Notes: generated by a model not told the origin, from the sequence alone. A DNA stretch of 64,000 bases from an uncultured Candidatus Kuenenia sp. (GCA_964654285.1 CAZZJC010000017.1:16527-80526); one strand, 5' to 3'; counted from the stretch's first letter, positions 1-64,000 are shown. Translations and numbers: made by a program.

Positions 1-1733
1 ATCTCGTCGAGGGTGTCCTCCATCCGGCGCGTGAAATCGGGTTCGATGAAGTTGCCGGCGTAGCGGCGGCAGAGGAAGTCGGTGACCTTCAGGCCCAATT
101 CCGTGGCGTGCAGTTTGCGTGCACGCTCGTCGACGTAGCTGCGCAGCATGATGACCTTGAGGATGGCGGCGTAGGTCGATGGCCGGCCGATGCCGTCGCG
201 CTCCAGGCGCTTGATGAGCGAGGCCTGGGTGTAGCGCGGCGGCGGCCGGGTGCTGCGTTTGCGCGCGACGAGATCGAGCAGGTCGAGGTCCATGCCCGGA
301 TCGAGCAGCGGCAGCTCCGCCGCCTCATCGGGCTCGTCGGATTCGGCAGCCGTCTCGGCGACCGGTCCGGCTTCGCCCTGATCCTTGGCGGCGGCCTTGC
401 TGCGGCGCTTCTTCTTCACGGGCTTATCGTCCTCGACCGCATCGCCGCCGAGCTTCCGCCAGCCGTCGAACAGCGGCACCACGCCCTTGGCCTGGAAGAC
501 GCCCATCGGCCCGCCGTTCCAGGCGCCGGGGGCGCAGGCCACGTCGAGGGTGGTGACCTGGTCGCGCGCATCCGCCATCTGGCAGGCGATGAAGCGGGTC
601 CAGATCAGGCGGTAGAGATCGCCTTCCTCCTTGTTCGCCGGCCCGTTCGCGGCCTGGGAACGGGCCAGCGCGTCGGCGCCGGTCTCCGGGTGGGTCGGGC
701 GGATCGCCTCGTGCGCCTCCTGCGCGTTGACCGCCTTGGTGGCGTGCACGACCGGCTGCGCCGGCAAGTACGCGGGTTTGAAATCGTGCTGGATCACCGC
801 CCGCGCCGCCGCGACCGCCTCGGGCGTGAGCGCGGTCGAATCGGTGCGGTGGTAGGTGATGTGCCCGCCCTCGAAGAGGCTTTGCAGCAGTTTCATCGTC
901 GCTTCCGGCGCGAGGCGCAGGCGCACCGACGCGGCCTGCTGCACCGTGGCGGTGGTGAACGGTGGCGGCGGCCGGCGCACCTGTTCGCGGCGGTCGCAGG
1001 CCGCGACCTGCCAGCGCTGCTTGCGGCACCAGGCGACGGTGCGTTCGGCGGTCTCGGCCTCGACCAGGCGCTGCGCGAGCGGCTCGCCCTTCCAGGTGAT
1101 GAGCCGTGCGACGAACGGCGGCGGACTGCCGGCGCGTTCCAGCCTGGCGTCCAGCACGAAGTACTCCTTGGCGGTGAAGGCGGCGATCTCGCGCTCGCGC
1201 TCGGCGACGAATCTGAGCGCGACCGACTGCACCCGGCCGGCGCTCTTGGCGTCCTTGCCGAGTCCGCGCAGGGTCGGCGACACCAGCCAGCCCACGACGC
1301 GGTCGAGCACCCGGCGCGCCTGCTGCGCGTCGACCAGGCCGGCGTCGATCGCGCGCGGCGCGGCGATGGCCTTGAGCACCTCGGCGCGGGTGATCGCGTG
1401 GAAGACCACGCGTCTGAGCTTCGGCGCCGCGGCGGGTCCGAGCAGCGCCGCGATGTGCCAGGCGATCGCCTCGCCCTCGCGGTCAGGGTCGGTGGCGAGG
1501 AGGATCTCGTCGGCCTTCGCGGCCAGCCCCTGGAGTTCGGCGATCGAGCGGCCGGCGCGTTCGAGCGCGACGTAGTGCGGCAGCACCCGCCCGGCGCGGA
1601 AGGCCACCGCCAGGCCCCCCTTGTCGGGCAGATCGCGGACATGGCCGAAACTCGCCGCGACGCGGTAGTCGCCGCCGAGGAATTCCCGGATCTTTCTGGT
1701 CTTATTCGGACTTTCGACCACCACCAGGCGCAT
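1..1733 (-). CDS. topA: DNA topoisomerase I (type IA), 3' end outside window
   Basis: Absent from the ORF track because there is no stop in the window. Manual translation from ATG 1733: MRLVVVESPNKTRKIREFLGGDYRVAASFGHVRDLP (TOPRIM), ATDPDREGEAIAWH, SAGRVQS, catalytic GHITYHRTDS, QEAHEAIRPT, GIGRPSTYA. Confidence 0.95.
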   Translation of the reverse strand, partial: MRLVVVESPNKTRKIREFLGGDYRVAASFGHVRDLPDKGGLAVAFRAGRVLPHYVALERAGRSIAELQGLAAKADEILLATDPDREGEAIAWHIAALLGPAAAPKLRRVVFHAITRAEVLKAIAAPRAIDAGLVDAQQARRVLDRVVGWLVSPTLRGLGKDAKSAGRVQSVALRFVAEREREIAAFTAKEYFVLDARLERAGSPPPFVARLITWKGEPLAQRLVEAETAERTVAWCRKQRWQVAACDRREQVRRPPPPFTTATVQQAASVRLRLAPEATMKLLQSLFEGGHITYHRTDSTALTPEAVAAARAVIQHDFKPAYLPAQPVVHATKAVNAQEAHEAIRPTHPETGADALARSQAANGPANKEEGDLYRLIWTRFIACQMADARDQVTTLDVACAPGAWNGGPMGVFQAKGVVPLFDGWRKLGGDAVEDDKPVKKKRRSKAAAKDQGEAGPVAETAAESDEPDEAAELPLLDPGMDLDLLDLVARKRSTRPPPRYTQASLIKRLERDGIGRPSTYAAILKVIMLRSYVDERARKLHATELGLKVTDFLCRRYAGNFIEPDFTRRMEDTLDE

Positions 1734-1835
1734 CGCGGCAGCTTCAGGCTGATCCACGCGGCGACAATGGTTGGGCGCCGCCAAGACTTGCAGGATCGGT
1801 ACCGGTTGCGATCGTCCGGCCCCTCGGAGACGACC

Positions 1836-2858
1836 ATGCCGGAAGCCCTTTCCATCGGCCTGCTGATTCCCGCGCACGAAGCCGATCCCGAGCTGGTGCG
1901 GCAGCAGCTGCCGGGCCAGACCATCGTGCCAGTCCCTGACTTTGACCAGCTGGATGAGGCGGCGCTGATCGCCCGCCTGCGCGCGCTCGATGCGGTGGCG
2001 ATCGGGCGCAGTTCGCCACGCATTCCGGATGCGCTCATCGGCAACCGCGGCCGCCTGCGCCAGGTCTCGTACACCGCCGGTTCGATCCGCCACAAGGTCT
2101 CGAAGGCGCTGATCGAGGACGGCCTGCTGGTGACCAACTGGGGCGACCAGGTCGCGCACGTCGCTGAGGCGGCGCTGATGTTCCTCCTCGCCGGGCTCAA
2201 GCAGGTCCACACCCTGGACGCCTACATCCGCAGCGACTGGCGCGACGACCGCCGCATCTTCCAGGATTTCCCCGCCAGCATCAATGGCCGCGACATCGGC
2301 CTGTACGGGTTCGGCCCGATCGGCCGGCACATGGCGCGCTTCATCGGCGCGCTGGGTGCCAGGATCGCGATCTACGATCCCTATGCCAAGGATGTCCCGG
2401 CCGGGATCCGCATCTGCCCCGACCTGCGCACCCTGTTCGCGACCTGCCAGTGCATCAGCATCCACTGCGGCCTGAATGACGGCACGCGCGGCACCGTCAC
2501 CCGCGAACTGCTGGAATTGCTGCCCCAGGGGGCGGTGCTGGTGAACACCGCGCGCGGGGCGATCATCAACGAGGCCGACCTCGTCGCGGTGCTCAAGACC
2601 AAGCGGATCATCGCCTGCCTGGATGTGATCGAGAACGAGAAGGCCTGGGCGACCGGTCCCCTGAGCACGATCCCGAGCAGCCAGCTGCTGCTCACCGGCC
2701 ACATCGCCGAGCGTGGCAAGGGCCCCGATCCGAGCAAACCCAGACCGCCGGTGAAATCCGGCCTGCCCGACCACGTGGTCGTCGCCCTGGCCGCCCTGGC
2801 CGAGGGCCGCACCCCGCCGCATCTGATCACGGCGGCGCAGTACGACCTCAAGACCTGA
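1836..2858 (+). CDS. D-isomer-specific 2-hydroxyacid dehydrogenase family protein
   Basis: C-terminal part of track ORF 108..2858; GGAG precedes ATG 1836; GFGPIG Rossmann motif, VNTARG, LDVxExE, TGHIA. Confidence 0.85.
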
Positions 2859-2878
2859 GCGGTTGCGGACCCCGGCGC

Positions 2879-3829
2879 GTGGACACCTGCCGCTTCGCCC
2901 CGACCGCCTCGGGCCGGGCGCATCCCGGCACCCTGCTCGCCGGACTGCTGTGCTGGCTCGACGCCCGCAGCCGTGGGGCGCGTCTCATCCTGCGCCTGGA
3001 GGACCTCGACCGGCAGCGGTGCCGGCCTGAATTCTCCCAGGGTCTGATCGACGATCTCGCCTGGCTCGGGCTCGCCTGGGATCGGGTGCAGCTGCAGTCG
3101 GATCACGGCCCGGACCATGCCACCGCGCTGGATGCGCTGGCGGCGGCGGGGGTGCTGTATCCGAGCCGGCTCAGCCGGGCGCAGCTCGCGGCGATCGGGC
3201 GCCGCGCCCCGGACGGCGGCTGGGCCTACGACAACCGCGAACGCGGCGGCTCCCTGCCGGAAGCCGGATGGAGGTCGTGCGCGATGCCGTTGCGCGCCCA
3301 CCTGCCCGACGGCGTCCAGCGGCCGGTCGACGAGGGCGGCATCGAGCTCGCGCAGGATCCCGCCGCCGCCTTCGGCGATCCGGTGGTGCGCAACCGCGCC
3401 GGCGAGGTCGCCTACCACCTCGCGGTCGTGGTCGATGACCACCGCGCCGGGGTGACCCGGGTGGTGCGCGGCCGCGACCTCGCCACCGCCAGCGCGACCC
3501 AGGCCGCCCTGCGCCGGCGCCTGGGCCTGCCGGATCCCGTCTACCGTCACCACCTGCTGCTGCTGGAGCCAGCCGCCGGTCCCGGTGCGACCGCGGGAAA
3601 GCTGGCGAAATGCCACGGCTCGGTCGCGGCGGAGGCCCTGCGGCAGACCCTGTCCGCGACCGAGGTCTGCGGCTTCCTGGCCTGGTGCGCCGGGCTCCGA
3701 CCGGATCCGGCGCCGGTCGCCCCGCGCGATCTGCTGCCGGATTTTGCCTGGGACCGGGTCGGTCGCGACGATGTCGCGGTGGCCTGGGATGGCCGGCGGC
3801 TGCAGCGGCTGCCTGCCGCCCCTGGCTGA
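2879..3829 (+). CDS. gluQ: Glutamyl-Q tRNA(Asp) synthetase-like protein (GluRS catalytic domain only)
   Basis: [14 protein letters not shown] (HIGH-like), [28 protein letters not shown] (KMSKS-like); 316 aa with no anticodon-binding domain. Confidence 0.8.
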
Positions 3830-3962
3830 GGCCGGGGCGGGTGTAAGCCACAGTTTACAGTTCCGTTACTTGATCGCCTTGATGCCGACCGTATGAGTCC
3901 CACCCCGCGCCGGTCGTCCCGGCATGGACCGCATTCCAACGGAAACGCCTCAAGGAACCGCC

Positions 3963-5735
3963 ATGGCCCTGCATCGCCTGCTGCTCATCCCGTTTGTGAT
4001 CATCGCCTGCTCCGTCATGACCGTCGCCGGCGACGACCCGGCGCTGCGGCAGCAGGCCAAGGAATCCGTCACCGCAGGCAGTGCCGCGATGAAAGCGGCC
4101 GACAGCGATCCGAACCAGCTCATCGAGGCCGCGATCTGCTTCGCCAAGGCGCTCAAGATCTTCGAAAAGCTTGGCGATACCGAGGCGGTCACGGAAATGA
4201 ACGCCAACATCTTCTGGTGCAAGAAGAAGATGAACGTCGACGCCATCCAGGCCTACAACAAGCGCAAGGCGGGCGAGCATCCGGCCGGCGCGGCTGCGCC
4301 GGCCGCAGCCGAGGACAAGGCGGCGATCGCCAAGATCGAGGAGATCGTGAACCGCAAGGTCGAGGTCAACGAGGCCGTCTCCTATTTCTCCCGCGCCGAC
4401 AAATTCGCCCGAGAGAACCCGACCAAATACCTGGCGGTCGCGATCCGCTGGTTCGAGATCTGCGAACGCTTCCCCGACAGCGCCGAAGGCAAGAAGGCGC
4501 AGACGCAGCTGCTCGAGGCGCAGCGCAAGCTGACCGAGGAGCTGAGCAGGAAATCGGCGGAGCTCGACGCGAAGCAGAAGCTCCTGCAAGGGCAGCATGA
4601 TTCGATGTTCACCAGCCGGCCGGTGGTCGGCGGCAGCCGTTCGGAGGAACCTTCGGCGGACATGCAGCGGAAACTGGTGGCCGACCTCAAGACCTCGACC
4701 TACAAGGCCGACTACGCCAAGACCCGGCCCGAGGACAAGAGCGCCTTCGCCGGCAAGCTCTTCGAGCAGGCGCTCAAGACCAAGGACGACGCCAATTTCC
4801 GCTATGTCATGCTGAGCGAATCGCTGCGTCTGGCCATCGAGGCCGAGAACTGCTGGCAGGTGATCAAGTCCAGCAACCAGCTCGAAAGCGACTTCACCGG
4901 CCCGGATGCGGCGGCATTGAAGAAGCAGGCCTTCCAGCGCGCCTCCAGCGTGGTGTTCAAGCACGCGCTCAAGCTGCTCGAGAATCCCGGCGACGAGACC
5001 GCGAGCGCGAACCTGGGCAGGAACTTCTGCGCTTCCGGGCACTGGCAGGACGGCCTGGTGCTGCTCGCGGCCGGCGACCAGCCCGAGCTCAAGAAGCTGG
5101 CCAAGCAGGAGCTGGTCAGGCTCGAGACCGTCGGCCAGAAGGTCGAGGTCGCGGATGGCTGGTACGACCTGGGCAAGAAGACCACCGTCCAGGGCGAGAA
5201 GGACGCCTACCTGCGCCGGGCGCAGGCGCTGTATCAGGAAGCCAGCAAGGAACTCAGCGGCGTCTCGAAGGACCGCGTGAACCTGCGCCTGACCGAGCTC
5301 GACAAGGCCTATCCGCCAGCGATCAAGAAATGGGACAAGCTCACGGTGGCCCAATGGGAGACGATCAAGGCGCCGATCGTCGAGGTGGACGGCAAACGCA
5401 ACCGGGTGGATTCCGGCTTGATCCTGAACGGCAGCCAGAAGTACCGGGTCATCCCGCATCCCAACGATACCTGGAAGATCACCGGCGAGATGTCCGCCTT
5501 CACCTGCACCTGGAAGGGCGGGGCATCCTGGGGTGGCGAAGCCCCGGTCGGCGCGATGGCCGCCTGGCTCGACACGGATCGGAAGAAGGTGTGGAAATCC
5601 TTCCAGGTGGTCGAAGGCAAGGGCCGGCTGATGCTCGGACCCTATCTCAACGAGACCGCCAACAGCGTGAACTGGCATTACAACGGCCAGGCGGTGGGCA
5701 CCATCAGGGTCAAGGTGGTGCCGGCCGCCGATTGA
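3963..5735 (+). CDS. Secreted hypothetical protein, tandem paralog A (helical repeats plus C-terminal beta-rich domain)
   Basis: AGGA precedes ATG 3963; signal-peptide-like N-terminus; strong GC3 codon bias; alignable over its full length with 5935..7743. Confidence 0.85.
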   Translation: MALHRLLLIPFVIIACSVMTVAGDDPALRQQAKESVTAGSAAMKAADSDPNQLIEAAICFAKALKIFEKLGDTEAVTEMNANIFWCKKKMNVDAIQAYNKRKAGEHPAGAAAPAAAEDKAAIAKIEEIVNRKVEVNEAVSYFSRADKFARENPTKYLAVAIRWFEICERFPDSAEGKKAQTQLLEAQRKLTEELSRKSAELDAKQKLLQGQHDSMFTSRPVVGGSRSEEPSADMQRKLVADLKTSTYKADYAKTRPEDKSAFAGKLFEQALKTKDDANFRYVMLSESLRLAIEAENCWQVIKSSNQLESDFTGPDAAALKKQAFQRASSVVFKHALKLLENPGDETASANLGRNFCASGHWQDGLVLLAAGDQPELKKLAKQELVRLETVGQKVEVADGWYDLGKKTTVQGEKDAYLRRAQALYQEASKELSGVSKDRVNLRLTELDKAYPPAIKKWDKLTVAQWETIKAPIVEVDGKRNRVDSGLILNGSQKYRVIPHPNDTWKITGEMSAFTCTWKGGASWGGEAPVGAMAAWLDTDRKKVWKSFQVVEGKGRLMLGPYLNETANSVNWHYNGQAVGTIRVKVVPAAD

Positions 5736-5934
5736 CCGGCACCAGCCACCGATGGCCGATCAGGCCGGGTGAACCGGCCATACCTGGCCGCGTTGAATGG
5801 TACGCTTGCGCCCATCCGCTCGGCACCGGCGACGTTCGTCCTTGCCCGGCTGACGCGGCGAAGGCATAGTCCCAGGCCACGGCGGATGGCTCTTTTTGCT
5901 GCAGACCCGGGTGCCATCTCAGCGAGGAACCACC

Positions 5935-7743
5935 ATGCACGGTTTTCGTCTCCTGCCCTTCCTGATCATGCTCATGGCCGCCTGCGTCCCCCTGGCCGGG
6001 GTGGACGATCCCGAACTGCGCCAGCAGGCCAAGGCGGCGGTGGAAGCCGGCAACAACGCGATGAAGGCGGCCGACAGCGATTCGAGCCAGCTCATCGAGG
6101 CCGCGATCTGCTTCGCCAAGGCGCTCAAGACCTTCGAGAAGCTCGGCGATGTCGAGGCGGTGACGGAGATGAATTCCAACATCTTCTGGTGCAAGAAGAA
6201 GATGAACGCCAACGACCTCATCGCCTACAACAAGCGCAAGAAAGGCGAGCAGCCTGCGGGCAAGGCCGGTGACAGCGCCCCGGCGACGTCGGCCCAGAGC
6301 GCCGAGGACAGGGCGGCGATCGCCAAGATCGAGGAGGTCGAGAACCGCAAGGTCGCGGTCAACCAGGCCTCGGCCTATTTCGCCCGGGCCGAGAAGTTCG
6401 CCAAGGAGCATCCGGACAAGTACCTCCAGCTCGCGATCCGCTGGTTCGAGATCTCGGAACGGTTCCGCGACAGCAGCGAGGGCAAGAAGGCGCAGAGCCT
6501 GCTGCTGGAAGTCCAGCGCAAGCTGAACGAGGAACTGGAGCAGCGGGCCCGCGCCCTGGACGTCCGGGCGGCGGCCCTCAAGGGCGAGCACGACAACTAC
6601 TTCGACAAGAAACCGGTGGTGAAGGGGACGCGGTCCGCCCCGCCCACCGCGGACGCGCAGCGGAAATTGCTGAACGACCTGAAGTCGCTGACCTACAAGG
6701 CCGACTACGCCAAGACCAGGGTGGAGGACAAGAACGCCTTCGCCCGCAAGCTCTACGCCCAGGCGGTGAAGACCACCGACGATGCCAGCGCCCGCTACGT
6801 CATGCTCAGCGAAGCCGCCCGGCTTGCCGCCGAGGGCGAGAACTGCTGGCTGGTGATCACCGCCTACAACCAGCTCGAAAGCGATTTCGCCGGCGTCAAT
6901 GCCGGTGAACTCAAGAAGCAGGTCTTCCAGCGCGCCCCCCAGGCCGTCTGCAAGCATGCGCTCCGGCTCATGGAGAATTCCCAGGATCCTGTCGCCAGCG
7001 CTCATGTGGGACGCAACTTCTGCTTGAACGGCTACTGGAAGGACGGTCTGGGCCTGCTCGCCGCCGGCGATAATGCCGACCTCAAGAAGGTGGCGACCCT
7101 GGAGCGCATCGGCATGGACAGCCCGGGCCAGAAGGCCGAAGTGGCCGAAGGCTGGTACGAGGTCGGCAAGAAGACCAGCGTGCCGGCCGAGAAGGAGGCG
7201 TATCTCCGCCATGCCCACGCGCTCTTCCATGAGGCGGCGAAGAAGGTCGAGGGCCTGACCAAGGAAAAGGTCGTCCAGCGCCTGGCCGAACTCGACAAGA
7301 TGTTCCCTCCGCCGATCCAGGACTGGAAGAACCTCACGGTCGCGCAGTGGGAGACGATCAAGGCCCCGGTGATCGAGATCGAAGGGAAGCGCGGCAGGGT
7401 CGATTCCGGCACCGTGCTCGAAGCCGACAAGAAATACCGCGTCGTCGCCCATCCGACCGACAAGTGGAAGGTCACCACCGACTACCGCAACTTCGAATGC
7501 GACTGGAAGGGCAACTCCTCCTATTACTACAGCGATGTCCAATACCCCATCGCCGCCCTGGTCGCGTGGTCCGACAGCGATCGCAGGAAGATCATGGGCC
7601 TCGACAAGCCCATCGAAGGGAAGGGTCGCCTGATGCTCGGGCCGTGCCTCAACGAGGTCAGCAACTCGGCCGGATACACGTATTCCTACGCCGGCTATGC
7701 GATTGGCGTCATCCGGGTGAAGATCATCCCGGTCGCGGAATAG
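5935..7743 (+). CDS. Secreted hypothetical protein, tandem paralog B
   Basis: GAGGA precedes ATG 5935; signal peptide; shares NIFWCKKKMN, AIRWFEI.ERF, TYKADYAKT, LTVAQWETIKAP and EGKGRLMLGP with paralog A. Confidence 0.85.
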   Translation: MHGFRLLPFLIMLMAACVPLAGVDDPELRQQAKAAVEAGNNAMKAADSDSSQLIEAAICFAKALKTFEKLGDVEAVTEMNSNIFWCKKKMNANDLIAYNKRKKGEQPAGKAGDSAPATSAQSAEDRAAIAKIEEVENRKVAVNQASAYFARAEKFAKEHPDKYLQLAIRWFEISERFRDSSEGKKAQSLLLEVQRKLNEELEQRARALDVRAAALKGEHDNYFDKKPVVKGTRSAPPTADAQRKLLNDLKSLTYKADYAKTRVEDKNAFARKLYAQAVKTTDDASARYVMLSEAARLAAEGENCWLVITAYNQLESDFAGVNAGELKKQVFQRAPQAVCKHALRLMENSQDPVASAHVGRNFCLNGYWKDGLGLLAAGDNADLKKVATLERIGMDSPGQKAEVAEGWYEVGKKTSVPAEKEAYLRHAHALFHEAAKKVEGLTKEKVVQRLAELDKMFPPPIQDWKNLTVAQWETIKAPVIEIEGKRGRVDSGTVLEADKKYRVVAHPTDKWKVTTDYRNFECDWKGNSSYYYSDVQYPIAALVAWSDSDRRKIMGLDKPIEGKGRLMLGPCLNEVSNSAGYTYSYAGYAIGVIRVKIIPVAE

Positions 7744-7895
7744 GTTCCCGCCGGACGAACGACGCAGCGCGGCGACCGCTGGCCGGCACCTGGCAGGAGC
7801 CCCGCAGGCCGTGATCGCGGCCGAGCCGTCGATGCCCCGATTTTGCGGGAAATTGCGCAGTCACACACCACGAGGACTGCCGCCGTGTGGTCCAT

Positions 7896-7924
7896 TTGAC
7901 CCCCCCCGATACCTGAGGTAAGTT
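7896..7924 (+). promoter_or_regulatory. Candidate sigma-70 promoter for the pilM operon
   Basis: TTGACC (7896-7901), 17-nt spacer, TAAGTT (7919-7924), 50 nt upstream of ATG 7975. Confidence 0.45.
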
Positions 7925-7974
7925 CAGCTTCCACCGTGCTTTGTCTTCCCTGAGCGCGATGGGATCGAGGGCTT

Positions 7975-9801
7975 ATGCAACGATATACGGCGTGCTGGGG
8001 ACTCGACATCGGGCATTCCAGCATCAAGGCGGCCCAGGTCGTCCGCTCGGGCGACACCGTCGTGGTGCAGGCCTACACCATCGAGCCGATCACCGTCCCA
8101 GAGAACGGCGACCGCGAGGAGGCGGTGCTCAAGGCCCTGGAGCAGCTCGCCCAGCGCGAGGAGTTCGGCTCGACGCCGGTGATCGCCGCGCTGTCCGGGC
8201 GGCAGGTGTTCTCGCGCACCATCAACGTGCCGGTGATCAATCCCAAGACCGTCGACCGCATGGTCGAGCTGGAGGCGCGCCAGCACATCCCCGGCAACTT
8301 CGAGGAGGTCGAGTGGGCCTTCCACATGAGCCCGTCGGCCGAAGGCGGCTCGAACGACGTGGCCCTGTTCGCGGTGAAGCGCGAGGTCATCCAGGAGATG
8401 ATGGCCAAGTGCAAGAAGGTCGGCATCAACCTCGTCGGCGTGTCGGTGTCGTCGGTCGCGCTCTACAACTTCGTGCGCTACGACCAGGTCTTCCCCGAGG
8501 ATGAGACCGTCATCATCCTCGATGTCGGGGCCGAGAACACCGATCTCGTGTTCTACCAGGGCGATTCGGTGTCGATGGCCAGCCTGTCGGTGTCGGGCAA
8601 TGACATCACCAAGGGCTTCATGCGGAAGTTCCGGGTCTCCTTCGAGGAGGCCGAGGCGCTCAAGCGCCAGGTCGGCGACAGCCGCCAGGCGGAGAAGATC
8701 ATCAAGGTCATCGAAGGCACCCTGGGCGACCTGACGAGCGAGATCCAGCGCCGCATCGGCTTCCACAAGTCGCAGGCGCCGAACGCCAAGCTCGACAACC
8801 TGGTGATTTCGGGCTCGACCTTCAAGCTGCCCGGCCTGCCGGAATACCTCGCCGAGCGCCTGCGCTACACCGTCAACATCCTCGAAGACCTCGACAAGGT
8901 GCAGGTCGCGCCCGGGCTCGAACGCGAGCATTTCCTCCACGACCTGCAATCCCTTGGCGTCGCGATGGGCCTCGCCCTGCAAGGTGTCGGCGCGGCCAAG
9001 GCCGACATCAACCTGATCCCGACCCAGGACCGCCTGCACCGCATCCTGAAATCCAAGCGCTGGGCCGCGGTGGCGGCGGTGGTGCTGCTCGGCTCGGCCT
9101 TCGCGGTCCAGTACACCAAGAGCGAGGCGCTGCTGCACGAGAACCTCGAACTGGAGCAGAGCATCCGCAAGTTCGACGAGGACCACAAGAAGGACACCCA
9201 GCAGGCCAAGGCGGTCCTCAGCAAGGTCGTCCCGACCGCCGATGAGCTGCGCGTCTTCCAGCCCATGGGGCATCATCTCGGGCTGGCTACGGCGGTGCTC
9301 GAAGGCGTCTCGCAGGCCATCGCCGGGGTGGCGCTGCGCGCGGGACCGATCGGCGATGCCGCCACCCCGGCCGACAAGGGCGGCGATCCGCTCCTGCAGG
9401 CGGTCTACCTGGACACCGTCACCCTCGATACCCTGCCGGCCGGGACGGTCTTCCGTCCGCTGTCCATGCCGCGCCGGGTCACGGTGAAGGTCCGCATCCC
9501 GATGGTCGAAGGCCGCGCCAAGTGGCAGGAGGTCCGCAACCAGGTGCTCGAGGCCCTGCGCAGCGTCCCGGTGCCGGAATCGCTCAAGGCCCAGTTCAAG
9601 GACAAGGGCGCCACCCTCTTCGATCCCGGCATGGTGAAGCTGATCAGCGAGCCGGAATCCACCAGCGGATTCCATTACATCAATGAGACCTACATCGATC
9701 CGGTAAGCGGCGATGGCCGCGAGGACAAGCAGGCGCGCACCATCAAGGAGCGCCGGGCCGAGTTCGAATGCCTCATCAGCCCCAAGGAGGCCGCGAAGTG
9801 A
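7975..9801 (+). CDS. pilM: Type IV pilus assembly protein PilM fused to a PilN-like membrane/periplasmic domain
   Basis: Actin-like motifs WGLDIGHSSIK, DVGAENT, SGSTFKLPGL; then an INLIP motif, a TM helix and a coiled coil. Confidence 0.85.
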   Translation: MQRYTACWGLDIGHSSIKAAQVVRSGDTVVVQAYTIEPITVPENGDREEAVLKALEQLAQREEFGSTPVIAALSGRQVFSRTINVPVINPKTVDRMVELEARQHIPGNFEEVEWAFHMSPSAEGGSNDVALFAVKREVIQEMMAKCKKVGINLVGVSVSSVALYNFVRYDQVFPEDETVIILDVGAENTDLVFYQGDSVSMASLSVSGNDITKGFMRKFRVSFEEAEALKRQVGDSRQAEKIIKVIEGTLGDLTSEIQRRIGFHKSQAPNAKLDNLVISGSTFKLPGLPEYLAERLRYTVNILEDLDKVQVAPGLEREHFLHDLQSLGVAMGLALQGVGAAKADINLIPTQDRLHRILKSKRWAAVAAVVLLGSAFAVQYTKSEALLHENLELEQSIRKFDEDHKKDTQQAKAVLSKVVPTADELRVFQPMGHHLGLATAVLEGVSQAIAGVALRAGPIGDAATPADKGGDPLLQAVYLDTVTLDTLPAGTVFRPLSMPRRVTVKVRIPMVEGRAKWQEVRNQVLEALRSVPVPESLKAQFKDKGATLFDPGMVKLISEPESTSGFHYINETYIDPVSGDGREDKQARTIKERRAEFECLISPKEAAK

Positions 9802-10955
9802 AAGATCTCCGGCCCTACTGGTTCTGGATCGTCGCCGGCCTGCTCATCCTCGCCGGCCTGGTCCTGCCCTTCGTCCTCGAACCGACCGAGAACGGCAAGA
9901 CCGCCTCCGAGGCCGCCAGGGCCCTCACCACCATGCATGGCAGGCTCAAGGATCTGCGCGCCCGGGCGGAAAAGGATCCGATCGCGGTCTTCAATCCCAT
10001 GGACCGCCGCGACCAGGACGAACTGCTCAACAAGTACCTGGTCACCACGCGCTGGATCGAGATGGATCCGACCATCGAGCGCTATCGCGCGCAGCGCCAG
10101 ATCATCCTGGAGCACCTGGGCAAGCGGTCGGCGGCGTTGGGCGTCGATCTGACCGAGAAGACCGATCCCAACGAATGGAAGGACGCCTACGAGAAGGAGA
10201 CCGCCGAGTTCCTGCTCACGCTCTTCAAGGCCGGCAGCATCGTCCTGCCCGGCTTCCCGGCCAACGGCCTGGCCCCGGTCGACAAGGATCTCAAGGAAAA
10301 AGGCGAACTCCGCATGATCGCCGGCCTGGAGACCTATTCCGGCGATGTCGCCGGCATGACTTCGCGCTGGCCGGAACTGCGATTGAAGTTCCGCATCCTG
10401 CAGACCCTGGGCGCACGCATCATGCCGACCACCGGGACGGTGAAGCCCAATCCCGTGCTCGATGCCCAGCCCCGATTGTCCAAGGAAGCCGTGACGGCCC
10501 AGGCCAGCATCCAGCAGGTCACCTGGAAGGAGCTCTCGGCGAAGGCGGCCGATCCGGAACTCGCCAACATCGCCACCATCACCACGCTCGAACTCAAGCT
10601 GATCGGCGCGCCCGCCGCCCTGACCGCCACCCTCGCCGCCATCGAGCGCAACGACGAGTCCCAGCCGGTGATCGCCGTCATCGGCGCTGAACTGCAGCGC
10701 CGTGAGGATTTCAGGGACAAAGAGCGCCTGGACGTCGATTACGAGACCGCGATCGCCACCCTCCAGATCGCGGTGATCGACTTCAGCAAGGGCGGCACCA
10801 GGAATGACGGCGGTTCATCCGCCGGCCGCGCTCCGGCGGCGCCAAGGCTCCCGTCCGGTCCTGCGCCCGCAGGAACGTTGCCCGGCATGACCCCGCCGGG
10901 AGCGCCGCCCACGATCCCACCGCCCGGTCCCGGCAAGACGGGAGGACAGCCATGA
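9798..10955 (+). CDS. Membrane-anchored hypothetical protein in PilO position, Pro-rich tail
   Basis: GTG 9798 overlaps the pilM TGA and follows AGGAGG; N-terminal TM helix; PilO assignment is positional only. Confidence 0.7.
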   Translation: MKDLRPYWFWIVAGLLILAGLVLPFVLEPTENGKTASEAARALTTMHGRLKDLRARAEKDPIAVFNPMDRRDQDELLNKYLVTTRWIEMDPTIERYRAQRQIILEHLGKRSAALGVDLTEKTDPNEWKDAYEKETAEFLLTLFKAGSIVLPGFPANGLAPVDKDLKEKGELRMIAGLETYSGDVAGMTSRWPELRLKFRILQTLGARIMPTTGTVKPNPVLDAQPRLSKEAVTAQASIQQVTWKELSAKAADPELANIATITTLELKLIGAPAALTATLAAIERNDESQPVIAVIGAELQRREDFRDKERLDVDYETAIATLQIAVIDFSKGGTRNDGGSSAGRAPAAPRLPSGPAPAGTLPGMTPPGAPPTIPPPGPGKTGGQP

Positions 10956-12805
10956 GCGCCCGCGACCTCATGATCGCCCACGGCGAGAAACTGGCCCTGG
11001 TACTGATCGCCGGCTTCGCCAGTTGGCAGGTGTATTCCGTCTACACCAACTCCGATCTGCGACCGGGCACCGAGAAGAACGAACTCTCGAAGCAGAAGAT
11101 CCAGGACGACATCGACTACGTCAAGAAACGCCGCGCCGATCTCTCGGTCCCCAAGCTCGAACCACCACCGCCGTTCCTGGAGCAGTTGCAGGCCCGTATG
11201 GGGGTGAAGATCGAGGCGGGGGAATTGCCGGCCTTCCTCACCGTCCATCCCGACCTGCCGCCGGTCACCGAACGCACGGTCTTCCCTTACCTCTACCAGG
11301 TTCTCCCGGTCGAGGTCGCTGCAACCGACCGGCTGGGTGCGGTGGAACTCCTCTTCGCGATGCCGGAATCCAAGGATGTGGACGCGACCAAGCGCTACTC
11401 CGACGCACCTGTCGCGACCTGGAAGCGCAATGACCGTGGGATCATCATCAACAAGGCCCAGCGCGAGGCGATCCAGGTCGAGGTCTCGGCCGGCGACAAG
11501 CCCTGGCGTCCGGTGCAGGGTGCCGGGGTCAGCAAGGACGGCATCATCCCGCTGGCGCAGCTCAAGAAGGACAAGGACGGCAGGCTCAAACTGAAGCTCG
11601 AAGACGTCGAGACCTGGTCCGAGCACAAGTTCCGCACCCGGTTGATCGTGCGCGCCACCGGCATGCCGCTGCCGCCTACCGAGGAAGTCCTCAAGGGTGG
11701 CGTGCCCGGCAGCATCCTGGTCTATCCGGGGCGCTATGCAGACGACGACAAACCTGAGAAGAAAGACCTCAACACTTGGCACCAGTGGCTGCGCGACAAG
11801 CCGGCGTTCGTGCAGAAATTCCTCACCGGCAGCACGGAGGTCCAGGTTCCTGGCACCGCCCTGGTGAAGGGCGAACGCTACTACTTCAGCGAACCGACAG
11901 TGTCTGAACCGGTGATGGTGACGTCGAAGCTGCGCTTCGTGCTCAAGGCCGGCCGGCGCGATGCCAACGCCAATGAAGGAGGCACCGAGCACAAGGCGAC
12001 CATTCTGCTAACCGCCCTCATCGAAAAGGACGGAGCCAAGGATGGAGAAGGCTCCTTGTGGCTGAAGAAACCAATCACCTATAACCTCAAGGTCGGAGAC
12101 ACGCTCGGAAAGTCAGAGACCCCGCCAAGTCCCTTCGATGACAGGGCGATTGCCGTCGATCTCACCACGCCATTCGTGGTCACCGCGGTGGAGGACGTCA
12201 GGCGCGTCCTGTACTGGGAGGTCAAGGTCAAATCCCGTACGGGTGGTGGCAAGGAACTGTCCTACGTCGGCAAGGAACAGAAATCGGTCGAGGTCACCTT
12301 GACCAATCCCAAAACCGGCCAAGTCGTGAAGTTGACGCCCCTGCTCAACATCCCACCGCCAGCGGGCAAATCATTTGCCATCTATCCGAAACAGATGGGT
12401 GAGGGTTGCAACGAAGAGGCGATCTTCCTCAAGGATCCACCCAGTTTCCGCAGCTTCGGCGTGCGGCCGATCGAGCCCAAGACCTGGGAGAAGGACCAGG
12501 GCCCGCTGCCCAAGCTCGCCGAGAGCATCGCCAAGAGGAACCCGGCGATCGCCACGCGCTACACCACTGACACCACCTACCTCGAACTCGCCGACGGCCG
12601 GATCATCTACTACTCGCCGGTGCTGAAGGAGGTCCAGGTGTGGCCGGAGGAGAAGGAGAAGCCGAAACCGGTGGAGCCCCCGAAGCAGGCAGAGCCGGCG
12701 AATCCGCCGGTTGGAGGGACGCCGCCGCCGGTCCCGGTCCAGCCGAAGAACCATCAGGGACCAACGCCGCCGCCAGGCAAAACGACTCCCACCCGCCCAA
12801 GGTAG
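10952..12805 (+). CDS. Membrane-anchored hypothetical protein, third gene of the pilM operon, Pro-rich C-terminus
   Basis: ATGA overlap with the previous gene; N-terminal TM helix; beta-rich body. Confidence 0.75.
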   Translation: MSARDLMIAHGEKLALVLIAGFASWQVYSVYTNSDLRPGTEKNELSKQKIQDDIDYVKKRRADLSVPKLEPPPPFLEQLQARMGVKIEAGELPAFLTVHPDLPPVTERTVFPYLYQVLPVEVAATDRLGAVELLFAMPESKDVDATKRYSDAPVATWKRNDRGIIINKAQREAIQVEVSAGDKPWRPVQGAGVSKDGIIPLAQLKKDKDGRLKLKLEDVETWSEHKFRTRLIVRATGMPLPPTEEVLKGGVPGSILVYPGRYADDDKPEKKDLNTWHQWLRDKPAFVQKFLTGSTEVQVPGTALVKGERYYFSEPTVSEPVMVTSKLRFVLKAGRRDANANEGGTEHKATILLTALIEKDGAKDGEGSLWLKKPITYNLKVGDTLGKSETPPSPFDDRAIAVDLTTPFVVTAVEDVRRVLYWEVKVKSRTGGGKELSYVGKEQKSVEVTLTNPKTGQVVKLTPLLNIPPPAGKSFAIYPKQMGEGCNEEAIFLKDPPSFRSFGVRPIEPKTWEKDQGPLPKLAESIAKRNPAIATRYTTDTTYLELADGRIIYYSPVLKEVQVWPEEKEKPKPVEPPKQAEPANPPVGGTPPPVPVQPKNHQGPTPPPGKTTPTRPR

Positions 12806-12880
12806 GCAGCGGGTTCACCTCTGCGCAGCGCAGGCGCGGGTGCGGTTGCCCTGTCTCTGCTGCACGCCACGCTGCCGCGC

Positions 12881-13621
12881 ATGACTGCGTTCAGCGCCAA
12901 TCTCAACAAGATCGCCCTGCTGCGGAACACCCGCGATTGCGGGTATCCCTCGCTCGAATCCGCGGCGCGCTGGTGTCTCGATGCCGGCGCGCACGGGATC
13001 ACCGTGCATCCCAGGCCGGATCGCCGCCACACCCGGCCCGCCGACGTGACGCTCCTGCGCGCCCTGACGCGCAGCCGCAAGGTCGAGTTCAACATCGAAG
13101 GCTTTCCCGACGAATCGTTCCTCGGCCTGGTCATCGCGAACCGGCCGGACCAGTGCACCCTGGTGCCGGATGAACCGGACCAGCGCACCAGCGACCATGG
13201 CTGGGACTGCGCCCGGCACCAGGAACTGCTCACCCGCGTCTGCACGCGGCTCAAGGCGGCCGGCATCCGGGTGTCGCTGTTCATCGACCCCGAACCCGCC
13301 GCCGCCGCCCAGGCCGCCGCGGCGGGCGCCGACCGGGTCGAGCTCTACACCGAGCCCTACGCCCTGGCGCATCCGACCAGCGATCGCGCGGCGGTGCTGG
13401 CGCGCTACCGCGCCACCGCCGAGGCTGCGACCCGTGCCGGCCTGGGCATCAACGCCGGCCACGACCTGAACCTCGCGAACCTCGGCGAATTCCTCGCCAC
13501 CGTGCCCAAGGTCGAAGAGGTCTCGATCGGCCACGCGCTGGTCAGCGACGCGCTCGAACTCGGCATGCCCGAGGCCGTGCGCCGTTACGTCGCGATCTGC
13601 ACCGGCCAGGAAACGCGATGA
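12881..13621 (+). CDS. pdxJ: Pyridoxine 5'-phosphate synthase
   Basis: SANLNKIALLRN, GITVHPRPDRRH, EFNIEG, QCTLVPD, RVSLFIDP, ELYT, NAGHDL, EVSIGHAL. Confidence 0.95.
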   Translation: MTAFSANLNKIALLRNTRDCGYPSLESAARWCLDAGAHGITVHPRPDRRHTRPADVTLLRALTRSRKVEFNIEGFPDESFLGLVIANRPDQCTLVPDEPDQRTSDHGWDCARHQELLTRVCTRLKAAGIRVSLFIDPEPAAAAQAAAAGADRVELYTEPYALAHPTSDRAAVLARYRATAEAATRAGLGINAGHDLNLANLGEFLATVPKVEEVSIGHALVSDALELGMPEAVRRYVAICTGQETR

Positions 13622-14835
13622 GCGATCGCGCCGAACCCCGCGCCGGGATCGCGGCCGAACTCGCTGAGATCGCCGCCGAGGGCCGTCTGCGCCAACGGCC
13701 CGTGCTCGATTCAGCCTGCGACCGCACCATCGTCCTGGTCGACGGCAAACGGAAACGGCTGATCAACTGGGCCGCGAACGACTACCTCGGCGCAAGCCAG
13801 GAGCTCATCGTCCGCAACGGCGCCTTCCGCGCCCTGCGCTCGTACGGAGCCGGTTCGGGTTCGGCGCGGCTGCTCGCCGGCGGCCTGCGCATCCACCGCC
13901 AGTTCGAGCAGCGCATCGCGAAATTCCTCGGCACCCAGGACGCGCTTCTGACCACGACCGGCTTCCAGGCCAACCTCGCGGCGGTGGTGGCGCTCGCGGG
14001 CGATCCGCAGGATGCGATCGTGCTCGACCGCCTCTGCCATGCGTCGACCTACGACGGCGCGCGCCAGGCGGCGGGGCAGCTCCTGCGCTTCCGCCACAAC
14101 GACGCTGCCGATCTCGAACTCCAGCTCACCCGCTGCGCCTCGGCCCGGCGCATCCTGGTCTGCATCGAATCGGTGTACTCGATGGACGGCGATGAGGCGC
14201 CGCTCGCCGCGCTCGCCGCCGTCTGCCGCAGGCACCGCGCCCTGCTCCTGGTCGACGAGGCGCACGCCCTTGGCGTCCTCGGCCCCGGCGGACGCGGCCT
14301 GTGCGCCGAAACCGGCGTGCGGCCGGATCTCATCGTCGGCACCTGCTCGAAATCCCTGGGCAGCCAGGGGGGATTCATCGCCGCCGACCCCGAGATCGTC
14401 GAGCTGGTGGTGAACCGCGGCCGCAGCTTCATCTTCTCGACCGCGCCCTGCCCGGCCGCGATCGGCGCCGCGTATGCCGCTGTCGGCTGGCTCGTCGACC
14501 ATCCCGATCTGCCGGCCGCGCTGCAGCAGTCGATCCAGGAGCTGCGCCGCGGCCTGCGCGCGCAGGGCTGGGATGTGCCCGAGGGCCGCAGCGCGATCAT
14601 CCCGATCGTGGTCGGCGACGAGCAGGCCGCGCTCGCGCTCGCCCGGCGCCTGCGCGACCTCGGCCACCACTGCCCCGCGATCCGTCCGCCCACCGTGCCG
14701 GCCGGTTCGTGCCGCCTGCGGATCAGCGTGTCGCGCGCCCACACTGCCGCCGACAAGCGCCGGCTGCTCAAGGCGCTGGCGTCGGTGCGGGGCGAGCCAA
14801 CGGTTCCTTCGGGAAATGCGAAGGCCACGCCATGA
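13618..14835 (+). CDS. bioF: 8-amino-7-oxononanoate synthase (class II PLP aminotransferase)
   Basis: NDYLG, GSGSARLLAG, LCHAS, FRHND, ESVYSMDGD, VDEAHALG, TCSKSLG, AIRPPTVP. Confidence 0.9.
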   Translation: MSDRAEPRAGIAAELAEIAAEGRLRQRPVLDSACDRTIVLVDGKRKRLINWAANDYLGASQELIVRNGAFRALRSYGAGSGSARLLAGGLRIHRQFEQRIAKFLGTQDALLTTTGFQANLAAVVALAGDPQDAIVLDRLCHASTYDGARQAAGQLLRFRHNDAADLELQLTRCASARRILVCIESVYSMDGDEAPLAALAAVCRRHRALLLVDEAHALGVLGPGGRGLCAETGVRPDLIVGTCSKSLGSQGGFIAADPEIVELVVNRGRSFIFSTAPCPAAIGAAYAAVGWLVDHPDLPAALQQSIQELRRGLRAQGWDVPEGRSAIIPIVVGDEQAALALARRLRDLGHHCPAIRPPTVPAGSCRLRISVSRAHTAADKRRLLKALASVRGEPTVPSGNAKATP

Positions 14836-15362
14836 ACCCGCCCAGGAATCCAGGCTTGCTGCTCAACGAACAGGACGTTTTTGATCTTGCCACCGTATTC
14901 AGCGAGTCGCAGGTGCGTTACCTGATCGTCGGTGGTCTGGCCGTGGTCGCCCACGGCTTCACCCGCTTGACCATGGATGTCGATCTCGTGGTGGGGTTTG
15001 GCGACGGCAATGAGGAGCGTGCCATCACGGCGTTGAAGCGTCTCGGCTACCAGCCGCGCATACCGGAGGCCATCGAATCCTTCCTCGATTCCCAGAAGCG
15101 GAAGATCTGGTCCAGGGACAAAGACATGATCGTCTTCACGGTCTGGAAAGGGACCTCCGAGGTGGATCTCTTCCTGCAGGCGCCTTTCGATTTCGCGGCG
15201 GCCTATGCGGACGCCGTTTGGAAAGCTGGCGATGAAGCGGGATCGATCCACCTGCCATTCATTGATGTCCAACGCCTGATCGCCATGAAACAGACGGCGC
15301 AACGACCGAAGGATCTCGAGGACATCCGGAACCTCCGTTCGTTGTGGGGAGACAGACCATGA
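14832..15362 (+). CDS. Pol-beta-superfamily nucleotidyltransferase (DUF6036/AbiEii-like)
   Basis: VGGLAVVAHGFTRLTMDVDL and C-terminal LIAMKQTAQRPKDLEDI; ATGA overlap with bioF; codon usage less GC-biased than neighbours. Confidence 0.8.
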   Translation: MNPPRNPGLLLNEQDVFDLATVFSESQVRYLIVGGLAVVAHGFTRLTMDVDLVVGFGDGNEERAITALKRLGYQPRIPEAIESFLDSQKRKIWSRDKDMIVFTVWKGTSEVDLFLQAPFDFAAAYADAVWKAGDEAGSIHLPFIDVQRLIAMKQTAQRPKDLEDIRNLRSLWGDRP

Positions 15363-15586
15363 CCATGGATCCCCAGGAACTGGCGCAACGACGGCGCGAG
15401 GCGGACCTGCCGTTCTGGGTCAAGCTGCGCTGGATCGCCCAGACCTCGCGGCTGGTGCGACGGCTTCAGGCGGCTTCCCGGGTGGAACCTCCGGCATGGG
15501 CCAGAAGCGATCAACGTGTTACCACGTCCCCAGCAGTCTCAGCCGCCCCTGCCGCGCCGATTCTGTCCGCACCGCCGCCACGATGA
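15359..15586 (+). CDS. Small protein coupled to the nucleotidyltransferase (possible antitoxin-like partner)
   Basis: ATGA overlaps at both ends (15359-15362, 15583-15586); helical basic N-terminal half MTMDPQELAQRRREADLPFWVKLRWIAQTSRLVRRL. Confidence 0.5.
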   Translation: MTMDPQELAQRRREADLPFWVKLRWIAQTSRLVRRLQAASRVEPPAWARSDQRVTTSPAVSAAPAAPILSAPPPR

Positions 15587-17010
15587 TCGCGCCCGGAGCA
15601 TCCATGCCCGACCACCTCCTCGATCCCGCCACCTGCCAGCGCCTGCTGTCGGCGGCGCTGGAACGCGGCGGCGATTTCGCCGACGTCTTCGCCGAACGCT
15701 CCTCCAGCCGGTCGCTGGTGTTCGAGGAGCGCAAGGTGAAGGCGGCGAGCGAGCACCGCGGCCTCGGCGTCGGCATCCGCGTCGTCACCGGCGAGCGCAC
15801 CGGCTACGCCTACTGCGAGGAACTCGACGAGAAGACCCTGCTCGCCACGGCCCGGCGCGCGGCGGCGATCGCCAGCGGCGCACCGGCGACGCAGACCCCG
15901 TTGAGCGAGCGCGTCGGCCCGCCCGGCCGCTACCAGACGACCCGGCCGATGGCGGGCATCGGCGTCGACGAGCGCATCGGCCTGGTGCGCGGCGCCTGCG
16001 AACGCGCCTACTCCCGCGATGGCCGGATCTCGTGGGTCTCGGTCAGCCTGGGCGACCAGGAGCAACAGGTCACCATCGCGGCGAGCGACGGGACGTTCGT
16101 GTCCGACCGCAGGCCCCTGCTGCGCCTGGTCGTCTCGGCCTATGCCAGCGACGGGTCGCGCCGCGAGCACGGCTACGAGAACCTGGGCGGCCGCGCCGGC
16201 CGCGAACGCCTGGACGAGGCCGCCATCGAACGCACCGCCGACGAGGCCGTCCGCCGCGCCCTCCTGCTGCTCACCGCCGACGAGGCCCCGGCCGGCGAGA
16301 TGCCGGTGGTGCTCGGGCCCGGCAACTGCGGCGTGCTCATCCATGAGGCGGTCGGCCACGGCCTGGAGGCCGACTTCACCCGCAAGGGCGTGAGCTGCTT
16401 CAGCGGACGGATCGGCGAGATGGTCGCGAGTCCGCTGGTGAGCGTGGTCGATGACGGGACGATTCCGGGCGATCGCGGCGCGCTTGCCATTGACGACGAG
16501 GGCGTGCCGGCCGGGCGCACGGTGCTGATCGAACGCGGCAGGCTGGTCGGCTATCTCCAGGACCGCCTCTCGGCGCGCCTGACCGGGGCCGCCCTGACCG
16601 GCAACGGCCGGCGCGAATCCTACGCCCACGTGCCGATGCCGCGCATGCGCTGCACCTATCTCGCCGGCGGCGACGGCGACCCGGCCGACATCATCCGATC
16701 CGTGAAACGCGGCCTGTATGTCGCGGCCATCGGCGGTGGTTCAGTCGACATCACCAAGGGCGATTTCAACTTCACGGTCACCGAAGGGTACCGCATCGAG
16801 GATGGCCGGATCACCGTTCCGGTGCGCGGCGCCACCCTGATCGGCAACGGCCCGGAGGCGATGCGCCGGGTCGAACGCACCGGTCGCGACTGGGCCGTGT
16901 CCGCCGATGGCGGCACCTGCGGCAAGGAGGGCCAGGGTGCGCCGGTCAACGACGGCATGCCGACCACCCTCGTCGGCGCCCTCGTGGTGGGCGGAAAGGG
17001 GAAGCCATGA
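15583..17010 (+). CDS. tldD: TldD metalloprotease subunit
   Basis: GGDFADVFAE, GVGIRV, HEAVGHGLEAD (HExxxH), DDEG, GNGRRESY, PMPRM, CGKEGQ; start may be 15604. Confidence 0.92.
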   Translation: MIAPGASMPDHLLDPATCQRLLSAALERGGDFADVFAERSSSRSLVFEERKVKAASEHRGLGVGIRVVTGERTGYAYCEELDEKTLLATARRAAAIASGAPATQTPLSERVGPPGRYQTTRPMAGIGVDERIGLVRGACERAYSRDGRISWVSVSLGDQEQQVTIAASDGTFVSDRRPLLRLVVSAYASDGSRREHGYENLGGRAGRERLDEAAIERTADEAVRRALLLLTADEAPAGEMPVVLGPGNCGVLIHEAVGHGLEADFTRKGVSCFSGRIGEMVASPLVSVVDDGTIPGDRGALAIDDEGVPAGRTVLIERGRLVGYLQDRLSARLTGAALTGNGRRESYAHVPMPRMRCTYLAGGDGDPADIIRSVKRGLYVAAIGGGSVDITKGDFNFTVTEGYRIEDGRITVPVRGATLIGNGPEAMRRVERTGRDWAVSADGGTCGKEGQGAPVNDGMPTTLVGALVVGGKGKP

Positions 17011-18374
17011 CCGCCCGTTCCACCGCCCATCCGGATGCCGCCAGCGATCCTGAACGCGATGCGCTCGACCGTGCCGCCGACATCGGCCTTGCCACCCTGC
17101 GTGCGGCGGGCGTGGCCGGCGTCGTCTCGGTGGGCCGTTCAGACCATTGGCAGATCAAGGTGCGTGGCGGCGCGATCGAGACCGTGAGTTCGGCCGTGAC
17201 GCGCGGCCTGCGCATCACCGCCTATGCCGCCGGCAACCGCTGCGGCGCCTGCACCGCCAGCGACCTCGACCCGGCCTCCGTCACGGCGCTGGCCCGCCGC
17301 GCGGCCGAACTGGCCGCCTATGGCGATGCCGATCCCTGCGCCGGCCTGCCGGATGCGGGCGAATGCGGCCTCGCCAGCGGCGACCTGGAACTCGATGACC
17401 CCGCCGTCGCCGCGCTCGACCGCGACACCCTGGTCCAGACCGTGATCGCGGCGGAACGCGTCGCGCTCGCCCACGATCCGCGCATCCTCGCGTCGCACCG
17501 CAGCGGCGCGTCGTGCCGACGCGGCGAATCCGTCTTCGCGACCACCGACGGCGTGCGCAGCCGCCACGGCGGCACCAGCGTCGGCTTCCACGTCATCGTG
17601 GTGGCCGAGGCCGACGGTGAAAAGCAGCACGGCTGGTACGCGACCGCCGACCGCTTCCTGGCCGGGCTCAAGAGCGCCGAGGCGGTCGGTCGCGAGGCCG
17701 GCCGGCGCGCGGTGCAGCTCTACGGCTGGAAGGCCCCGCCCACCGGGCCGACCCGGGTGCTGCTGCACCGCGAGGCCGCCGGCGAACTGCTCGGGGCGGT
17801 CGCCCAGGCGGCGTCGGGTGGCCGCGTCTACCGCGGCGCGACCTGGCTGCATGACCAGCTCGGTCAGCGCATCGCCGCCGACACCGTCACCATCGTCGAC
17901 GACCCGCTCATCCCCCGGGCCCAGGGCAGCCGCCCCTGCGACGGCGAAGGCGTGCGCTCGCGCCGGGTCAACCTGGTCGAGAACGGCCGGCTGACGACCT
18001 TCCTGGTCGACGCCTACGCCGCGCGCCGGCTCAAGCACCCGTACACCGGGCACAGCGGCGGCACCGCGAACCTGAGTCTGCTGCCCGGCCCGGCCGGCTG
18101 GGATGAACTCGTGGCCGAACTCGGCACCGGCCTCATCGTCACCGAATTCCATGGCAACGGCGTCGATCTCGCGAGCGGCAGCTTCAGCAAGGGCGTCTCG
18201 GGCTTCTGGGTCGAGCACGGCCGCGTCGTGCACCCGGTGCAGGAGGCCACGGTCGGCGGCAACCTGCGCCAGCTGCTGCCCGGCATCCGCGCCATCGGCA
18301 ACGACCCCGAGGACCAGACCACCGTGTCGAGCCCGTCGCTGCTCATCGACGGCTTCACCGTCGGCGGGAAGTAA
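17007..18374 (+). CDS. pmbA: PmbA/TldE family subunit
   Basis: TldD paralog without HExxxH; DDPL, DGEG, GSFSKGVSGFWVE; coupled to tldD. Confidence 0.88.
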   Translation: MTARSTAHPDAASDPERDALDRAADIGLATLRAAGVAGVVSVGRSDHWQIKVRGGAIETVSSAVTRGLRITAYAAGNRCGACTASDLDPASVTALARRAAELAAYGDADPCAGLPDAGECGLASGDLELDDPAVAALDRDTLVQTVIAAERVALAHDPRILASHRSGASCRRGESVFATTDGVRSRHGGTSVGFHVIVVAEADGEKQHGWYATADRFLAGLKSAEAVGREAGRRAVQLYGWKAPPTGPTRVLLHREAAGELLGAVAQAASGGRVYRGATWLHDQLGQRIAADTVTIVDDPLIPRAQGSRPCDGEGVRSRRVNLVENGRLTTFLVDAYAARRLKHPYTGHSGGTANLSLLPGPAGWDELVAELGTGLIVTEFHGNGVDLASGSFSKGVSGFWVEHGRVVHPVQEATVGGNLRQLLPGIRAIGNDPEDQTTVSSPSLLIDGFTVGGK

Positions 18375-18411
18375 TTCCTGAACCGTTGGTCCAGGGTTGC
18401 GTTCTCTTGAT

Positions 18412-18969
18412 ATGAAGACGTTGTTTCTCGCTGCCTTGATTTCCTGGCAGGCGGGACAGGCGATTGACACCGATTCCGAACGGATGCCGGCCGAGATCAT
18501 GCCATCGATCGAGTTTGTTAAACGTGTCAATCCTGAGACAGGCGAGATGGCGTGCGCTCTGGTTCTTGAGAACACAGGTGGGACGACGAGACACTTCAAG
18601 ATTTGGGCTGATAAGGAAAAGCATCTGGAACTACTGCGGGAGAACTACATGCGGGTTGGCGTGGCAGCTCGGAATGGAGAAGAATCCGGCTGGGATGAGC
18701 CCATGGCCGAAGAGGTCGAGGTTCCTCCCAGGTCAACGCGGAAAATCCCATTCAACAGTGCTGTCATCAGCCGATCTTCTCTGCGCACCGGCGATCGCTT
18801 CAGAGTCGTGTTCAAGTATGATCTGCGCTTGCTGAATTATGAAAACCATGTGGTTCTTGGGAATTCCTCAATAAACCCCGTCATCTACTGGAGCGTCTTC
18901 CAGCCAATCTTCGTTTTGGGTGCCGATGGAATCCCTTGGTTGGCACGATCAATTAATCCTGCGAAGTGA
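18412..18969 (+). CDS. Hypothetical exported protein, atypical low-GC composition
   Basis: 185-aa ORF in visibly AT-richer DNA; MKTLFLAALISWQAGQA signal-like start. Confidence 0.6.
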   Translation: MKTLFLAALISWQAGQAIDTDSERMPAEIMPSIEFVKRVNPETGEMACALVLENTGGTTRHFKIWADKEKHLELLRENYMRVGVAARNGEESGWDEPMAEEVEVPPRSTRKIPFNSAVISRSSLRTGDRFRVVFKYDLRLLNYENHVVLGNSSINPVIYWSVFQPIFVLGADGIPWLARSINPAK

Positions 18970-19011
18970 GGTGGATTGACTGGAGTTCAAAATTCACCTG
19001 TTACCCCCGGC

Positions 19012-19118
19012 ACCCCGACGCAGGTCAGGTACACCACCGCCTGCTCGCGCGGGATGCCGAGCTGGTCGGTGATGTGGTCGTCGAAGAAGCCGCCGATCCC
19101 GCTCGCGCCGAGTCCGGC
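19012..19118. repeat. 107-bp direct repeat, copy 1 (displaced 3' fragment of the SagB-type gene)
   Basis: Matches 22958-23064 at 106/107 positions (gggaTgccga vs gggaCgccga). Minus strand reads ...GFFDDHITDQLGIPREQAVVYLTCVGV, continuing PGVTGEF to a TGA at 18987-18989. Confidence 0.95.
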
Positions 19119-19138
19119 ATCAGGGGGTCCGTCGCGTG

Positions 19139-21823
19139 CTATTCCGCCTGGATGAACACCAGTTCCGAAACCGGCGCGCCCTTCAAGGTCACCGTCAAGC
19201 CATTGAGCAGTTCGGCCCCTGACCGGACGGCCGCCGGATTGGATCCGTCCTCGAACGTGACCTGGTAGTTCGCCTGGGGATCGACGCCACGGAACCGGAT
19301 CAGGGCGGACTCGGCACCGGCGGCAGGCTTGAAGAGGATGGCGACCCCGGTGCGGGCGGTCGCATCATGGTACTGGATGCCATCCCAGTTCCTGCCATCC
19401 GGCCGCGGCAGGATGTGGTACAGGTCGGCCTTGCGCACCAGGGGCCGGATCTTCGTCTTGTAGGTGGCGACGGCGGCCTTCACCGCGGCGGTCTCTTCGT
19501 CCGTCCAGGGGGCGTTGGTGTTGGTGCCCGTGGGGGAATCGAGGAACCACTCGGGAGCGCCCAGGGACATGGTGCGGAAGGCGAAGCGCATGCCGGCGGC
19601 GCCTTTGGGACGATACCTGCCATCGCTGCTGCCCAGGCAGCCCATCAGCTGGGCGGGGGGGAAGACGTAGGACGAATCGTAGAACGCCTGGCGCACGTGG
19701 TGTTCGGCGTAGGTGTCCGTGTTGAAGACCTTGACGCTGCGCCGCATCGTCCCGAAATCCTTGACCCGGCCGCCGCAGACGCAGTTCTCGAACTGGAAGT
19801 TCGGGATCTCGCCCGCGAGCTGGTCGAGCAGGGCGTAGAAGCCCTTGAACGAGTCGTAGCTCGCCCCGACCACCGGCCCGTTGGTGCTGTCGGAGCGCCA
19901 GAGGTCGGCACCGTAGGAGAACAGCCTCCTGATGTGGCCCAGCCGGCGTTCGCGGCCCGCGGCCGAGGCCATGTCCTCGCCCTTGTTCCAGTACAGGCCG
20001 AAACGCAAACCCGCATCATGGGCGTATCTCGCGGCGGCCGCCATGCCCGAGGGCCAGCGTTTGGGATCTCCGACCGGTTCCGGGGCGCCGGTGCCGCCGG
20101 TGGCCCATCCGACATCGAGCACGACCTCCTCGAACCCGAGCGGGGCGATGGCGTCGACCAGGATGCGGTACTTGCTCTCCAGCGATTCCCAGGCCCCGGG
20201 TTTCACCGCGGAGGCGCCGAAGGCATTCCACTGGATCTTCGGATATCCGGGGTCCGAACGGATGATCTCCGGCATGCGGTGGGCGACGAGGAATCGGCGC
20301 AGGCGATTCCCGGCGTCATCGACATCGCCCTGGTAGGCGCCCACGAAGGCCGGCGGCACGGCGAAGCCGCCGCCAGGCGGTACGGTGACCCTGAAATCGG
20401 GGAACTCGCCTCCGCGCAGGCGGATGGACTCGGCGGGATCCTCGAACGGGGCGCTCGCCGTGATCTGGCAGAAGCCCCACTCGATGCCGAGGTAGATTCC
20501 GTGCCTGGCCCCGAGATCGAGGACGGCATAGGGGATGAAGCTGCCGTTCGGATCGGTCCGGATCCGGCGGAAGAACCCGGTCTGCACGCTCTCGGCGTAG
20601 ACCCCTTGCCGGTCCGGGGTGGCGCCATCGGTGTGGAAGGTCCACAGGGTCGGCCTCGCCGCCCCTTCCGGCCGGGAGAGGGCGAAATCCAGCGAGGGCT
20701 GGCAGGGCAGGGTCACCGGTCGTTCGGAACGGTTCACGATCTCCATCGCATGATGGATGGGCCCAGGTCCGGGGTGGGCGGTCCAGACGGACGCCAGTTC
20801 CAGCGCCGGCTGGTCGCAGGTGAAGCGGATCGTCAGGATGGCCGCCCCCGCCCCCTGGCCAGACAGCGCCCCGTCCTTGAACCGCCACGAGACCGGTCGG
20901 CCTTCCTGGCCGACGTGCACCCGGTCCGGAAGGGCGAACACCGAGGCCGGTTTCGCCCAGTTCCACCCGACGGCCGGATTGCCGAGGTCATAGACGGCCA
21001 GCTGCCCCTCGCGCGTCGCCCCGACGGTCAACCTGGTGTCCTCGGTCGCGATGGTCCATGCCTCGATGCGCTGACCGGCGACGGCCCGGGGTGGACTCTG
21101 CTCCTGGTCCACCCGCGCGACGGCCAGGAAATGCCAGACACCGCTGTTGCCGAGGGAATCCGCATGCGGATTCCCGGCCTGGATGTCGCCGGACACATCC
21201 CTGCCCAGGTCCCACACCCGGCCGTTGGCCGCGACCTCGCTGATGACCAGCGAGACGCTGGTGGAATCGCACTGGTGGTTCGTTCCCGGTCCGATCACCA
21301 GCACGAGGTCGTCGCCGGGCTGCACCGTCACGGCGGAGAGCTTCGCCTCATCTGCCGCCAGGGGGATGGCCTGCGAACCGCCCCGGCCGATGGCGCCGGA
21401 AGCGAGGAACCTCGTCCGGCCCCGATCGACCAGCGCGACGGCCCAGGTCACCCCGTCTCCGCCGCTGGGATGGGCATGGACGATCTTCGCCTGGACGCGC
21501 ACCGGGCCCGCAATGGGGCTGCGCCAGCCGATGGCGACATCGCGCTCGGCGCCGGGGTGGACCACGATGCTCCTGGGCGGGACGGTGATGGCGCCGTTGG
21601 CGAAGACCGCGACCTCGCCCGAACGGTTGGCGAAGACGCTCGCCGGGGCATCCCACCTGCCCCAACCACTCACGGTGTCCACCGGCGAAGTGTTCTTCTG
21701 GCTCAGCAGATGGCTGGGATCGAGCCATCCCGTCGGTTCGCCGGCGATCGCCGTCAGCAGGCAGCCGCTCACGACGAGGATGGCGAGACGGCCGAGGCCG
21801 CAGGTGCCGGGTCGAGTGGTCAT
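19139..21823 (-). CDS. Secreted clan GH-D glycoside hydrolase (GH36/alpha-galactosidase-like) with an extra N-terminal domain
   Basis: Signal peptide; QWNAFG, VLDVGW, DPKRWPSGM, GLRFGLYWN, DLWRSD, FENCVCGGR, C-terminal WDGIQYHD beta-domain. Confidence 0.75.
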   Translation of the reverse strand: MTTRPGTCGLGRLAILVVSGCLLTAIAGEPTGWLDPSHLLSQKNTSPVDTVSGWGRWDAPASVFANRSGEVAVFANGAITVPPRSIVVHPGAERDVAIGWRSPIAGPVRVQAKIVHAHPSGGDGVTWAVALVDRGRTRFLASGAIGRGGSQAIPLAADEAKLSAVTVQPGDDLVLVIGPGTNHQCDSTSVSLVISEVAANGRVWDLGRDVSGDIQAGNPHADSLGNSGVWHFLAVARVDQEQSPPRAVAGQRIEAWTIATEDTRLTVGATREGQLAVYDLGNPAVGWNWAKPASVFALPDRVHVGQEGRPVSWRFKDGALSGQGAGAAILTIRFTCDQPALELASVWTAHPGPGPIHHAMEIVNRSERPVTLPCQPSLDFALSRPEGAARPTLWTFHTDGATPDRQGVYAESVQTGFFRRIRTDPNGSFIPYAVLDLGARHGIYLGIEWGFCQITASAPFEDPAESIRLRGGEFPDFRVTVPPGGGFAVPPAFVGAYQGDVDDAGNRLRRFLVAHRMPEIIRSDPGYPKIQWNAFGASAVKPGAWESLESKYRILVDAIAPLGFEEVVLDVGWATGGTGAPEPVGDPKRWPSGMAAAARYAHDAGLRFGLYWNKGEDMASAAGRERRLGHIRRLFSYGADLWRSDSTNGPVVGASYDSFKGFYALLDQLAGEIPNFQFENCVCGGRVKDFGTMRRSVKVFNTDTYAEHHVRQAFYDSSYVFPPAQLMGCLGSSDGRYRPKGAAGMRFAFRTMSLGAPEWFLDSPTGTNTNAPWTDEETAAVKAAVATYKTKIRPLVRKADLYHILPRPDGRNWDGIQYHDATARTGVAILFKPAAGAESALIRFRGVDPQANYQVTFEDGSNPAAVRSGAELLNGLTVTLKGAPVSELVFIQAE

Positions 21824-22055
21824 GGGGTCATGCCTTCCCTGTGATGCCGTGCACTGGTCGAGGCCGTCCCGCCTCGGGACGGTGCCTGCAGTCTATCCGT
21901 CGGCGGCCCGGGCCGCCATGGGCTGATGGAGTGCGGACTTGTCGCCATCGACTGGCCTGCGGGCCCCTGGCGGATCAGGGCGTTGATCCGGCCCAGCCCG
22001 GACAAGGCTTCGGTCCGGCAGCCCTGAGGACACTTCCGGCAAAAGGCGGGGGACC

Positions 22056-22895
22056 ATGCACACGGATCAGGTCGGCATCCCTGCCGGCATCGAACCCTCG
22101 GTGGGATTCGACTATCAGCTCGGAGGCGTGACTCCGGTCGGCCGGGCGCACTCGACCGGCTGGCGTGCCATCCCCGGCACGCTCGTCGCGCTGGTCGATT
22201 ACGAAAGCGAGGTCGAATTCGCCGACACTGGCGCCCGTCATCGGATCCTGCCCGGGCAGGCCGTCTGCCTCGCGCTGTCGCGGCGGCACCGCATCACCTC
22301 GAGATCCGACACGTCGGGGATCAGCCGCTGGTCGCATGTGGCCTATCCCATCCTGGGCGGGTTGGATCTCCTGACGCTGCTGGAGTTCCCCCTGGTCCTC
22401 CCCGGTCCCGCCTGCCAGGAGGCGGGTCGGATCAACACCGCCCTGGCCGGCCTGGCCGGCCGCAGGGACTGGGCGTCATTCTGCCAGCGCAGGGTCCAGG
22501 GATTCGCCCTGCTGTCCCTGCTGCTGGCCCAGGCACGCTGGAAGCCGGCCGCCGGCTGGATGCTGGGAAGCCTCTCCCGGCTCGCGCCGGCGCTGTCCCG
22601 GATCGAACAGCACCTGGATTGCCCCGTGCGCCAGGACGAGCTCGCCCGTGCCGTCGGTCTGTCGCCGAGCCGCTTCCGCGTCGTCTTCCGCCGGCTCACC
22701 GGACGGTCGCCGACCGCGTACCGCCTGGAACTCGGCCTGCGCCGATCCCAGCAGCTGCTGCGCGATTCGGATCTGCCGGTTGCGGACATCGCCCTGCGCT
22801 GCGGCTGGGGCGATCCCGGGCATTTCAGCCGCTTCTTCCATCGCCGCTGCGGCTGCTCGCCGCGGGTCTTCCGCCAACGCGGGCAGGTCTGCTGA
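22056..22895 (+). CDS. AraC-family transcriptional regulator
   Basis: C-terminal double HTH: ELARAVGLSPSRFRVVFRRLTGRSP ... IALRCGWGDPGHFSRFFHRRCGCSPRVFR; divergent from the hydrolase. Confidence 0.9.
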   Translation: MHTDQVGIPAGIEPSVGFDYQLGGVTPVGRAHSTGWRAIPGTLVALVDYESEVEFADTGARHRILPGQAVCLALSRRHRITSRSDTSGISRWSHVAYPILGGLDLLTLLEFPLVLPGPACQEAGRINTALAGLAGRRDWASFCQRRVQGFALLSLLLAQARWKPAAGWMLGSLSRLAPALSRIEQHLDCPVRQDELARAVGLSPSRFRVVFRRLTGRSPTAYRLELGLRRSQQLLRDSDLPVADIALRCGWGDPGHFSRFFHRRCGCSPRVFRQRGQVC

Positions 22896-22947
22896 GTCCC
22901 CCGGGGGGCGAGGCTGCCGATCCGCCACGTCCCGGGCGGGATGCGGC

Positions 22948-24477
22948 CTAGGCGGGAACCCCGACGCAGGTCAGGTACACCACCGCCTGCTCGCGCGGGA
23001 CGCCGAGCTGGTCGGTGATGTGGTCGTCGAAGAAGCCGCCGATCCCGCTCGCGCCGAGTCCGGCGCCGAGGGCGGCGAGATCGAGACGCTGGCCGATGAT
23101 GCCGGCGTCGAGATGGAGCAGACGATAGGCGCGATCGCCGTTGGCGCGCACGGCGGCGGCGAGGTCGGCGGTGTGCACCACCACGAACGAGGCATCGCCG
23201 CCGAGATCCTGGCCGAGGCAGAGGAAGCGCACGCCGGCGCGCATCTGTTCAGGTGCGACCGGCCGCACCAGGCGCAGGGCGAAGGTGTCCGGGGCGAGGT
23301 AGTAGACGCCCGAGGCGAGGCCGTCGACGGAATTGACCGCGACGAAGGTCATCAGCTGCGAGCGGTCGAAGGCCGGCTGCCGGCCCAGGCCCGCCTCGAC
23401 CGGGTCGACGGCGGCGAGCAGCACTTCGGCCAATTGCGCCAGGGTGCAGGCCCGGCCGGTGAAGCTGCGCGCGCTGCGCCGGGTGCGGATGAGGCCGAGG
23501 GGGTCGCCGGCGAGGCCTGACGGCAGCGGGGCAGCACCGGGCGCCGGCGAAGCGACAGCGCGAAGAGCCGTCCCACCGGACCAGCCGTAGCGCTGTTCGA
23601 GGGCGAGCTCCTGCGTCTCACCGCGCGCCACCAGGGCCGGGCGTTGGCGTGGCAGGCGGGATTGGCGATGCAGGGCGTCGAGCAGGGGCGGTTCGACCTG
23701 GGCCGGACCGGTCGCCGACGGCAGCGCGGTCCAGTTCGGCCGCTCGCTCGCGCCCTGGCCGGGGGACCAGCTCACCACCGCCAGCGCACCCTCGGCATCG
23801 GCATCGAGGCGCAGCACGGTCTCGAGGGCTTCGTCAGAGAAGGCGGTGGTCGCATGGGTGCGGCCGCCGAGGGCATGCGCGGCCAGGCCGGCGTTGCCGA
23901 TGAGATGGCCGGCGTCGAGCAGGATGCGGCGGTAGGCGCGTTCCAGATAGCGCCAGCGGCTGCGCTCGAAGACCCCGGTCACCACCAGGCTGAGCGGCGC
24001 CGCCGCGACCGCCGCGTTGCCGTAGCACGCCTCGACCAGGCCGGCGTGGATGCTGGCGTCCGACCAGAGCGGGATCAGGCGGTGGCCTTGCAGGTCGTAG
24101 CCGTACAGGCCGTCGTCCAGACCGGTGAAACCGTGGGAAACGAGGGCGATTTCCGCAGGGTAAAGCCCGCCAGCCGAGGGATTCGCACGCAGGAAGAGCG
24201 GACGGGGCGCCTGCGGCACGAGCGCCGTGATGCCGCAGGTGTGGTAGATCCAGCGCGACACCAGGCCCAGGCCGTCGCTGACCATGGCCTCGGGGCCGGC
24301 GGCTTCGCCGGTGAAGGGATTGGGATCGAAGGGCAGGTAGGGGGCGAGTGCGACCGCGGCATCGGCATCCCAGACCTTGTAGGGCACCGGCATCTTCGCC
24401 CAGTCCAGGCCGGGATGGCCGCCCACGGTCTCCGGGTGGTACTTGGTGGCCTCATGGTACTGGATCGCGGTGCTCAT
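22948..24477 (-). CDS. SagB/ThcOx-family dehydrogenase (tandem nitroreductase domains)
   Basis: YHEATKY, LRANPSAGGLYPAE, RYLERAYRRILLDAGH, RTRRSARSF, GDRAYRLLHLDAGIIGQRL, SGIGGFFDD. Confidence 0.88.
   Translation of the reverse strand: MSTAIQYHEATKYHPETVGGHPGLDWAKMPVPYKVWDADAAVALAPYLPFDPNPFTGEAAGPEAMVSDGLGLVSRWIYHTCGITALVPQAPRPLFLRANPSAGGLYPAEIALVSHGFTGLDDGLYGYDLQGHRLIPLWSDASIHAGLVEACYGNAAVAAAPLSLVVTGVFERSRWRYLERAYRRILLDAGHLIGNAGLAAHALGGRTHATTAFSDEALETVLRLDADAEGALAVVSWSPGQGASERPNWTALPSATGPAQVEPPLLDALHRQSRLPRQRPALVARGETQELALEQRYGWSGGTALRAVASPAPGAAPLPSGLAGDPLGLIRTRRSARSFTGRACTLAQLAEVLLAAVDPVEAGLGRQPAFDRSQLMTFVAVNSVDGLASGVYYLAPDTFALRLVRPVAPEQMRAGVRFLCLGQDLGGDASFVVVHTADLAAAVRANGDRAYRLLHLDAGIIGQRLDLAALGAGLGASGIGGFFDDHITDQLGVPREQAVVYLTCVGVPA
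22958..23064. repeat. 107-bp direct repeat, copy 2 (inside the 3' end of the SagB-type gene)
   Basis: Near-identical to 19012-19118. Confidence 0.95.
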
Positions 24478-24584
24478 GATCACGAGGCACCCTAGCGCAC
24501 CCGGACCCGCCGCAATCCGGATGGCCTGCCCGGCCCCGGCGGTGTCGAACCCCGCTGCGGGCGTCGCCGCGCCGATGCGTTGCT

Positions 24585-26165
24585 TTGCCCCATGGGAAAA
24601 CCAAGCTTCCTCAGATGACCGCCCGTCCCCCCGATGCCGCCGTCCTCGCCGGTCTGCTGCCGGTCGGGGTGTGCTGGTTCGACCGGGAGCGGCTCACCTT
24701 CGCCAATCCGGCGCTGGTCCGCCTGTTCGGGTTCCAGCCCGCTCTCGGCGCGACGATGGCCGAGGTGGCGGCGAAACTCGGCGACGCCTGCGCCGGAATA
24801 CCCCGCCTGACCCCGGGCAGCCGCATGGTGGTGGTGGTCGGCGGCCAGATGCTGGAGGTCGAGGCGCAGGAGCTCGCCCCGACCCGCCTGATGTGGGTGG
24901 TGACCGACACCAGCGTGCAGCTGCGCCTGCATTCGCAGCTCGCCGAGATCACCGGCATGCTGGCGTTCAGCCATGAGGCCTTCCTGATCGTCGGCCAGGA
25001 CGGTTCCATCCGCTATGCCAACGAGCCGGCCGAGCGCGAACGCGGGCATCAGACCTACGGCCTGGTCGGCCTGAAACTGTGGTCGATCGAGCGCTGGTGC
25101 GACGCGACCTACGAGCAGGCCCGGCCGCCGACCGCTGACGAGGCCCTCGCCCGCATCGCCGCCGCCGCGCGCGAAGGCCGCACCGTGCGCTACCACGCCT
25201 GGCACCGTCGCACGGATGGCAGCGAGATCCCGACCGAGGTCGTCCTGCGGCGCTACCACATGGAGAACGAGACGGTGGTCATCGCCACCGCCCGCGACGA
25301 CAGCCGGCGCCTGATGCATCTCCAGGCCCTGACCAAGGCCAAGGCGGAGGCCGAGGCGGCGAACCGCGCGAAATCCTCGTTCCTCGCCATCACCAGCCAT
25401 GAGCTGCGCACGCCGCTCACCGGCATCATGGGCTTCTGCGAACTGCTCCAGCTCGAATACACCGGCGGCGCCGACGACGCCACGGCGCGCTACATCCGGC
25501 TGATTGCCGAATCCTCGCAGCACCTGCTGGGCATCATCAACGACATCGTCGACATGTCGAAGATCGAGGCCCGCACCCTGGAACTCAGGCCCGGCCGTTG
25601 CGACGCCGAGCAGATCGCCGACCTGACCCTCAGCCTGTGGAGCGAGCGCGCCAAGGCCAAGGGCCTCGCCCTGCTCCGGCATCCGTCGACCGGCCGGCGC
25701 GCGCCGCTCGCCACCGATGCGCTGCGGGTGCGCCAGATGCTCGACAACCTGCTGTCGAACGCGGTGAAGTTTTCCAGCAAAGGCACGATCACCCTGGCCG
25801 TGGACCATCTCGCGGACGCGGTCGAGTTCACCATCGCGGACCAGGGCCCGGGCATCGCCTCCGAGACCGCCGAACGCATGTGGGAGGCCTTCTGGCAGGG
25901 CGCCGACTGCACCACCCGCGAGAGCGGCGGCAGCGGGCTTGGGCTCTACATCACGCGCTGTCTTGCGGAAATGCTGGGCGGCCGCATCTGGCTGCACAAG
26001 ACCGGCCCGACCGGCAGCGTCTTCCGCCTGCGCCTGCCGCGCAGCCTCGAGGGCAAGGACACCGCGAAATCATTCCGCTCCGACGTCTGGCTGCGCACGC
26101 CCTCGCCCGAGGTCACCCGCCCAGGTGAAGAAAGCGGCCGCTGGCCCACCGGCACCCGACCATGA
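24585..26165 (+). CDS. Cytoplasmic PAS-domain sensor histidine kinase
   Basis: PAS (YANEPAE...HRRTDGSEIPTEV), H-box SHELRTPL, NLLSNAVKF, DQGPGI, GSGLGL; start may be 24615. Confidence 0.9.
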   Translation: MPHGKTKLPQMTARPPDAAVLAGLLPVGVCWFDRERLTFANPALVRLFGFQPALGATMAEVAAKLGDACAGIPRLTPGSRMVVVVGGQMLEVEAQELAPTRLMWVVTDTSVQLRLHSQLAEITGMLAFSHEAFLIVGQDGSIRYANEPAERERGHQTYGLVGLKLWSIERWCDATYEQARPPTADEALARIAAAAREGRTVRYHAWHRRTDGSEIPTEVVLRRYHMENETVVIATARDDSRRLMHLQALTKAKAEAEAANRAKSSFLAITSHELRTPLTGIMGFCELLQLEYTGGADDATARYIRLIAESSQHLLGIINDIVDMSKIEARTLELRPGRCDAEQIADLTLSLWSERAKAKGLALLRHPSTGRRAPLATDALRVRQMLDNLLSNAVKFSSKGTITLAVDHLADAVEFTIADQGPGIASETAERMWEAFWQGADCTTRESGGSGLGLYITRCLAEMLGGRIWLHKTGPTGSVFRLRLPRSLEGKDTAKSFRSDVWLRTPSPEVTRPGEESGRWPTGTRP

Positions 26166-26166
26166 T

Positions 26167-26655
26167 TCAGGGGCGCCAGGCGACGCGGCGCTGGTCGCGG
26201 ATGTGCTCGGCCTCGGCGTCGCCTGCGGCGGCGAACTGCACGTAGGGCCAGATCGCGATCGAACCCCGGCTGTCGAAGCGGCCGAGCACCTCGACGTAGC
26301 GCGGTGCGATCAGCCGCACGAGGTCGTCGCAGATGATGCGGCAGACATCTTCGTGGAAGTCGCCATGCATGCGGAAGGACGCCAGGTATTCCTTGAGCGA
26401 CTTGCTCTCGACCAGGTGCGCGTCGGGGATGTAGAGGATGTCGAGCGCGGCCCAGTCCGGCTGCCCGGTCACCGGGCACAGGCTGGTGAAGCGTTCGCAG
26501 CGGTTCGCGACCCAGGTCGTCTGCCCGGCGAAGCGGCGGTCGAGGCTGAACGGCACCGCCTCCAGCAGTTTCGGGGTGTAGGTGAACGGCGTCGCCCGGC
26601 GCTTGCCCAGACTGGCGCGGGGCAGGGCGGACTTGGCTCGAAGCGATGTCGTCAT
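26167..26655 (-). CDS. queF: NADPH-dependent preQ0 reductase (short QueF)
   Basis: FTSLCPVTGQPD catalytic Cys; ESKSLKEYLASFR QueF motif; FHE. Confidence 0.92.
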   Translation of the reverse strand: MTTSLRAKSALPRASLGKRRATPFTYTPKLLEAVPFSLDRRFAGQTTWVANRCERFTSLCPVTGQPDWAALDILYIPDAHLVESKSLKEYLASFRMHGDFHEDVCRIICDDLVRLIAPRYVEVLGRFDSRGSIAIWPYVQFAAAGDAEAEHIRDQRRVAWRP

Positions 26656-26673
26656 GGCGGAATCCTTGGAAAA

Positions 26674-27159
26674 TCAGGCGTCGCGCCGCGCGAGGGCACG
26701 GAACACCAGGCCCGGCGTCGCGCCTTCCCAGCGGCCGTCCTCGACCCACTCGCTCTCGTCGAAAGGCGGGAAATGCACGTCGCCCTCGTGCCGGCCGGGG
26801 ATGCGGGTCAGGTAGAGGCGGGTGATCTGCGGCAGCAGGGCGCGGTAGATCTCGGCCCCGCCGATGACGAACGGCGGCTGCTCGCCGAGCATGCGCGCGA
26901 GGGCGACGCCGTCCTCGGGCGTGTGCGCGACGCGCACGCCTTCGGCGCGGAAGGCGCGGTCGCGGGTCACCACCACGCCCGGTCGGCCGGGCAGCGGCTT
27001 GCGGCCCAGGCTGTCGAAGACCTTGCGCCCCATGACCAGGCTGTGGCCTCTGGTCTTCTCCTTGAACCACTTCAGGTCCTCGGGGAAGCGCCAGGGCAGT
27101 TCCAGGCCGCGACCGATCAGGTTGCCCTCGTCCATCGCCACGATGGCGCTTAAGGGCAT
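26674..27159 (-). CDS. folA: Dihydrofolate reductase
   Basis: IVAM..IG..LPWRFPEDLKWFK, VMGRK, PLPGR, VIGGAEIY, LYLTRI, GDVHFP. Confidence 0.95.
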   Translation of the reverse strand: MPLSAIVAMDEGNLIGRGLELPWRFPEDLKWFKEKTRGHSLVMGRKVFDSLGRKPLPGRPGVVVTRDRAFRAEGVRVAHTPEDGVALARMLGEQPPFVIGGAEIYRALLPQITRLYLTRIPGRHEGDVHFPPFDESEWVEDGRWEGATPGLVFRALARRDA

Positions 27160-27193
27160 GGCAAGAACGCTTCTGCCCTTGTGTTGACCTTGT

Positions 27194-27290
27194 TCGGTCA
27201 CGACCGATGCATGCGACCCTGAAGCCTGGGTTGCTTCGGGGGCTACGCCCCCAATCCGCTCCGGGCCTCTCGGCCCTTCGCCCCCCTTGC
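27194..27290. repeat. Intergenic cluster of short GC-rich palindromes (REP-like)
   Basis: tcggt-cacg-accga (27194-27207), gggggc-tac-gccccc (27238-27252), gggcc-tctc-ggccc (27263-27276) between thyA and folA. Confidence 0.5.
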
Positions 27291-27293
27291 TGT

Positions 27294-28157
27294 TCATATA
27301 GCCACCGGTGCTTTTATTCCTGGATGCGGGTCATAGCCGTCGATGCGGATGTGGTCGGCGGTGAACGCGAACAGATCGTTGACGCCGGCATCCAGCACCA
27401 GGCGCGGCAGCGGTCGCGGCTCGCGGGTCAGTTGCAGTTTCGCCTGGTCGAGGTGGTTCACGTACAGATGCGCGTCGCCCAGGGTGTGGACGAACTCGCC
27501 GGGCTTGAGGCCGCAGACCTGCGCAACCATGCAGGTCAGCAGGGCGTAGCTCGCGATGTTGAAGGGCACGCCCAGGAAGACGTCGGCGCTGCGCTGGTAG
27601 AGCTGGCAGCTCAGCTCGGCCGGCTGGCCCGGTTCGGCCGCCGCCTGGACGTAGAACTGGAACAGGGTGTGGCAGGGCGGCAGCGCCACCTGGTCGACCT
27701 CGCAGGGATTCCAGGCGCTGACGATCAGCCGGCGGCTGAACGGGTTGCGCCGGATCTCGGCCAGCACCCAGGCGATCTGGTCCTTGCCATCCTGCGCCAG
27801 GGTGCCGTCGGGCAGGCGGCTGGCGCCGAAGTTGCGCCACTGGTGCCCGTAGATCGGCCCGAGATCGCCCTCGCTGCGGCCGAAGCGGGCGCACTGCTCG
27901 GCGGTCGCCCACTCGTTCCAGATCGTCACCCCGCGCTCGGTCAGCCAGGCGTTGTCGGTGCGCCCGGCGAGGAACCACAGGAGTTCCTGGATGATCGACC
28001 GCGTGTGCAGCTTCTTGGTGGTCAGGAGCGGGAACGACGCGCCGAGATCGAAGCGCATCTGGTGCCCGAACACCCCGATCGTCCCGGTGCCGGTGCGGTC
28101 GCTGCGCGGCCGGCCCTCGGCGAGGATCCGGCGCAGCAATTCGTGGTAGACCTGCAT
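27294..28157 (-). CDS. thyA: Thymidylate synthase
   Basis: [66 protein letters not shown]. Confidence 0.97.
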
Positions 28158-28286
28158 GGCGGCGCATGCTTCACCGCCGATCCACCAGGGCAAGATGCGG
28201 CGCCTCCCTGTTGCAGGGCACAGAGGTGCAGTTCCGCCTGTCGCCCGCGCCTTCCCCCGCCAGCCATGGCGGTCATGCTCGCGGGC

Positions 28287-29045
28287 ATGGACAAGCTCCT
28301 CCTCATCCTCGTCCTCAGCGGCAATCCCGAGGCCGATCCGTCCGCCGGGCAGGTGCTGACCGAACTCGCCAAGCTCGGTGGCGCCCGGGTCGAGGTCGTC
28401 GCCGGGGCGAAGGCGCGCGAACGCCTGGGCGCGAAGGGCCTGCAGGACGCCGACCTCATCGCCACCCCCGACGCCGCGCGCAGCCTGTCGGGGCGCGAGC
28501 CGTTGATCATCATCCGCCTGGAGCGGCGCGAACAGAGCGGCGACCAGATCCTGGAAAGCCGGGTCTGGGCCAACGGCAAGGCCGAGGCCCACACCGCCAT
28601 CGCCGGGGCCGCCGCCAGCGGCAAGGACACCGATCGCCTGCTGGGCGAGCGCGCCGTGCGCGGCATCACCGCCCTGATCGCGCCGCTCCTGCCCGGTGCG
28701 GTCGACACCAGGGAGCAACAGCTCGACGAACGCGAACGCGTGGATTTCGCCGCGCTGGTGCGCGCCGCCGAATGGCAGACCGTGGTCACCCGCGCCGCCG
28801 CCGTCCCCGACCCGACCCCGCGCGCCCGCTACTACCAGGTCATGGCCCTCAGCCGCCTGGGCCGCCGCGAAGAGGCCCGCGCCGCCTACGATGCCTTCGC
28901 CAAGGCGCATCCGGGCCACGTGCTGCTGCTGGCCGCCGCCGATCTTCTGCCGCAGGAACCCGCGCGCGGGAAGTTGCGCGAAGAAGGCAACGTGCTCCAC
29001 GACGGCACCGCCCCGGCGGATGATGGCGGGAATACGCTCAAATAG
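28287..29045 (+). CDS. Hypothetical protein with C-terminal TPR-like helix pair
   Basis: GC3-biased C-terminal part of track ORF 27207..29045; [30 protein letters not shown]. Confidence 0.65.
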
Positions 29046-29069
29046 CGGTGCCCTGTGATTCTGAACTGA

Positions 29070-30461
29070 TCACATCAGCGGAATCGGCACCCCCGCCGTC
29101 GCCGCCTGGGCCGGGATCTGGGTGCGTTCGGTGACCAGTTGGGCGAACGAGGCGCTGACGTTGGGGCCGCCGTGCACGACCACGACCTGGCGCGGGCGGT
29201 GCGGCAGGCGGCTGAGCCACCCGAGCAGCTCGTCGCGGTCAGCGTGGCCGCTGAAACCGCGCACCTGCGCGACCTGGGCGTTGACCTCGCGTTCGCCGCC
29301 GAACAAGCGGACGCGCTTGGCGCCCTGCAGGATCTGGCGGCCGAGCGTGCCGTCGGCCTGGTAGCCGACGAACAGCACGAGGTTGCGCGCGTCGCCCAGC
29401 CGCTGCTGGAGATGGTGCTTGATGCGGCCGCCGGTGCACATGCCCGAGCCGGCGATGACGATCATCGGCCCCTGGCGTTCGTTGATCGCCTTGGAGTCCT
29501 CCTGGCCGTGGGTCAGGTGCAGGCCGGGGAAGTCGAGATCGGCGGCGCTGAAGCCGGCGCTGGTCGCCTCGGGATGGGAGCGGAAGACCTCGAGCAGGCG
29601 CTGCGCCATCGGGCTGTCGAGGTAGACCGGCATCGCCGGCAGGCGTTTGGCGCGGAACAGCCGGCCGAGATGCCAGAGCAGCTCCTGCGCGCGTTCGACC
29701 GCGAAGCACGGCACCACCACCGTCCCGCCCCGCTGCGCCGCCGGCAGGATCGCGGCGGCGAGGGCGTCGCCGATGTCGGCGGTGGGTTCGTGCAGGCGGT
29801 CTCCGTAGGTCGATTCGATCACCACCGCATCGCAATCCGTGAGGATCGCGGCATCCGGCACGAGCGGATTGTGGCGCCGGCCGAGATCCCCGCTGAACAG
29901 GACGGTGCGGCGGTCGGCGCCGGTGCCGGCGGTCACCGCGATGCTGGCCGAGCCGAGGATGTGGCCGGCGTGGAAGAAGGCGGCCTCGATGCCGGGGGCG
30001 ATCACGACGCGCTTCCCCATGCCGGCCGGGGTCAAGCGCGCGACCGCTGCCTGGACATCGTCGTCATCGTAGAGCGGCTGGTAGCCGCGTGCGTTTTCGC
30101 GGCCCTCCTTGGCGTGGCGCTTGCGCTTGAAGGCCGCGTCTTCCATCTGCAGGCGGGCCGAATCGGCCATGACGATCGGCGCGATGGCGCAGGTCGCCGG
30201 GGTGGCGTGGACGCGGCCGGTGAAGCCCTGCGCCACCAGGCGCGGCAGCAGGCCGCAGTGGTCGAGATGGCCGTGCGTGAGCAGCACCGCGCTCAGGCTG
30301 GATGCCGGCGGGTTGAAGGCGTCCCAGTTGTGCGCCTGCAGGTGGCGTTCCTGGAACAGCCCGCAGTCGATCAGGACGCGGTGCTGGCCGTATTCCAGGA
30401 GATGGCGGCTGCCGGTGACCGTCCCGGCGGCGCCGAGGCAGGTGAGGATGGGGGTGGGCAT
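29070..30461 (-). CDS. Metallo-beta-lactamase/beta-CASP ribonuclease
   Basis: GAAGTVTGS, DCG, THGHLDH, GHILGS, SGDLG, ESTYG, GSGMCTGGR, FSGHAD, VHG. Confidence 0.93.
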   Translation of the reverse strand: MPTPILTCLGAAGTVTGSRHLLEYGQHRVLIDCGLFQERHLQAHNWDAFNPPASSLSAVLLTHGHLDHCGLLPRLVAQGFTGRVHATPATCAIAPIVMADSARLQMEDAAFKRKRHAKEGRENARGYQPLYDDDDVQAAVARLTPAGMGKRVVIAPGIEAAFFHAGHILGSASIAVTAGTGADRRTVLFSGDLGRRHNPLVPDAAILTDCDAVVIESTYGDRLHEPTADIGDALAAAILPAAQRGGTVVVPCFAVERAQELLWHLGRLFRAKRLPAMPVYLDSPMAQRLLEVFRSHPEATSAGFSAADLDFPGLHLTHGQEDSKAINERQGPMIVIAGSGMCTGGRIKHHLQQRLGDARNLVLFVGYQADGTLGRQILQGAKRVRLFGGEREVNAQVAQVRGFSGHADRDELLGWLSRLPHRPRQVVVVHGGPNVSASFAQLVTERTQIPAQAATAGVPIPLM

Positions 30462-30610
30462 GGCGGACCGTCATCGGGCGCGGGATCGACGGGGTCAACC
30501 GGATGATGGAGGCTGGTCCGGCGGGTGGGGGCACGCCGGGCGGGCAGGGCACCTGTTGCACGTGCGCTCCGCCGGCATGCTCGCGGCCTCACCACGGCGG
30601 AACCGCGTCC

Positions 30611-31435
30611 ATGGATCTCGGGCAACTCCTCGCGTCGGCGTTCATCGGCCTGGTCGAGGGCCTGACCGAGTTCATCCCGGTCTCGTCGACCGCCCACATC
30701 GCGGTGGCGCAGCGGCTGCTCCACTACCAGGACCCGGGCCAGGTCTTCAACGTCACCATCCAGCTCGGCGCCATCGCGGCGGTGTGCTGGCATTTCCGCG
30801 AACGCCTGTGGCGCACCACGACCGGCGTCATCGGGGGCGATGCCGGAGCGCGCTGGTTCGCCGCGATGGTCGCCCTCGCCTGCCTGCCGGCGGTGCTGAT
30901 CGGCATCCCGGCCAACCGTTTCCTCGAGACCCGCATCTTCACCGAAACGGTCGAGCTGCCGCTCATCGCCGCGTCCTGGGCCGTGGGCGGCCTCGCCATC
31001 CTGCTCATCGAACGCCGCCGCCATCGCGACGCCTATCACGACAACGCGGTGCTGCCCTGGCGCATCGCCCTCGGCATCGGCCTCTGCCAGCTGCTCGCCC
31101 TGCTGCCCGGCGTCTCGCGTTCGGGCGCCACCATCCTCGGCGCCCTGCTCATCGGGGTGGCGCGTCCGGCGGCGACCGAGTTCTCGTTCTTCCTCGCCAT
31201 CCCCATCCTGTGCGGGGCGGCGCTGCTGAAACTGGTCAAGCACCACCACGAACTCACCGCCGACCGCGCCCTCGACATCGGCGTCGGCGCGGTGTTCGCC
31301 TTCGTCTCGGCGCTGATCGTCGTGCGCTGGCTGATCCGGTTCGTGTCCAACCACGACTTCACCGGCTTCGCCTGGTACCGCATGGCGGCCGGGCTGGCGC
31401 TTGCCGCGCTGCTGGTCGCCGGGTTGGTGCGCTAG
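30611..31435 (+). CDS. uppP: Undecaprenyl-diphosphatase (BacA)
   Basis: GLVEGLTEFIPVSSTAH, IQLGAIAAV, PGVSRSGAT, ATEFSFFLAIP, FAWYR. Confidence 0.95.
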   Translation: MDLGQLLASAFIGLVEGLTEFIPVSSTAHIAVAQRLLHYQDPGQVFNVTIQLGAIAAVCWHFRERLWRTTTGVIGGDAGARWFAAMVALACLPAVLIGIPANRFLETRIFTETVELPLIAASWAVGGLAILLIERRRHRDAYHDNAVLPWRIALGIGLCQLLALLPGVSRSGATILGALLIGVARPAATEFSFFLAIPILCGAALLKLVKHHHELTADRALDIGVGAVFAFVSALIVVRWLIRFVSNHDFTGFAWYRMAAGLALAALLVAGLVR

Positions 31436-31441
31436 CGGCCG

Positions 31442-32323
31442 CTACAGATCGACGCCGTTCGTGCGGGGTGCGAACGGCGCCTCGGTCCAGGTGCCGACCG
31501 TGAAATGCGCGTCGAGGTCGAGCGGGATCCAGTCCGGCCAGATCTGCTTGCTGCACGGGCCGGCCAGGGCGGCGTTGATGATGGGGTTCAGCATCGGGAT
31601 CTGCGCCTCGCCCAGCCAGGGCAACGCTCCACCGTCGGCCGCGTGTGCGACGCAACGGTCGAGAGTCAGTCTCACCGTTGGACGCAGACCGCCGGGAACC
31701 GGGGTGAAGGAAAACCGCACCGTGCCCTCCAGCCGGGTGATATCGGCGGTCCAGCGCTTGTGGCCGGCGGTCACATCGCAGGTGCCGCGCAGCCGGAAGC
31801 GCACCGTGCGCGGGGCGGGGCCATTGCCGACCTCAGTGGTCGGGGATGTCGGCACGGTGGCGATATCGGCGGCCTGGATCGTGATCCGCTCAATCGCCAG
31901 CAGCGGGGTCTCGACCCGCCGGAAATATGTGGCGATCACGGCGTCTGCCTGGGCCGGAGTGAATGCTCCGTCGACCCGGGTGGTCGCCACGCCACCGACC
32001 ACGGCGGCGAAGGTCGAGGCGTCCGCACCATCACCGTGATGACCGCTCAGGCTGGCGGGCGAACGCGGCAGCCAGGACGGCACCGCGAACCCGTAGTTCC
32101 CGGCGATCGCGGCAGCGACGCGGTTGGGGACGCGGGCGATGACCGTCCGCCCATCCACCGGCGATCCGAACGCGCGTTCGAGCACCACGCCCGGCGCGAC
32201 CTCGCTCGGCAGCCAGTGGTTGGCGATCCCGGCGATGAGGCTGGCGCTGAACCACCATGCCCCCACCAGGGCGAGGATGGTGCCGATGAGCACGATCAGC
32301 AGCAGCCGGCGGAGCAGTTTCAT
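31442..32323 (-). CDS. Hypothetical membrane-anchored protein
   Basis: 293-aa ORF with N-terminal TM helix (MKLLRRLLLIVLIGTILALVGAWWF); converges on uppP. Confidence 0.65.
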   Translation of the reverse strand: MKLLRRLLLIVLIGTILALVGAWWFSASLIAGIANHWLPSEVAPGVVLERAFGSPVDGRTVIARVPNRVAAAIAGNYGFAVPSWLPRSPASLSGHHGDGADASTFAAVVGGVATTRVDGAFTPAQADAVIATYFRRVETPLLAIERITIQAADIATVPTSPTTEVGNGPAPRTVRFRLRGTCDVTAGHKRWTADITRLEGTVRFSFTPVPGGLRPTVRLTLDRCVAHAADGGALPWLGEAQIPMLNPIINAALAGPCSKQIWPDWIPLDLDAHFTVGTWTEAPFAPRTNGVDL

Positions 32324-32393
32324 CGCTGCCCATCAGACACCTGGCGCAGCGTCCTGGCAACCCGCACGCCGGATCAGCACCGACGATGACCCG

Positions 32394-32684
32394 GGCGGCT
32401 TCCAAAGCACATCCCCGCTGCGCGGGGTTCCGGCTGCGCCGGAAGAGTCGGCTTCGCCGTCCCAAGTTCTTGTTTGTCCGGGGGCTGCCCGCCCCCGTAA
32501 CGCGCCTTCGGCGCTCCCCCGTGAGCAGCCTGAAGGCGGCTTCCAAAGCACATCCCCGCTGCGCGGGGTTCCGGCTGCGCCGGAAGAGTCGGCTTCGCCG
32601 TCCCAAGTTCTTGTTTGTCCGGGGGCTGCCCGCCCCCGTAACGCGCCTTCGGCGCTCCCCCGTGAGCAGCCTGAAGGCTGCTCA
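32394..32684. repeat. Exact tandem duplication of a 141-bp multi-hairpin unit plus terminal palindrome
   Basis: 32394-32534 equals 32535-32675; five hairpins per unit; tgagcagcc-tgaa-ggctgctca (32663-32684) overlaps the cobS stop. Confidence 0.92.
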
Positions 32685-33428
32685 GAACCGGGCGATCAGC
32701 ACCAGCAGCACCGCTGCCTCGACGAGCTGGTTGCCGGCGCCGAGCAGATCGCCGCTCTGGCCGCCGAGCCGACGGCGCAGGTAGAGCGCCCACAGGGCGG
32801 TGGCGGTCAGCGCGGCGGCGGCGGCGGGCAGGGCGTGGGGCAGGCCGAGGCGCCAGGCGGCGTAGGTCGCGCCGGCCACGCCCAGGGTCGCCACCACCAG
32901 GGGCGTCCAGCCCAGGCGCGGGCCGATGTCCTTGGCGAGCCCATCCGACAGCGGCGGCAGCAGGCGGATGAGCGGCGCCGCCGTCCAGCGGCCCCAGGCG
33001 CAGGCGAGGGCATAGGCGGCGATCGCGAGCTGGGGGCTGAGCCCGTCGAGGGCGATGAGGAAGGCGACGCGGGCGCTGAGCACGACCCAGAGCGACATCG
33101 CCCCGAAGGCGCCGATGCGCGAATCGCGCATGATGCGCAGCACGGATTCGTTGTCGTGGCCGCCGCCCAGGCCGTCGGCGGCGTCGCTCGCGGCGTCCTC
33201 GTGGAAGCCGCCGGTGAGGATCAGGCCGAACGCCACCGCGAGCACCGCCGCGACCGGCGTGGGCCAATACGGCACGGCGAGGACGAAGACCCCGGCCACC
33301 GCCGCGCCGCAGAGCGCGCCGACGAGGGGGAACCAGGCGAGCGCGCCGGGCAGTTCCTCGGCCGTGGTCGGCCGGCCGGGCACGGGCAGGCGGGTGAGGA
33401 AGCGGAACGCGGCGATGAGCGAACGCAT
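32682..33428 (-). CDS. cobS: Adenosylcobinamide-GDP ribazoletransferase
   Basis: AFRFLTRLPV, WFPLVG, TGGFHEDAASDAADG, IMRDSRIGAFG, GGQSGDLLGA. Confidence 0.93.
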   Translation of the reverse strand: MRSLIAAFRFLTRLPVPGRPTTAEELPGALAWFPLVGALCGAAVAGVFVLAVPYWPTPVAAVLAVAFGLILTGGFHEDAASDAADGLGGGHDNESVLRIMRDSRIGAFGAMSLWVVLSARVAFLIALDGLSPQLAIAAYALACAWGRWTAAPLIRLLPPLSDGLAKDIGPRLGWTPLVVATLGVAGATYAAWRLGLPHALPAAAAALTATALWALYLRRRLGGQSGDLLGAGNQLVEAAVLLVLIARF

Positions 33429-33429
33429 G

Positions 33430-34002
33430 CTACGCCGTTCCCGGGATGGGCCGCACCCCGGTCGGATGCTTGAGCCACAGCGGCAGTCCGGCCACCACCA
33501 GTGCGGCGGCGTGGGCGGCGGCGGCCAGGCGTTGATTGGCGAAACCCTGCAGATCCTGGAAGCCGCGCGAGAGCGCATCGCCCGGCACGATGCCGCTGCC
33601 GACCTCGTTGCTGACCACCGCCACGTCGCAGGGCGGATCGGCAAGCAACGCCGCAAGGCGGTCGACCTCGGCCAGGATCGGCGCCTCGGCCCAGGCGTGG
33701 CGTCCGCCCAGGGCGCAGAGCCACAGCGTGACGCAGTCGACCACCACTGCGCCGGCGCCGGCGGCAGCGATGGCCGCAGCCACGTCGGTCGCGCATTCCC
33801 TGGTCGTCCAGCCGCGCCCGGCGCGATCGGCCTGATGGCGGGCGATGCGCGTCTGCATCTCGGGGTCGTCATGGTGCGGCTCGGCCGTGGCGACGTAGAC
33901 GTGCGGGAGCGGCCCGGCGAGCACCCAGGCCTGGGCCAGGCGTGATTTGCCGCTGCGGGCGCCACCGGTCAGGAACAGGCTGGTCGGCACGGTGTCAGGC
34001 AT
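33430..34002 (-). CDS. cobU: Bifunctional adenosylcobinamide kinase/guanylyltransferase
   Basis: TGGARSGKS, YVATA, EMQTRIARHQADR, DCVTLW, VSNEVGSGIVP, VVAGLP. Confidence 0.93.
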   Translation of the reverse strand: MPDTVPTSLFLTGGARSGKSRLAQAWVLAGPLPHVYVATAEPHHDDPEMQTRIARHQADRAGRGWTTRECATDVAAAIAAAGAGAVVVDCVTLWLCALGGRHAWAEAPILAEVDRLAALLADPPCDVAVVSNEVGSGIVPGDALSRGFQDLQGFANQRLAAAAHAAALVVAGLPLWLKHPTGVRPIPGTA

Positions 34003-34017
34003 CGTCAGGCAGGCTCT

Positions 34018-34032
34018 CGGCACGGTGCTGGC
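34018..34032 (+). promoter_or_regulatory. Weak candidate sigma-54 (-24/-12) promoter for amtB
   Basis: CGGCACG-GTGC-TGGC keeps GG-N10-GC spacing with two mismatches to TGGCACG-N4-TTGC; chance matches are likely in high-GC DNA. Confidence 0.25.
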
Positions 34033-34163
34033 GAGCAAGGCGTGGCGAAACGCGCGGCTGCGACGAACTGTTTAACCGGTAACCACAAACCGGCTGTTGA
34101 CGCTGCTCGAGTAAGCAGTCTTTTTTGCGCCCCACCCGCCTACCAGGAAATCCGGAGCGCGCG

Positions 34164-35519
34164 ATGACCTTCCCAGGAACCCGATTCATGTCCTTGGCCG
34201 CCGTGCTCATGGCCGGCGTTGCCGCCAGTCTGGGCGCGGCAGAAACGGCTGCCGCCGCGCCAGCGGCCGCCGCCAGTGCGCCGCCGGTCATCAACACCGG
34301 CGACACCGCCTGGGTGATGGTGTCGGCGGCCTGGGTGCTGTTCATGACCATCCCCGGCCTGGCGCTGTTCTACGGCGGCCTGGTCCGCACCAAGAACGTG
34401 CTGACCATCCTGGTGCAGTGCTTCGCGGTCACCGCGCTCATCACCGTGCTGTGGATCGTCTACGGGTACTCGCTCTGCTTCACCGATGGCGGTGCGCTCA
34501 ACAGCGTGATCGGCGGCTGGTCGAAGGCGTTCCTGCTCGGGGTGAAGGCCGACAGCGTCACCGGCAGCGATCCGGCCCACCTCATCCCCGAAACCGTCTT
34601 CTGCTGCTTCCAGCTCACCTTCGCCATCATCACCCCGGCGCTGCTGGTGGGCGCCTTCGCCGAACGCCTGCGCTTCGGCGTGGTGCTCGCGTTCTCGGCC
34701 CTGTGGTTCACCCTCGTCTACATCCCGATCTGCCACATGGCCTGGGGTGGCGAGAAGACCCTCTTCGCGGTGTGGGGCCTGAAGGACCTCGCCGGCGGCA
34801 CGGTGGTCGAGATCAACTCCGGCATCGCCGGCCTGGTCGCCGCGCTGGTGGTCGGGCGCCGCACCGGCTACCCGCATGAGCCGATGATGCCGCACAACGT
34901 GGTCATGTGCCTCACCGGCGGCGCCATGCTGTGGGTCGGCTGGTTCGGCTTCAACGCCGGCAGCGCGGTGTCCGCCAACGGCCAGGCCGGCATGGCGATG
35001 CTGACCACCCAGATCGCCGCCGCCGCCGCCGCGCTGGCCTGGATGCTCATCGAATACATCAAGTACCGCAAGGTCAGCGCCCTCGGCCTGGTCACCGGCG
35101 CGGTCGGCGGCCTGGTCGCGATCACCCCGGCCTGCGGCTACGTCGGCCCCGGTGGAGCCCTGGTGATCGGCGCCGTCGCCGGCGCGGCCTGCTGGACGGC
35201 GGTGGCGGTGATCAAGCGCCGGGCCGGTTACGACGACACCCTCGACGTGTTCGGCGTCCACGGGGTCGGCGGCCTGATCGGCACCTTCCTCACCGGCGTG
35301 TTCTGCGTGCCGTGGCTTGGCGGTCAGAACGACGTCGCGATGGGCACCCAGGTCTGGGCCCAGCTCAAGGCCATGGCGGTGACCGTCGCCTGGTCGGGAA
35401 TCGGCACCTTCGCCATCATGAAGATCCTCGATCTCACCGTCGGCGTGCGCGCCAAGCCGGCGCAGGAATTCAGCGGCCTGGACGTCGCCCAGCACGGCGA
35501 AGCCGCCTACAACCACTGA
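34164..35519 (+). CDS. amtB: Ammonium transporter
   Basis: GDTAW, PGLALFYGGLVR.KN, FQLTFAIITPAL, DLAGGTVV, LWVGWFGFNAGS, DDTLDVFGVHG, GLD..QHGEAAY. Confidence 0.96.
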   Translation: MTFPGTRFMSLAAVLMAGVAASLGAAETAAAAPAAAASAPPVINTGDTAWVMVSAAWVLFMTIPGLALFYGGLVRTKNVLTILVQCFAVTALITVLWIVYGYSLCFTDGGALNSVIGGWSKAFLLGVKADSVTGSDPAHLIPETVFCCFQLTFAIITPALLVGAFAERLRFGVVLAFSALWFTLVYIPICHMAWGGEKTLFAVWGLKDLAGGTVVEINSGIAGLVAALVVGRRTGYPHEPMMPHNVVMCLTGGAMLWVGWFGFNAGSAVSANGQAGMAMLTTQIAAAAAALAWMLIEYIKYRKVSALGLVTGAVGGLVAITPACGYVGPGGALVIGAVAGAACWTAVAVIKRRAGYDDTLDVFGVHGVGGLIGTFLTGVFCVPWLGGQNDVAMGTQVWAQLKAMAVTVAWSGIGTFAIMKILDLTVGVRAKPAQEFSGLDVAQHGEAAYNH

Positions 35520-35654
35520 CGGTGCTTGCGCCCCAGCCCGACTGCGCCGCCTCGCGTTGCCGGGCACTCATCGGCGGGGGGCGCTGCGCTGGCCCGCTTG
35601 CGGCTGGGATCCTCCGATTGCACCGGATGCTGGGGCGCCAGCATCCGGCCCGCC

Positions 35655-36425
35655 ATGAGCTACCTTCAGATCCGGTATGGCAGCGCACCTTTGGGCAAGG
35701 CGTGCAGCCTGCACGCGGTGGTGCCCGATCGGCCGGGGCCGCATCCGGCGGTGTACCTGCTGCATGGGCTCAGCGACGACGATTCGATCTGGCAGCGGCG
35801 GACCGCGATCGAGCGCTACGCCGATGCGCTGGGGATCGCGGTGGTGATGCTGGATGGGGCGAAGTCGTTCTATTGCGATCTGCCGCACGGAGCGGGCGAC
35901 TACGAGCGCCACATCCTGGAATCGATCGCCACCTGCGAACGTCTGCTGCGCCTCAGGCCCGAACGGTCGGCCCGTGCGATCGGCGGGCTGTCGATGGGCG
36001 GGGGCGGGGCGATCCGCATCGCGCTGCGGCATCCGCAGCTCTTCGCCTCGGCGCACAGCCATTCGGCCCTTTTCGATCCGGCCCGCTATTTCGCTCCTGG
36101 CCCGGCGAAGATGCGCAAGGACTGGATCGGCGGGGCGCTGTTCGCCGCGTTCGGCGCCCGGCTGCCGGCTGCCGCCGATCCTTTCAAGCAGGCGCGCGCC
36201 GCGGCGCGATCGGGCAAGCCGCTGCCGGCGCTGCACCTCGACTGCGGCAGCGAGGACTTCCTTGTCGATCACAACCGCCGTTTCCACGCCCTGCTCGACC
36301 GCCTCGGCATCACGCACACCTACGTCGAACATCCTGGCGCGCACGGCTGGGATTACTGGGATCGCCACATCCCGGCCGCGCTGGCCTTCCATGCGCGGGC
36401 CTTCGGCCTGAAGCCGGCGACCTGA
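35655..36425 (+). CDS. Alpha/beta-hydrolase esterase family protein
   Basis: YLLHGLSDD, GLSMGG nucleophile elbow, DCGSEDFL, GAHGWDYW. Confidence 0.88.
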   Translation: MSYLQIRYGSAPLGKACSLHAVVPDRPGPHPAVYLLHGLSDDDSIWQRRTAIERYADALGIAVVMLDGAKSFYCDLPHGAGDYERHILESIATCERLLRLRPERSARAIGGLSMGGGGAIRIALRHPQLFASAHSHSALFDPARYFAPGPAKMRKDWIGGALFAAFGARLPAAADPFKQARAAARSGKPLPALHLDCGSEDFLVDHNRRFHALLDRLGITHTYVEHPGAHGWDYWDRHIPAALAFHARAFGLKPAT

Positions 36426-36459
36426 ACCTTTCCATCCCCACGACCATATCGGATTCCCC

Positions 36460-37287
36460 ATGCCCAACGTTCCCCATCCCGCTCCGCTCCATCTCACCGG
36501 CCTGCTCGCCGGCAAGGCGATCCTGGTCACCGGCGCCGCCAGCGGCCTGGGGCTCGGCATCGCGCGCGGCCTGCATCGCGCCGGCGCCAAGGTCTGCTTC
36601 ACCGATGTCGACGAGACCGGTCTGGCGCAGGTCGCCGCCGGCATCAATGACCCGGCGAATGTGCACACGGCGAAGCTCGATGTCACCAACGAAGCCAGCG
36701 TGCAGGCGGCGTTCGCCGCGTGCGTGGCGCGCTTCGGCGGCCTCGACGGCCTGGTCTGCGCCGCCGGCATCGCGCCGGCCTTCAACCTGGTCGACTTCCC
36801 GCTCGACAAGTGGGAGCTCAGCCTGCGCATCAACCTGACCGGCTATTTCCTCTGCGGCCGCGAAGCCGCGCGCATCTTCCTCAAGCAGAATCGCGGCGGC
36901 GCGATGGTGCTGCTCTCGAGCAAGTCCGGCCTGGAGCCGAGCAAGGCCAACAGCGCCTACAACGCGACCAAGGCCGGCGAGCTGCACCTCGCGCGCGGCT
37001 GGGCGCTCGAACTCGGGCGCGAGGGCGTGCGGGTGAACTGCATCTCGCCCGGCAACGTGTTCGAAGGATCGAAGATCTGGAACCCGACCTACATCGCCGA
37101 GCGCGCCAAGGCCAAGGGCCTGAAACCGGAAGAGGTCATCCCGAGCTACATCGCCCAGACCGCGCTCAACCGCGACATCAAGCCCGACGACATCGCCAAC
37201 ACCGCCGTCTGGCTGCTCTCCGACGCCGCCCGCTGCGTCACCGGCCAGGTGATCATCGTCGATTCGGGGCAGGTGTACGCGCGTTGA
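36460..37287 (+). CDS. SDR oxidoreductase (RhaD C-terminal/SrlD-like)
   Basis: TGAASGLG, YNATK, VRVNCISPG, GSKIWN. Confidence 0.9.
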   Translation: MPNVPHPAPLHLTGLLAGKAILVTGAASGLGLGIARGLHRAGAKVCFTDVDETGLAQVAAGINDPANVHTAKLDVTNEASVQAAFAACVARFGGLDGLVCAAGIAPAFNLVDFPLDKWELSLRINLTGYFLCGREAARIFLKQNRGGAMVLLSSKSGLEPSKANSAYNATKAGELHLARGWALELGREGVRVNCISPGNVFEGSKIWNPTYIAERAKAKGLKPEEVIPSYIAQTALNRDIKPDDIANTAVWLLSDAARCVTGQVIIVDSGQVYAR

Positions 37288-37365
37288 GCGGTCAACCGGC
37301 CACGTCCGCCGGTTGAATCACGGGCCAGACGCGGGATCCCAAGCCGAACCCGAGGACATCCAGGT

Positions 37366-39678
37366 TCAGAAATCGTCGAGGTTGGCTTTGGGCGGTGGAG
37401 CAGGCTTGTCCGGAACCGGTGCCGCAATCGATGGTTTTCCCGGTTTCTTCTGCTCTGCCTTCGGTGCCATGAGGAGCGATCCTGCCGCGACCGGCTGGCC
37501 CCTCCGGTCCCCGAAATCGGGATGATCGGGCAGCACCCGTTTCTTGGCATCCCATTTGGCATGCATGGCCAGGATCTGGTCGTCGGGCAGGATGCCGTTG
37601 TGGATGGCGACCGCGGCAAGAACCCCGCGGAAATTGCCGGCGCTCGACCAGTCGGTGAGCTGGAAACGCTTGCTGCGCGAAGTCCACCCCCGCCGCACGA
37701 CCCAGGGGAGCGCGTCCTGCGGGAGCACGATCGGCTGGGATTTCAGGCCATTCAGATGCACGGTTATGGTTTTCTGCGCTCCACGCAGATCGACCGCCAG
37801 GGTCACAGCATACCAACGTGAACTGCCGATGATCTTCGCCATGGCGGGCTTCTCGTCGTGCGGGAAGAGCGGGCTGAAATCCTCCGAATTGAATCCGACT
37901 ACCAGCGCATTCCGGGTCCGACGGCGACTCACATCGAACCCCGCCCAGATCCAGGTACCGCCCAGACCCAATGATTCCCCGGCGCCGATACTGAAGAGCA
38001 ATGCCGAATCCCCTGAACCACGCATAGGGTTCTGGCCCGAAGGGGCCAGCAGGGCCGAGACGGTGAATCTGAGGGGATCCAGATCGGGGCAATCCACATA
38101 TGGATGCATGGGATCACCCAATTTCGGCTCATTTACCCAGGCGGCATATGCACCATTGACGAACACCCCGGCGGGCGTCGATGCCGCTTTGTCGAGGCTG
38201 AAGAAATAGCCCTTCTGATCGAAATCCGACAGCGAACGGGCCAGATCGAACCGCATGACCAGCCCCGGCGGCTGCGGCGGGGGGTGGACTTCCTTTTCCA
38301 CCTCGGGAAGCAGCGGTTGGCTGGCAAGCAAAGCATGGAATTCCGCTACGGTTTTCGGTTCCGTCAGGAGGCGTTGGACCCATTCCGCTGTGATCGGCGG
38401 GTGCCAAGGGAACCAGGCCGAATACGAGATGCTGACCGTTCGGGTTTCCGAGGAAGAGCCTTCGGAGTTGCCATGGACGACCAACCGGCCCGGCGCCAGA
38501 GCCGTGGCGATACGCAACGCCGCTTGGGCGAGCGTCAATTCCCCGTTGCGATAAAATTTGAGATACAACGTGCTGGTATCCGAGGGGGAGACATGAGATG
38601 GAGGGCCCTTGGCCTCGTACATCAGATCAAGTGACGGATGCGTCTCCTTCAGCAGTCGCTTGAACTCGGCAATGATCCTCTGGTATTCGGGATGATATAC
38701 GGTCAATCGTTCCCCGAACCACTTTTGGCTTTTCTTTCCCAGGAAGAACTGGCGCTCGTCCTTTTCGTTATGCATGTACTGGAAGCTTTCTTCCAGGAAC
38801 TCGGCGTTGCTGACTGTCAGATCCCCGGTCCCGCCCCGTAAGGAGTCATCTTTCCCAGGAAGGGTCGGCACGCAGAGGCGGAAGCCGATGTCGAAGAAGC
38901 GGAAATCCGGAGGATAGCGCAGCCGGAACGCGGCCCGGTACGCCTGGGGATCGTTGTTGGTTCCACCGCCGCGCACGATCCTGGCGGTACCGCTGCGACC
39001 CCCGACGGGATCGCTGACCGGGCCGGTGGCGTAGTCCGCCGACCAGTCCGCGCACCATTCCCAGACATTGCCGATCATGTCATAGAGACCCCAGGCATTG
39101 GGGGCCCTCTTCCGCACCGGATTCCCGTTCCAGCCTCCTGATTCCTCCCTGCACCAGGCGATCGCCGTCATTTCACCGTATCGTTGCCCGGTGGTGCCGG
39201 CGCGGCAGGCGTATTCCCACTGCGCCTCGGTGGGGAAGGTCGCATGCAGGTTGGGCACCAGCTGGTTGAGCCGATCGAGGAACTGCCGGCAATCGATCCA
39301 GCTCACCTGGTTCACCGGATGGGGGCCGCTGTGGCGATCCGCGTATTGGCTCGGGTTGGCTCCTGCGGTTACCGCCACCCACATCGCCTGCGTCACCTCG
39401 CTGTCGCCAAGCCAGAACGGCCGGGTCAGGGTCACTGGATGTTCGACCTCGTCGGCGCGGCGGCCCGCATCCGTTATCGGGCTGCCCATGGTGAAGGTGC
39501 CGGGCAGGATGTAGCGGAAACGTTGGATCTGTTTGCCGACGGTCAGGTCGGCCCAGGTGCCGTACTGGTCCCGGCCGTGGGCTGAGGCCCATGCCGGGCG
39601 CGGGACGGCGGGTTGTTCGATGGCGTCCTCTGCCGCCAAGGTCAGCACAAGCATGATAAGGATCAGGACTGGGCGCAT
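37366..39678 (-). CDS. Secreted multidomain protein: FGE-sulfatase (SUMF1-like) domain, unknown central domain, LamG-like C-terminal domain
   Basis: GTFTMGS, EVTQAMW, PVNQVSW, PTEAQWEYACRAG, PNAWGLYDMIGNVWEWC, RGG, IGFR; C-terminal WYAVTLAVD..TVHLNG..FRGVLAAVAIHNGIL. Confidence 0.8.
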   Translation of the reverse strand: MRPVLILIMLVLTLAAEDAIEQPAVPRPAWASAHGRDQYGTWADLTVGKQIQRFRYILPGTFTMGSPITDAGRRADEVEHPVTLTRPFWLGDSEVTQAMWVAVTAGANPSQYADRHSGPHPVNQVSWIDCRQFLDRLNQLVPNLHATFPTEAQWEYACRAGTTGQRYGEMTAIAWCREESGGWNGNPVRKRAPNAWGLYDMIGNVWEWCADWSADYATGPVSDPVGGRSGTARIVRGGGTNNDPQAYRAAFRLRYPPDFRFFDIGFRLCVPTLPGKDDSLRGGTGDLTVSNAEFLEESFQYMHNEKDERQFFLGKKSQKWFGERLTVYHPEYQRIIAEFKRLLKETHPSLDLMYEAKGPPSHVSPSDTSTLYLKFYRNGELTLAQAALRIATALAPGRLVVHGNSEGSSSETRTVSISYSAWFPWHPPITAEWVQRLLTEPKTVAEFHALLASQPLLPEVEKEVHPPPQPPGLVMRFDLARSLSDFDQKGYFFSLDKAASTPAGVFVNGAYAAWVNEPKLGDPMHPYVDCPDLDPLRFTVSALLAPSGQNPMRGSGDSALLFSIGAGESLGLGGTWIWAGFDVSRRRTRNALVVGFNSEDFSPLFPHDEKPAMAKIIGSSRWYAVTLAVDLRGAQKTITVHLNGLKSQPIVLPQDALPWVVRRGWTSRSKRFQLTDWSSAGNFRGVLAAVAIHNGILPDDQILAMHAKWDAKKRVLPDHPDFGDRRGQPVAAGSLLMAPKAEQKKPGKPSIAAPVPDKPAPPPKANLDDF

Positions 39679-39933
39679 GTTCGCCAAGTTAGGCCGCCAG
39701 CGGCTCAAGTACAGTTCACCTGCACGTCCAGTCCGGCACCGTGCGAGGACCCAATATACCGGTGAACGCACGGGCGGTCAGGACCAGGTCAGACACCACC
39801 ATGCCGGCCGGTTCGTGCAGAGAACGTGGTCATGGTCCACCACGCAGGGATGACGCGTCAGGACGATAGGCGGCAACGCCCGGTTCCCCTCGCGGTAGGG
39901 TACTGGCAGCCCAGAACCGCCTGGAGGTCCGCC

Positions 39934-42390
39934 ATGTTCATCCCGTCCCGATTCGGCTGCGCGGCGACCCCCAACGCCGGACGGGCGCACCCACCTCGTG
40001 GCTCACGTGGGTCCCGCTCGTGGTGCCGGCCTGGGCCGTTGCTCGTCCTCGTGGCCGGCCTGATGACCTGCCTCCCGGCGGCAGAAGAGGATCCCCTGTT
40101 TGGGCCGTGGTATGGGGTGGGCAGCTTGCCAACCAAGCAGACGACAACGCACGTAGCAGCCACCGACGCCGACCTGGATTTGAATTCCCCGGCAAAGGCA
40201 GTGAAGGCCGATCCGGCTCCAACCATCTCCACCAACCTGCTGCCCGTCGATGCGGGCAAGGAGGGAGTGCAGAACTGGCTGTACGTCGGCAACTGGAAGG
40301 TGAACGGGCCGTTCCCCAACGGGGAATGGAACGAGAAGTCCCCGGCCCAGCCGACCGATTTCACCGCGACCACCGGCCCGACCGCCTGGCGACCACCCGG
40401 CCTGGCGGAGGCCAACGGCAACATCTGGGCTCCGCTGTGGGACTGGAAGTATCGCGACAAGTATCCCGTGCCCTTCATGGACCAATACGGCCGGGAGAGG
40501 ACCTCCTTCTTCGCCACGACGATCGTCCAGGCCGAACAGGACGTCGAGCTGCCGGTCGCGGTGGGGGCCGACGATCGGGCCAAGGTGTGGGTGAACGGCC
40601 AGCTGGTGGGGCAGAGCCCGGCGAAGCCGTCGGACACCGGCCGCAACGAGGACCACCTGCGCCTGAACGTCCGCTTCGCCAAGGGTGAGAACCGGATCGT
40701 GGTCTGCTGTCAGAATGACGAACGGCTGTCGTATTTCTGGCTGCGGGTCTGCGTGCGCGGTCGGCCGCAGCCGGCCGCGGGGCAGGCGCAGGCCAAGGCC
40801 ATCGCCAAGCGCATCGCCTCCTTCCGCGCTGGCAGCACCGGGTATCGCAACGATTCGCGCAACAGCTACCCCGAGGCCAAACCGGTCACGACCTGGGATG
40901 GCGAGCAGGGCACCAACATCCGCTGGCGCGTGCCCCTGTTCGCACCGTCGAAATCGGCGCCGCTCATCGTCGGCGACCGGGTCTTCACCCTGCTCGATGG
41001 CGGCGTGCTGGTGTGCCTCGACAAGCTGACCGGCAGGATCCTGTGGGAGGGCGACTGCGTCCACCTGGAATCCAAGGACAAGGCCAGGTTCGAGGAGACG
41101 CAGAAGCTCTGCGCCGCCTACCGCACCGCCCGCGACCGCGTCCTCGCGCTGGGGAACCTGGATGCGGCCCGGCTTGACGCCCTGAAGAAGGAGGGTCTGG
41201 CCGATGACGCGGCGAAAGCGAAATTGAAGGACCTGGTCGACGCGGCGGAAAAGGCAGGTCTGGAGTGGCGTGACGCCGTGATCATCAAGAGTGGATTCGC
41301 GCGCAAGTTCGGCGGCTGGCTGAGCATGTCCGGCTTCAGCCTGCCCTCGCCGGTCACGGATGGAAAGCTCGTCTGGGTCAGGAATCCGCTCGGCGTGGTG
41401 GCGTGCTTCGATCTCGCAGGCAAGCGGTTGTGGACCGCCAACGTGGAACCGGCGAGCAGCTCCGTGCACCACCTGGTCTCCTCGCCGGCGCTGGTCACCG
41501 GCACGGCCGGCGGCAAAGGCCGCGCCCTGCTGATCCTGCGCCTGCCGAACCTGACCACGGTGAACGGGAAGAGCGAGGAGGCCAAGACCCACACCATCCT
41601 GGCTCTCGACGCGGCGACCGGCGCGGTGGCATGGAAGATCCCGAACCTTGACGGCATCAGTTACACGGCGACCCCGGTGGTCGTGCGGCTGAGCAACGGC
41701 GACTCCGACCTGGAGGTGATCCTGACCCAGACCCACGCCAAGCTCTTCGTCACCCACGACGGCAATACGATCGCCCGGACCACGGTGCTCAGGGCGGATG
41801 ATGGCAAGATCCTGATCGATGGCCTGTTCGCCGATTCCGACATCGGCATGCCGACCGTCGCCGGGGACATCGTCTACATGAACGCTTTTTCGAGTTTGAA
41901 GAAGGAATTCCCCGATCGCACCACCGCGCATCAGCTCATCATGCTCGACCGCGATACGGTGGGCGCGAAACTGCTGTGGAGCCGCCAATCCGCCTTCGGC
42001 CGCGCCTGTCCCGGCGGGCTCACCCTGCACAAGGGCCTGCTCTACGGCGTCACCGGGGCCCAGGACTGCCAGGGCCTGCTGGTCCTCGACGCCGCGACGG
42101 GAATCCCCGTCGCGGCCAAAGCGCCGACCGCCGACCGGCTCAAGGGCCGCCCCTACCTGCCCACCACCGGGGCGGGCGACTACATCTTCGCCGGCGACAA
42201 CGGGACCCAGTTCCGCAACGTCAACAAGACCACGATCTGGGTCCTGAAGCCCTACCCCGACGGCGAGATCGTCGGCCGCAACACCTGCGAAGCGGGCATG
42301 CTGGCCCCGCCGGTCTTCGATGGCGACCGGATGTACCTGCGCACCGAATCCCATCTGACCTGCGTCGCGGCGGGTGACGGCAAGCCCTGA
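39934..42390 (+). CDS. Secreted PQQ-like/BamB-type beta-propeller protein
   Basis: GGAGG before ATG 39934; NIRWRVPL..SAPLIVGDRVF, CLDKLTGRILW, SPVTDGKLVW, ALDAATGAVAW, PVFDGDRMYLRT. Confidence 0.82.
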   Translation: MFIPSRFGCAATPNAGRAHPPRGSRGSRSWCRPGPLLVLVAGLMTCLPAAEEDPLFGPWYGVGSLPTKQTTTHVAATDADLDLNSPAKAVKADPAPTISTNLLPVDAGKEGVQNWLYVGNWKVNGPFPNGEWNEKSPAQPTDFTATTGPTAWRPPGLAEANGNIWAPLWDWKYRDKYPVPFMDQYGRERTSFFATTIVQAEQDVELPVAVGADDRAKVWVNGQLVGQSPAKPSDTGRNEDHLRLNVRFAKGENRIVVCCQNDERLSYFWLRVCVRGRPQPAAGQAQAKAIAKRIASFRAGSTGYRNDSRNSYPEAKPVTTWDGEQGTNIRWRVPLFAPSKSAPLIVGDRVFTLLDGGVLVCLDKLTGRILWEGDCVHLESKDKARFEETQKLCAAYRTARDRVLALGNLDAARLDALKKEGLADDAAKAKLKDLVDAAEKAGLEWRDAVIIKSGFARKFGGWLSMSGFSLPSPVTDGKLVWVRNPLGVVACFDLAGKRLWTANVEPASSSVHHLVSSPALVTGTAGGKGRALLILRLPNLTTVNGKSEEAKTHTILALDAATGAVAWKIPNLDGISYTATPVVVRLSNGDSDLEVILTQTHAKLFVTHDGNTIARTTVLRADDGKILIDGLFADSDIGMPTVAGDIVYMNAFSSLKKEFPDRTTAHQLIMLDRDTVGAKLLWSRQSAFGRACPGGLTLHKGLLYGVTGAQDCQGLLVLDAATGIPVAAKAPTADRLKGRPYLPTTGAGDYIFAGDNGTQFRNVNKTTIWVLKPYPDGEIVGRNTCEAGMLAPPVFDGDRMYLRTESHLTCVAAGDGKP

Positions 42391-42469
42391 GACGGCGCGG
42401 GGGTGATCCGATCCTGCCCACGCAGGGAACCCGATCGCGTGGGCCGTTCTCAGCTGCGACGACGGCCCC

Positions 42470-43912
42470 TCATTGGAAGGCGTGCGGGGTGATCACCTCT
42501 TTGCGCGGCGTGAAGGACATGCGTACGCCCCGGAAGGAGGAATCCTTGGGCGTGAGGTATTCGACGCTCCAGTCACCGGCTCCGACCAGCTTGCCCACCA
42601 GCTGCCGTCCCGGGATGCCGGTGATGCGGCCGCTCAGCACCGGCAGTTCCAGTCGCGCCGGGTCGGTGCCCAGGGGCACCAGGCGGATCGACATGCCCAG
42701 TTTTCCACACAGCTCGCGTTCGAGCTGCTCCAGGGTCATCCCGTCGCCAGCGTCGATATCCATTGGCAGGTAGGCCCAGGCCAGCAGCAGTTCGGCCTGG
42801 GTCTGGCGACCGGGACCGACCTCGGCCGGGATCAGGCGCAGGCCCGGATCGCTGCGCTCCAGGCGCCAATAATTAGTGATTCCGCTCCCCCGTAGGAAGT
42901 CCCGGATGGTCGGGTTCGGCTGATCCCGCGCGCCGCAGCCGAAGGTCATCCCATCGCGAACGATGCCATGGGCATCCTTGGCCTGTACGGCGGTGGGCAG
43001 TCCGGTGGCATCCTGGATCAACCGGGCGATCGCATGGATGGTCAGGATGCGGTTGCCGGGCTTGAGACCGCTGAGATCGATCCGCTAATCCATGGGATCG
43101 ACGACCGGGCTGGCCTGGGTGGTCGGAGTGACCGGTTGGCATTCGCCGCGGTCAGCGGCGAACCAGGCTCCGCCAGTGGCGGTGGCCAGCAGAACCGAGG
43201 ATATGAGCATGGGCATGAGGCGGCTCCCGAGCGGTGGAATGGGGATGGGCGGTGGAGAGGCGATGCCTTGCGTTGCGGCGGACCAGCGGTCCAGGTCGCT
43301 GGCGGGAATCTCGGCAGCAGCGGCCGGTTCGGCCCACGCCATCATCAGAACTGAGCTGACCACGGCACCGCGTCGGCCAAGGGCCGCCCGCAGGCGCCCG
43401 AGGGCGCGATGCACCCGCACCCGGGCCGTGGCGGCCGAGCAGCGCAGAGTGGCACCCAGGTCTTCAGCGGTGGCGCCAGCGGCATGCAGGGTCAGCGCCG
43501 TCCGGTCGGCCTCGCCGAGCGCGGCCAGGGATTCGGCGAGCAGCCAGCGGTCTGGCAGCGTTTGGGTGGCATCTGGCACTGGTTCGGTGGTGGCCATGCG
43601 CAGCTCCCGGTTGCGGCGTCGGCGTTCGCCGCGTTGGCGATCGAGGACGGCGCGGATCACCAGGCGCGCCAGCCACGTCCCGGCGGCGCGGTCGCCGGAG
43701 GGATCTCCGGGCGTAGGCCGTGGCGCGAATCGATGGCCATGAAACCAGCATTGCACCAGGACATCCTGTACCGCATCGGCGGCCAGGTCAGGCCCGGCCA
43801 CCTTGCCGGCCAGCGCCGCCAGCCAGGGCCCGGCGGTGTGCACCAGGCGTTCATACGCGACCTGGTCGCGGCCGGCGGTGGAGGTGAGCAGCGATGCGAG
43901 ATCCGGCGGCAT
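42470..43912 (-). pseudogene. ECF sigma factor with TM helix and C-terminal extension, interrupted by one in-frame TAG at 43085-43087
   Basis: sigma2 (AADAVQDV..WLARLVIRAVLD) and sigma4 (ATARVRVHRALGRLR) motifs; track ORFs 43085..43933 and 42470..43021 share a frame and join as DPMD*RIDLSG. The sigma core itself is intact. Confidence 0.65.
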
Positions 43913-44070
43913 GGTGCACCCCAGGAACGCCACCGGCCGCGGCGGCGTTACCGGGCATCTCAGGAGCGGGCCGCCTGCGGCAAGCCATCATCGCCAGGTG
44001 CTGGCGATGCGTCTGGTGGGCCGGATCCGACGATTGGCTGCCAGCGCCGCCGCCCTACCGTCCGCCGCCC

Positions 44071-46350
44071 ATGCACCGTATTTTCCCCATCGTCCTCTGG
44101 TCCGCCATCGCCCTCGTCGGAACCGCCGCCATCGCCACGCTCGCGCTGGCGCGAGGCGAGACGATCAGCGCCGCCTGGCTGGTGGTGGCGGCGGGCTGCA
44201 CCTGGGCGATCGCGTACCGGTTCCACTCGCTCTTCATCAGCCGGCGCATCTTCGCCCTTGATGACCGCCGGCCGACGCCGGCGGTGCGCCATGACGACGG
44301 CCACGACTTCGTGCCCACCGACCGCTGGGTCGCATTCGGGCACCACTTCGCCGCCATCGCCGGTGCCGGACCGCTGGTCGGGCCGATCCTGGCGGCGCAG
44401 TTCGGCTGGCTGCCGGGCACGCTCTGGATCGTGGTCGGCGTCGTCCTGGCGGGCGCGGTGCAGGATCTGGTGATCCTGTGCGCCTCGATCCGGCGCGACG
44501 GCAAAAGCCTGGGCCAGATGGCGCTGGAGGAGATCGGCCCGGTCGCGGGCTGGGCCGCGCTCATCGGCACCCTGGCGATCGTGCTGCTGCTCATCGCGGT
44601 GCTGGCGATCGTGGTGGTCGGCGCCACCGCCAAGAGCCCCTGGAGCGTGGTGACGGTCGGCCTGACCATCCCGATCGCCCTGGTCATGGGGGTGTGGATG
44701 CGCTGGATCCGGCCGGGGCGGACGCTGGAAGCAAGCCTGATCGGGCTGGGGCTGCTCGGGTTCGCGATGTGGTTGGGCCAGGTCGCTGCGCACGATCCGG
44801 TGTGGGCCGAGCGGTTCACCTGGAAGCCGGTCACGGTCGCGTGGGCGATCATCGGCTATGGCTTCGTCGCGGCGATCCTGCCGGTCTGGATGCTGCTCGC
44901 GCCGCGCGACTACCTGAGCGCCTTCGTCAAGATCGGGGTGGTCGGCCTGCTCGCGGCGGGTGTACTGCTGGTGCTGCCCTCCATGCAGATGCCGGCCCTG
45001 GTCGGCGTGCTGGCCGATGGCACCGACGTCGCCGGCGGACACGGGCCGGTGTTCGCCGGGTCGCTCTTCCCGTTCGCCTTCATCACCATCGCCTGCGGCG
45101 CGGTGAGCGGCTTCCATGCCCTCGTCAGTTCCGGCACCACGCCCAAGATGATCGCGCGCGAAAGCGACTGCCGCATGATCGGCTATGGCGGCATGCTGAT
45201 GGAAGCGTCGGTCGCGCTGATGGCCCTGATCGCCGCCTGCGCCCTGACGCCGGGCCTGTTCTTCGCGATGAATTCCGGGCAGTTCGCGGGCAAGGATGCG
45301 GCGACCGTCGCGGCGCAGGTGACCAGCTGGGGCTTCACCCTCAGCGCGGCGGACCTCACCCAGGCGGCCAAGGACGTGGGCGAACCCTCCATCATCGCGC
45401 GCACCGGCGGTGCGGCGACGTTGGCGGTGGGCATGGCGCACCTGTTCGACTCGGTCACCCGCTGGATCGGCTGGGAATCGATGAAGGCGTGGTGGTACCA
45501 CTTCGCCATCCTCTTCGAGGTGCTGTTCATCCTCACCACCGTCGACGCCGGGACGCGGGTCGCGCGCTTCATGCTGCAGAACGTCGCGGCGCCGTTCCAC
45601 CCCCGCCTGGGCCAGGTGTCCTGGTGGCCGGCGTCGCTCACCGCCGCCGCGCTGGTGGTCGCGGGCTGGGGCGGCCTGCTGCTGACCGGCGTGCTGGATC
45701 CGGCCGGCGTGAAATTCCTCTGGCCGGTGTTCGGTATCGCGAACCAGACCCTGGCCGCGATCGCGCTCTGCGTCGGCACCACCGTCATCATCGCGATGGG
45801 CAAGGCGCGCTGGGCCTGGGTCACCCTGCTGCCGCTGGCCTGGCTGATGCTGGTGACCCAGTGGGCGGCGTGGCAGCGGCTGTTTTCCCCCGATCCGCAG
45901 CTGGGTTTCCTGGCCCAGATCGACGGCTTGACCGCGAAGCTCGCGGGGTTGACGAGCACCGGCGCCAGCGCCACCGCGATAAGCGAGGTGGAGCGCAGCC
46001 TGTTCAACGCGCGCCTCGACGCGGTGCTGGTGGTGGTCTTCGCGCTGGTCGCCTGGGTGGTGCTGCTGGATTCCTGCCGGCGCTGGTGGCGGCCCCGGCG
46101 CGGCGCGGCGACGCCGGCCGACCCGGGCCCTGCCGATGCGGAGAAGGCAGGATCGGAGAAGGCGGGCACCGATCCCGGTCCCGCCCGTCCGCTGCACGGC
46201 ATCCTGCAACGTGTGCGCGCCTGGGCCGATGACGACGCCTACGAACGCCACTGCGCCGGCCATGCCGGCCATGACCATCCCCTGCCGACGCGCGAGGAGT
46301 TCATGCGCGAACGCATCGCGCGCCGCGCGACTCGTCCGCGTTGCTGCTGA
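44071..46350 (+). CDS. cstA: Carbon starvation CstA/BtsT-family transporter with fused C-terminal YbdD/YjiX-like domain
   Basis: FGHHFAAIAGAGPLVGP, PRDYLS, FITIACGAVSGFH, SSGTTPK, RTGGA, WYHFAILFE, WPVFGIANQ; tail DAYERH..H.HP.PTREEFMRER..RCC. Confidence 0.92.
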   Translation: MHRIFPIVLWSAIALVGTAAIATLALARGETISAAWLVVAAGCTWAIAYRFHSLFISRRIFALDDRRPTPAVRHDDGHDFVPTDRWVAFGHHFAAIAGAGPLVGPILAAQFGWLPGTLWIVVGVVLAGAVQDLVILCASIRRDGKSLGQMALEEIGPVAGWAALIGTLAIVLLLIAVLAIVVVGATAKSPWSVVTVGLTIPIALVMGVWMRWIRPGRTLEASLIGLGLLGFAMWLGQVAAHDPVWAERFTWKPVTVAWAIIGYGFVAAILPVWMLLAPRDYLSAFVKIGVVGLLAAGVLLVLPSMQMPALVGVLADGTDVAGGHGPVFAGSLFPFAFITIACGAVSGFHALVSSGTTPKMIARESDCRMIGYGGMLMEASVALMALIAACALTPGLFFAMNSGQFAGKDAATVAAQVTSWGFTLSAADLTQAAKDVGEPSIIARTGGAATLAVGMAHLFDSVTRWIGWESMKAWWYHFAILFEVLFILTTVDAGTRVARFMLQNVAAPFHPRLGQVSWWPASLTAAALVVAGWGGLLLTGVLDPAGVKFLWPVFGIANQTLAAIALCVGTTVIIAMGKARWAWVTLLPLAWLMLVTQWAAWQRLFSPDPQLGFLAQIDGLTAKLAGLTSTGASATAISEVERSLFNARLDAVLVVVFALVAWVVLLDSCRRWWRPRRGAATPADPGPADAEKAGSEKAGTDPGPARPLHGILQRVRAWADDDAYERHCAGHAGHDHPLPTREEFMRERIARRATRPRCC

Positions 46351-46418
46351 GCCGGTGGCGTTCCGTTCGCTGCGCCGGGCCGTTGCCTCCCTCGCCCCCG
46401 CCCGGAACATTGCGCGCC

Positions 46419-48335
46419 ATGCCCGCCCTGCGCATCATCGACGGCCCCGGAAAAGGGATGGTGGTTCCGCTCGATTCCGGCGCGAAGGTGACGCTCGGCC
46501 GCGACGCCGGAAACCACCTGCCCCTCGCTGACGCCAAGGCCAGCCGCGTCCACGCCGAGGTGGTCAACGAGCATGGCCGCTGGCTGGTGCGCGATCTCGG
46601 CTCGTCGAACGGCACCTGGAACGAATCCGGCCGCATCGAGACCATGCCGCTGGGCGACGGCGCGACCTTCCGCATCGGCCAGACCTTCCTCCGTTTCGAA
46701 TCGCGGGCGCCCTCGGCCAAGGACAAGGCGGTCGGCGGCTTCACCGGCCCAGGCCGGCTGACCGCGCTCGACCACGAAAATTCCACCCTGTTCACCAAGA
46801 CGCGCACGAGCTCGGTGCCCTCCGAGGAATTGCTGCGCATCAACGGCTATCTCGCCGTGCTGCACCAGATCGTGCTGCGCGCCGGCAACCTGCGCTCGCG
46901 CGATGCGCTCTTCGAGCTTCTGGACGAGACCGCCGCCGAGGCCCTGGAAGGGGACCGCTGCGCCGTCTTCCTGCCCGCGCCGCCGGCCGAGGCCAACGAT
47001 CTCGGCGGCTGGGTGCTCTGGCCGACCCACGAGCGCCGCCTGCGCGCGCGTTTCGGCGCGGTGCCGTTCGCGCGCACCCTCCTGACCGCCGTGCGCCAGG
47101 GCGGCGAATCGCTGCTGTGCACCCTGAGCGGCGACCTCGATCCGACCGCGTCCATGGCCGAGGCCGGCGTCACCAGCGCGATGGCGGCCCCGGCCCGCGT
47201 CGGCGGCGAGGTCCACGCGCTGCTCTACGTCGACCGCATCGGCGGCGAGGCGCCGTTCACCCGCACCGATCTCGAGTTCCTCGCCGCGGTGGCGAACCAG
47301 ATCGCGGTTCAGCTCGCCAACCGCGAAAAGGTCGCCGGGCTTGAGGCTGAAGTCCAACGCCTCGCCGCCGCGCCGCGCAAGCACGGCGTCGAACTGGTCA
47401 CCGCCGACGCGTCGATGCAGCCGGTGCTGGCCTTCGTCGCCAAGGCCGCGCCGACCCTGGCACCGGTGCTGATCCTCGGCGAAAGCGGCACCGGCAAGGA
47501 GCTCGTCGCGCGCGCCATCCGCGAACAGTCGCTACGCGCCGACAAGCCGCTGCAGGTCGTGAATTGCGCCGCGCTCGCGGAATCGCTGGTCGAGGCGACC
47601 CTGTTCGGCCACGTCAAAGGCGCGTTCACCGGCGCCGACGAGACCCGGCCCGGGGTGTTCGAACTCGCCGACCAGGCGACGTTGTTCCTGGATGAGATCG
47701 GCGAACTGCCGCTTGCGATCCAGGCGAAGCTGCTGCGCGCGCTCGAACAGGGCGAGGTCCAGCGCCTGGGCGACTCCGCCGTGCGCAAGGTCGACGTGCG
47801 CCTGATCGCCGCCACCAACCGCGATCTCGCGGACGAGGTGCGCAAGGGCCGCTTCCGCGAGGATCTCTTCCACCGCCTCGCCGTGCTCTGCGTCACCATC
47901 CCGCCGCTGCGCGAACGCCCGGCCGACATCGACGCCCTCGCCGACCATTTCCTGCGCTTCAACGCCGAACGCCTGGGCCAGCCGCTCAAGCGCCTCGCCC
48001 CCGAGGCCCGCGCCGCCTTGCTGCGCCATCCGTGGCCCGGCAACGTGCGGCAGCTGCGCAACGCGATCGAACGCGCCTGCATCCTCTCGGCCGACAAGGT
48101 CATCCTGCCGAGCGACCTGCCGCAACCGGCCGGCGCCCCCAGCGAGCGCCCGGCGCCGGGTGGCGACTCCGGTGGTTTCGACACCGGCAGCATCACCACC
48201 CTCGCCGAGGTCGAACGCACCCACATCCTGCGCGTGCTCGACCACTGCGGCGGCAACAAGAAGGCGGCGGCGGAGATCCTGGCGATCGATCGCAGCACGT
48301 TGTACGCGAAGCTCAGGCAGTACGGGAAGCTTTGA
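46419..48335 (+). CDS. Sigma-54-dependent activator with FHA and GAF domains and Fis-type HTH
   Basis: FHA (LGRD..SRVHA..DLGSSNGT), GAF, GESGTGKE, GAFTGA, FLDEIGE, RFREDLFHRL, WPGNVRQL, AAEILAIDRSTLYAKL. Confidence 0.93.
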   Translation: MPALRIIDGPGKGMVVPLDSGAKVTLGRDAGNHLPLADAKASRVHAEVVNEHGRWLVRDLGSSNGTWNESGRIETMPLGDGATFRIGQTFLRFESRAPSAKDKAVGGFTGPGRLTALDHENSTLFTKTRTSSVPSEELLRINGYLAVLHQIVLRAGNLRSRDALFELLDETAAEALEGDRCAVFLPAPPAEANDLGGWVLWPTHERRLRARFGAVPFARTLLTAVRQGGESLLCTLSGDLDPTASMAEAGVTSAMAAPARVGGEVHALLYVDRIGGEAPFTRTDLEFLAAVANQIAVQLANREKVAGLEAEVQRLAAAPRKHGVELVTADASMQPVLAFVAKAAPTLAPVLILGESGTGKELVARAIREQSLRADKPLQVVNCAALAESLVEATLFGHVKGAFTGADETRPGVFELADQATLFLDEIGELPLAIQAKLLRALEQGEVQRLGDSAVRKVDVRLIAATNRDLADEVRKGRFREDLFHRLAVLCVTIPPLRERPADIDALADHFLRFNAERLGQPLKRLAPEARAALLRHPWPGNVRQLRNAIERACILSADKVILPSDLPQPAGAPSERPAPGGDSGGFDTGSITTLAEVERTHILRVLDHCGGNKKAAAEILAIDRSTLYAKLRQYGKL

Positions 48336-48351
48336 CCGGTCCCACCCCGCT

Positions 48352-48415
48352 CCGCCAGGGCTCTGCCCAATGGCGAAAAGCCAACCTGGCGGCAATTCCC
48401 CGGCGAAAGCCGGGG
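48352..48415. terminator. Hairpins between convergent genes (possible bidirectional terminator or REP)
   Basis: ccgccagg (48352-48359)/cctggcgg (48385-48392) and ccccggc-gaaa-gccgggg (48398-48415); no U-tract. Confidence 0.4.
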
Positions 48416-48446
48416 GACGGCTCGTGACCGGACGGATGCGGAAGGA

Positions 48447-50120
48447 CTAACGAGGGACCTGCGCCCAGGTCAGGATCAAGGGGCGTCCACGCAGCGCGAC
48501 CTGGGCCCAGCGGTTCAGGCTGCGCGCCGGGCCGACCAGCGGGGTCGGCAGGAACGACTGCGCCAGGCCGAGCTTGGCTGCAAGACCGCTGCGTTTCGGC
48601 AGACGTTCGAGCGGTAGCGGGTTGGGCTCCTTGGCCAGAGCGCGGGCGCGCGCGACGGCGCTGATCAGGGTGCCGTAGCCATCGGCGAGCTTGCGTTCGA
48701 CCGCCTGGGTGCCGGTGTAGACCTTGCCGCCGGCGAGATCCATCACCACCGCCGCATCGAGCTTGCGGTTCGCCGCCACGATCGCCTGGAAGCGCCGGTC
48801 GGTGTCCTCGACGACCTGGCGCAGGGCGGCGTCCTTGTCGGCGCTCCACGGCGCGAAGGGGTGCAGGTCGGCGCGCGGCGCGGTGGTGACCGGGAAGCGG
48901 TTCAGGCCGATGAGGCCGGCGGTGCCGGTGAGATCGGGCATCAGCGCGAAGACGCCGATCGACCCGGTGATGGTGGCGCGGTGGACGAGCACCTCGCGCG
49001 CACCGCAGCCGATGTAGTAGCCGCCGCTCGCGGCGACCGCGTCGAACAGGGCGACCACCGGCTTCTTCGCATCCAGGCGTCGCACCGCGTGGTGGATGCG
49101 GTCAGAGGCCGACGCGCTGCCGCCGGGCGAGTTGATGCGCAGCACCACCGCGACGATGTGCTTGTCGTCGGCGAGGCGGTCGAGCAGTTCGGCGGTGTCG
49201 ATGCCGGCGATGCTCTCGCCTGGTTCGCTGCCGTCGCCATCGACGATCTCGCCCTCCAGCTCGACCACCGCGACCGCTTTTTCGGCCTTCGCGCTGCGTT
49301 CGCCTTCCAGCAATTGACTCCAGAACGCCATGACCCCGGCGAAGTTGGACAGGTCCGGCATCTTCTTCTTGCCGTCGAGTTCGCGCACCGGCTGGGGCAG
49401 CGCGGCGCGGAACTCGCCAGGCTCGGCGAGGCGGTCGACGAGGCCGGTCTTCAGCGCGATGGCGGAGGTCTGCGGCGCCTGCGCCCGCGCCGCCGCCAGG
49501 CCGGCGACGGTGACCTTCGTCCCGCGCGTGAGCAGGCCGTCCTGGACCTGGGCGAGCGCGGCGGCGAGCTCCTGGTGCTCCTGCTTCGCCGCCTCGCTCG
49601 GCGCGTTGCGGGTGAACATCTCGGGCGCCGACTTCCAGGCGCCGCTCTGCACCGCGTGGAAGCGCACCCCGAGCTTCGCCAGGCCGTCGGCCACGTACCA
49701 GGTCGACAGGTCGAGCCCCGCGACCGCCAGCATGCCGGCCGGCGGCATCACCACCTCGTCGCAGGCCGCCGCCACCGCCATCGCCGCATCGCGGGATTCA
49801 TCGATCAGGCAGACCACCTTCTTGCCGGGATGCGGCTCGCGGAGGATGGCCGCGAGCTCCTCGCAGGCGGCGGTGCCGGCGTCGAAGTCGCTCGACAGGT
49901 CGAGTACGATCGTCGCCTCGGGCGCCTTGAGCGCCTCGCGCAGGCGCATCGTCGCCGTGTGCAGCGACATCCCGCCATCGTCGAAGAGCATCGCCCGGGG
50001 TTTGAGCGGCAGGTCGCCATCGAGCCGCACGATGAGCGAGCCCTTGGGATCGCCCTCCACCTCGGCAGCGGGGGCGGTGGAAAGCAGAACAGCGAAAGCC
50101 AGGAGGAGGGTCGGGCGCAT
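48447..50120 (-). CDS. sppA: Signal peptide peptidase SppA (protease IV, two-domain S49)
   Basis: SGAWKSAPE, LRINSPGGS, AASGGYY, TGSIGV, GKVYTGTQA. Confidence 0.9.
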   Translation of the reverse strand: MRPTLLLAFAVLLSTAPAAEVEGDPKGSLIVRLDGDLPLKPRAMLFDDGGMSLHTATMRLREALKAPEATIVLDLSSDFDAGTAACEELAAILREPHPGKKVVCLIDESRDAAMAVAAACDEVVMPPAGMLAVAGLDLSTWYVADGLAKLGVRFHAVQSGAWKSAPEMFTRNAPSEAAKQEHQELAAALAQVQDGLLTRGTKVTVAGLAAARAQAPQTSAIALKTGLVDRLAEPGEFRAALPQPVRELDGKKKMPDLSNFAGVMAFWSQLLEGERSAKAEKAVAVVELEGEIVDGDGSEPGESIAGIDTAELLDRLADDKHIVAVVLRINSPGGSASASDRIHHAVRRLDAKKPVVALFDAVAASGGYYIGCGAREVLVHRATITGSIGVFALMPDLTGTAGLIGLNRFPVTTAPRADLHPFAPWSADKDAALRQVVEDTDRRFQAIVAANRKLDAAVVMDLAGGKVYTGTQAVERKLADGYGTLISAVARARALAKEPNPLPLERLPKRSGLAAKLGLAQSFLPTPLVGPARSLNRWAQVALRGRPLILTWAQVPR

Positions 50121-50449
50121 GCGCCGCAGGCTGGCTGACGACGTCGGGTGGCAAGAGCGGGACGCGCGTCGGCGTTTACCGAGGATTCGCCAAGAGGTTG
50201 ACCAACCCAGGAACGCCTCCGGTGCCTTAGCAACTGGTCTAGACAGCACAAACGGAGGCCGGTGCGGACCGGGGTCCGTAAATCGAGCTTCTGACCGTCA
50301 ACCTGTCGGTGAATCCTGAATGATCGCGCCTGTTGACCATGATCCCCGCCGAGGTCGGCGTGGCAGCCATTACGACCCTGGGTCGAGAGGCTCTCGTGCG
50401 CGACTGGCAGGACAAAACCCACAGCGCCACCAAAGGTCAAAGCGTGTCT

Positions 50450-50640
50450 GGATTGGGATAGTTATAAATCTATAATGCGTAGATGCTTGAGACGGTTTAT
50501 ATTGCGTTTCAAATATTCATTGACTATATGAAACGACCGTGTTACAAGCGCTATTTACATCCACGGTCCTTCTGGACAAGCTTCAGGGCCTGGAGTGCAG
50601 GATTACCGATTCATCAATTTTAGGGTTCTAAGCCTGGAGC
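50450..50640. promoter_or_regulatory. AT-rich regulatory region upstream of the phc-like cluster
   Basis: Most AT-rich stretch seen in the window; TATAAT at 50471-50476; TTGACT (50520-50525)-17 nt-TACAAG (50543-50548) with an extended -10 TG. Confidence 0.5.
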
Positions 50641-50647
50641 GACGCTT

Positions 50648-51835
50648 ATGGAACTGACACGACGCGAAGCGGTTTCGAACGGCATCCCACGCAGCCTGGT
50701 TCTGTTCGTCGACGACCAGGCCGTGGCGCGGAAGTACTTCAGCATGATGTTCAGCCAGGAATACGAGGTGCTGACAGCCAGTAATGCCGAGGAGGCCTGG
50801 AGGAAGATACAAAGAATCGGGGAACGTATCGCGGTGATCATCACGGATCAGCGCATGGAACCGCATACCGGAGTCGAACTTCTGCAGGCGGTACGCAGAT
50901 CCCACCCGAACATCGTGCGTCTCTTGACCACCAGCTATGGCGATCTCGACGCCGCCATCGAGGCCGTGCGCAGCGGCGAGATATACGCCTACGTCTACAA
51001 GCCCTGGAACATCGAGGAATTCAGCCTGGACATCCGGCGTGCGGTGGAATTGCACCACCTGCAGAAGGAGCGGGACAGGCTGGCCCGGGATCGGGGCCTG
51101 CAGACCTCGTTTCGCGGCTATGCAGAGCGCATCCGGATGTATGGAATCATCGCCGCAGCCTGCGCCGGTCTGCTTGATCGGCCGGTGGCTGCCGTCCTGG
51201 CCTATATCTCCGACAGCCTCCGCCATTTCCGTCTCGTCGCCCAGGACAACGACGCGGGACCCGCCTCGGATGGAGACGACCTGCGTCAGCTCATGACCGG
51301 TGCGAGCGAGATCGGTCGATGGCTGGCGGCGAATCGCCGGGCAGGGGATATGATCGTGAGCGACGCCACGATCGCGGTGATGGATCTCGTGGAGGATCTG
51401 TCGATCCCATTCGAATGCCTGCCCACTTCCCCCAAAGCGCTGGTGGATCGGCGGCTGTTGACGGCAGGGATCCGCGAACTGCTCTTCTTCATCCAGCGTC
51501 TTGCCGCCCGGAACCAACGCTCATCCGACTTCCGCCTGCAGGCCGCAGGTGCGGCCGAGGGAGGGTTCTGCCTCCGGGTGCTTGCCCGTCATGAATCCGT
51601 GGCCGCTTCGCGCCCCAATGCCGAATGCAATCTGCGCCAGATCGAGATCCATGGGATCTGCGCATATTTCGCCATTCTTCATCTCGGAGGAAGCCTGACC
51701 ATCGAAGGATGGTCCGAGGAGGAGACGACGGTCCGCATCCAGCTGCCGCTCCAACCCCCGGCGACGACCAGACGAAGCGATGCGATCGCCGAATTCCACG
51801 AATTCCTGGCCCGGCCCCTGCCGTCGTCCCGCTGA
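50648..51835 (+). CDS. Receiver domain plus degenerate histidine-kinase-like domain (PhcQ/PhcR-like paralog 1)
   Basis: LFVDDQ..KYF, TDQRM, RLLTTSY, YKPW; H-box position reads GIIAAACAGLLDRPV with no His. Confidence 0.85.
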   Translation: MELTRREAVSNGIPRSLVLFVDDQAVARKYFSMMFSQEYEVLTASNAEEAWRKIQRIGERIAVIITDQRMEPHTGVELLQAVRRSHPNIVRLLTTSYGDLDAAIEAVRSGEIYAYVYKPWNIEEFSLDIRRAVELHHLQKERDRLARDRGLQTSFRGYAERIRMYGIIAAACAGLLDRPVAAVLAYISDSLRHFRLVAQDNDAGPASDGDDLRQLMTGASEIGRWLAANRRAGDMIVSDATIAVMDLVEDLSIPFECLPTSPKALVDRRLLTAGIRELLFFIQRLAARNQRSSDFRLQAAGAAEGGFCLRVLARHESVAASRPNAECNLRQIEIHGICAYFAILHLGGSLTIEGWSEEETTVRIQLPLQPPATTRRSDAIAEFHEFLARPLPSSR

Positions 51836-51841
51836 TCCCGT

Positions 51842-52786
51842 ATGCCGAGGCCCCAACCCATGCGATCGCAGTGGATTCCTCCAGACGCAGCGCAATTGCG
51901 GACGATTCCCGGATTCGACGTGCAATGCCTCCTGGGACATGGGGGAATGGGGGCGGTGTACCTGGCCTGGCAGATCGACCGGAATCGTCCGGTGGCTCTG
52001 AAGATCGCCCGGCCGATCGAGGGATCGAGCCGGGCCTACATGGCTCTGGTGGTCCATGAGGCGCAGGTCATGGGACAGCTCGAGCATCCGAACATCGTCA
52101 AGGTCTTCGATTCCGGCAGCAATGGCGACTGGGTCTGGATCGCGATGGAGCTGGTCCAGGGATCCTCACTGCGTGAGATGATCCGCAATCGCCGGACATC
52201 CCAGTCGGTTGCCCTGTCGTTGGCGACGCAGGTGTGCGATGCCCTGCGCCACGCGCATGCGCGGGGCGTCGTCCACCATGATCTCAAACCCGAGAACGTT
52301 CTGGTCGATGCGCAGAACCGGGCGAAGATCTTCGATTTCGGGATCTCCAAGGTGCAGGGATTCTCCTACACCATCGCCCGGCCAGGCCGGATATCCGGAA
52401 CGCTGCGATACATGGCCCCCGAGCAGCGGCTGCATCCACGCGACGTGGACCACCGTATCGACATCTACGCCCTGGGGGTTGTCATGTTCGAGTTGCTGAC
52501 GGGGCGGATCCCAACGGATCCATTCACACCTCCATCACGTTTCGGCGCCTCCAGCGCGAAGTTGGACAGCATCGTCCTGAGATGCCTGGCCAGGAATCCC
52601 AACGAACGCTGGCCGTCGGCGGCGCGTTTGCTCGACGAATTGTGCGATCTGCCCAGCGTGAGCGAGCTGGAGCCATCGCCAATGCCTACGGGTTCGACGA
52701 CGACCTTCGACATCATCATCGAGCCGCCCGTGCCGTGCCTGGAAAACCAGACGACCTCCACCACTCCCAGCCTGTGCCTATGCTGA
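51842..52786 (+). CDS. Hanks-type Ser/Thr protein kinase, cytoplasmic, non-RD
   Basis: LGHGGMGAVY, VALKI, HHDLKPEN, DFG, GTLRYMAPEQ, DIYALG; no TM helix; S/T-rich tail. Confidence 0.93.
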   Translation: MPRPQPMRSQWIPPDAAQLRTIPGFDVQCLLGHGGMGAVYLAWQIDRNRPVALKIARPIEGSSRAYMALVVHEAQVMGQLEHPNIVKVFDSGSNGDWVWIAMELVQGSSLREMIRNRRTSQSVALSLATQVCDALRHAHARGVVHHDLKPENVLVDAQNRAKIFDFGISKVQGFSYTIARPGRISGTLRYMAPEQRLHPRDVDHRIDIYALGVVMFELLTGRIPTDPFTPPSRFGASSAKLDSIVLRCLARNPNERWPSAARLLDELCDLPSVSELEPSPMPTGSTTTFDIIIEPPVPCLENQTTSTTPSLCLC

Positions 52787-52982
52787 AGCACGAGGACGGG
52801 AACCAGCATCACGACCGACGGATCCTGGTCACCAGCAGGCCTCTGCCCGCGTTCGTCATGCACGGGCGGATCGGCCTGCCGCGCACGGCAGGCCCGCATC
52901 GCCGCAACGGGCGGGCCGCATGTGGATGGTTCCGGACCGGCCAGGATCCCACCACGCTCATCGTCAGACGGGATGAACTGCC

Positions 52983-54386
52983 ATGAACAACGTGAACCTG
53001 ACCGAGAGCCTCCTGGTCTTCCAGAACAGCCAGGGCGTCGAGAGTCGCGGCACGATCATGCGCCTTTCCCGCGACATGGTGGTGTTCGAGGTCTACAACC
53101 CGTATTCCATCGTCCAGTTGAGTGAAGTCCTGCGCCAGCTCCGCATCCGTCGGGGTGATCGGGTGATCTATGAGGGAAAAGCCGTCGTCTCCAACCTTGT
53201 CAACACGGGGATGATGCTGATCGTGTCCGCCACTCTGGTTGAACCCTGGCTCACGATGGCGGATCTGGGTCCTGGTGAACCACTGCGCAAGGAGGTTGCG
53301 GATTTCATCTCTGACTGGGAACGGGACTCGCAGGGACTTGTCCCAGATTACCGCTTGAGCGTAAGCAGCATCTCCAGCTTTCTGGAGGAGCTTAATCGTT
53401 GGCTGGCCCAGATCGAGACGGCGGCGGGGATCAATGAGCCCGGTAGCAGACAGGAGTTGGCTCGCGAGTTCGCTGCGGATGTTGAACGCCAGGTTCTGCC
53501 GAAGATTGCGGAATTATTCAACGATTTCGAAAACCGCGCCGCTGTCCTCGATTCCGCGCAGATCCCCACCCACAAAGCCTTCGCCCGACGCCAGCTGCAC
53601 CCGCTCATCATGTGCGCGCCGTTCAATCATCGCACCTTCACCAAGCCGCTGGGATATGCTGGTGACTATGAGATGGTGAACATGATGTTCCGTGATCGAT
53701 GGGAAGGGGCCAGCACCTATGCCAAGATAATCAATGCGTTTCCGATATTGAATGATTGCGCGCAGGCCCATCGAAATCGCATTGACAAACTCATCGGGTA
53801 CCTGACCACCGAGGCCCAAAGGGTCGTCTCCACCGGACGCCCTTTGCGGATTCTTAATGTCGCGTGCGGCCCGGCCATCGAGGTCCAGAAATTTGTGCGT
53901 AGTTCGCCATTTGCCGATCAGTGCCAGTTCCACCTCCTGGATTTCAATGCGGAAACCTTGGCCTATACCCGACGTTGTCTGCAGGACGCGGTGCGTGCTA
54001 GCGGACATCTCCCGGATTTGGTATTCATACACAAGTCGGTGAATGACCTGCTCAAGGAGGCGCGGGGACGGAAGGAGACGACTAGTGACACGTATGATTT
54101 GGTCTACTGCGCAGGTCTCTTCGACTACCTTTCGGATAAGATCTGCGCTCGTCTGGTCGAGCTGTTCGCGCGTTGGACCGCGCCTGGCGGATTGTTGGTG
54201 GTGACTAACGTCCATAAGCGTAATCCTGTGCGGTATTTCATGGAACACCTGCTGGAGTGGTACCTGATCTACCGTGATCACGCCCAATTGCTCACGCTTC
54301 ATTCTGGGAGTGGGAATGCGGAGATAACCGAGGAGTCGACCGGCATAAACATCTTTCTCGAAGTGCGGCTTCCCGCGCAAACATGA
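52983..54386 (+). CDS. phcB: PhcB-like SAM-dependent methyltransferase (3-hydroxy fatty acid methyl ester signal synthase family)
   Basis: N-terminal FQNSQG..RGTI..EVYNPYSIVQLSEVL..GKAVV..VNTG; RTFTKPLGYAGDYEMVN; AHRNRI; ILNVACGPA; YDLVYCAGLFDYLSD. Recognised from memory of the PhcB family; gene order fits. Confidence 0.78.
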   Translation: MNNVNLTESLLVFQNSQGVESRGTIMRLSRDMVVFEVYNPYSIVQLSEVLRQLRIRRGDRVIYEGKAVVSNLVNTGMMLIVSATLVEPWLTMADLGPGEPLRKEVADFISDWERDSQGLVPDYRLSVSSISSFLEELNRWLAQIETAAGINEPGSRQELAREFAADVERQVLPKIAELFNDFENRAAVLDSAQIPTHKAFARRQLHPLIMCAPFNHRTFTKPLGYAGDYEMVNMMFRDRWEGASTYAKIINAFPILNDCAQAHRNRIDKLIGYLTTEAQRVVSTGRPLRILNVACGPAIEVQKFVRSSPFADQCQFHLLDFNAETLAYTRRCLQDAVRASGHLPDLVFIHKSVNDLLKEARGRKETTSDTYDLVYCAGLFDYLSDKICARLVELFARWTAPGGLLVVTNVHKRNPVRYFMEHLLEWYLIYRDHAQLLTLHSGSGNAEITEESTGINIFLEVRLPAQT

Positions 54387-57079
54387 TGATTCCCGGCGAA
54401 AACGACACCCTCTTCTGGTCGTCCTATGCCAAGGCCGACAGGGACTTGTGCGTGCGGCATGCCCGGATCGGCTGCCTGCTCGCATTCATTTTTGTCCCCC
54501 TTGGCAGCAGTCTGGAGTATTTCATCTACCCAGACTTGCTTTGGACCATTCTGGTCGTCCGGTTGCTGTGCGCTCTCGCAATCCTTCCCATCTGGTTCGC
54601 CCTGGGACACCCCTGGGGTCGGAGGCATGTTGACGTTCTGGGTTCACTGTGGCCGTTGGTCCCGGCGGCGAGCATGGTTTGGATGATAGCCATTTCCGAG
54701 GGCTGGGCTTCGCCCTATTATGCTGGTCTGAATCTGGTAATAGCGGTGACCGGCATTCTGATGCCTTATACCCGGCGTCAGGCAATGATGATCTGCATGC
54801 TGGTGATCGCCGGCTACGTGGTGGCCTGCCTGTGGCACCAGCGGGTTTCCGGGATGGAGGCGAACCTGCGTGATATCTATGGGAACCTGTTCTTCATGGT
54901 GGTCACTTCTGTCATCACGGTGACCGCCTCCCATTTCTTCCATCGCAAGCGCATCCTCGATTTCCACCTCCGCCATCAACTGGATGCGAAGAACCAACAG
55001 TTGGATGTGCAGAACCGTCGCCTGGCCGATTCCTACGAAAAATTGAGCGAACTCGATCGCCTGCGCACCCAGTTCTTCGCAAACGTCAGCCATGAGCTGC
55101 GCACGCCGCTGACGCTCATCATCTCCCCGGTCGAGGATCTCCTGCACAGCGACCTCCGGTTGGGCGACAAGGAGGCAGAGTTGCTGGGTATCGCGCGCCA
55201 GAACGGCCTGCGCCTGCTGAAGCTCATCAATGATCTGCTGGAGGTCGCGCGCCTCGACGCGGGTCGGATGGAATTGCGGCGGGAATGCATGGATCTCGCG
55301 ACCTTCATCCCCGGGGTGGTGGAATCGATCCGCTACCTCGCCGAGGCGAAGGATCTGCGGCTGGAGGCGAACGGGCGATCCGATGGACTGGTCATCCAGG
55401 CCGATCCATCGCGACTTGAGAAGATCCTGCTCAACCTGCTCACCAATGCGATCAAGTTCACTCCCAAGGGTGGGATCATCATCGTCGAATGGAGTCGGGA
55501 TGGTACCGATGCGGTCTTCTCGGTCACCGATACCGGCATCGGGATACCCGCGGATGAGCACAAGCACCTTTTCAGCCGTTTCCACCAGGTGGATGGATCC
55601 TCGACCCGGAGATACCAGGGCATGGGCATCGGCCTGGCCTTGGTCAAGGAACTGGTGGAAGAGCACGGCGGGAGGATCACGGCGGACAGCAATATTGAAC
55701 GCGGCACCTGCATGCGTGTGCGGTTGCCGATCGACGAGGCGACGCTCCCGGCCGCCGGGGTTCCGCCAGCGCAGGCGACCGGGCCGGCCCGGGAATCCAC
55801 CTCGGCATCGGATCCCGCCGATGATGCCTTGAGCGACATCTACCGTTCCGCCGAGCGGCGCGGCGGTGTTCAGCTCGACGATACCGGGCTCCACGAACCC
55901 CGGATCAGCGGTTCTGGTGCCCGCCTGATCCTGGTGGTGGATGACGAACCGGACATGCGTCGATACCTGGTCGCCCGTCTGGTCGAGAAGTATCGTGTCG
56001 TGCAGGCGGTGGACGGCCTCCAGGCGGTGGAAGTGGCCCTGGCGCAGCGTCCTGATCTGGTCCTGCTCGATCTCATGCTGCCGGGCATCGACGGCATCGC
56101 GGTCTGCCGCCGTCTGCGGACGGAACCGTCTCTCGCCCGAACCCGCATCATCCTGCTCACCGCACGGGGTGACGAGGAGACCAAGATCACCGCCCTGGAC
56201 GCCGGAGCCGATGACTTCCTGACCAAGCCGTTCAGCACCATCGAGGTCCGCTCACGCATCGCCACCCAGCTGCGTGCGGCCGAGCTCCAGCGCCTGGCCG
56301 AGGAACGTGCCGATGAGCTGGCGGCGGCCCTCGCCCGGCTGCGCGAAGCCGAGTCGATGCTGGTGCAGTCCGAGAAGATGCACGCCCTTGGCAGCCTGGC
56401 CGCCGGACTTCTGCACGAGATCAACAACCCGCTCAACTATTCCCAGCTCGCCGTCACCCTGGCCCGCGAGAAGGTGCGGCCGGGCGACGATTCCCTGGCG
56501 GAGATGCTCAAGGACGCCCACGACGGCATGACCCGCATCGGCAGCGTGATCTGCAGCCTGCGCACCTTCGCCTATCCCGATACCATCGATTTCTCCCAGT
56601 CCTTCCCCATCGTCGAGGCGATCGATCTGGCCCTCCGATTCACCTCGTTGCAGTGCAACCAGGTCGTGGTGCGCCGCCGGATCGCACCCGGACTTTCCGT
56701 CTGCGGTTCGGTCAACCAGGTTTCGATGGTCCTGGTCAATCTCGTGGCCAATGCGAGCCGGGCGATCCAGGCGGTCGAGGACGGACGCCAGGGCTGCATC
56801 GCCGTCGTGGCCAGGGAGGAAGGCGACATCGTCCGCATCGAGGTGATCGACAACGGAGTCGGCATGGACGCGGAACGCACGCGCCGCGCCTTCGATCCCT
56901 TCTATACGACCAGCGCCCCCGGCAAGGGCATGGGCCTAGGCCTGACGATCTGCCATACCGTCGTCCGCAATCATCGCGGGCGCATCGGCATCGACAGCCG
57001 CCCGGGAACCGGAACCACCGTCTGGATCGAGTTGCCAACCCCCGCCGCGCTAGCGGCCTCGGAGCCAAGCCATGGATAA
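54383..57079 (+). CDS. PhcS-like membrane hybrid sensor kinase (multi-TM, HisKA-HATPase, REC, second HisKA-HATPase)
   Basis: Several TM helices; SHELRTPL, NAIKF, GMGIGL; VVDDE..DLMLP..KP; LHEINNPL, DNGVG, GMGLGL; ATGA overlap with phcB. Confidence 0.9.
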   Translation: MMIPGENDTLFWSSYAKADRDLCVRHARIGCLLAFIFVPLGSSLEYFIYPDLLWTILVVRLLCALAILPIWFALGHPWGRRHVDVLGSLWPLVPAASMVWMIAISEGWASPYYAGLNLVIAVTGILMPYTRRQAMMICMLVIAGYVVACLWHQRVSGMEANLRDIYGNLFFMVVTSVITVTASHFFHRKRILDFHLRHQLDAKNQQLDVQNRRLADSYEKLSELDRLRTQFFANVSHELRTPLTLIISPVEDLLHSDLRLGDKEAELLGIARQNGLRLLKLINDLLEVARLDAGRMELRRECMDLATFIPGVVESIRYLAEAKDLRLEANGRSDGLVIQADPSRLEKILLNLLTNAIKFTPKGGIIIVEWSRDGTDAVFSVTDTGIGIPADEHKHLFSRFHQVDGSSTRRYQGMGIGLALVKELVEEHGGRITADSNIERGTCMRVRLPIDEATLPAAGVPPAQATGPARESTSASDPADDALSDIYRSAERRGGVQLDDTGLHEPRISGSGARLILVVDDEPDMRRYLVARLVEKYRVVQAVDGLQAVEVALAQRPDLVLLDLMLPGIDGIAVCRRLRTEPSLARTRIILLTARGDEETKITALDAGADDFLTKPFSTIEVRSRIATQLRAAELQRLAEERADELAAALARLREAESMLVQSEKMHALGSLAAGLLHEINNPLNYSQLAVTLAREKVRPGDDSLAEMLKDAHDGMTRIGSVICSLRTFAYPDTIDFSQSFPIVEAIDLALRFTSLQCNQVVVRRRIAPGLSVCGSVNQVSMVLVNLVANASRAIQAVEDGRQGCIAVVAREEGDIVRIEVIDNGVGMDAERTRRAFDPFYTTSAPGKGMGLGLTICHTVVRNHRGRIGIDSRPGTGTTVWIELPTPAALAASEPSHG

Positions 57080-58175
57080 ACACCGGGATCTTCTGCTCTT
57101 CGTCGACGATGAAGAACAGGCGCTCAAGTACTTCACCCTCGCCTTCGCGAAGGACCATGAGGTGCTCACCGCCAGCAATGCCGATCAGGCCTGGGCGCTG
57201 ATCGAACAGCATGCCGGACGTCTGGCCCTGGTCATCAGCGACCAGCGCATGCCGGGACGCAGCGGGGTGGAGCTTCTCACCGCGACCAAGGAACGCTGTC
57301 CCAGGGCGGTACGACTGCTGACCACCGCGTATTCCGATCTCAGCAGCGCCATCGACGCGGTGAACCACGGCGCGATCTTCTCCTACGTCACCAAGCCGTG
57401 GAAGATCGAGGAATTGCGGATGACCATCCGCCAGGCGCTGCAGTTCCATCACCTGCAATGCGAGCGTGACGCCCTCCTGGCAGACAAGCTCTCCGTGTTC
57501 CAGCAGCTCCTGCTCGCCGACCGCACCCGGGTGCTGGGCATGGTCACCGCCGGCATGGGCGGTCAGGTGCGGCGGCCGCTCGCCGCCGCCGCCGCCTGGT
57601 TGCGTGACCGCCAGGGGGCATTCGCCGGGCTCTTCCCGGTGGTTCCCGAGGTTCGTGACCTCTGGACGGCGGTCCTCGACCAGTGCCGCGCCACCGCCGG
57701 ACTGGCGGGCGGGCTGAGCACGTGGCTGGCGGCGAACCGTGGCTCCGAAGTGCCCATGGATCTCGGCGCACTGCTGAGCAATGCCGCCGCCGGGCAGGGT
57801 GGTGCGAGACTGGCCGACCATCCCACCTTCACCCTGTTCGGCGATCACCGGCTGTTGACGGCGGGTTTTTCCGAGCTGTTCCGCCTGGTCCACCATGGCC
57901 TGCGCAGTCCTGGGAGTTCGGCCACGGTGACGGTGCGCGGCGATCACGCCAATGCCGCCATCAACCTCCGCCTGTCAGGCGGCCAGGAGCCCGATGGCGA
58001 GCCCGAACGCGCCGGCCTGGCCGCCTATCTCGCTATCCATCATGCCCACGGCTCGATAACCGTTCCCTCGTGGTCCGACCAGGACGGTCGCCGCATCGAG
58101 ATTGTGCTGGGCGGTTCTGACGATGACGGGATGGAGTCGTTCCTGGCCCAGATGGCGAACTTCGAACACGGGTGA
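57072..58175 (+). CDS. Receiver domain plus degenerate histidine-kinase-like domain (PhcQ/PhcR-like paralog 2)
   Basis: LFVDDE..KYF, SDQRMPG, RLLTTAY, TKPW, ERDALLADKL; H-box position GMVTAGMGGQVRRPL lacks His; overlaps the kinase stop. Confidence 0.88.
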   Translation: MDKHRDLLLFVDDEEQALKYFTLAFAKDHEVLTASNADQAWALIEQHAGRLALVISDQRMPGRSGVELLTATKERCPRAVRLLTTAYSDLSSAIDAVNHGAIFSYVTKPWKIEELRMTIRQALQFHHLQCERDALLADKLSVFQQLLLADRTRVLGMVTAGMGGQVRRPLAAAAAWLRDRQGAFAGLFPVVPEVRDLWTAVLDQCRATAGLAGGLSTWLAANRGSEVPMDLGALLSNAAAGQGGARLADHPTFTLFGDHRLLTAGFSELFRLVHHGLRSPGSSATVTVRGDHANAAINLRLSGGQEPDGEPERAGLAAYLAIHHAHGSITVPSWSDQDGRRIEIVLGGSDDDGMESFLAQMANFEHG

Positions 58176-58464
58176 CGACCAGGGTGAACGGCTCATGGCG
58201 GATGGCACCCCGGTGCAACGCCGACATGCAGGGGCATGATCAGGGATGAAGCATGAAATGGGTATCGGCGTTCCGTCGCCAGACAGGTCACTCCCAGGAT
58301 GCCGCCGATCAGTCCAGTCGGGATCAGGAGCAACGGCACCCAGGTCGGTTGGTCCGGATGCCCACGCCACTGGTGATACGCCGGTGCCAAGCACCAGGCA
58401 CCGGCGATCGTCATCAGCAGAATGATGGCAGCGATACGGGATTCCTGCCTGGTTTCTGGCCTGG

Positions 58465-60009
58465 TCAGTTCTGCAGCACCTTGGCCAGATCAAGCGGCGC
58501 CAGTCCATGGCCCTGGATCCAGCGGTTCCAGAACGCGTCGACCACCGGCTTCCCGTGCTTCTGCTCAAGATGCCGGCGCCAGGCGGCGTTGTCGACCAGA
58601 CGCCAGCGGTTGCCGGCGGCCCAGGCGGTCAGGCAGTTGAGCCAGGCCTCGTCGCCGACCTGCTTGCGCAGCGCCTGGTAGGCGAGCGCGCCACGGCCGT
58701 AGACCTGCGATCCGTGCGGGTCGCCGGGTTCCGTCCACAGCGGCCGGTCGATGGCAGGATAGAGGTCGCCGTTGGCATCGGCCTTGCGGTCGCGCATCTG
58801 CGCCTGCATCCAGATCATGCGCCAGGCCCAGCTTCCGATCTGGGGCGAATCGCCTTCGAGGATCCAGCCGGTGGTCCAGTTGGTCAGGCTTTCATCGAGC
58901 CAGGCGGTGGGGAACGGATCGTTGCCGACCAGGTCGTACCACCACTGGTGCGCGGCCTCGTGCACCACGGTCATGTCGAACATGAACACCGGCAGGGCCG
59001 AGGCCGGCGGATCGTCGCCCATCAGATCGACCTGGCTGGCATGCGAACCCCCGATCAGCACCAGGCCGCTCGATTCGATGCCGCCGACCGACTCGCCGAG
59101 GTCGCCGGCCAGCACCACGTCGAGTTCCGGCCGGGGCGGCGGCGCGAAGCGGCGGCACCGGGTGAGGGCCAGGGTGGTACGCGTGAGCGCGCGCTTGGCC
59201 GCGTGCGGCAGGCCGCGATGCCAGACCCGGACGCGGACGCCATCGATGTTCTGATCGAGAGATTCCCACTTCCCCAGCACGACGGTGAGATTGCGAGCGA
59301 ATGGGCAGGTCATCTCCAGGATCCGGCGCGGACCGGGCAGGTCGTCGACCACCATGCGGCCGCCGGCCGGGATGGCGGTGCCGTCGTCGACCTCCAGCCG
59401 GGCCTGGACGTGGTGCAGCCACGAACGCGCCGGATCGCAGAGTTCCGGCAGGGGATCGACCTGCCAGGCGCCGTCGCGCCGCAGCGCCAGTTCCGGGAAC
59501 CAGCCATGCAGCACCGCGACGCCGCTCGCCTGGTCGAGGGTGCCCAGGCCGTGGTAGCCGCCGGTGGTCGACAGCGCGTGGCGGAAGGTCAGATCGACCG
59601 CGACCTGCGCCCCCGGCGCGAGCGGCTGCGCCAGCGGCACGCGCCAGCCCATGCCGTCGCGCACCGCTGCGCCGACGACCGGTTGACCGTCCACCGCCGT
59701 CGCGCTGATGGTCATGGTCGCACCGTGCCAGATGGGATCGTTGGGATACTGCTGGAAGACGAGATCCTCAAGCGGTGCGCCCGTCGTGTTCTTCCAGGCC
59801 ATCCGCACCGTTCCCGTCACCACGCCGTCGCGGAAGGCGGCGTCGACCCGGTAGACCGCCGCGTCGTCGCGCGCGCGCAATTCGCTGGGATCGGCCCCGG
59901 CGGCCAGGTAGGCCTCCACCGCTGCGGGAGTCAGCAGGGACTGGCGGGCGCAACCGCCGAGCACCAGGACGACGCACGCGAGGATCAGGGGCAGGCGGTA
60001 GGGGCGCAT
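58465..60009 (-). CDS. M1-family (gluzincin) aminopeptidase, probable lipoprotein
   Basis: Lipobox-like LVLGGC; GGIE, HEAAHQWW, WLDESLT, VYGRGA. Confidence 0.88.
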   Translation of the reverse strand: MRPYRLPLILACVVLVLGGCARQSLLTPAAVEAYLAAGADPSELRARDDAAVYRVDAAFRDGVVTGTVRMAWKNTTGAPLEDLVFQQYPNDPIWHGATMTISATAVDGQPVVGAAVRDGMGWRVPLAQPLAPGAQVAVDLTFRHALSTTGGYHGLGTLDQASGVAVLHGWFPELALRRDGAWQVDPLPELCDPARSWLHHVQARLEVDDGTAIPAGGRMVVDDLPGPRRILEMTCPFARNLTVVLGKWESLDQNIDGVRVRVWHRGLPHAAKRALTRTTLALTRCRRFAPPPRPELDVVLAGDLGESVGGIESSGLVLIGGSHASQVDLMGDDPPASALPVFMFDMTVVHEAAHQWWYDLVGNDPFPTAWLDESLTNWTTGWILEGDSPQIGSWAWRMIWMQAQMRDRKADANGDLYPAIDRPLWTEPGDPHGSQVYGRGALAYQALRKQVGDEAWLNCLTAWAAGNRWRLVDNAAWRRHLEQKHGKPVVDAFWNRWIQGHGLAPLDLAKVLQN

Positions 60010-60064
60010 GTCCGGAGCCTGCCTGCCGCCGCGTCGCGCACCAGGGCGGGGAGCGATGGTCCCG

Positions 60065-60165
60065 CACGGTGCCTCAAAAGTCGGATGGTGGCGTGCTGCG
60101 CACGCGCTCTTTCCATGCGGACGAGACGTCCGCGGTCCGAGGAGGCCGACTTTTGAGGCACTGTG
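60065..60165. mobile_element. MITE, 101 bp, 20-bp terminal inverted repeats, 10-bp target-site duplication
   Basis: cacggtgcctcaaaagtcgg (60065-60084) and ccgacttttgaggcactgtg (60146-60165) pair at 19/20; gatggtcccg flanks both ends (60055-60064, 60166-60175). Confidence 0.85.
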
Positions 60166-60185
60166 GATGGTCCCGCCCGGACGGC

Positions 60186-61682
60186 TCAACCGCTGGATGG
60201 ACCCATGGGCGGATCCGCGGTCGCCTCATCTGCCGCGCCGGCCTCGGCCAGCCCCAGCGCATCCTGCACCTTCGCGCTGCGGTTCAGGCGCGCACCGAGG
60301 TCGACCAGCTTCTGGGCCCGGCCGACGAGGTTGCCCTTGCCGGTGGCCAGCTTCGCGCGGGCCTGTTCGTAACCCGCTTGCGCCTTCGTGAGGCCGGCGC
60401 CGAGATCATCGAGGTCGCCCAGGAAACCGGCGAGCTTTTCCAGCATCCTGCCCGCTTCCTCGGCGATCTTCTGGGCGTTGGCGTTCTGCCGTTCGCTGCG
60501 CCAGACGTGGGCGACCACGCGCAGGGTGGCGAGCAGGGTGGTCGGGCTGGCGAGGACGATCCCCTGGTTGAAGGCCTCGTTGTAGATCGCCGGATCCTGG
60601 GCGATGACCGCGTGGAAAGCCGCCTCGGACGGGATGAACATCAGCACGAAGTCGAGGGCGCGGCCGCCGACCACGTCGTGGTAGTGCTTGCCGGCGAGCG
60701 CCTTGATGTGGGCGCGCACGGCATTGCGGTGCGCCGCAAGGGCGTTCGCGCGCGCCTCGGGGTCGTCGGCGCGGGTGCTCTCGACGAAGGCGGTGATCGC
60801 GACCTTGCTGTCGATCACCACCGCCTTGTCGCCGGGCAGGTGCAGCACCACGTCGGGGCGCAGGTGGCGCAGGCCGTCCTCGGCCCGGTGCGATTCCTGC
60901 ACCGCGTATTCGCGGCCCTCGGCCAGGCCGGACAGGGCGAGCAGGTTCTCCAGGATCATCTCGCCCCAGTCGCCCTGGGTCTTGGCTTCGCCGGTCAGGG
61001 CGCGGGTCAGCGATTCCGCCTCCTTGCCGAGTTTCAGGTGCGCCGCGTCGAGGCGTTTCAGCAGATCGAGCAGGCTGGCGCGGTCGCGGTTCTCGCTGTC
61101 GTAGGTCCTGGCGACCTGGGCCTCGAAGGCGGTGATGCGTTCGCGCAGCGGCGTCAGCAGGGCGTCGAGTCCGCTGCGCTGCTCGACCAGCAGGGCCTTG
61201 CCTTTTTCCTCCAGCAACCGGTTGGCGAGGTTTTCGAACTCGGCGCGCAAAGCGGTGCGGGCGCGTTCGGCTTCGGCCAGGCGCTCCTCGGCGGCGCGGC
61301 GTTCGTGGTCGAGCGCGGCGGCCAACCGGGTGCGTTCGGAATCTGCGACGGTGAACCGGTCGCGCAGGGCGGCGAGGTCGTTTTCGCGCAGGGCCAGGGC
61401 GGCGGCGAGTTCGCCGAGGCGCGTTTCTGCGGCGGTGCGTTCGGCCAGCGCGGTGGCGCGCCCGGTCTGCGCGGCGGTGGCGGATTCGGCTGCGATCTGC
61501 GTGCGCTGGCGTTCCGCCGCAAGCTGTTCATCGCGGACGCGGATCTGCTCGGCCAGCACCGTGCGTTCGCGCTCCTGCGCCAGCGCCGCCGTGCGGTTGG
61601 CCAGGCGCCAGGCCAGGAAGACCGCGCCGCCGCCGATTCCCAGGCCGAGGACGAGACCGAGGCCGAGCGAGAGGGGTTCCAT
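60186..61682 (-). CDS. rmuC: DNA recombination protein RmuC
   Basis: N-terminal TM helix and coiled coil; KTQGDWGEMILE, RPDVVLHLP..VIDSK, DFVLMFIPSEAA, SPTTLLATL. Confidence 0.93.
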   Translation of the reverse strand: MEPLSLGLGLVLGLGIGGGAVFLAWRLANRTAALAQERERTVLAEQIRVRDEQLAAERQRTQIAAESATAAQTGRATALAERTAAETRLGELAAALALRENDLAALRDRFTVADSERTRLAAALDHERRAAEERLAEAERARTALRAEFENLANRLLEEKGKALLVEQRSGLDALLTPLRERITAFEAQVARTYDSENRDRASLLDLLKRLDAAHLKLGKEAESLTRALTGEAKTQGDWGEMILENLLALSGLAEGREYAVQESHRAEDGLRHLRPDVVLHLPGDKAVVIDSKVAITAFVESTRADDPEARANALAAHRNAVRAHIKALAGKHYHDVVGGRALDFVLMFIPSEAAFHAVIAQDPAIYNEAFNQGIVLASPTTLLATLRVVAHVWRSERQNANAQKIAEEAGRMLEKLAGFLGDLDDLGAGLTKAQAGYEQARAKLATGKGNLVGRAQKLVDLGARLNRSAKVQDALGLAEAGAADEATADPPMGPSSG

Positions 61683-61774
61683 GGCGGCGACCCTAGCGCC
61701 GTCGGCTTCCGGCCCAACCCCATCCGGCAACTGGCATCCGGCTCCAGGCCGGCCACGCTGCCGCGACGCTGCGC

Positions 61775-64000
61775 ATGCTTTCCGAACGCCCCTCCCTGTG
61801 GCCCTTCCTGGTCCTCGCCGGCGTCTTCGGCCTGTCCGCCCTGCTGGGCTGCGGCCAGGACGCGGCGTGGTCGGCCTGCCTGCGCATCGACGACGGACAT
61901 CCCGCCGCCGCGACCCTGCACGCGGCGGTCGACGTGGTGAAGGTCTTCGGTCGCGGCGAGGTGCTGGTGCTGGTCGCGTTGCTGCTGGGTGCGCTGGGAC
62001 GCAGGCGGACGGCGGTGCAGATCCTGATCGCCGCCCTGATCGTGGCGGTGGCGGTCACCGCGCTCAAGCACGGGGTCGACCGCATCCGTCCCAACGGCGG
62101 GCCGCTGTCGTTCCCCAGCGGCGATACCGCGACCGCCTTCGCCATCGCGGTGCCGCTGGCGGTGCTCGGGCGCTGGTGGCTGGGCGTGCCGGCATTGCTC
62201 GTCGCTGTCCTGGTCGGGCTCGGGCGGGTGGTCCAGGGCTGGCATTATCCGAGCGATGCGCTGGCCGGTGCGGCGTTGGGAATCCTGGCCGGGGTCGCCG
62301 CGCTGCGGTTTTCACGGAACGCGGACCTCCGGTCCGCAACCACGCCCGAGCCGCCCATAGGGTCGCGTTCCGGGTGGGCCCACTGGTGCGAACGCCTCCT
62401 CGCCATCCCGTGGCGCTGGTGGCTGGGCGCGGCGATCGCGTACGCCGGGATCGGCAGCCTGCTGGTGCTCCTGTTCGGCGGCGCCAACGACCGGGTCTGG
62501 ATCCTGGTCTTCCTCGCGATCTGGGGTCCGGCGCTGGGGTTGCTGATCTTCGCCCGCTGGTTGCGTGCCCGCAGCCGGCGGTCTGCAGCAGCGGCAGGGC
62601 CGGGGCGCTGGCGCATCGCGCTCCTGCTCGCCGGCCTCGTCGCCGCGTATGCGCTCATCGCCGCCGCGACCACGCTGTGGGACCGCGACGAACCCCGCAA
62701 TGCCAAGGCCGCGCTCGAGATGATCGAACGCGGCGACTACGTCGTGCCGCACCTCAATGGCGAGCTGCGGCTGCACAAACCGGTGCTGGCGTATTGGCTG
62801 ATGGCCGGTTCGACGCGGGTGTTCGGTCTGACCGACTGGGCGGTGCGCCTGCCGGCGATCCTGGGTGCGGCGGTGAGCGTGTTCGCGACCTGGTGGATCC
62901 TGCGTCGGTTGACGCGCGGACCGCCCGGGCAGGAAGCAGCGCCGGCCCCGAGCGCAGCGCCGGTCTATGCCGCGCTGGTGTTCGCCTGCACACCGCTGTT
63001 GATGATTTCCGGCACCGCCGCGACGCACGACGCGTGGCTGGTCGCCTCGATCTGCCTGGCGATGGCCGCATTCATCTACGTGCTGGTGCCGCGCGAGGGC
63101 ATTGCGGTGAAACCGTGCTGGGGTGCGACGGTGGTGCTCGGCGTCGCGCTCGGCCTGGCGCAACTGGCGAAGGGGCCGGTCGGCCTGCTGGTTCCGCTGC
63201 TCGCCATCGGTGGCGCCTGGGCGCTCCTGGGGCGGCAGGCGCGGCTGGGCCGCATCTATGCGGTGCACCTCCTGGTCGCGGTGCTGATCGGCATCGGCGC
63301 CTTCCTCGCCTGGGCGATCCCGGCGAACAACGCGACTGGTGGCGAGTTCGCCCGCGAGGGTCTTGGCCGCCATGTGCTGTACCGCATCGGCCTGGCGGAT
63401 CTCGCGGATCGTCTTGACCTGACACCGCACGGTGAGCCGCCGAAGAACGGCATGGAAGGCCACGGCGGCCCGATCTTCTACTACGTCCCCGTTTTGCTGG
63501 GCACGTTCTTCCCCTGGGTCGCGCTGCTGCCGCTGGCGGTGGTGAGACTCTGGCGGCGGCGCCTGGGATCGCCGCAGCTGACCGCCGTCGTGCTCGCCTG
63601 GTTCGTGCCGGCGTTCGTCGTGGTCAGCCTCGCCACCACCAAGCTGCCGCACTACCTGCTGCCCGCCTTCCCCGCCCTGGCGCTGGCGGTCGGCGCGGTG
63701 CTGGCCGGCGGCGCGCTGGACCGCACCGAGCGTCGCGCCCTGGCGCTCGGCTGGTGGGTGACCGCTGCGGTGATGGTGGTCGGCGGTCTCGGGCTGGTCT
63801 GCTTCCTGATGGTGCCGTGGTTCGTCTGGTGGCCGGGCAAGGCGATCCCCATCCCCGGCGCGGTCGCCCCGGCGGCGGCGGCGGGCCTGGTCCTGCTCGC
63901 GCTGGCACTCACCGGCAGGCGCGCGGCGCGGGGTCAGCGCCTGCCTCTGCTCGCGCAGACGTTCGTCGCCGGTCTCGCCATGCTGATGCTGGTGCTGTGC
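61775..64000 (+). CDS. PAP2 phosphatase fused to an ArnT/PMT_2-type GT-C glycosyltransferase, 3' end outside window
   Basis: Absent from the ORF track. Manual translation: KHGVDRIRP, FPSGD, GRVVQGWHYPSD, then in frame LWDRDEPRNA..EM..GDYVVP.LNG..RLHKP, KGPVG, FFPW, TKLPHYLLPAFP. Confidence 0.85.
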   Translation, partial: MLSERPSLWPFLVLAGVFGLSALLGCGQDAAWSACLRIDDGHPAAATLHAAVDVVKVFGRGEVLVLVALLLGALGRRRTAVQILIAALIVAVAVTALKHGVDRIRPNGGPLSFPSGDTATAFAIAVPLAVLGRWWLGVPALLVAVLVGLGRVVQGWHYPSDALAGAALGILAGVAALRFSRNADLRSATTPEPPIGSRSGWAHWCERLLAIPWRWWLGAAIAYAGIGSLLVLLFGGANDRVWILVFLAIWGPALGLLIFARWLRARSRRSAAAAGPGRWRIALLLAGLVAAYALIAAATTLWDRDEPRNAKAALEMIERGDYVVPHLNGELRLHKPVLAYWLMAGSTRVFGLTDWAVRLPAILGAAVSVFATWWILRRLTRGPPGQEAAPAPSAAPVYAALVFACTPLLMISGTAATHDAWLVASICLAMAAFIYVLVPREGIAVKPCWGATVVLGVALGLAQLAKGPVGLLVPLLAIGGAWALLGRQARLGRIYAVHLLVAVLIGIGAFLAWAIPANNATGGEFAREGLGRHVLYRIGLADLADRLDLTPHGEPPKNGMEGHGGPIFYYVPVLLGTFFPWVALLPLAVVRLWRRRLGSPQLTAVVLAWFVPAFVVVSLATTKLPHYLLPAFPALALAVGAVLAGGALDRTERRALALGWWVTAAVMVVGGLGLVCFLMVPWFVWWPGKAIPIPGAVAPAAAAGLVLLALALTGRRAARGQRLPLLAQTFVAGLAMLMLVLC

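Follow-up and report, generated by a model that had tools for sequence, protein, structure and literature searches.

The five-gene block described here is best read, with moderate confidence, as a planctomycete Phc-type small-molecule signalling system in a five-gene form, in which a response regulator (RR1) and a Hanks-type Ser/Thr kinase (STK) are joined to the relay of a cassette made up of a methyltransferase (MT), a membrane hybrid kinase (HHK) and a second regulator (RR2). MT, HHK and RR2 are conserved together as a cassette of three genes: in all 20 planctomycete-type loci whose sequence extends far enough downstream, MT is followed by an HHK-type gene in its long form, and all 13 loci that continue beyond HHK encode a PhcQ-like regulator. 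RR1-STK is a real unit, a rare pair. The block lies within a 64,000-nucleotide window (the whole stretch of DNA analysed) from a member of the phylum Planctomycetota.

The phcBSR(Q) system of Ralstonia and Cupriavidus makes and senses 3-OH-PAME/3-OH-MAME through PhcB, PhcS and PhcR/PhcQ. A first-pass annotation of the window proposed that the block is related to this system, and the relationship is borne out by domain-by-domain homology to betaproteobacterial operons of phcBSRQ layout, which extends to the H-box and the sensor domain. The case for a Phc link is built on these same-layout operons (Nitrotoga, a Nitrosomonadales MAG and a Paraburkholderia graminis plasmid, with kinases of 442-445 aa) and on the names given by the sources, and the comparison covers these homologues rather than proteins of Ralstonia or Cupriavidus. 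A literature search found no paper pairing Phc with Planctomycetes and no title linking PhcB to a Ser/Thr kinase.

Gene order and base composition of the block

Table 1. Features of the block, with positions counted from the first letter of the window
Feature	Position	Strand	Description
AT-rich leader	50450-50560	+	Upstream of RR1; candidate promoter/operator region
RR1	50648-51835	+	395 aa; REC/pseudo-HK
STK	51842-52786	+	314 aa; Hanks-type Ser/Thr kinase
Spacer	52787-52982	+	196 bp, GC-rich; splits the RR1-STK pair from MT-HHK-RR2
MT	52983-54386	+	467 aa; PhcB-type SAM-dependent methyltransferase with a class I MT domain
HHK	54383-57079	+	898 aa; membrane hybrid kinase TM-HK-REC-HK
RR2	57072-58175	+	367 aa; second REC/pseudo-HK

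Gene calls and Pfam matches agree on the proposed arrangement of five genes on one strand, in the order REC/pseudo-HK, kinase, methyltransferase, hybrid sensor and REC/pseudo-HK (Table 1). The last three genes overlap, MT and HHK by 4 bp and HHK and RR2 by 8 bp. RR1 and STK are separated by 6 bp, or by 24 bp should the start given in the database for a 308-aa form of the kinase (P0125) be the true one. The AT-rich leader is real, with a GC content of 0.34 and a lowest 100-bp window of 0.32 (at 50458) against an average of 0.69 for the whole window; a sigma-70 consensus scan of the leader returned no sites. As first described, the block is less GC-biased than its flanks (0.621 versus 0.692 in the rest of the window), and its GC3 values range from 0.70 to 0.82 versus 0.86-0.91 in four flanking genes. 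The dip is not unique, as positions 4000-12500 and 37000-39000 likewise fall to 0.58-0.65. The lower GC, together with a patchy distribution and the different flanks of the related locus described below, makes horizontal acquisition of the block plausible.

The spacer is of ordinary GC (0.69), its fold z-score of -1.4 is not significant, and a terminator scan found no terminator-like site in it. It could hold a second promoter (196 bp here, 121 bp in the related locus), so that RR1-STK may be a transcription unit of its own. No DNA-binding output occurs among the Pfam and NCBIfam matches of the block, as the first reading had stated; the same two collections gave no DNA-binding family in RR1 or RR2, and no LysR gene was found in the block or the four flanking genes. 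Ralstonia phcBSRQ likewise encodes no DNA-binding output (PMC8578825).

Methyltransferase, sensor kinase and regulators

MT is present as a single copy in the host genome. Pfam recognizes its C-terminal part (Methyltransf_25, 5.9e-6), and no NCBIfam model matches it. The AlphaFold2 model (pLDDT 87.5) comprises a barrel (residues 9-85), helices (99-282) and a Rossmann domain (288-462); Foldseek matched it solely to small-molecule methyltransferases, which points to a generic fold of this kind, and MT lacks a close solved structure. The length given for PhcB in PMC8578825, 464-468 aa, includes that of MT. Residues 8-466 are 42-44% identical to the methyltransferases of the three betaproteobacterial operons, a similarity that does not fix the substrate of the predicted enzyme. 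Among 8000 candidates scored, 5656 were relatives of MT, many of them named 'EF 3-hydroxypalmitic acid methyl ester biosynthesis protein' by JGI. In an outgroup-rooted tree, MT and the methyltransferases of phcBSRQ-layout operons form one clade (SH-aLRT 97), which places MT within the PhcB-type group as represented by these betaproteobacterial homologues.

The N-terminal barrel of MT, six-stranded in the model, might correspond to a PilZ domain. PilZ is a c-di-GMP receptor domain, a beta-barrel with RxxxR and (D/N)xSxxG motifs. Pfam reported no PilZ match in MT even at E-values up to 10, and no RxxxR was seen in the sequence ahead of the barrel; related Atlas clusters carry PF07238 (PilZ) in 10-84% of their members.

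HHK begins with five to six hydrophobic segments and matches HisKA and HATPase_c twice each, as well as Response_reg (3.1e-28), giving the order polytopic membrane domain, HK1 (His237), REC and HK2 (His678). The proposal of a PhcS-like sensor holds for the sensor domain and the H-box, but not for the architecture, since an 898-aa two-kinase hybrid is not PhcS-sized. Over residues 12-205, the sensor domain shares 27-30% identity with the proteins in PhcS position of Nitrotoga and Paraburkholderia (E 2.5e-20 and 3.6e-26), whose kinase cores share 35-37% with HK2. The H-box of HK2, LAAGLLHEINNPLNY, has its His678 where the PhcS-position proteins have His230/233; phosphorylation of Ralstonia PhcS at His230 is described in PMC11960443. 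HHK is very unlikely to be a fusion of PhcS and PhcR, which would render the three-gene cassette collinear with phcB-S-R-Q. A PhcS-position protein does align with residues 12-449 (26%, 9e-34) and a PhcR-position protein with residues 516-886 (26% over 390 aa, 1e-17), in the order of the genes. However, HK2 (37%, 142 bits) resembles the PhcS kinase core more closely than HK1 does, and RR1 and RR2 (33-38%, 97-100 bits) are nearer to the PhcR receiver than the receiver of HHK is. Residues 516-886 would align with any REC-HK protein, such collinearity of generic domains being weak evidence.

The pairing of methyltransferase and sensor might also serve membrane or envelope lipid homeostasis rather than cell-to-cell signalling, with HHK sensing the lipid state and MT, as the regulated output enzyme, modifying some lipid or metabolite to serve the cell itself. 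The product has been tested in Ralstonia alone, the N-terminal barrel and the PilZ domains of related clusters would suit a regulated enzyme, and the block contains no export or uptake gene. More distant methyltransferases (26-32% identity) from other planctomycete families are also paired with HHK homologues, which points to a pairing older and broader than the Phc branch that need not in every case mean quorum sensing. On the other hand, lipophilic methyl esters are not known to need a dedicated exporter, the sensor domain of HHK is specifically related to PhcS-position sensors, and the MT gene heads the cassette as in phcBSRQ. In the sole members studied, PhcB is required to make a secreted signal and PhcS to sense it, according to PMC8578825 and PMC11960443. 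Lipid homeostasis is regarded as a distinctly unlikely role, and signalling is preferred.

RR1 and RR2 carry Response_reg domains (2.9e-14 and 5.3e-15), and Pfam gives no support for the remaining, pseudo-HK part of either. The reading of both as REC/pseudo-HK proteins is nevertheless sustained by other routes. The family profile matches the DHp-CA cores of solved kinases (ZraS, 2.8e-14, profile positions 147-368), the H-box His and the DxGxG box of relatives are absent from both proteins in the alignment, and the AlphaFold2 model of RR1 (pLDDT 88.3) has as its best PDB match the REC-HK protein LvrB (8vc9, E 2.9e-13). Residues D22, D23, D67, T95 and K118 are invariant in the RR1 orthologue group. 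Both proteins proved PhcQ-like and neither PhcR-like, as judged by the tree and the missing kinase boxes. In a tree rooted on PhcR-position proteins, RR1 and RR2 group with PhcQ-position proteins. The Nitrotoga protein in PhcQ position shares 42% identity with RR2 and 38% with RR1; that in PhcR position, which keeps the H-box His and DxGxG, shares 33% with RR2. JGI names relatives of these regulators 'PhcQ'. RR1 and RR2 share 38% identity over 365 aa, and in the tree their clades (SH-aLRT 99 for RR1, 98 for RR2) are sisters; RR1 is a duplicate of RR2 specific to this lineage.

The best NCBIfam match of HHK is hybrid_HK_LvrA (2.5e-89, below the model cut-off). Together with the match of the RR1 model to LvrB, this recalls LvrA/LvrB of Leptospira, a hybrid kinase and a REC-HK 'hybrid response regulator' that form a branched relay ending, like the one read here from sequence, on receivers without DNA-binding domains. 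The sequences are only 15-16% identical, and RR1 and RR2 have no phospho-acceptor His or ATP-binding boxes. The Lvr system is not known to include a methyltransferase or a PhcS-like membrane sensor.

The RR1-STK pair and its distribution

Hanks kinases are marked by a Gly-rich loop, a VAxK lysine, a catalytic HxD loop, DFG and APE. STK (Pkinase, 7.9e-47) has GHGGMG, K54, HHDLKP at 145, DFG at 165 and APE at 192. It is of the non-RD type, with HHD or HQD throughout its orthologue group versus HRD in the other kinases aligned, and it is bare and soluble, with no sensor or membrane domain. The orthologue group (289-332 aa) is 52-59% identical at 298-370 bits, all other kinases scoring at most 261 bits. 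Stk1, StkP and PrkC are known to act on CovR, WalR and GraR. As in these, all catalytic motifs are retained, and the position of its gene would suit STK to have a receiver-domain protein as target or partner. They differ from it in being membrane proteins with PASTA or other sensors, usually encoded away from their response-regulator targets, whereas STK consists of a non-RD catalytic domain alone (314 aa), its gene starting 6 bp downstream of one for a receiver/pseudo-kinase protein. The action of Hanks kinases on two-component proteins is presented as a known theme in PMC6213207.

Full-length MT occurs in 12 of 401 sampled Planctomycetota genomes, all 12 of which encode a PhcQ-like regulator; among the 389 genomes without MT, four gave a regulator match, weak and covering the receiver alone. 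The Phc-like core is neither rare nor special to the host, given this distribution and the PhcB and PhcQ functions already named by JGI for its relatives. The core cassette already carries automatic annotation in public databases.

The kinase is conserved with the locus, as the first proposal required, insofar as the five-gene order recurs in another genus of the same family (genome G423) between unrelated flanks, with protein identities of 43% (RR1), 51% (STK), 46% (MT), 51% (HHK) and 58% (RR2, full length) and an RR1/STK gap of 17 bp. Upstream of RR1, G423 has a matching AT-rich dip (lowest 100 bp at GC 0.41), and the two leaders gave no convincing alignment. Of the 24 other MT loci whose upstream sequence covers 690 bp or more, 23 lack RR1-STK, among them that of the closest MT relative (66% identity, 695 bp upstream), which makes the kinase dispensable for the cassette. 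Rather than lying inside the conserved cassette, the kinase forms with RR1 a two-gene addition ahead of it, 196 bp before MT. Contigs of equal size (5099, 8489, 4245 and 3593) appear in both orthologue lists, amounting to four of nine for RR1 and four of ten for STK. MT shares 65-66% identity with methyltransferases from loci that lack the pair and 46% with that of G423, so the parts of the block may not share one history.

RR1-STK might be an independent two-gene module that came to lie beside the cassette through one insertion and exchanges no signal with it, a reading considered unlikely. The spacer before MT agrees with it, every other junction being overlapping or at most 17 bp, as does the rarity of the pair at other MT loci. 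The host genome contains 73 kinase-like candidates, so that kinase genes beside other genes are common, and in one genome an orphan PhcQ-like regulator adjoins an unrelated 595-aa kinase, distant from the MT gene. None of the RR1 or STK orthologue contigs, matched by size, is among the best 120 of 5656 MT matches, but the MT of G423 is only 46% identical, and the methyltransferases of such contigs could rank below the best 120, which leaves the argument from contig size weak. Against independence, no paralogue is closer to the cassette's own RR2 than RR1, PhcQ-like regulators are confined to MT-bearing genomes apart from the four receiver-only matches, the five-gene order is kept in two genera though the flanks differ, and in both the sole AT-rich leader precedes RR1.

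Proposed working of the locus

Compared with phcBSRQ, the locus shares a methyltransferase gene in first place, followed by a membrane sensor kinase and a receiver protein without a DNA-binding domain. MT is of equal size and aligns end to end with the layout homologues, the sensor has a PhcS-type polytopic domain and H-box, the receivers are PhcQ-like, and the operon includes no transcription factor. Unlike phcBSRQ, with its simple kinase of some 442 aa, the locus has a TM-HK-REC-HK hybrid sensor. It lacks a PhcR-type regulator that retains its kinase core, RR1 and RR2 both carrying dead kinase-like domains, and it has an extra upstream pair of duplicated regulator and Hanks kinase; compared with Ralstonia, the host is a planctomycete.

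By homology, the signal made by MT would be a hydrophobic methyl ester, its precursor probably a 3-hydroxy fatty acid, and the PhcS-like six-helix membrane domain of HHK would sense it. The relay might then pass from HK1 His237 through the internal receiver and HK2 His678 to the PhcQ-like receivers. Since RR1 and RR2 have no DNA-binding domains, their output would have to consist in binding other proteins, as described for PhcQ and PhcA of Ralstonia in PMC13320629. In one sublineage, the PhcQ-like regulator was duplicated; the copy, RR1, lies 6 bp before a bare non-RD kinase devoid of a sensor, and the pair has probably stayed ahead of the cassette as a unit with one AT-rich leader in front. 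RR1 may take phosphate from HHK, and its dead kinase-like domain may control STK, or STK may control RR1.

The kinase-bearing form thus appears to enlarge the Phc-type cassette, whose methyl-ester chemistry we infer, by a duplicated regulator and a bare kinase. If this reading is true, a His-Asp relay would gain a Ser/Thr-phosphorylation branch.

Gene organization of the block and its Phc-type core

Five open reading frames are located on the plus strand between positions 50648 and 58175; they encode a REC/pseudo-kinase regulator (RR1), a Hanks-type Ser/Thr kinase (STK), a PhcB-type methyltransferase (MT), a membrane hybrid kinase of TM-HK-REC-HK architecture (HHK) and a second regulator (RR2). 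As both flanking peptidase genes lie on the minus strand, the block constitutes an isolated same-strand unit. The domain composition proposed in the first-pass annotation agrees with the reading frame calls and with Pfam, which detects receiver domains in RR1 and RR2, a protein-kinase domain in STK (7.9e-47), a weak match to a class I methyltransferase domain in the C-terminal third of MT, and two HisKA/HATPase modules flanking the receiver in HHK, whose first 200 residues contain five to six hydrophobic segments. Its gene spacing (6-bp gap, 196-bp gap, 4-bp overlap and 8-bp overlap, in order from RR1 to RR2), the AT-rich leader ahead of RR1 (GC 0.34) and the lower GC content of the block (0.621 versus 0.692 in the remaining window) were likewise recovered. 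GC3 is 0.70-0.82 in the block versus 0.86-0.91 in neighbouring genes, and two further parts of the window also show a GC dip.

Positions of the features considered in the window and in compared loci, with the orthologues of the block genes in G423, a genome of another genus of the same family
Feature	Sequence	Position	Strand	Identity in G423	Spacing in G423
RR1	window	50648-51835	+	43%	
STK	window	51842-52786	+	51%	17-bp gap after RR1
MT	window	52983-54386	+	46%	121-bp gap after STK
HHK	window	54383-57079	+	51%	
RR2	window	57072-58175	+	58%	8-bp overlap with HHK
AT-rich leader	window	50450-50560			
MT N-terminal barrel (residues 1-95)	window	52983-53267			
S49 peptidase gene, upstream flank	window	48447-50249	-		
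M1 peptidase gene, downstream flank	window	58465-60189	-		
FHA-GAF-sigma54 AAA+-HTH_8 enhancer-binding protein gene	window	46341-48335	+		
Tandem duplication	window	32394-32675			
Lower-GC gene cluster	window	3924-12805	+		
PilM_2/FtsA-like gene of that cluster	window	7975-9801	+		
Split hybrid kinase gene	L024	8371-11021			
Split PhcS-position gene	L008	8389-9716			
Orphan PhcQ-like gene and convergent kinase gene	G142 (L031, C182)	11353-14371			

A low-GC dip lies upstream of RR1 in both the window and G423, and the STK-MT spacer is of ordinary GC; this placement weakly suggests a single promoter region for all five genes. Consensus scans returned no promoter-like sites and three terminator-like sites versus 4.2 expected, folding of the STK-MT spacer gave z = -1.4, and alignment of the window and G423 leaders revealed no convincing common motif. 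Near-identical DNA is present in sequencing runs of two other studies, as short contigs at scattered places with few or no differences to the window.

MT belongs to a large group: of the 8000 candidates scored, 5656 are relatives at an E value of 0.001 or below. Identity to MT is 51-68% for the 120 best matches, many of which carry the JGI name [quoted passage not shown]. Three betaproteobacterial records (Nitrotoga sp., a Nitrosomonadales MAG and a Paraburkholderia graminis plasmid) contain methyltransferases of 463-468 aa that are 42-44% identical to MT over residues 8-466. Downstream of each come a membrane kinase of 442-445 aa and then two receiver proteins, which is the phcB-S-R-Q layout. 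According to a published account, PhcB has 464-468 aa, PhcR 368-374 aa and PhcQ 336-337 aa (PMC8578825). In a quick, outgroup-rooted tree of 50 methyltransferases, the betaproteobacterial proteins form a clade (SH-aLRT 100) within a 43-row clade (97) that holds all planctomycete MTs.

The membrane domain of HHK is specifically related to the membrane domains of the proteins in PhcS position (27-30% identity over 194 residues, E 2.5e-20 and 3.6e-26), and the second kinase core of HHK shares 35-37% identity with their kinase cores. The H-box LAAGLLHEINNPLNY at His678 corresponds to His230/233 of these proteins; the autophosphorylation site reported for Ralstonia PhcS is His230 (PMC11960443). That HHK represents a fusion of PhcS with PhcR is considered improbable. 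Together with the PhcQ-like regulators described below, the MT clade and the PhcS-type sensor bear out the Phc-like identity originally assigned to the locus. It genuinely belongs to the broad Phc-type family, of which it has the long-kinase planctomycete form. At the sequence level, the tie to the studied system runs through the layout homologues and source-given names, not through Ralstonia or Cupriavidus sequences; in the plasmid collection, the sole full-length MT match was that of P. graminis, and no Ralstonia PhcB was found.

NCBIfam contained no family matching MT, a PDB sequence search with MT returned weak class I methyltransferase matches only, and Pfam at E up to 10 gave nothing useful for the MT N-terminus or the HHK sensor. 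The N-terminus of MT forms a six-strand beta-barrel similar to that of relatives from Myxococcota and Nitrospirota in which PilZ is present (Atlas clusters). The barrel lacks a Pfam PilZ match and a visible RxxxR motif, and so may be a degenerate PilZ domain with a different ligand.

The RR1-STK add-on

RR1 and RR2 are paralogues (38% identity over 365 residues). Pfam recognizes only their receivers, and searches of the C-terminal halves at E up to 10 gave nothing useful. A profile built from 33 members of the family aligns with the DHp-CA cores of histidine kinases of known structure (ZraS, 2.8e-14; FixL fusions; KinB), and alignment shows that the H-box His and the DxGxG box, kept by relatives, are both absent from RR1 and RR2. 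The AlphaFold2 model of RR1 (pLDDT 88.3) combines a receiver with a long helical hairpin and an alpha/beta domain, and among PDB structures it is matched best by a REC-HK protein, LvrB of Leptospira (E 2.9e-13, 16% identity over about 397 columns). The profile match, the missing boxes and the model indicate a dead kinase core in the C-terminal half of each regulator. The acidic pocket, the phospho-acceptor Asp67, Thr95 and Lys118 of the receiver are all invariant in the RR1 group, so that the label "REC/pseudo-HK" given in the first-pass annotation is fair.

Both regulators are closer to the PhcQ-position protein (42% identity to RR2, 38% to RR1) than to the PhcR-position protein, in which the H-box is intact, and both cluster with PhcQ-position proteins in the regulator tree. 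There, the 11 rows of the RR1 clade (SH-aLRT 99) have as their sister group the window RR2, the G423 RR2 and one protein of genome G399 (98); RR1 is therefore a duplicate of the regulator that belongs to the cassette itself. Full-length RR1 orthologues number nine (41-48% identity); with RR1 as the query against 1.84 billion representatives, just three proteins other than that of the window scored above 215 bits.

STK (314 aa) contains the glycine loop, Lys54, the catalytic loop HHDLKP, DFG and APE, and possesses no membrane or sensor domain. Its closest relatives constitute a small group (289-332 aa, 52-59% identity, 298-370 bits; other kinases score at most 261 bits) with a common non-RD loop (HHD or HQD). 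Contigs of 5099, 8489, 4245 and 3593 bp appear in both the RR1 and the STK orthologue lists, and these four matching sizes are indirect evidence that the orthologues sit on common contigs.

A search of all 48 genomes of the class turned up an RR1 orthologue (2.8e-86) in one genome of another genus, G423. The contig concerned has all five genes in unchanged order and strand behind a low-GC leader, and its flanks (a sulfatase, a Cache-domain kinase and an MT-like gene) are unrelated to those of the window. The kinase is therefore conserved with the locus in a second genus, a property on which the first-pass annotation had made its proposal depend. RR1 and STK are absent within 3.5 kb in 23 of the 24 other distinct MT loci having at least 690 bp of upstream sequence (27 rows less one locus with only 218 bp upstream and two rows that duplicated contigs already included, de-replicated no further). 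The window MT is closer to the MTs of pair-less loci (65-66%) than to that of G423. This add-on, in which a second copy of the PhcQ-like regulator is paired with a minimal non-RD Hanks kinase, is rare, and it is conserved in two genera.

Two genes upstream of the block, the window encodes an FHA-GAF-sigma54 enhancer-binding protein. FHA domains bind phospho-threonine, which makes this activator a conceivable STK target; the assignment is unsupported, and the G423 orthologue (67% identity) is located on a contig other than that of the block, and the genome contains 13 sigma54-activator matches.

Distribution and possible horizontal transfer

A full-length MT is present in 12 of the 401 sampled genomes of the phylum, the window genome included, in 6/23 genomes of the family and in neither of the two other genomes of the genus. 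All 12 MT genomes encode PhcQ-like regulators; four of the remaining 389 gave weak PhcQ-like matches covering the receiver alone. An HHK-type gene follows MT in 20/20 planctomycete-type loci with enough downstream sequence, and a PhcQ-like gene comes next in all 13 loci extending past HHK. In view of these counts and this synteny, the three-gene core MT-HHK-RR2 is a widespread, conserved module of Planctomycetota. Distant MTs (26-32% identity) from other planctomycete families adjoin full-length HHK homologues in three of six loci examined, so that the pairing of methyltransferase and TM-HK-REC-HK kinase is older than the Phc-like branch.

The three loci are L034, L035 and L036 (genomes G138, G286 and G321), with HHK homologues 29-33% identical over nearly the whole length. 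Two other loci contain split genes, the hybrid kinase as 641-aa and 249-aa frames in L024 and the PhcS-position gene as 160-aa and 292-aa frames in L008; these are frameshifts or assembly errors. In G142, an orphan PhcQ-like regulator (398 aa) is convergent with an unrelated 595-aa Ser/Thr kinase, far from the MT locus of that genome, and a second orphan PhcQ-like gene lies 5 kb off.

Horizontal acquisition of the block, as initially proposed, is plausible in the light of the lower GC and GC3, the patchy distribution, the unrelated G423 flanks and an MT tree that departs from family groupings. In the nearest congener, G303, the flank proteins are 88-90% identical, and homology to the window ends at 50135 and 58465. 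The two G303 contigs (L041 = C117 and L042 = C65, with the S49 and M1 peptidase genes) end 161-307 bp further, with tails that do not overlap; the block is therefore either absent from G303 or unassembled, and the site may reflect an island that varies between strains or a gap in the assembly. The other congener, G012, is not syntenic.

Elsewhere in the window, a 141-nt intergenic unit is perfectly duplicated in tandem; no tRNA or Rfam family was found in it, and G012 matches pieces of 64-142 nt at 83-86%. A lower-GC cluster of five same-strand genes encodes, besides the PilM_2/FtsA-like protein, four proteins of 395-617 aa without a Pfam family, and may represent an unusual pilus-type assembly cluster.

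A putative receiver-gated Ser/Thr kinase

By homology, MT would make a hydrophobic methyl ester, the PhcS-like membrane domain of HHK would sense it, and phosphate would pass via the hybrid kinase to the PhcQ-like proteins. Ralstonia PhcQ is reported to bind and stabilise PhcA (PMC13320629), which provides a precedent for protein-protein output by regulators of this type. RR1 could act as a second relay acceptor, the favoured role, connecting the bare kinase with the relay by way of the dead kinase-like domain of RR1; it might either gate STK or be its substrate. On a tentative and rather unlikely reading, RR1 and the non-RD STK would form a receiver-gated Ser/Thr kinase, in which RR1 phosphorylated by HHK toggles STK via the dead domain and the lipid methyl-ester signal is converted into Ser/Thr phosphorylation of proteins further downstream.

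If true, the receiver-gated kinase would constitute a new output route for PhcQ-type regulators, which have no DNA-binding domains, and the first quorum-sensing-type circuit described in Planctomycetota. To our knowledge, studies of Phc signalling have been confined to Ralstonia and close relatives, where it controls virulence; a literature search found no paper in which a Phc gene name occurs together with "planctomycet". The core already carries pipeline annotations, and the RR1-STK add-on is new as far as the searches reach. The locus adds further evidence for a synthase-sensor-regulator set widespread among uncultured Planctomycetota, and its long two-kinase sensor may offer a clue to the origin of PhcS. 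The kinase-bearing form is a natural case of a His-Asp relay and a Hanks kinase held together as a block in two genera, and RR1 and STK constitute a concrete pair for asking how PhcQ-type proteins signal without binding DNA.
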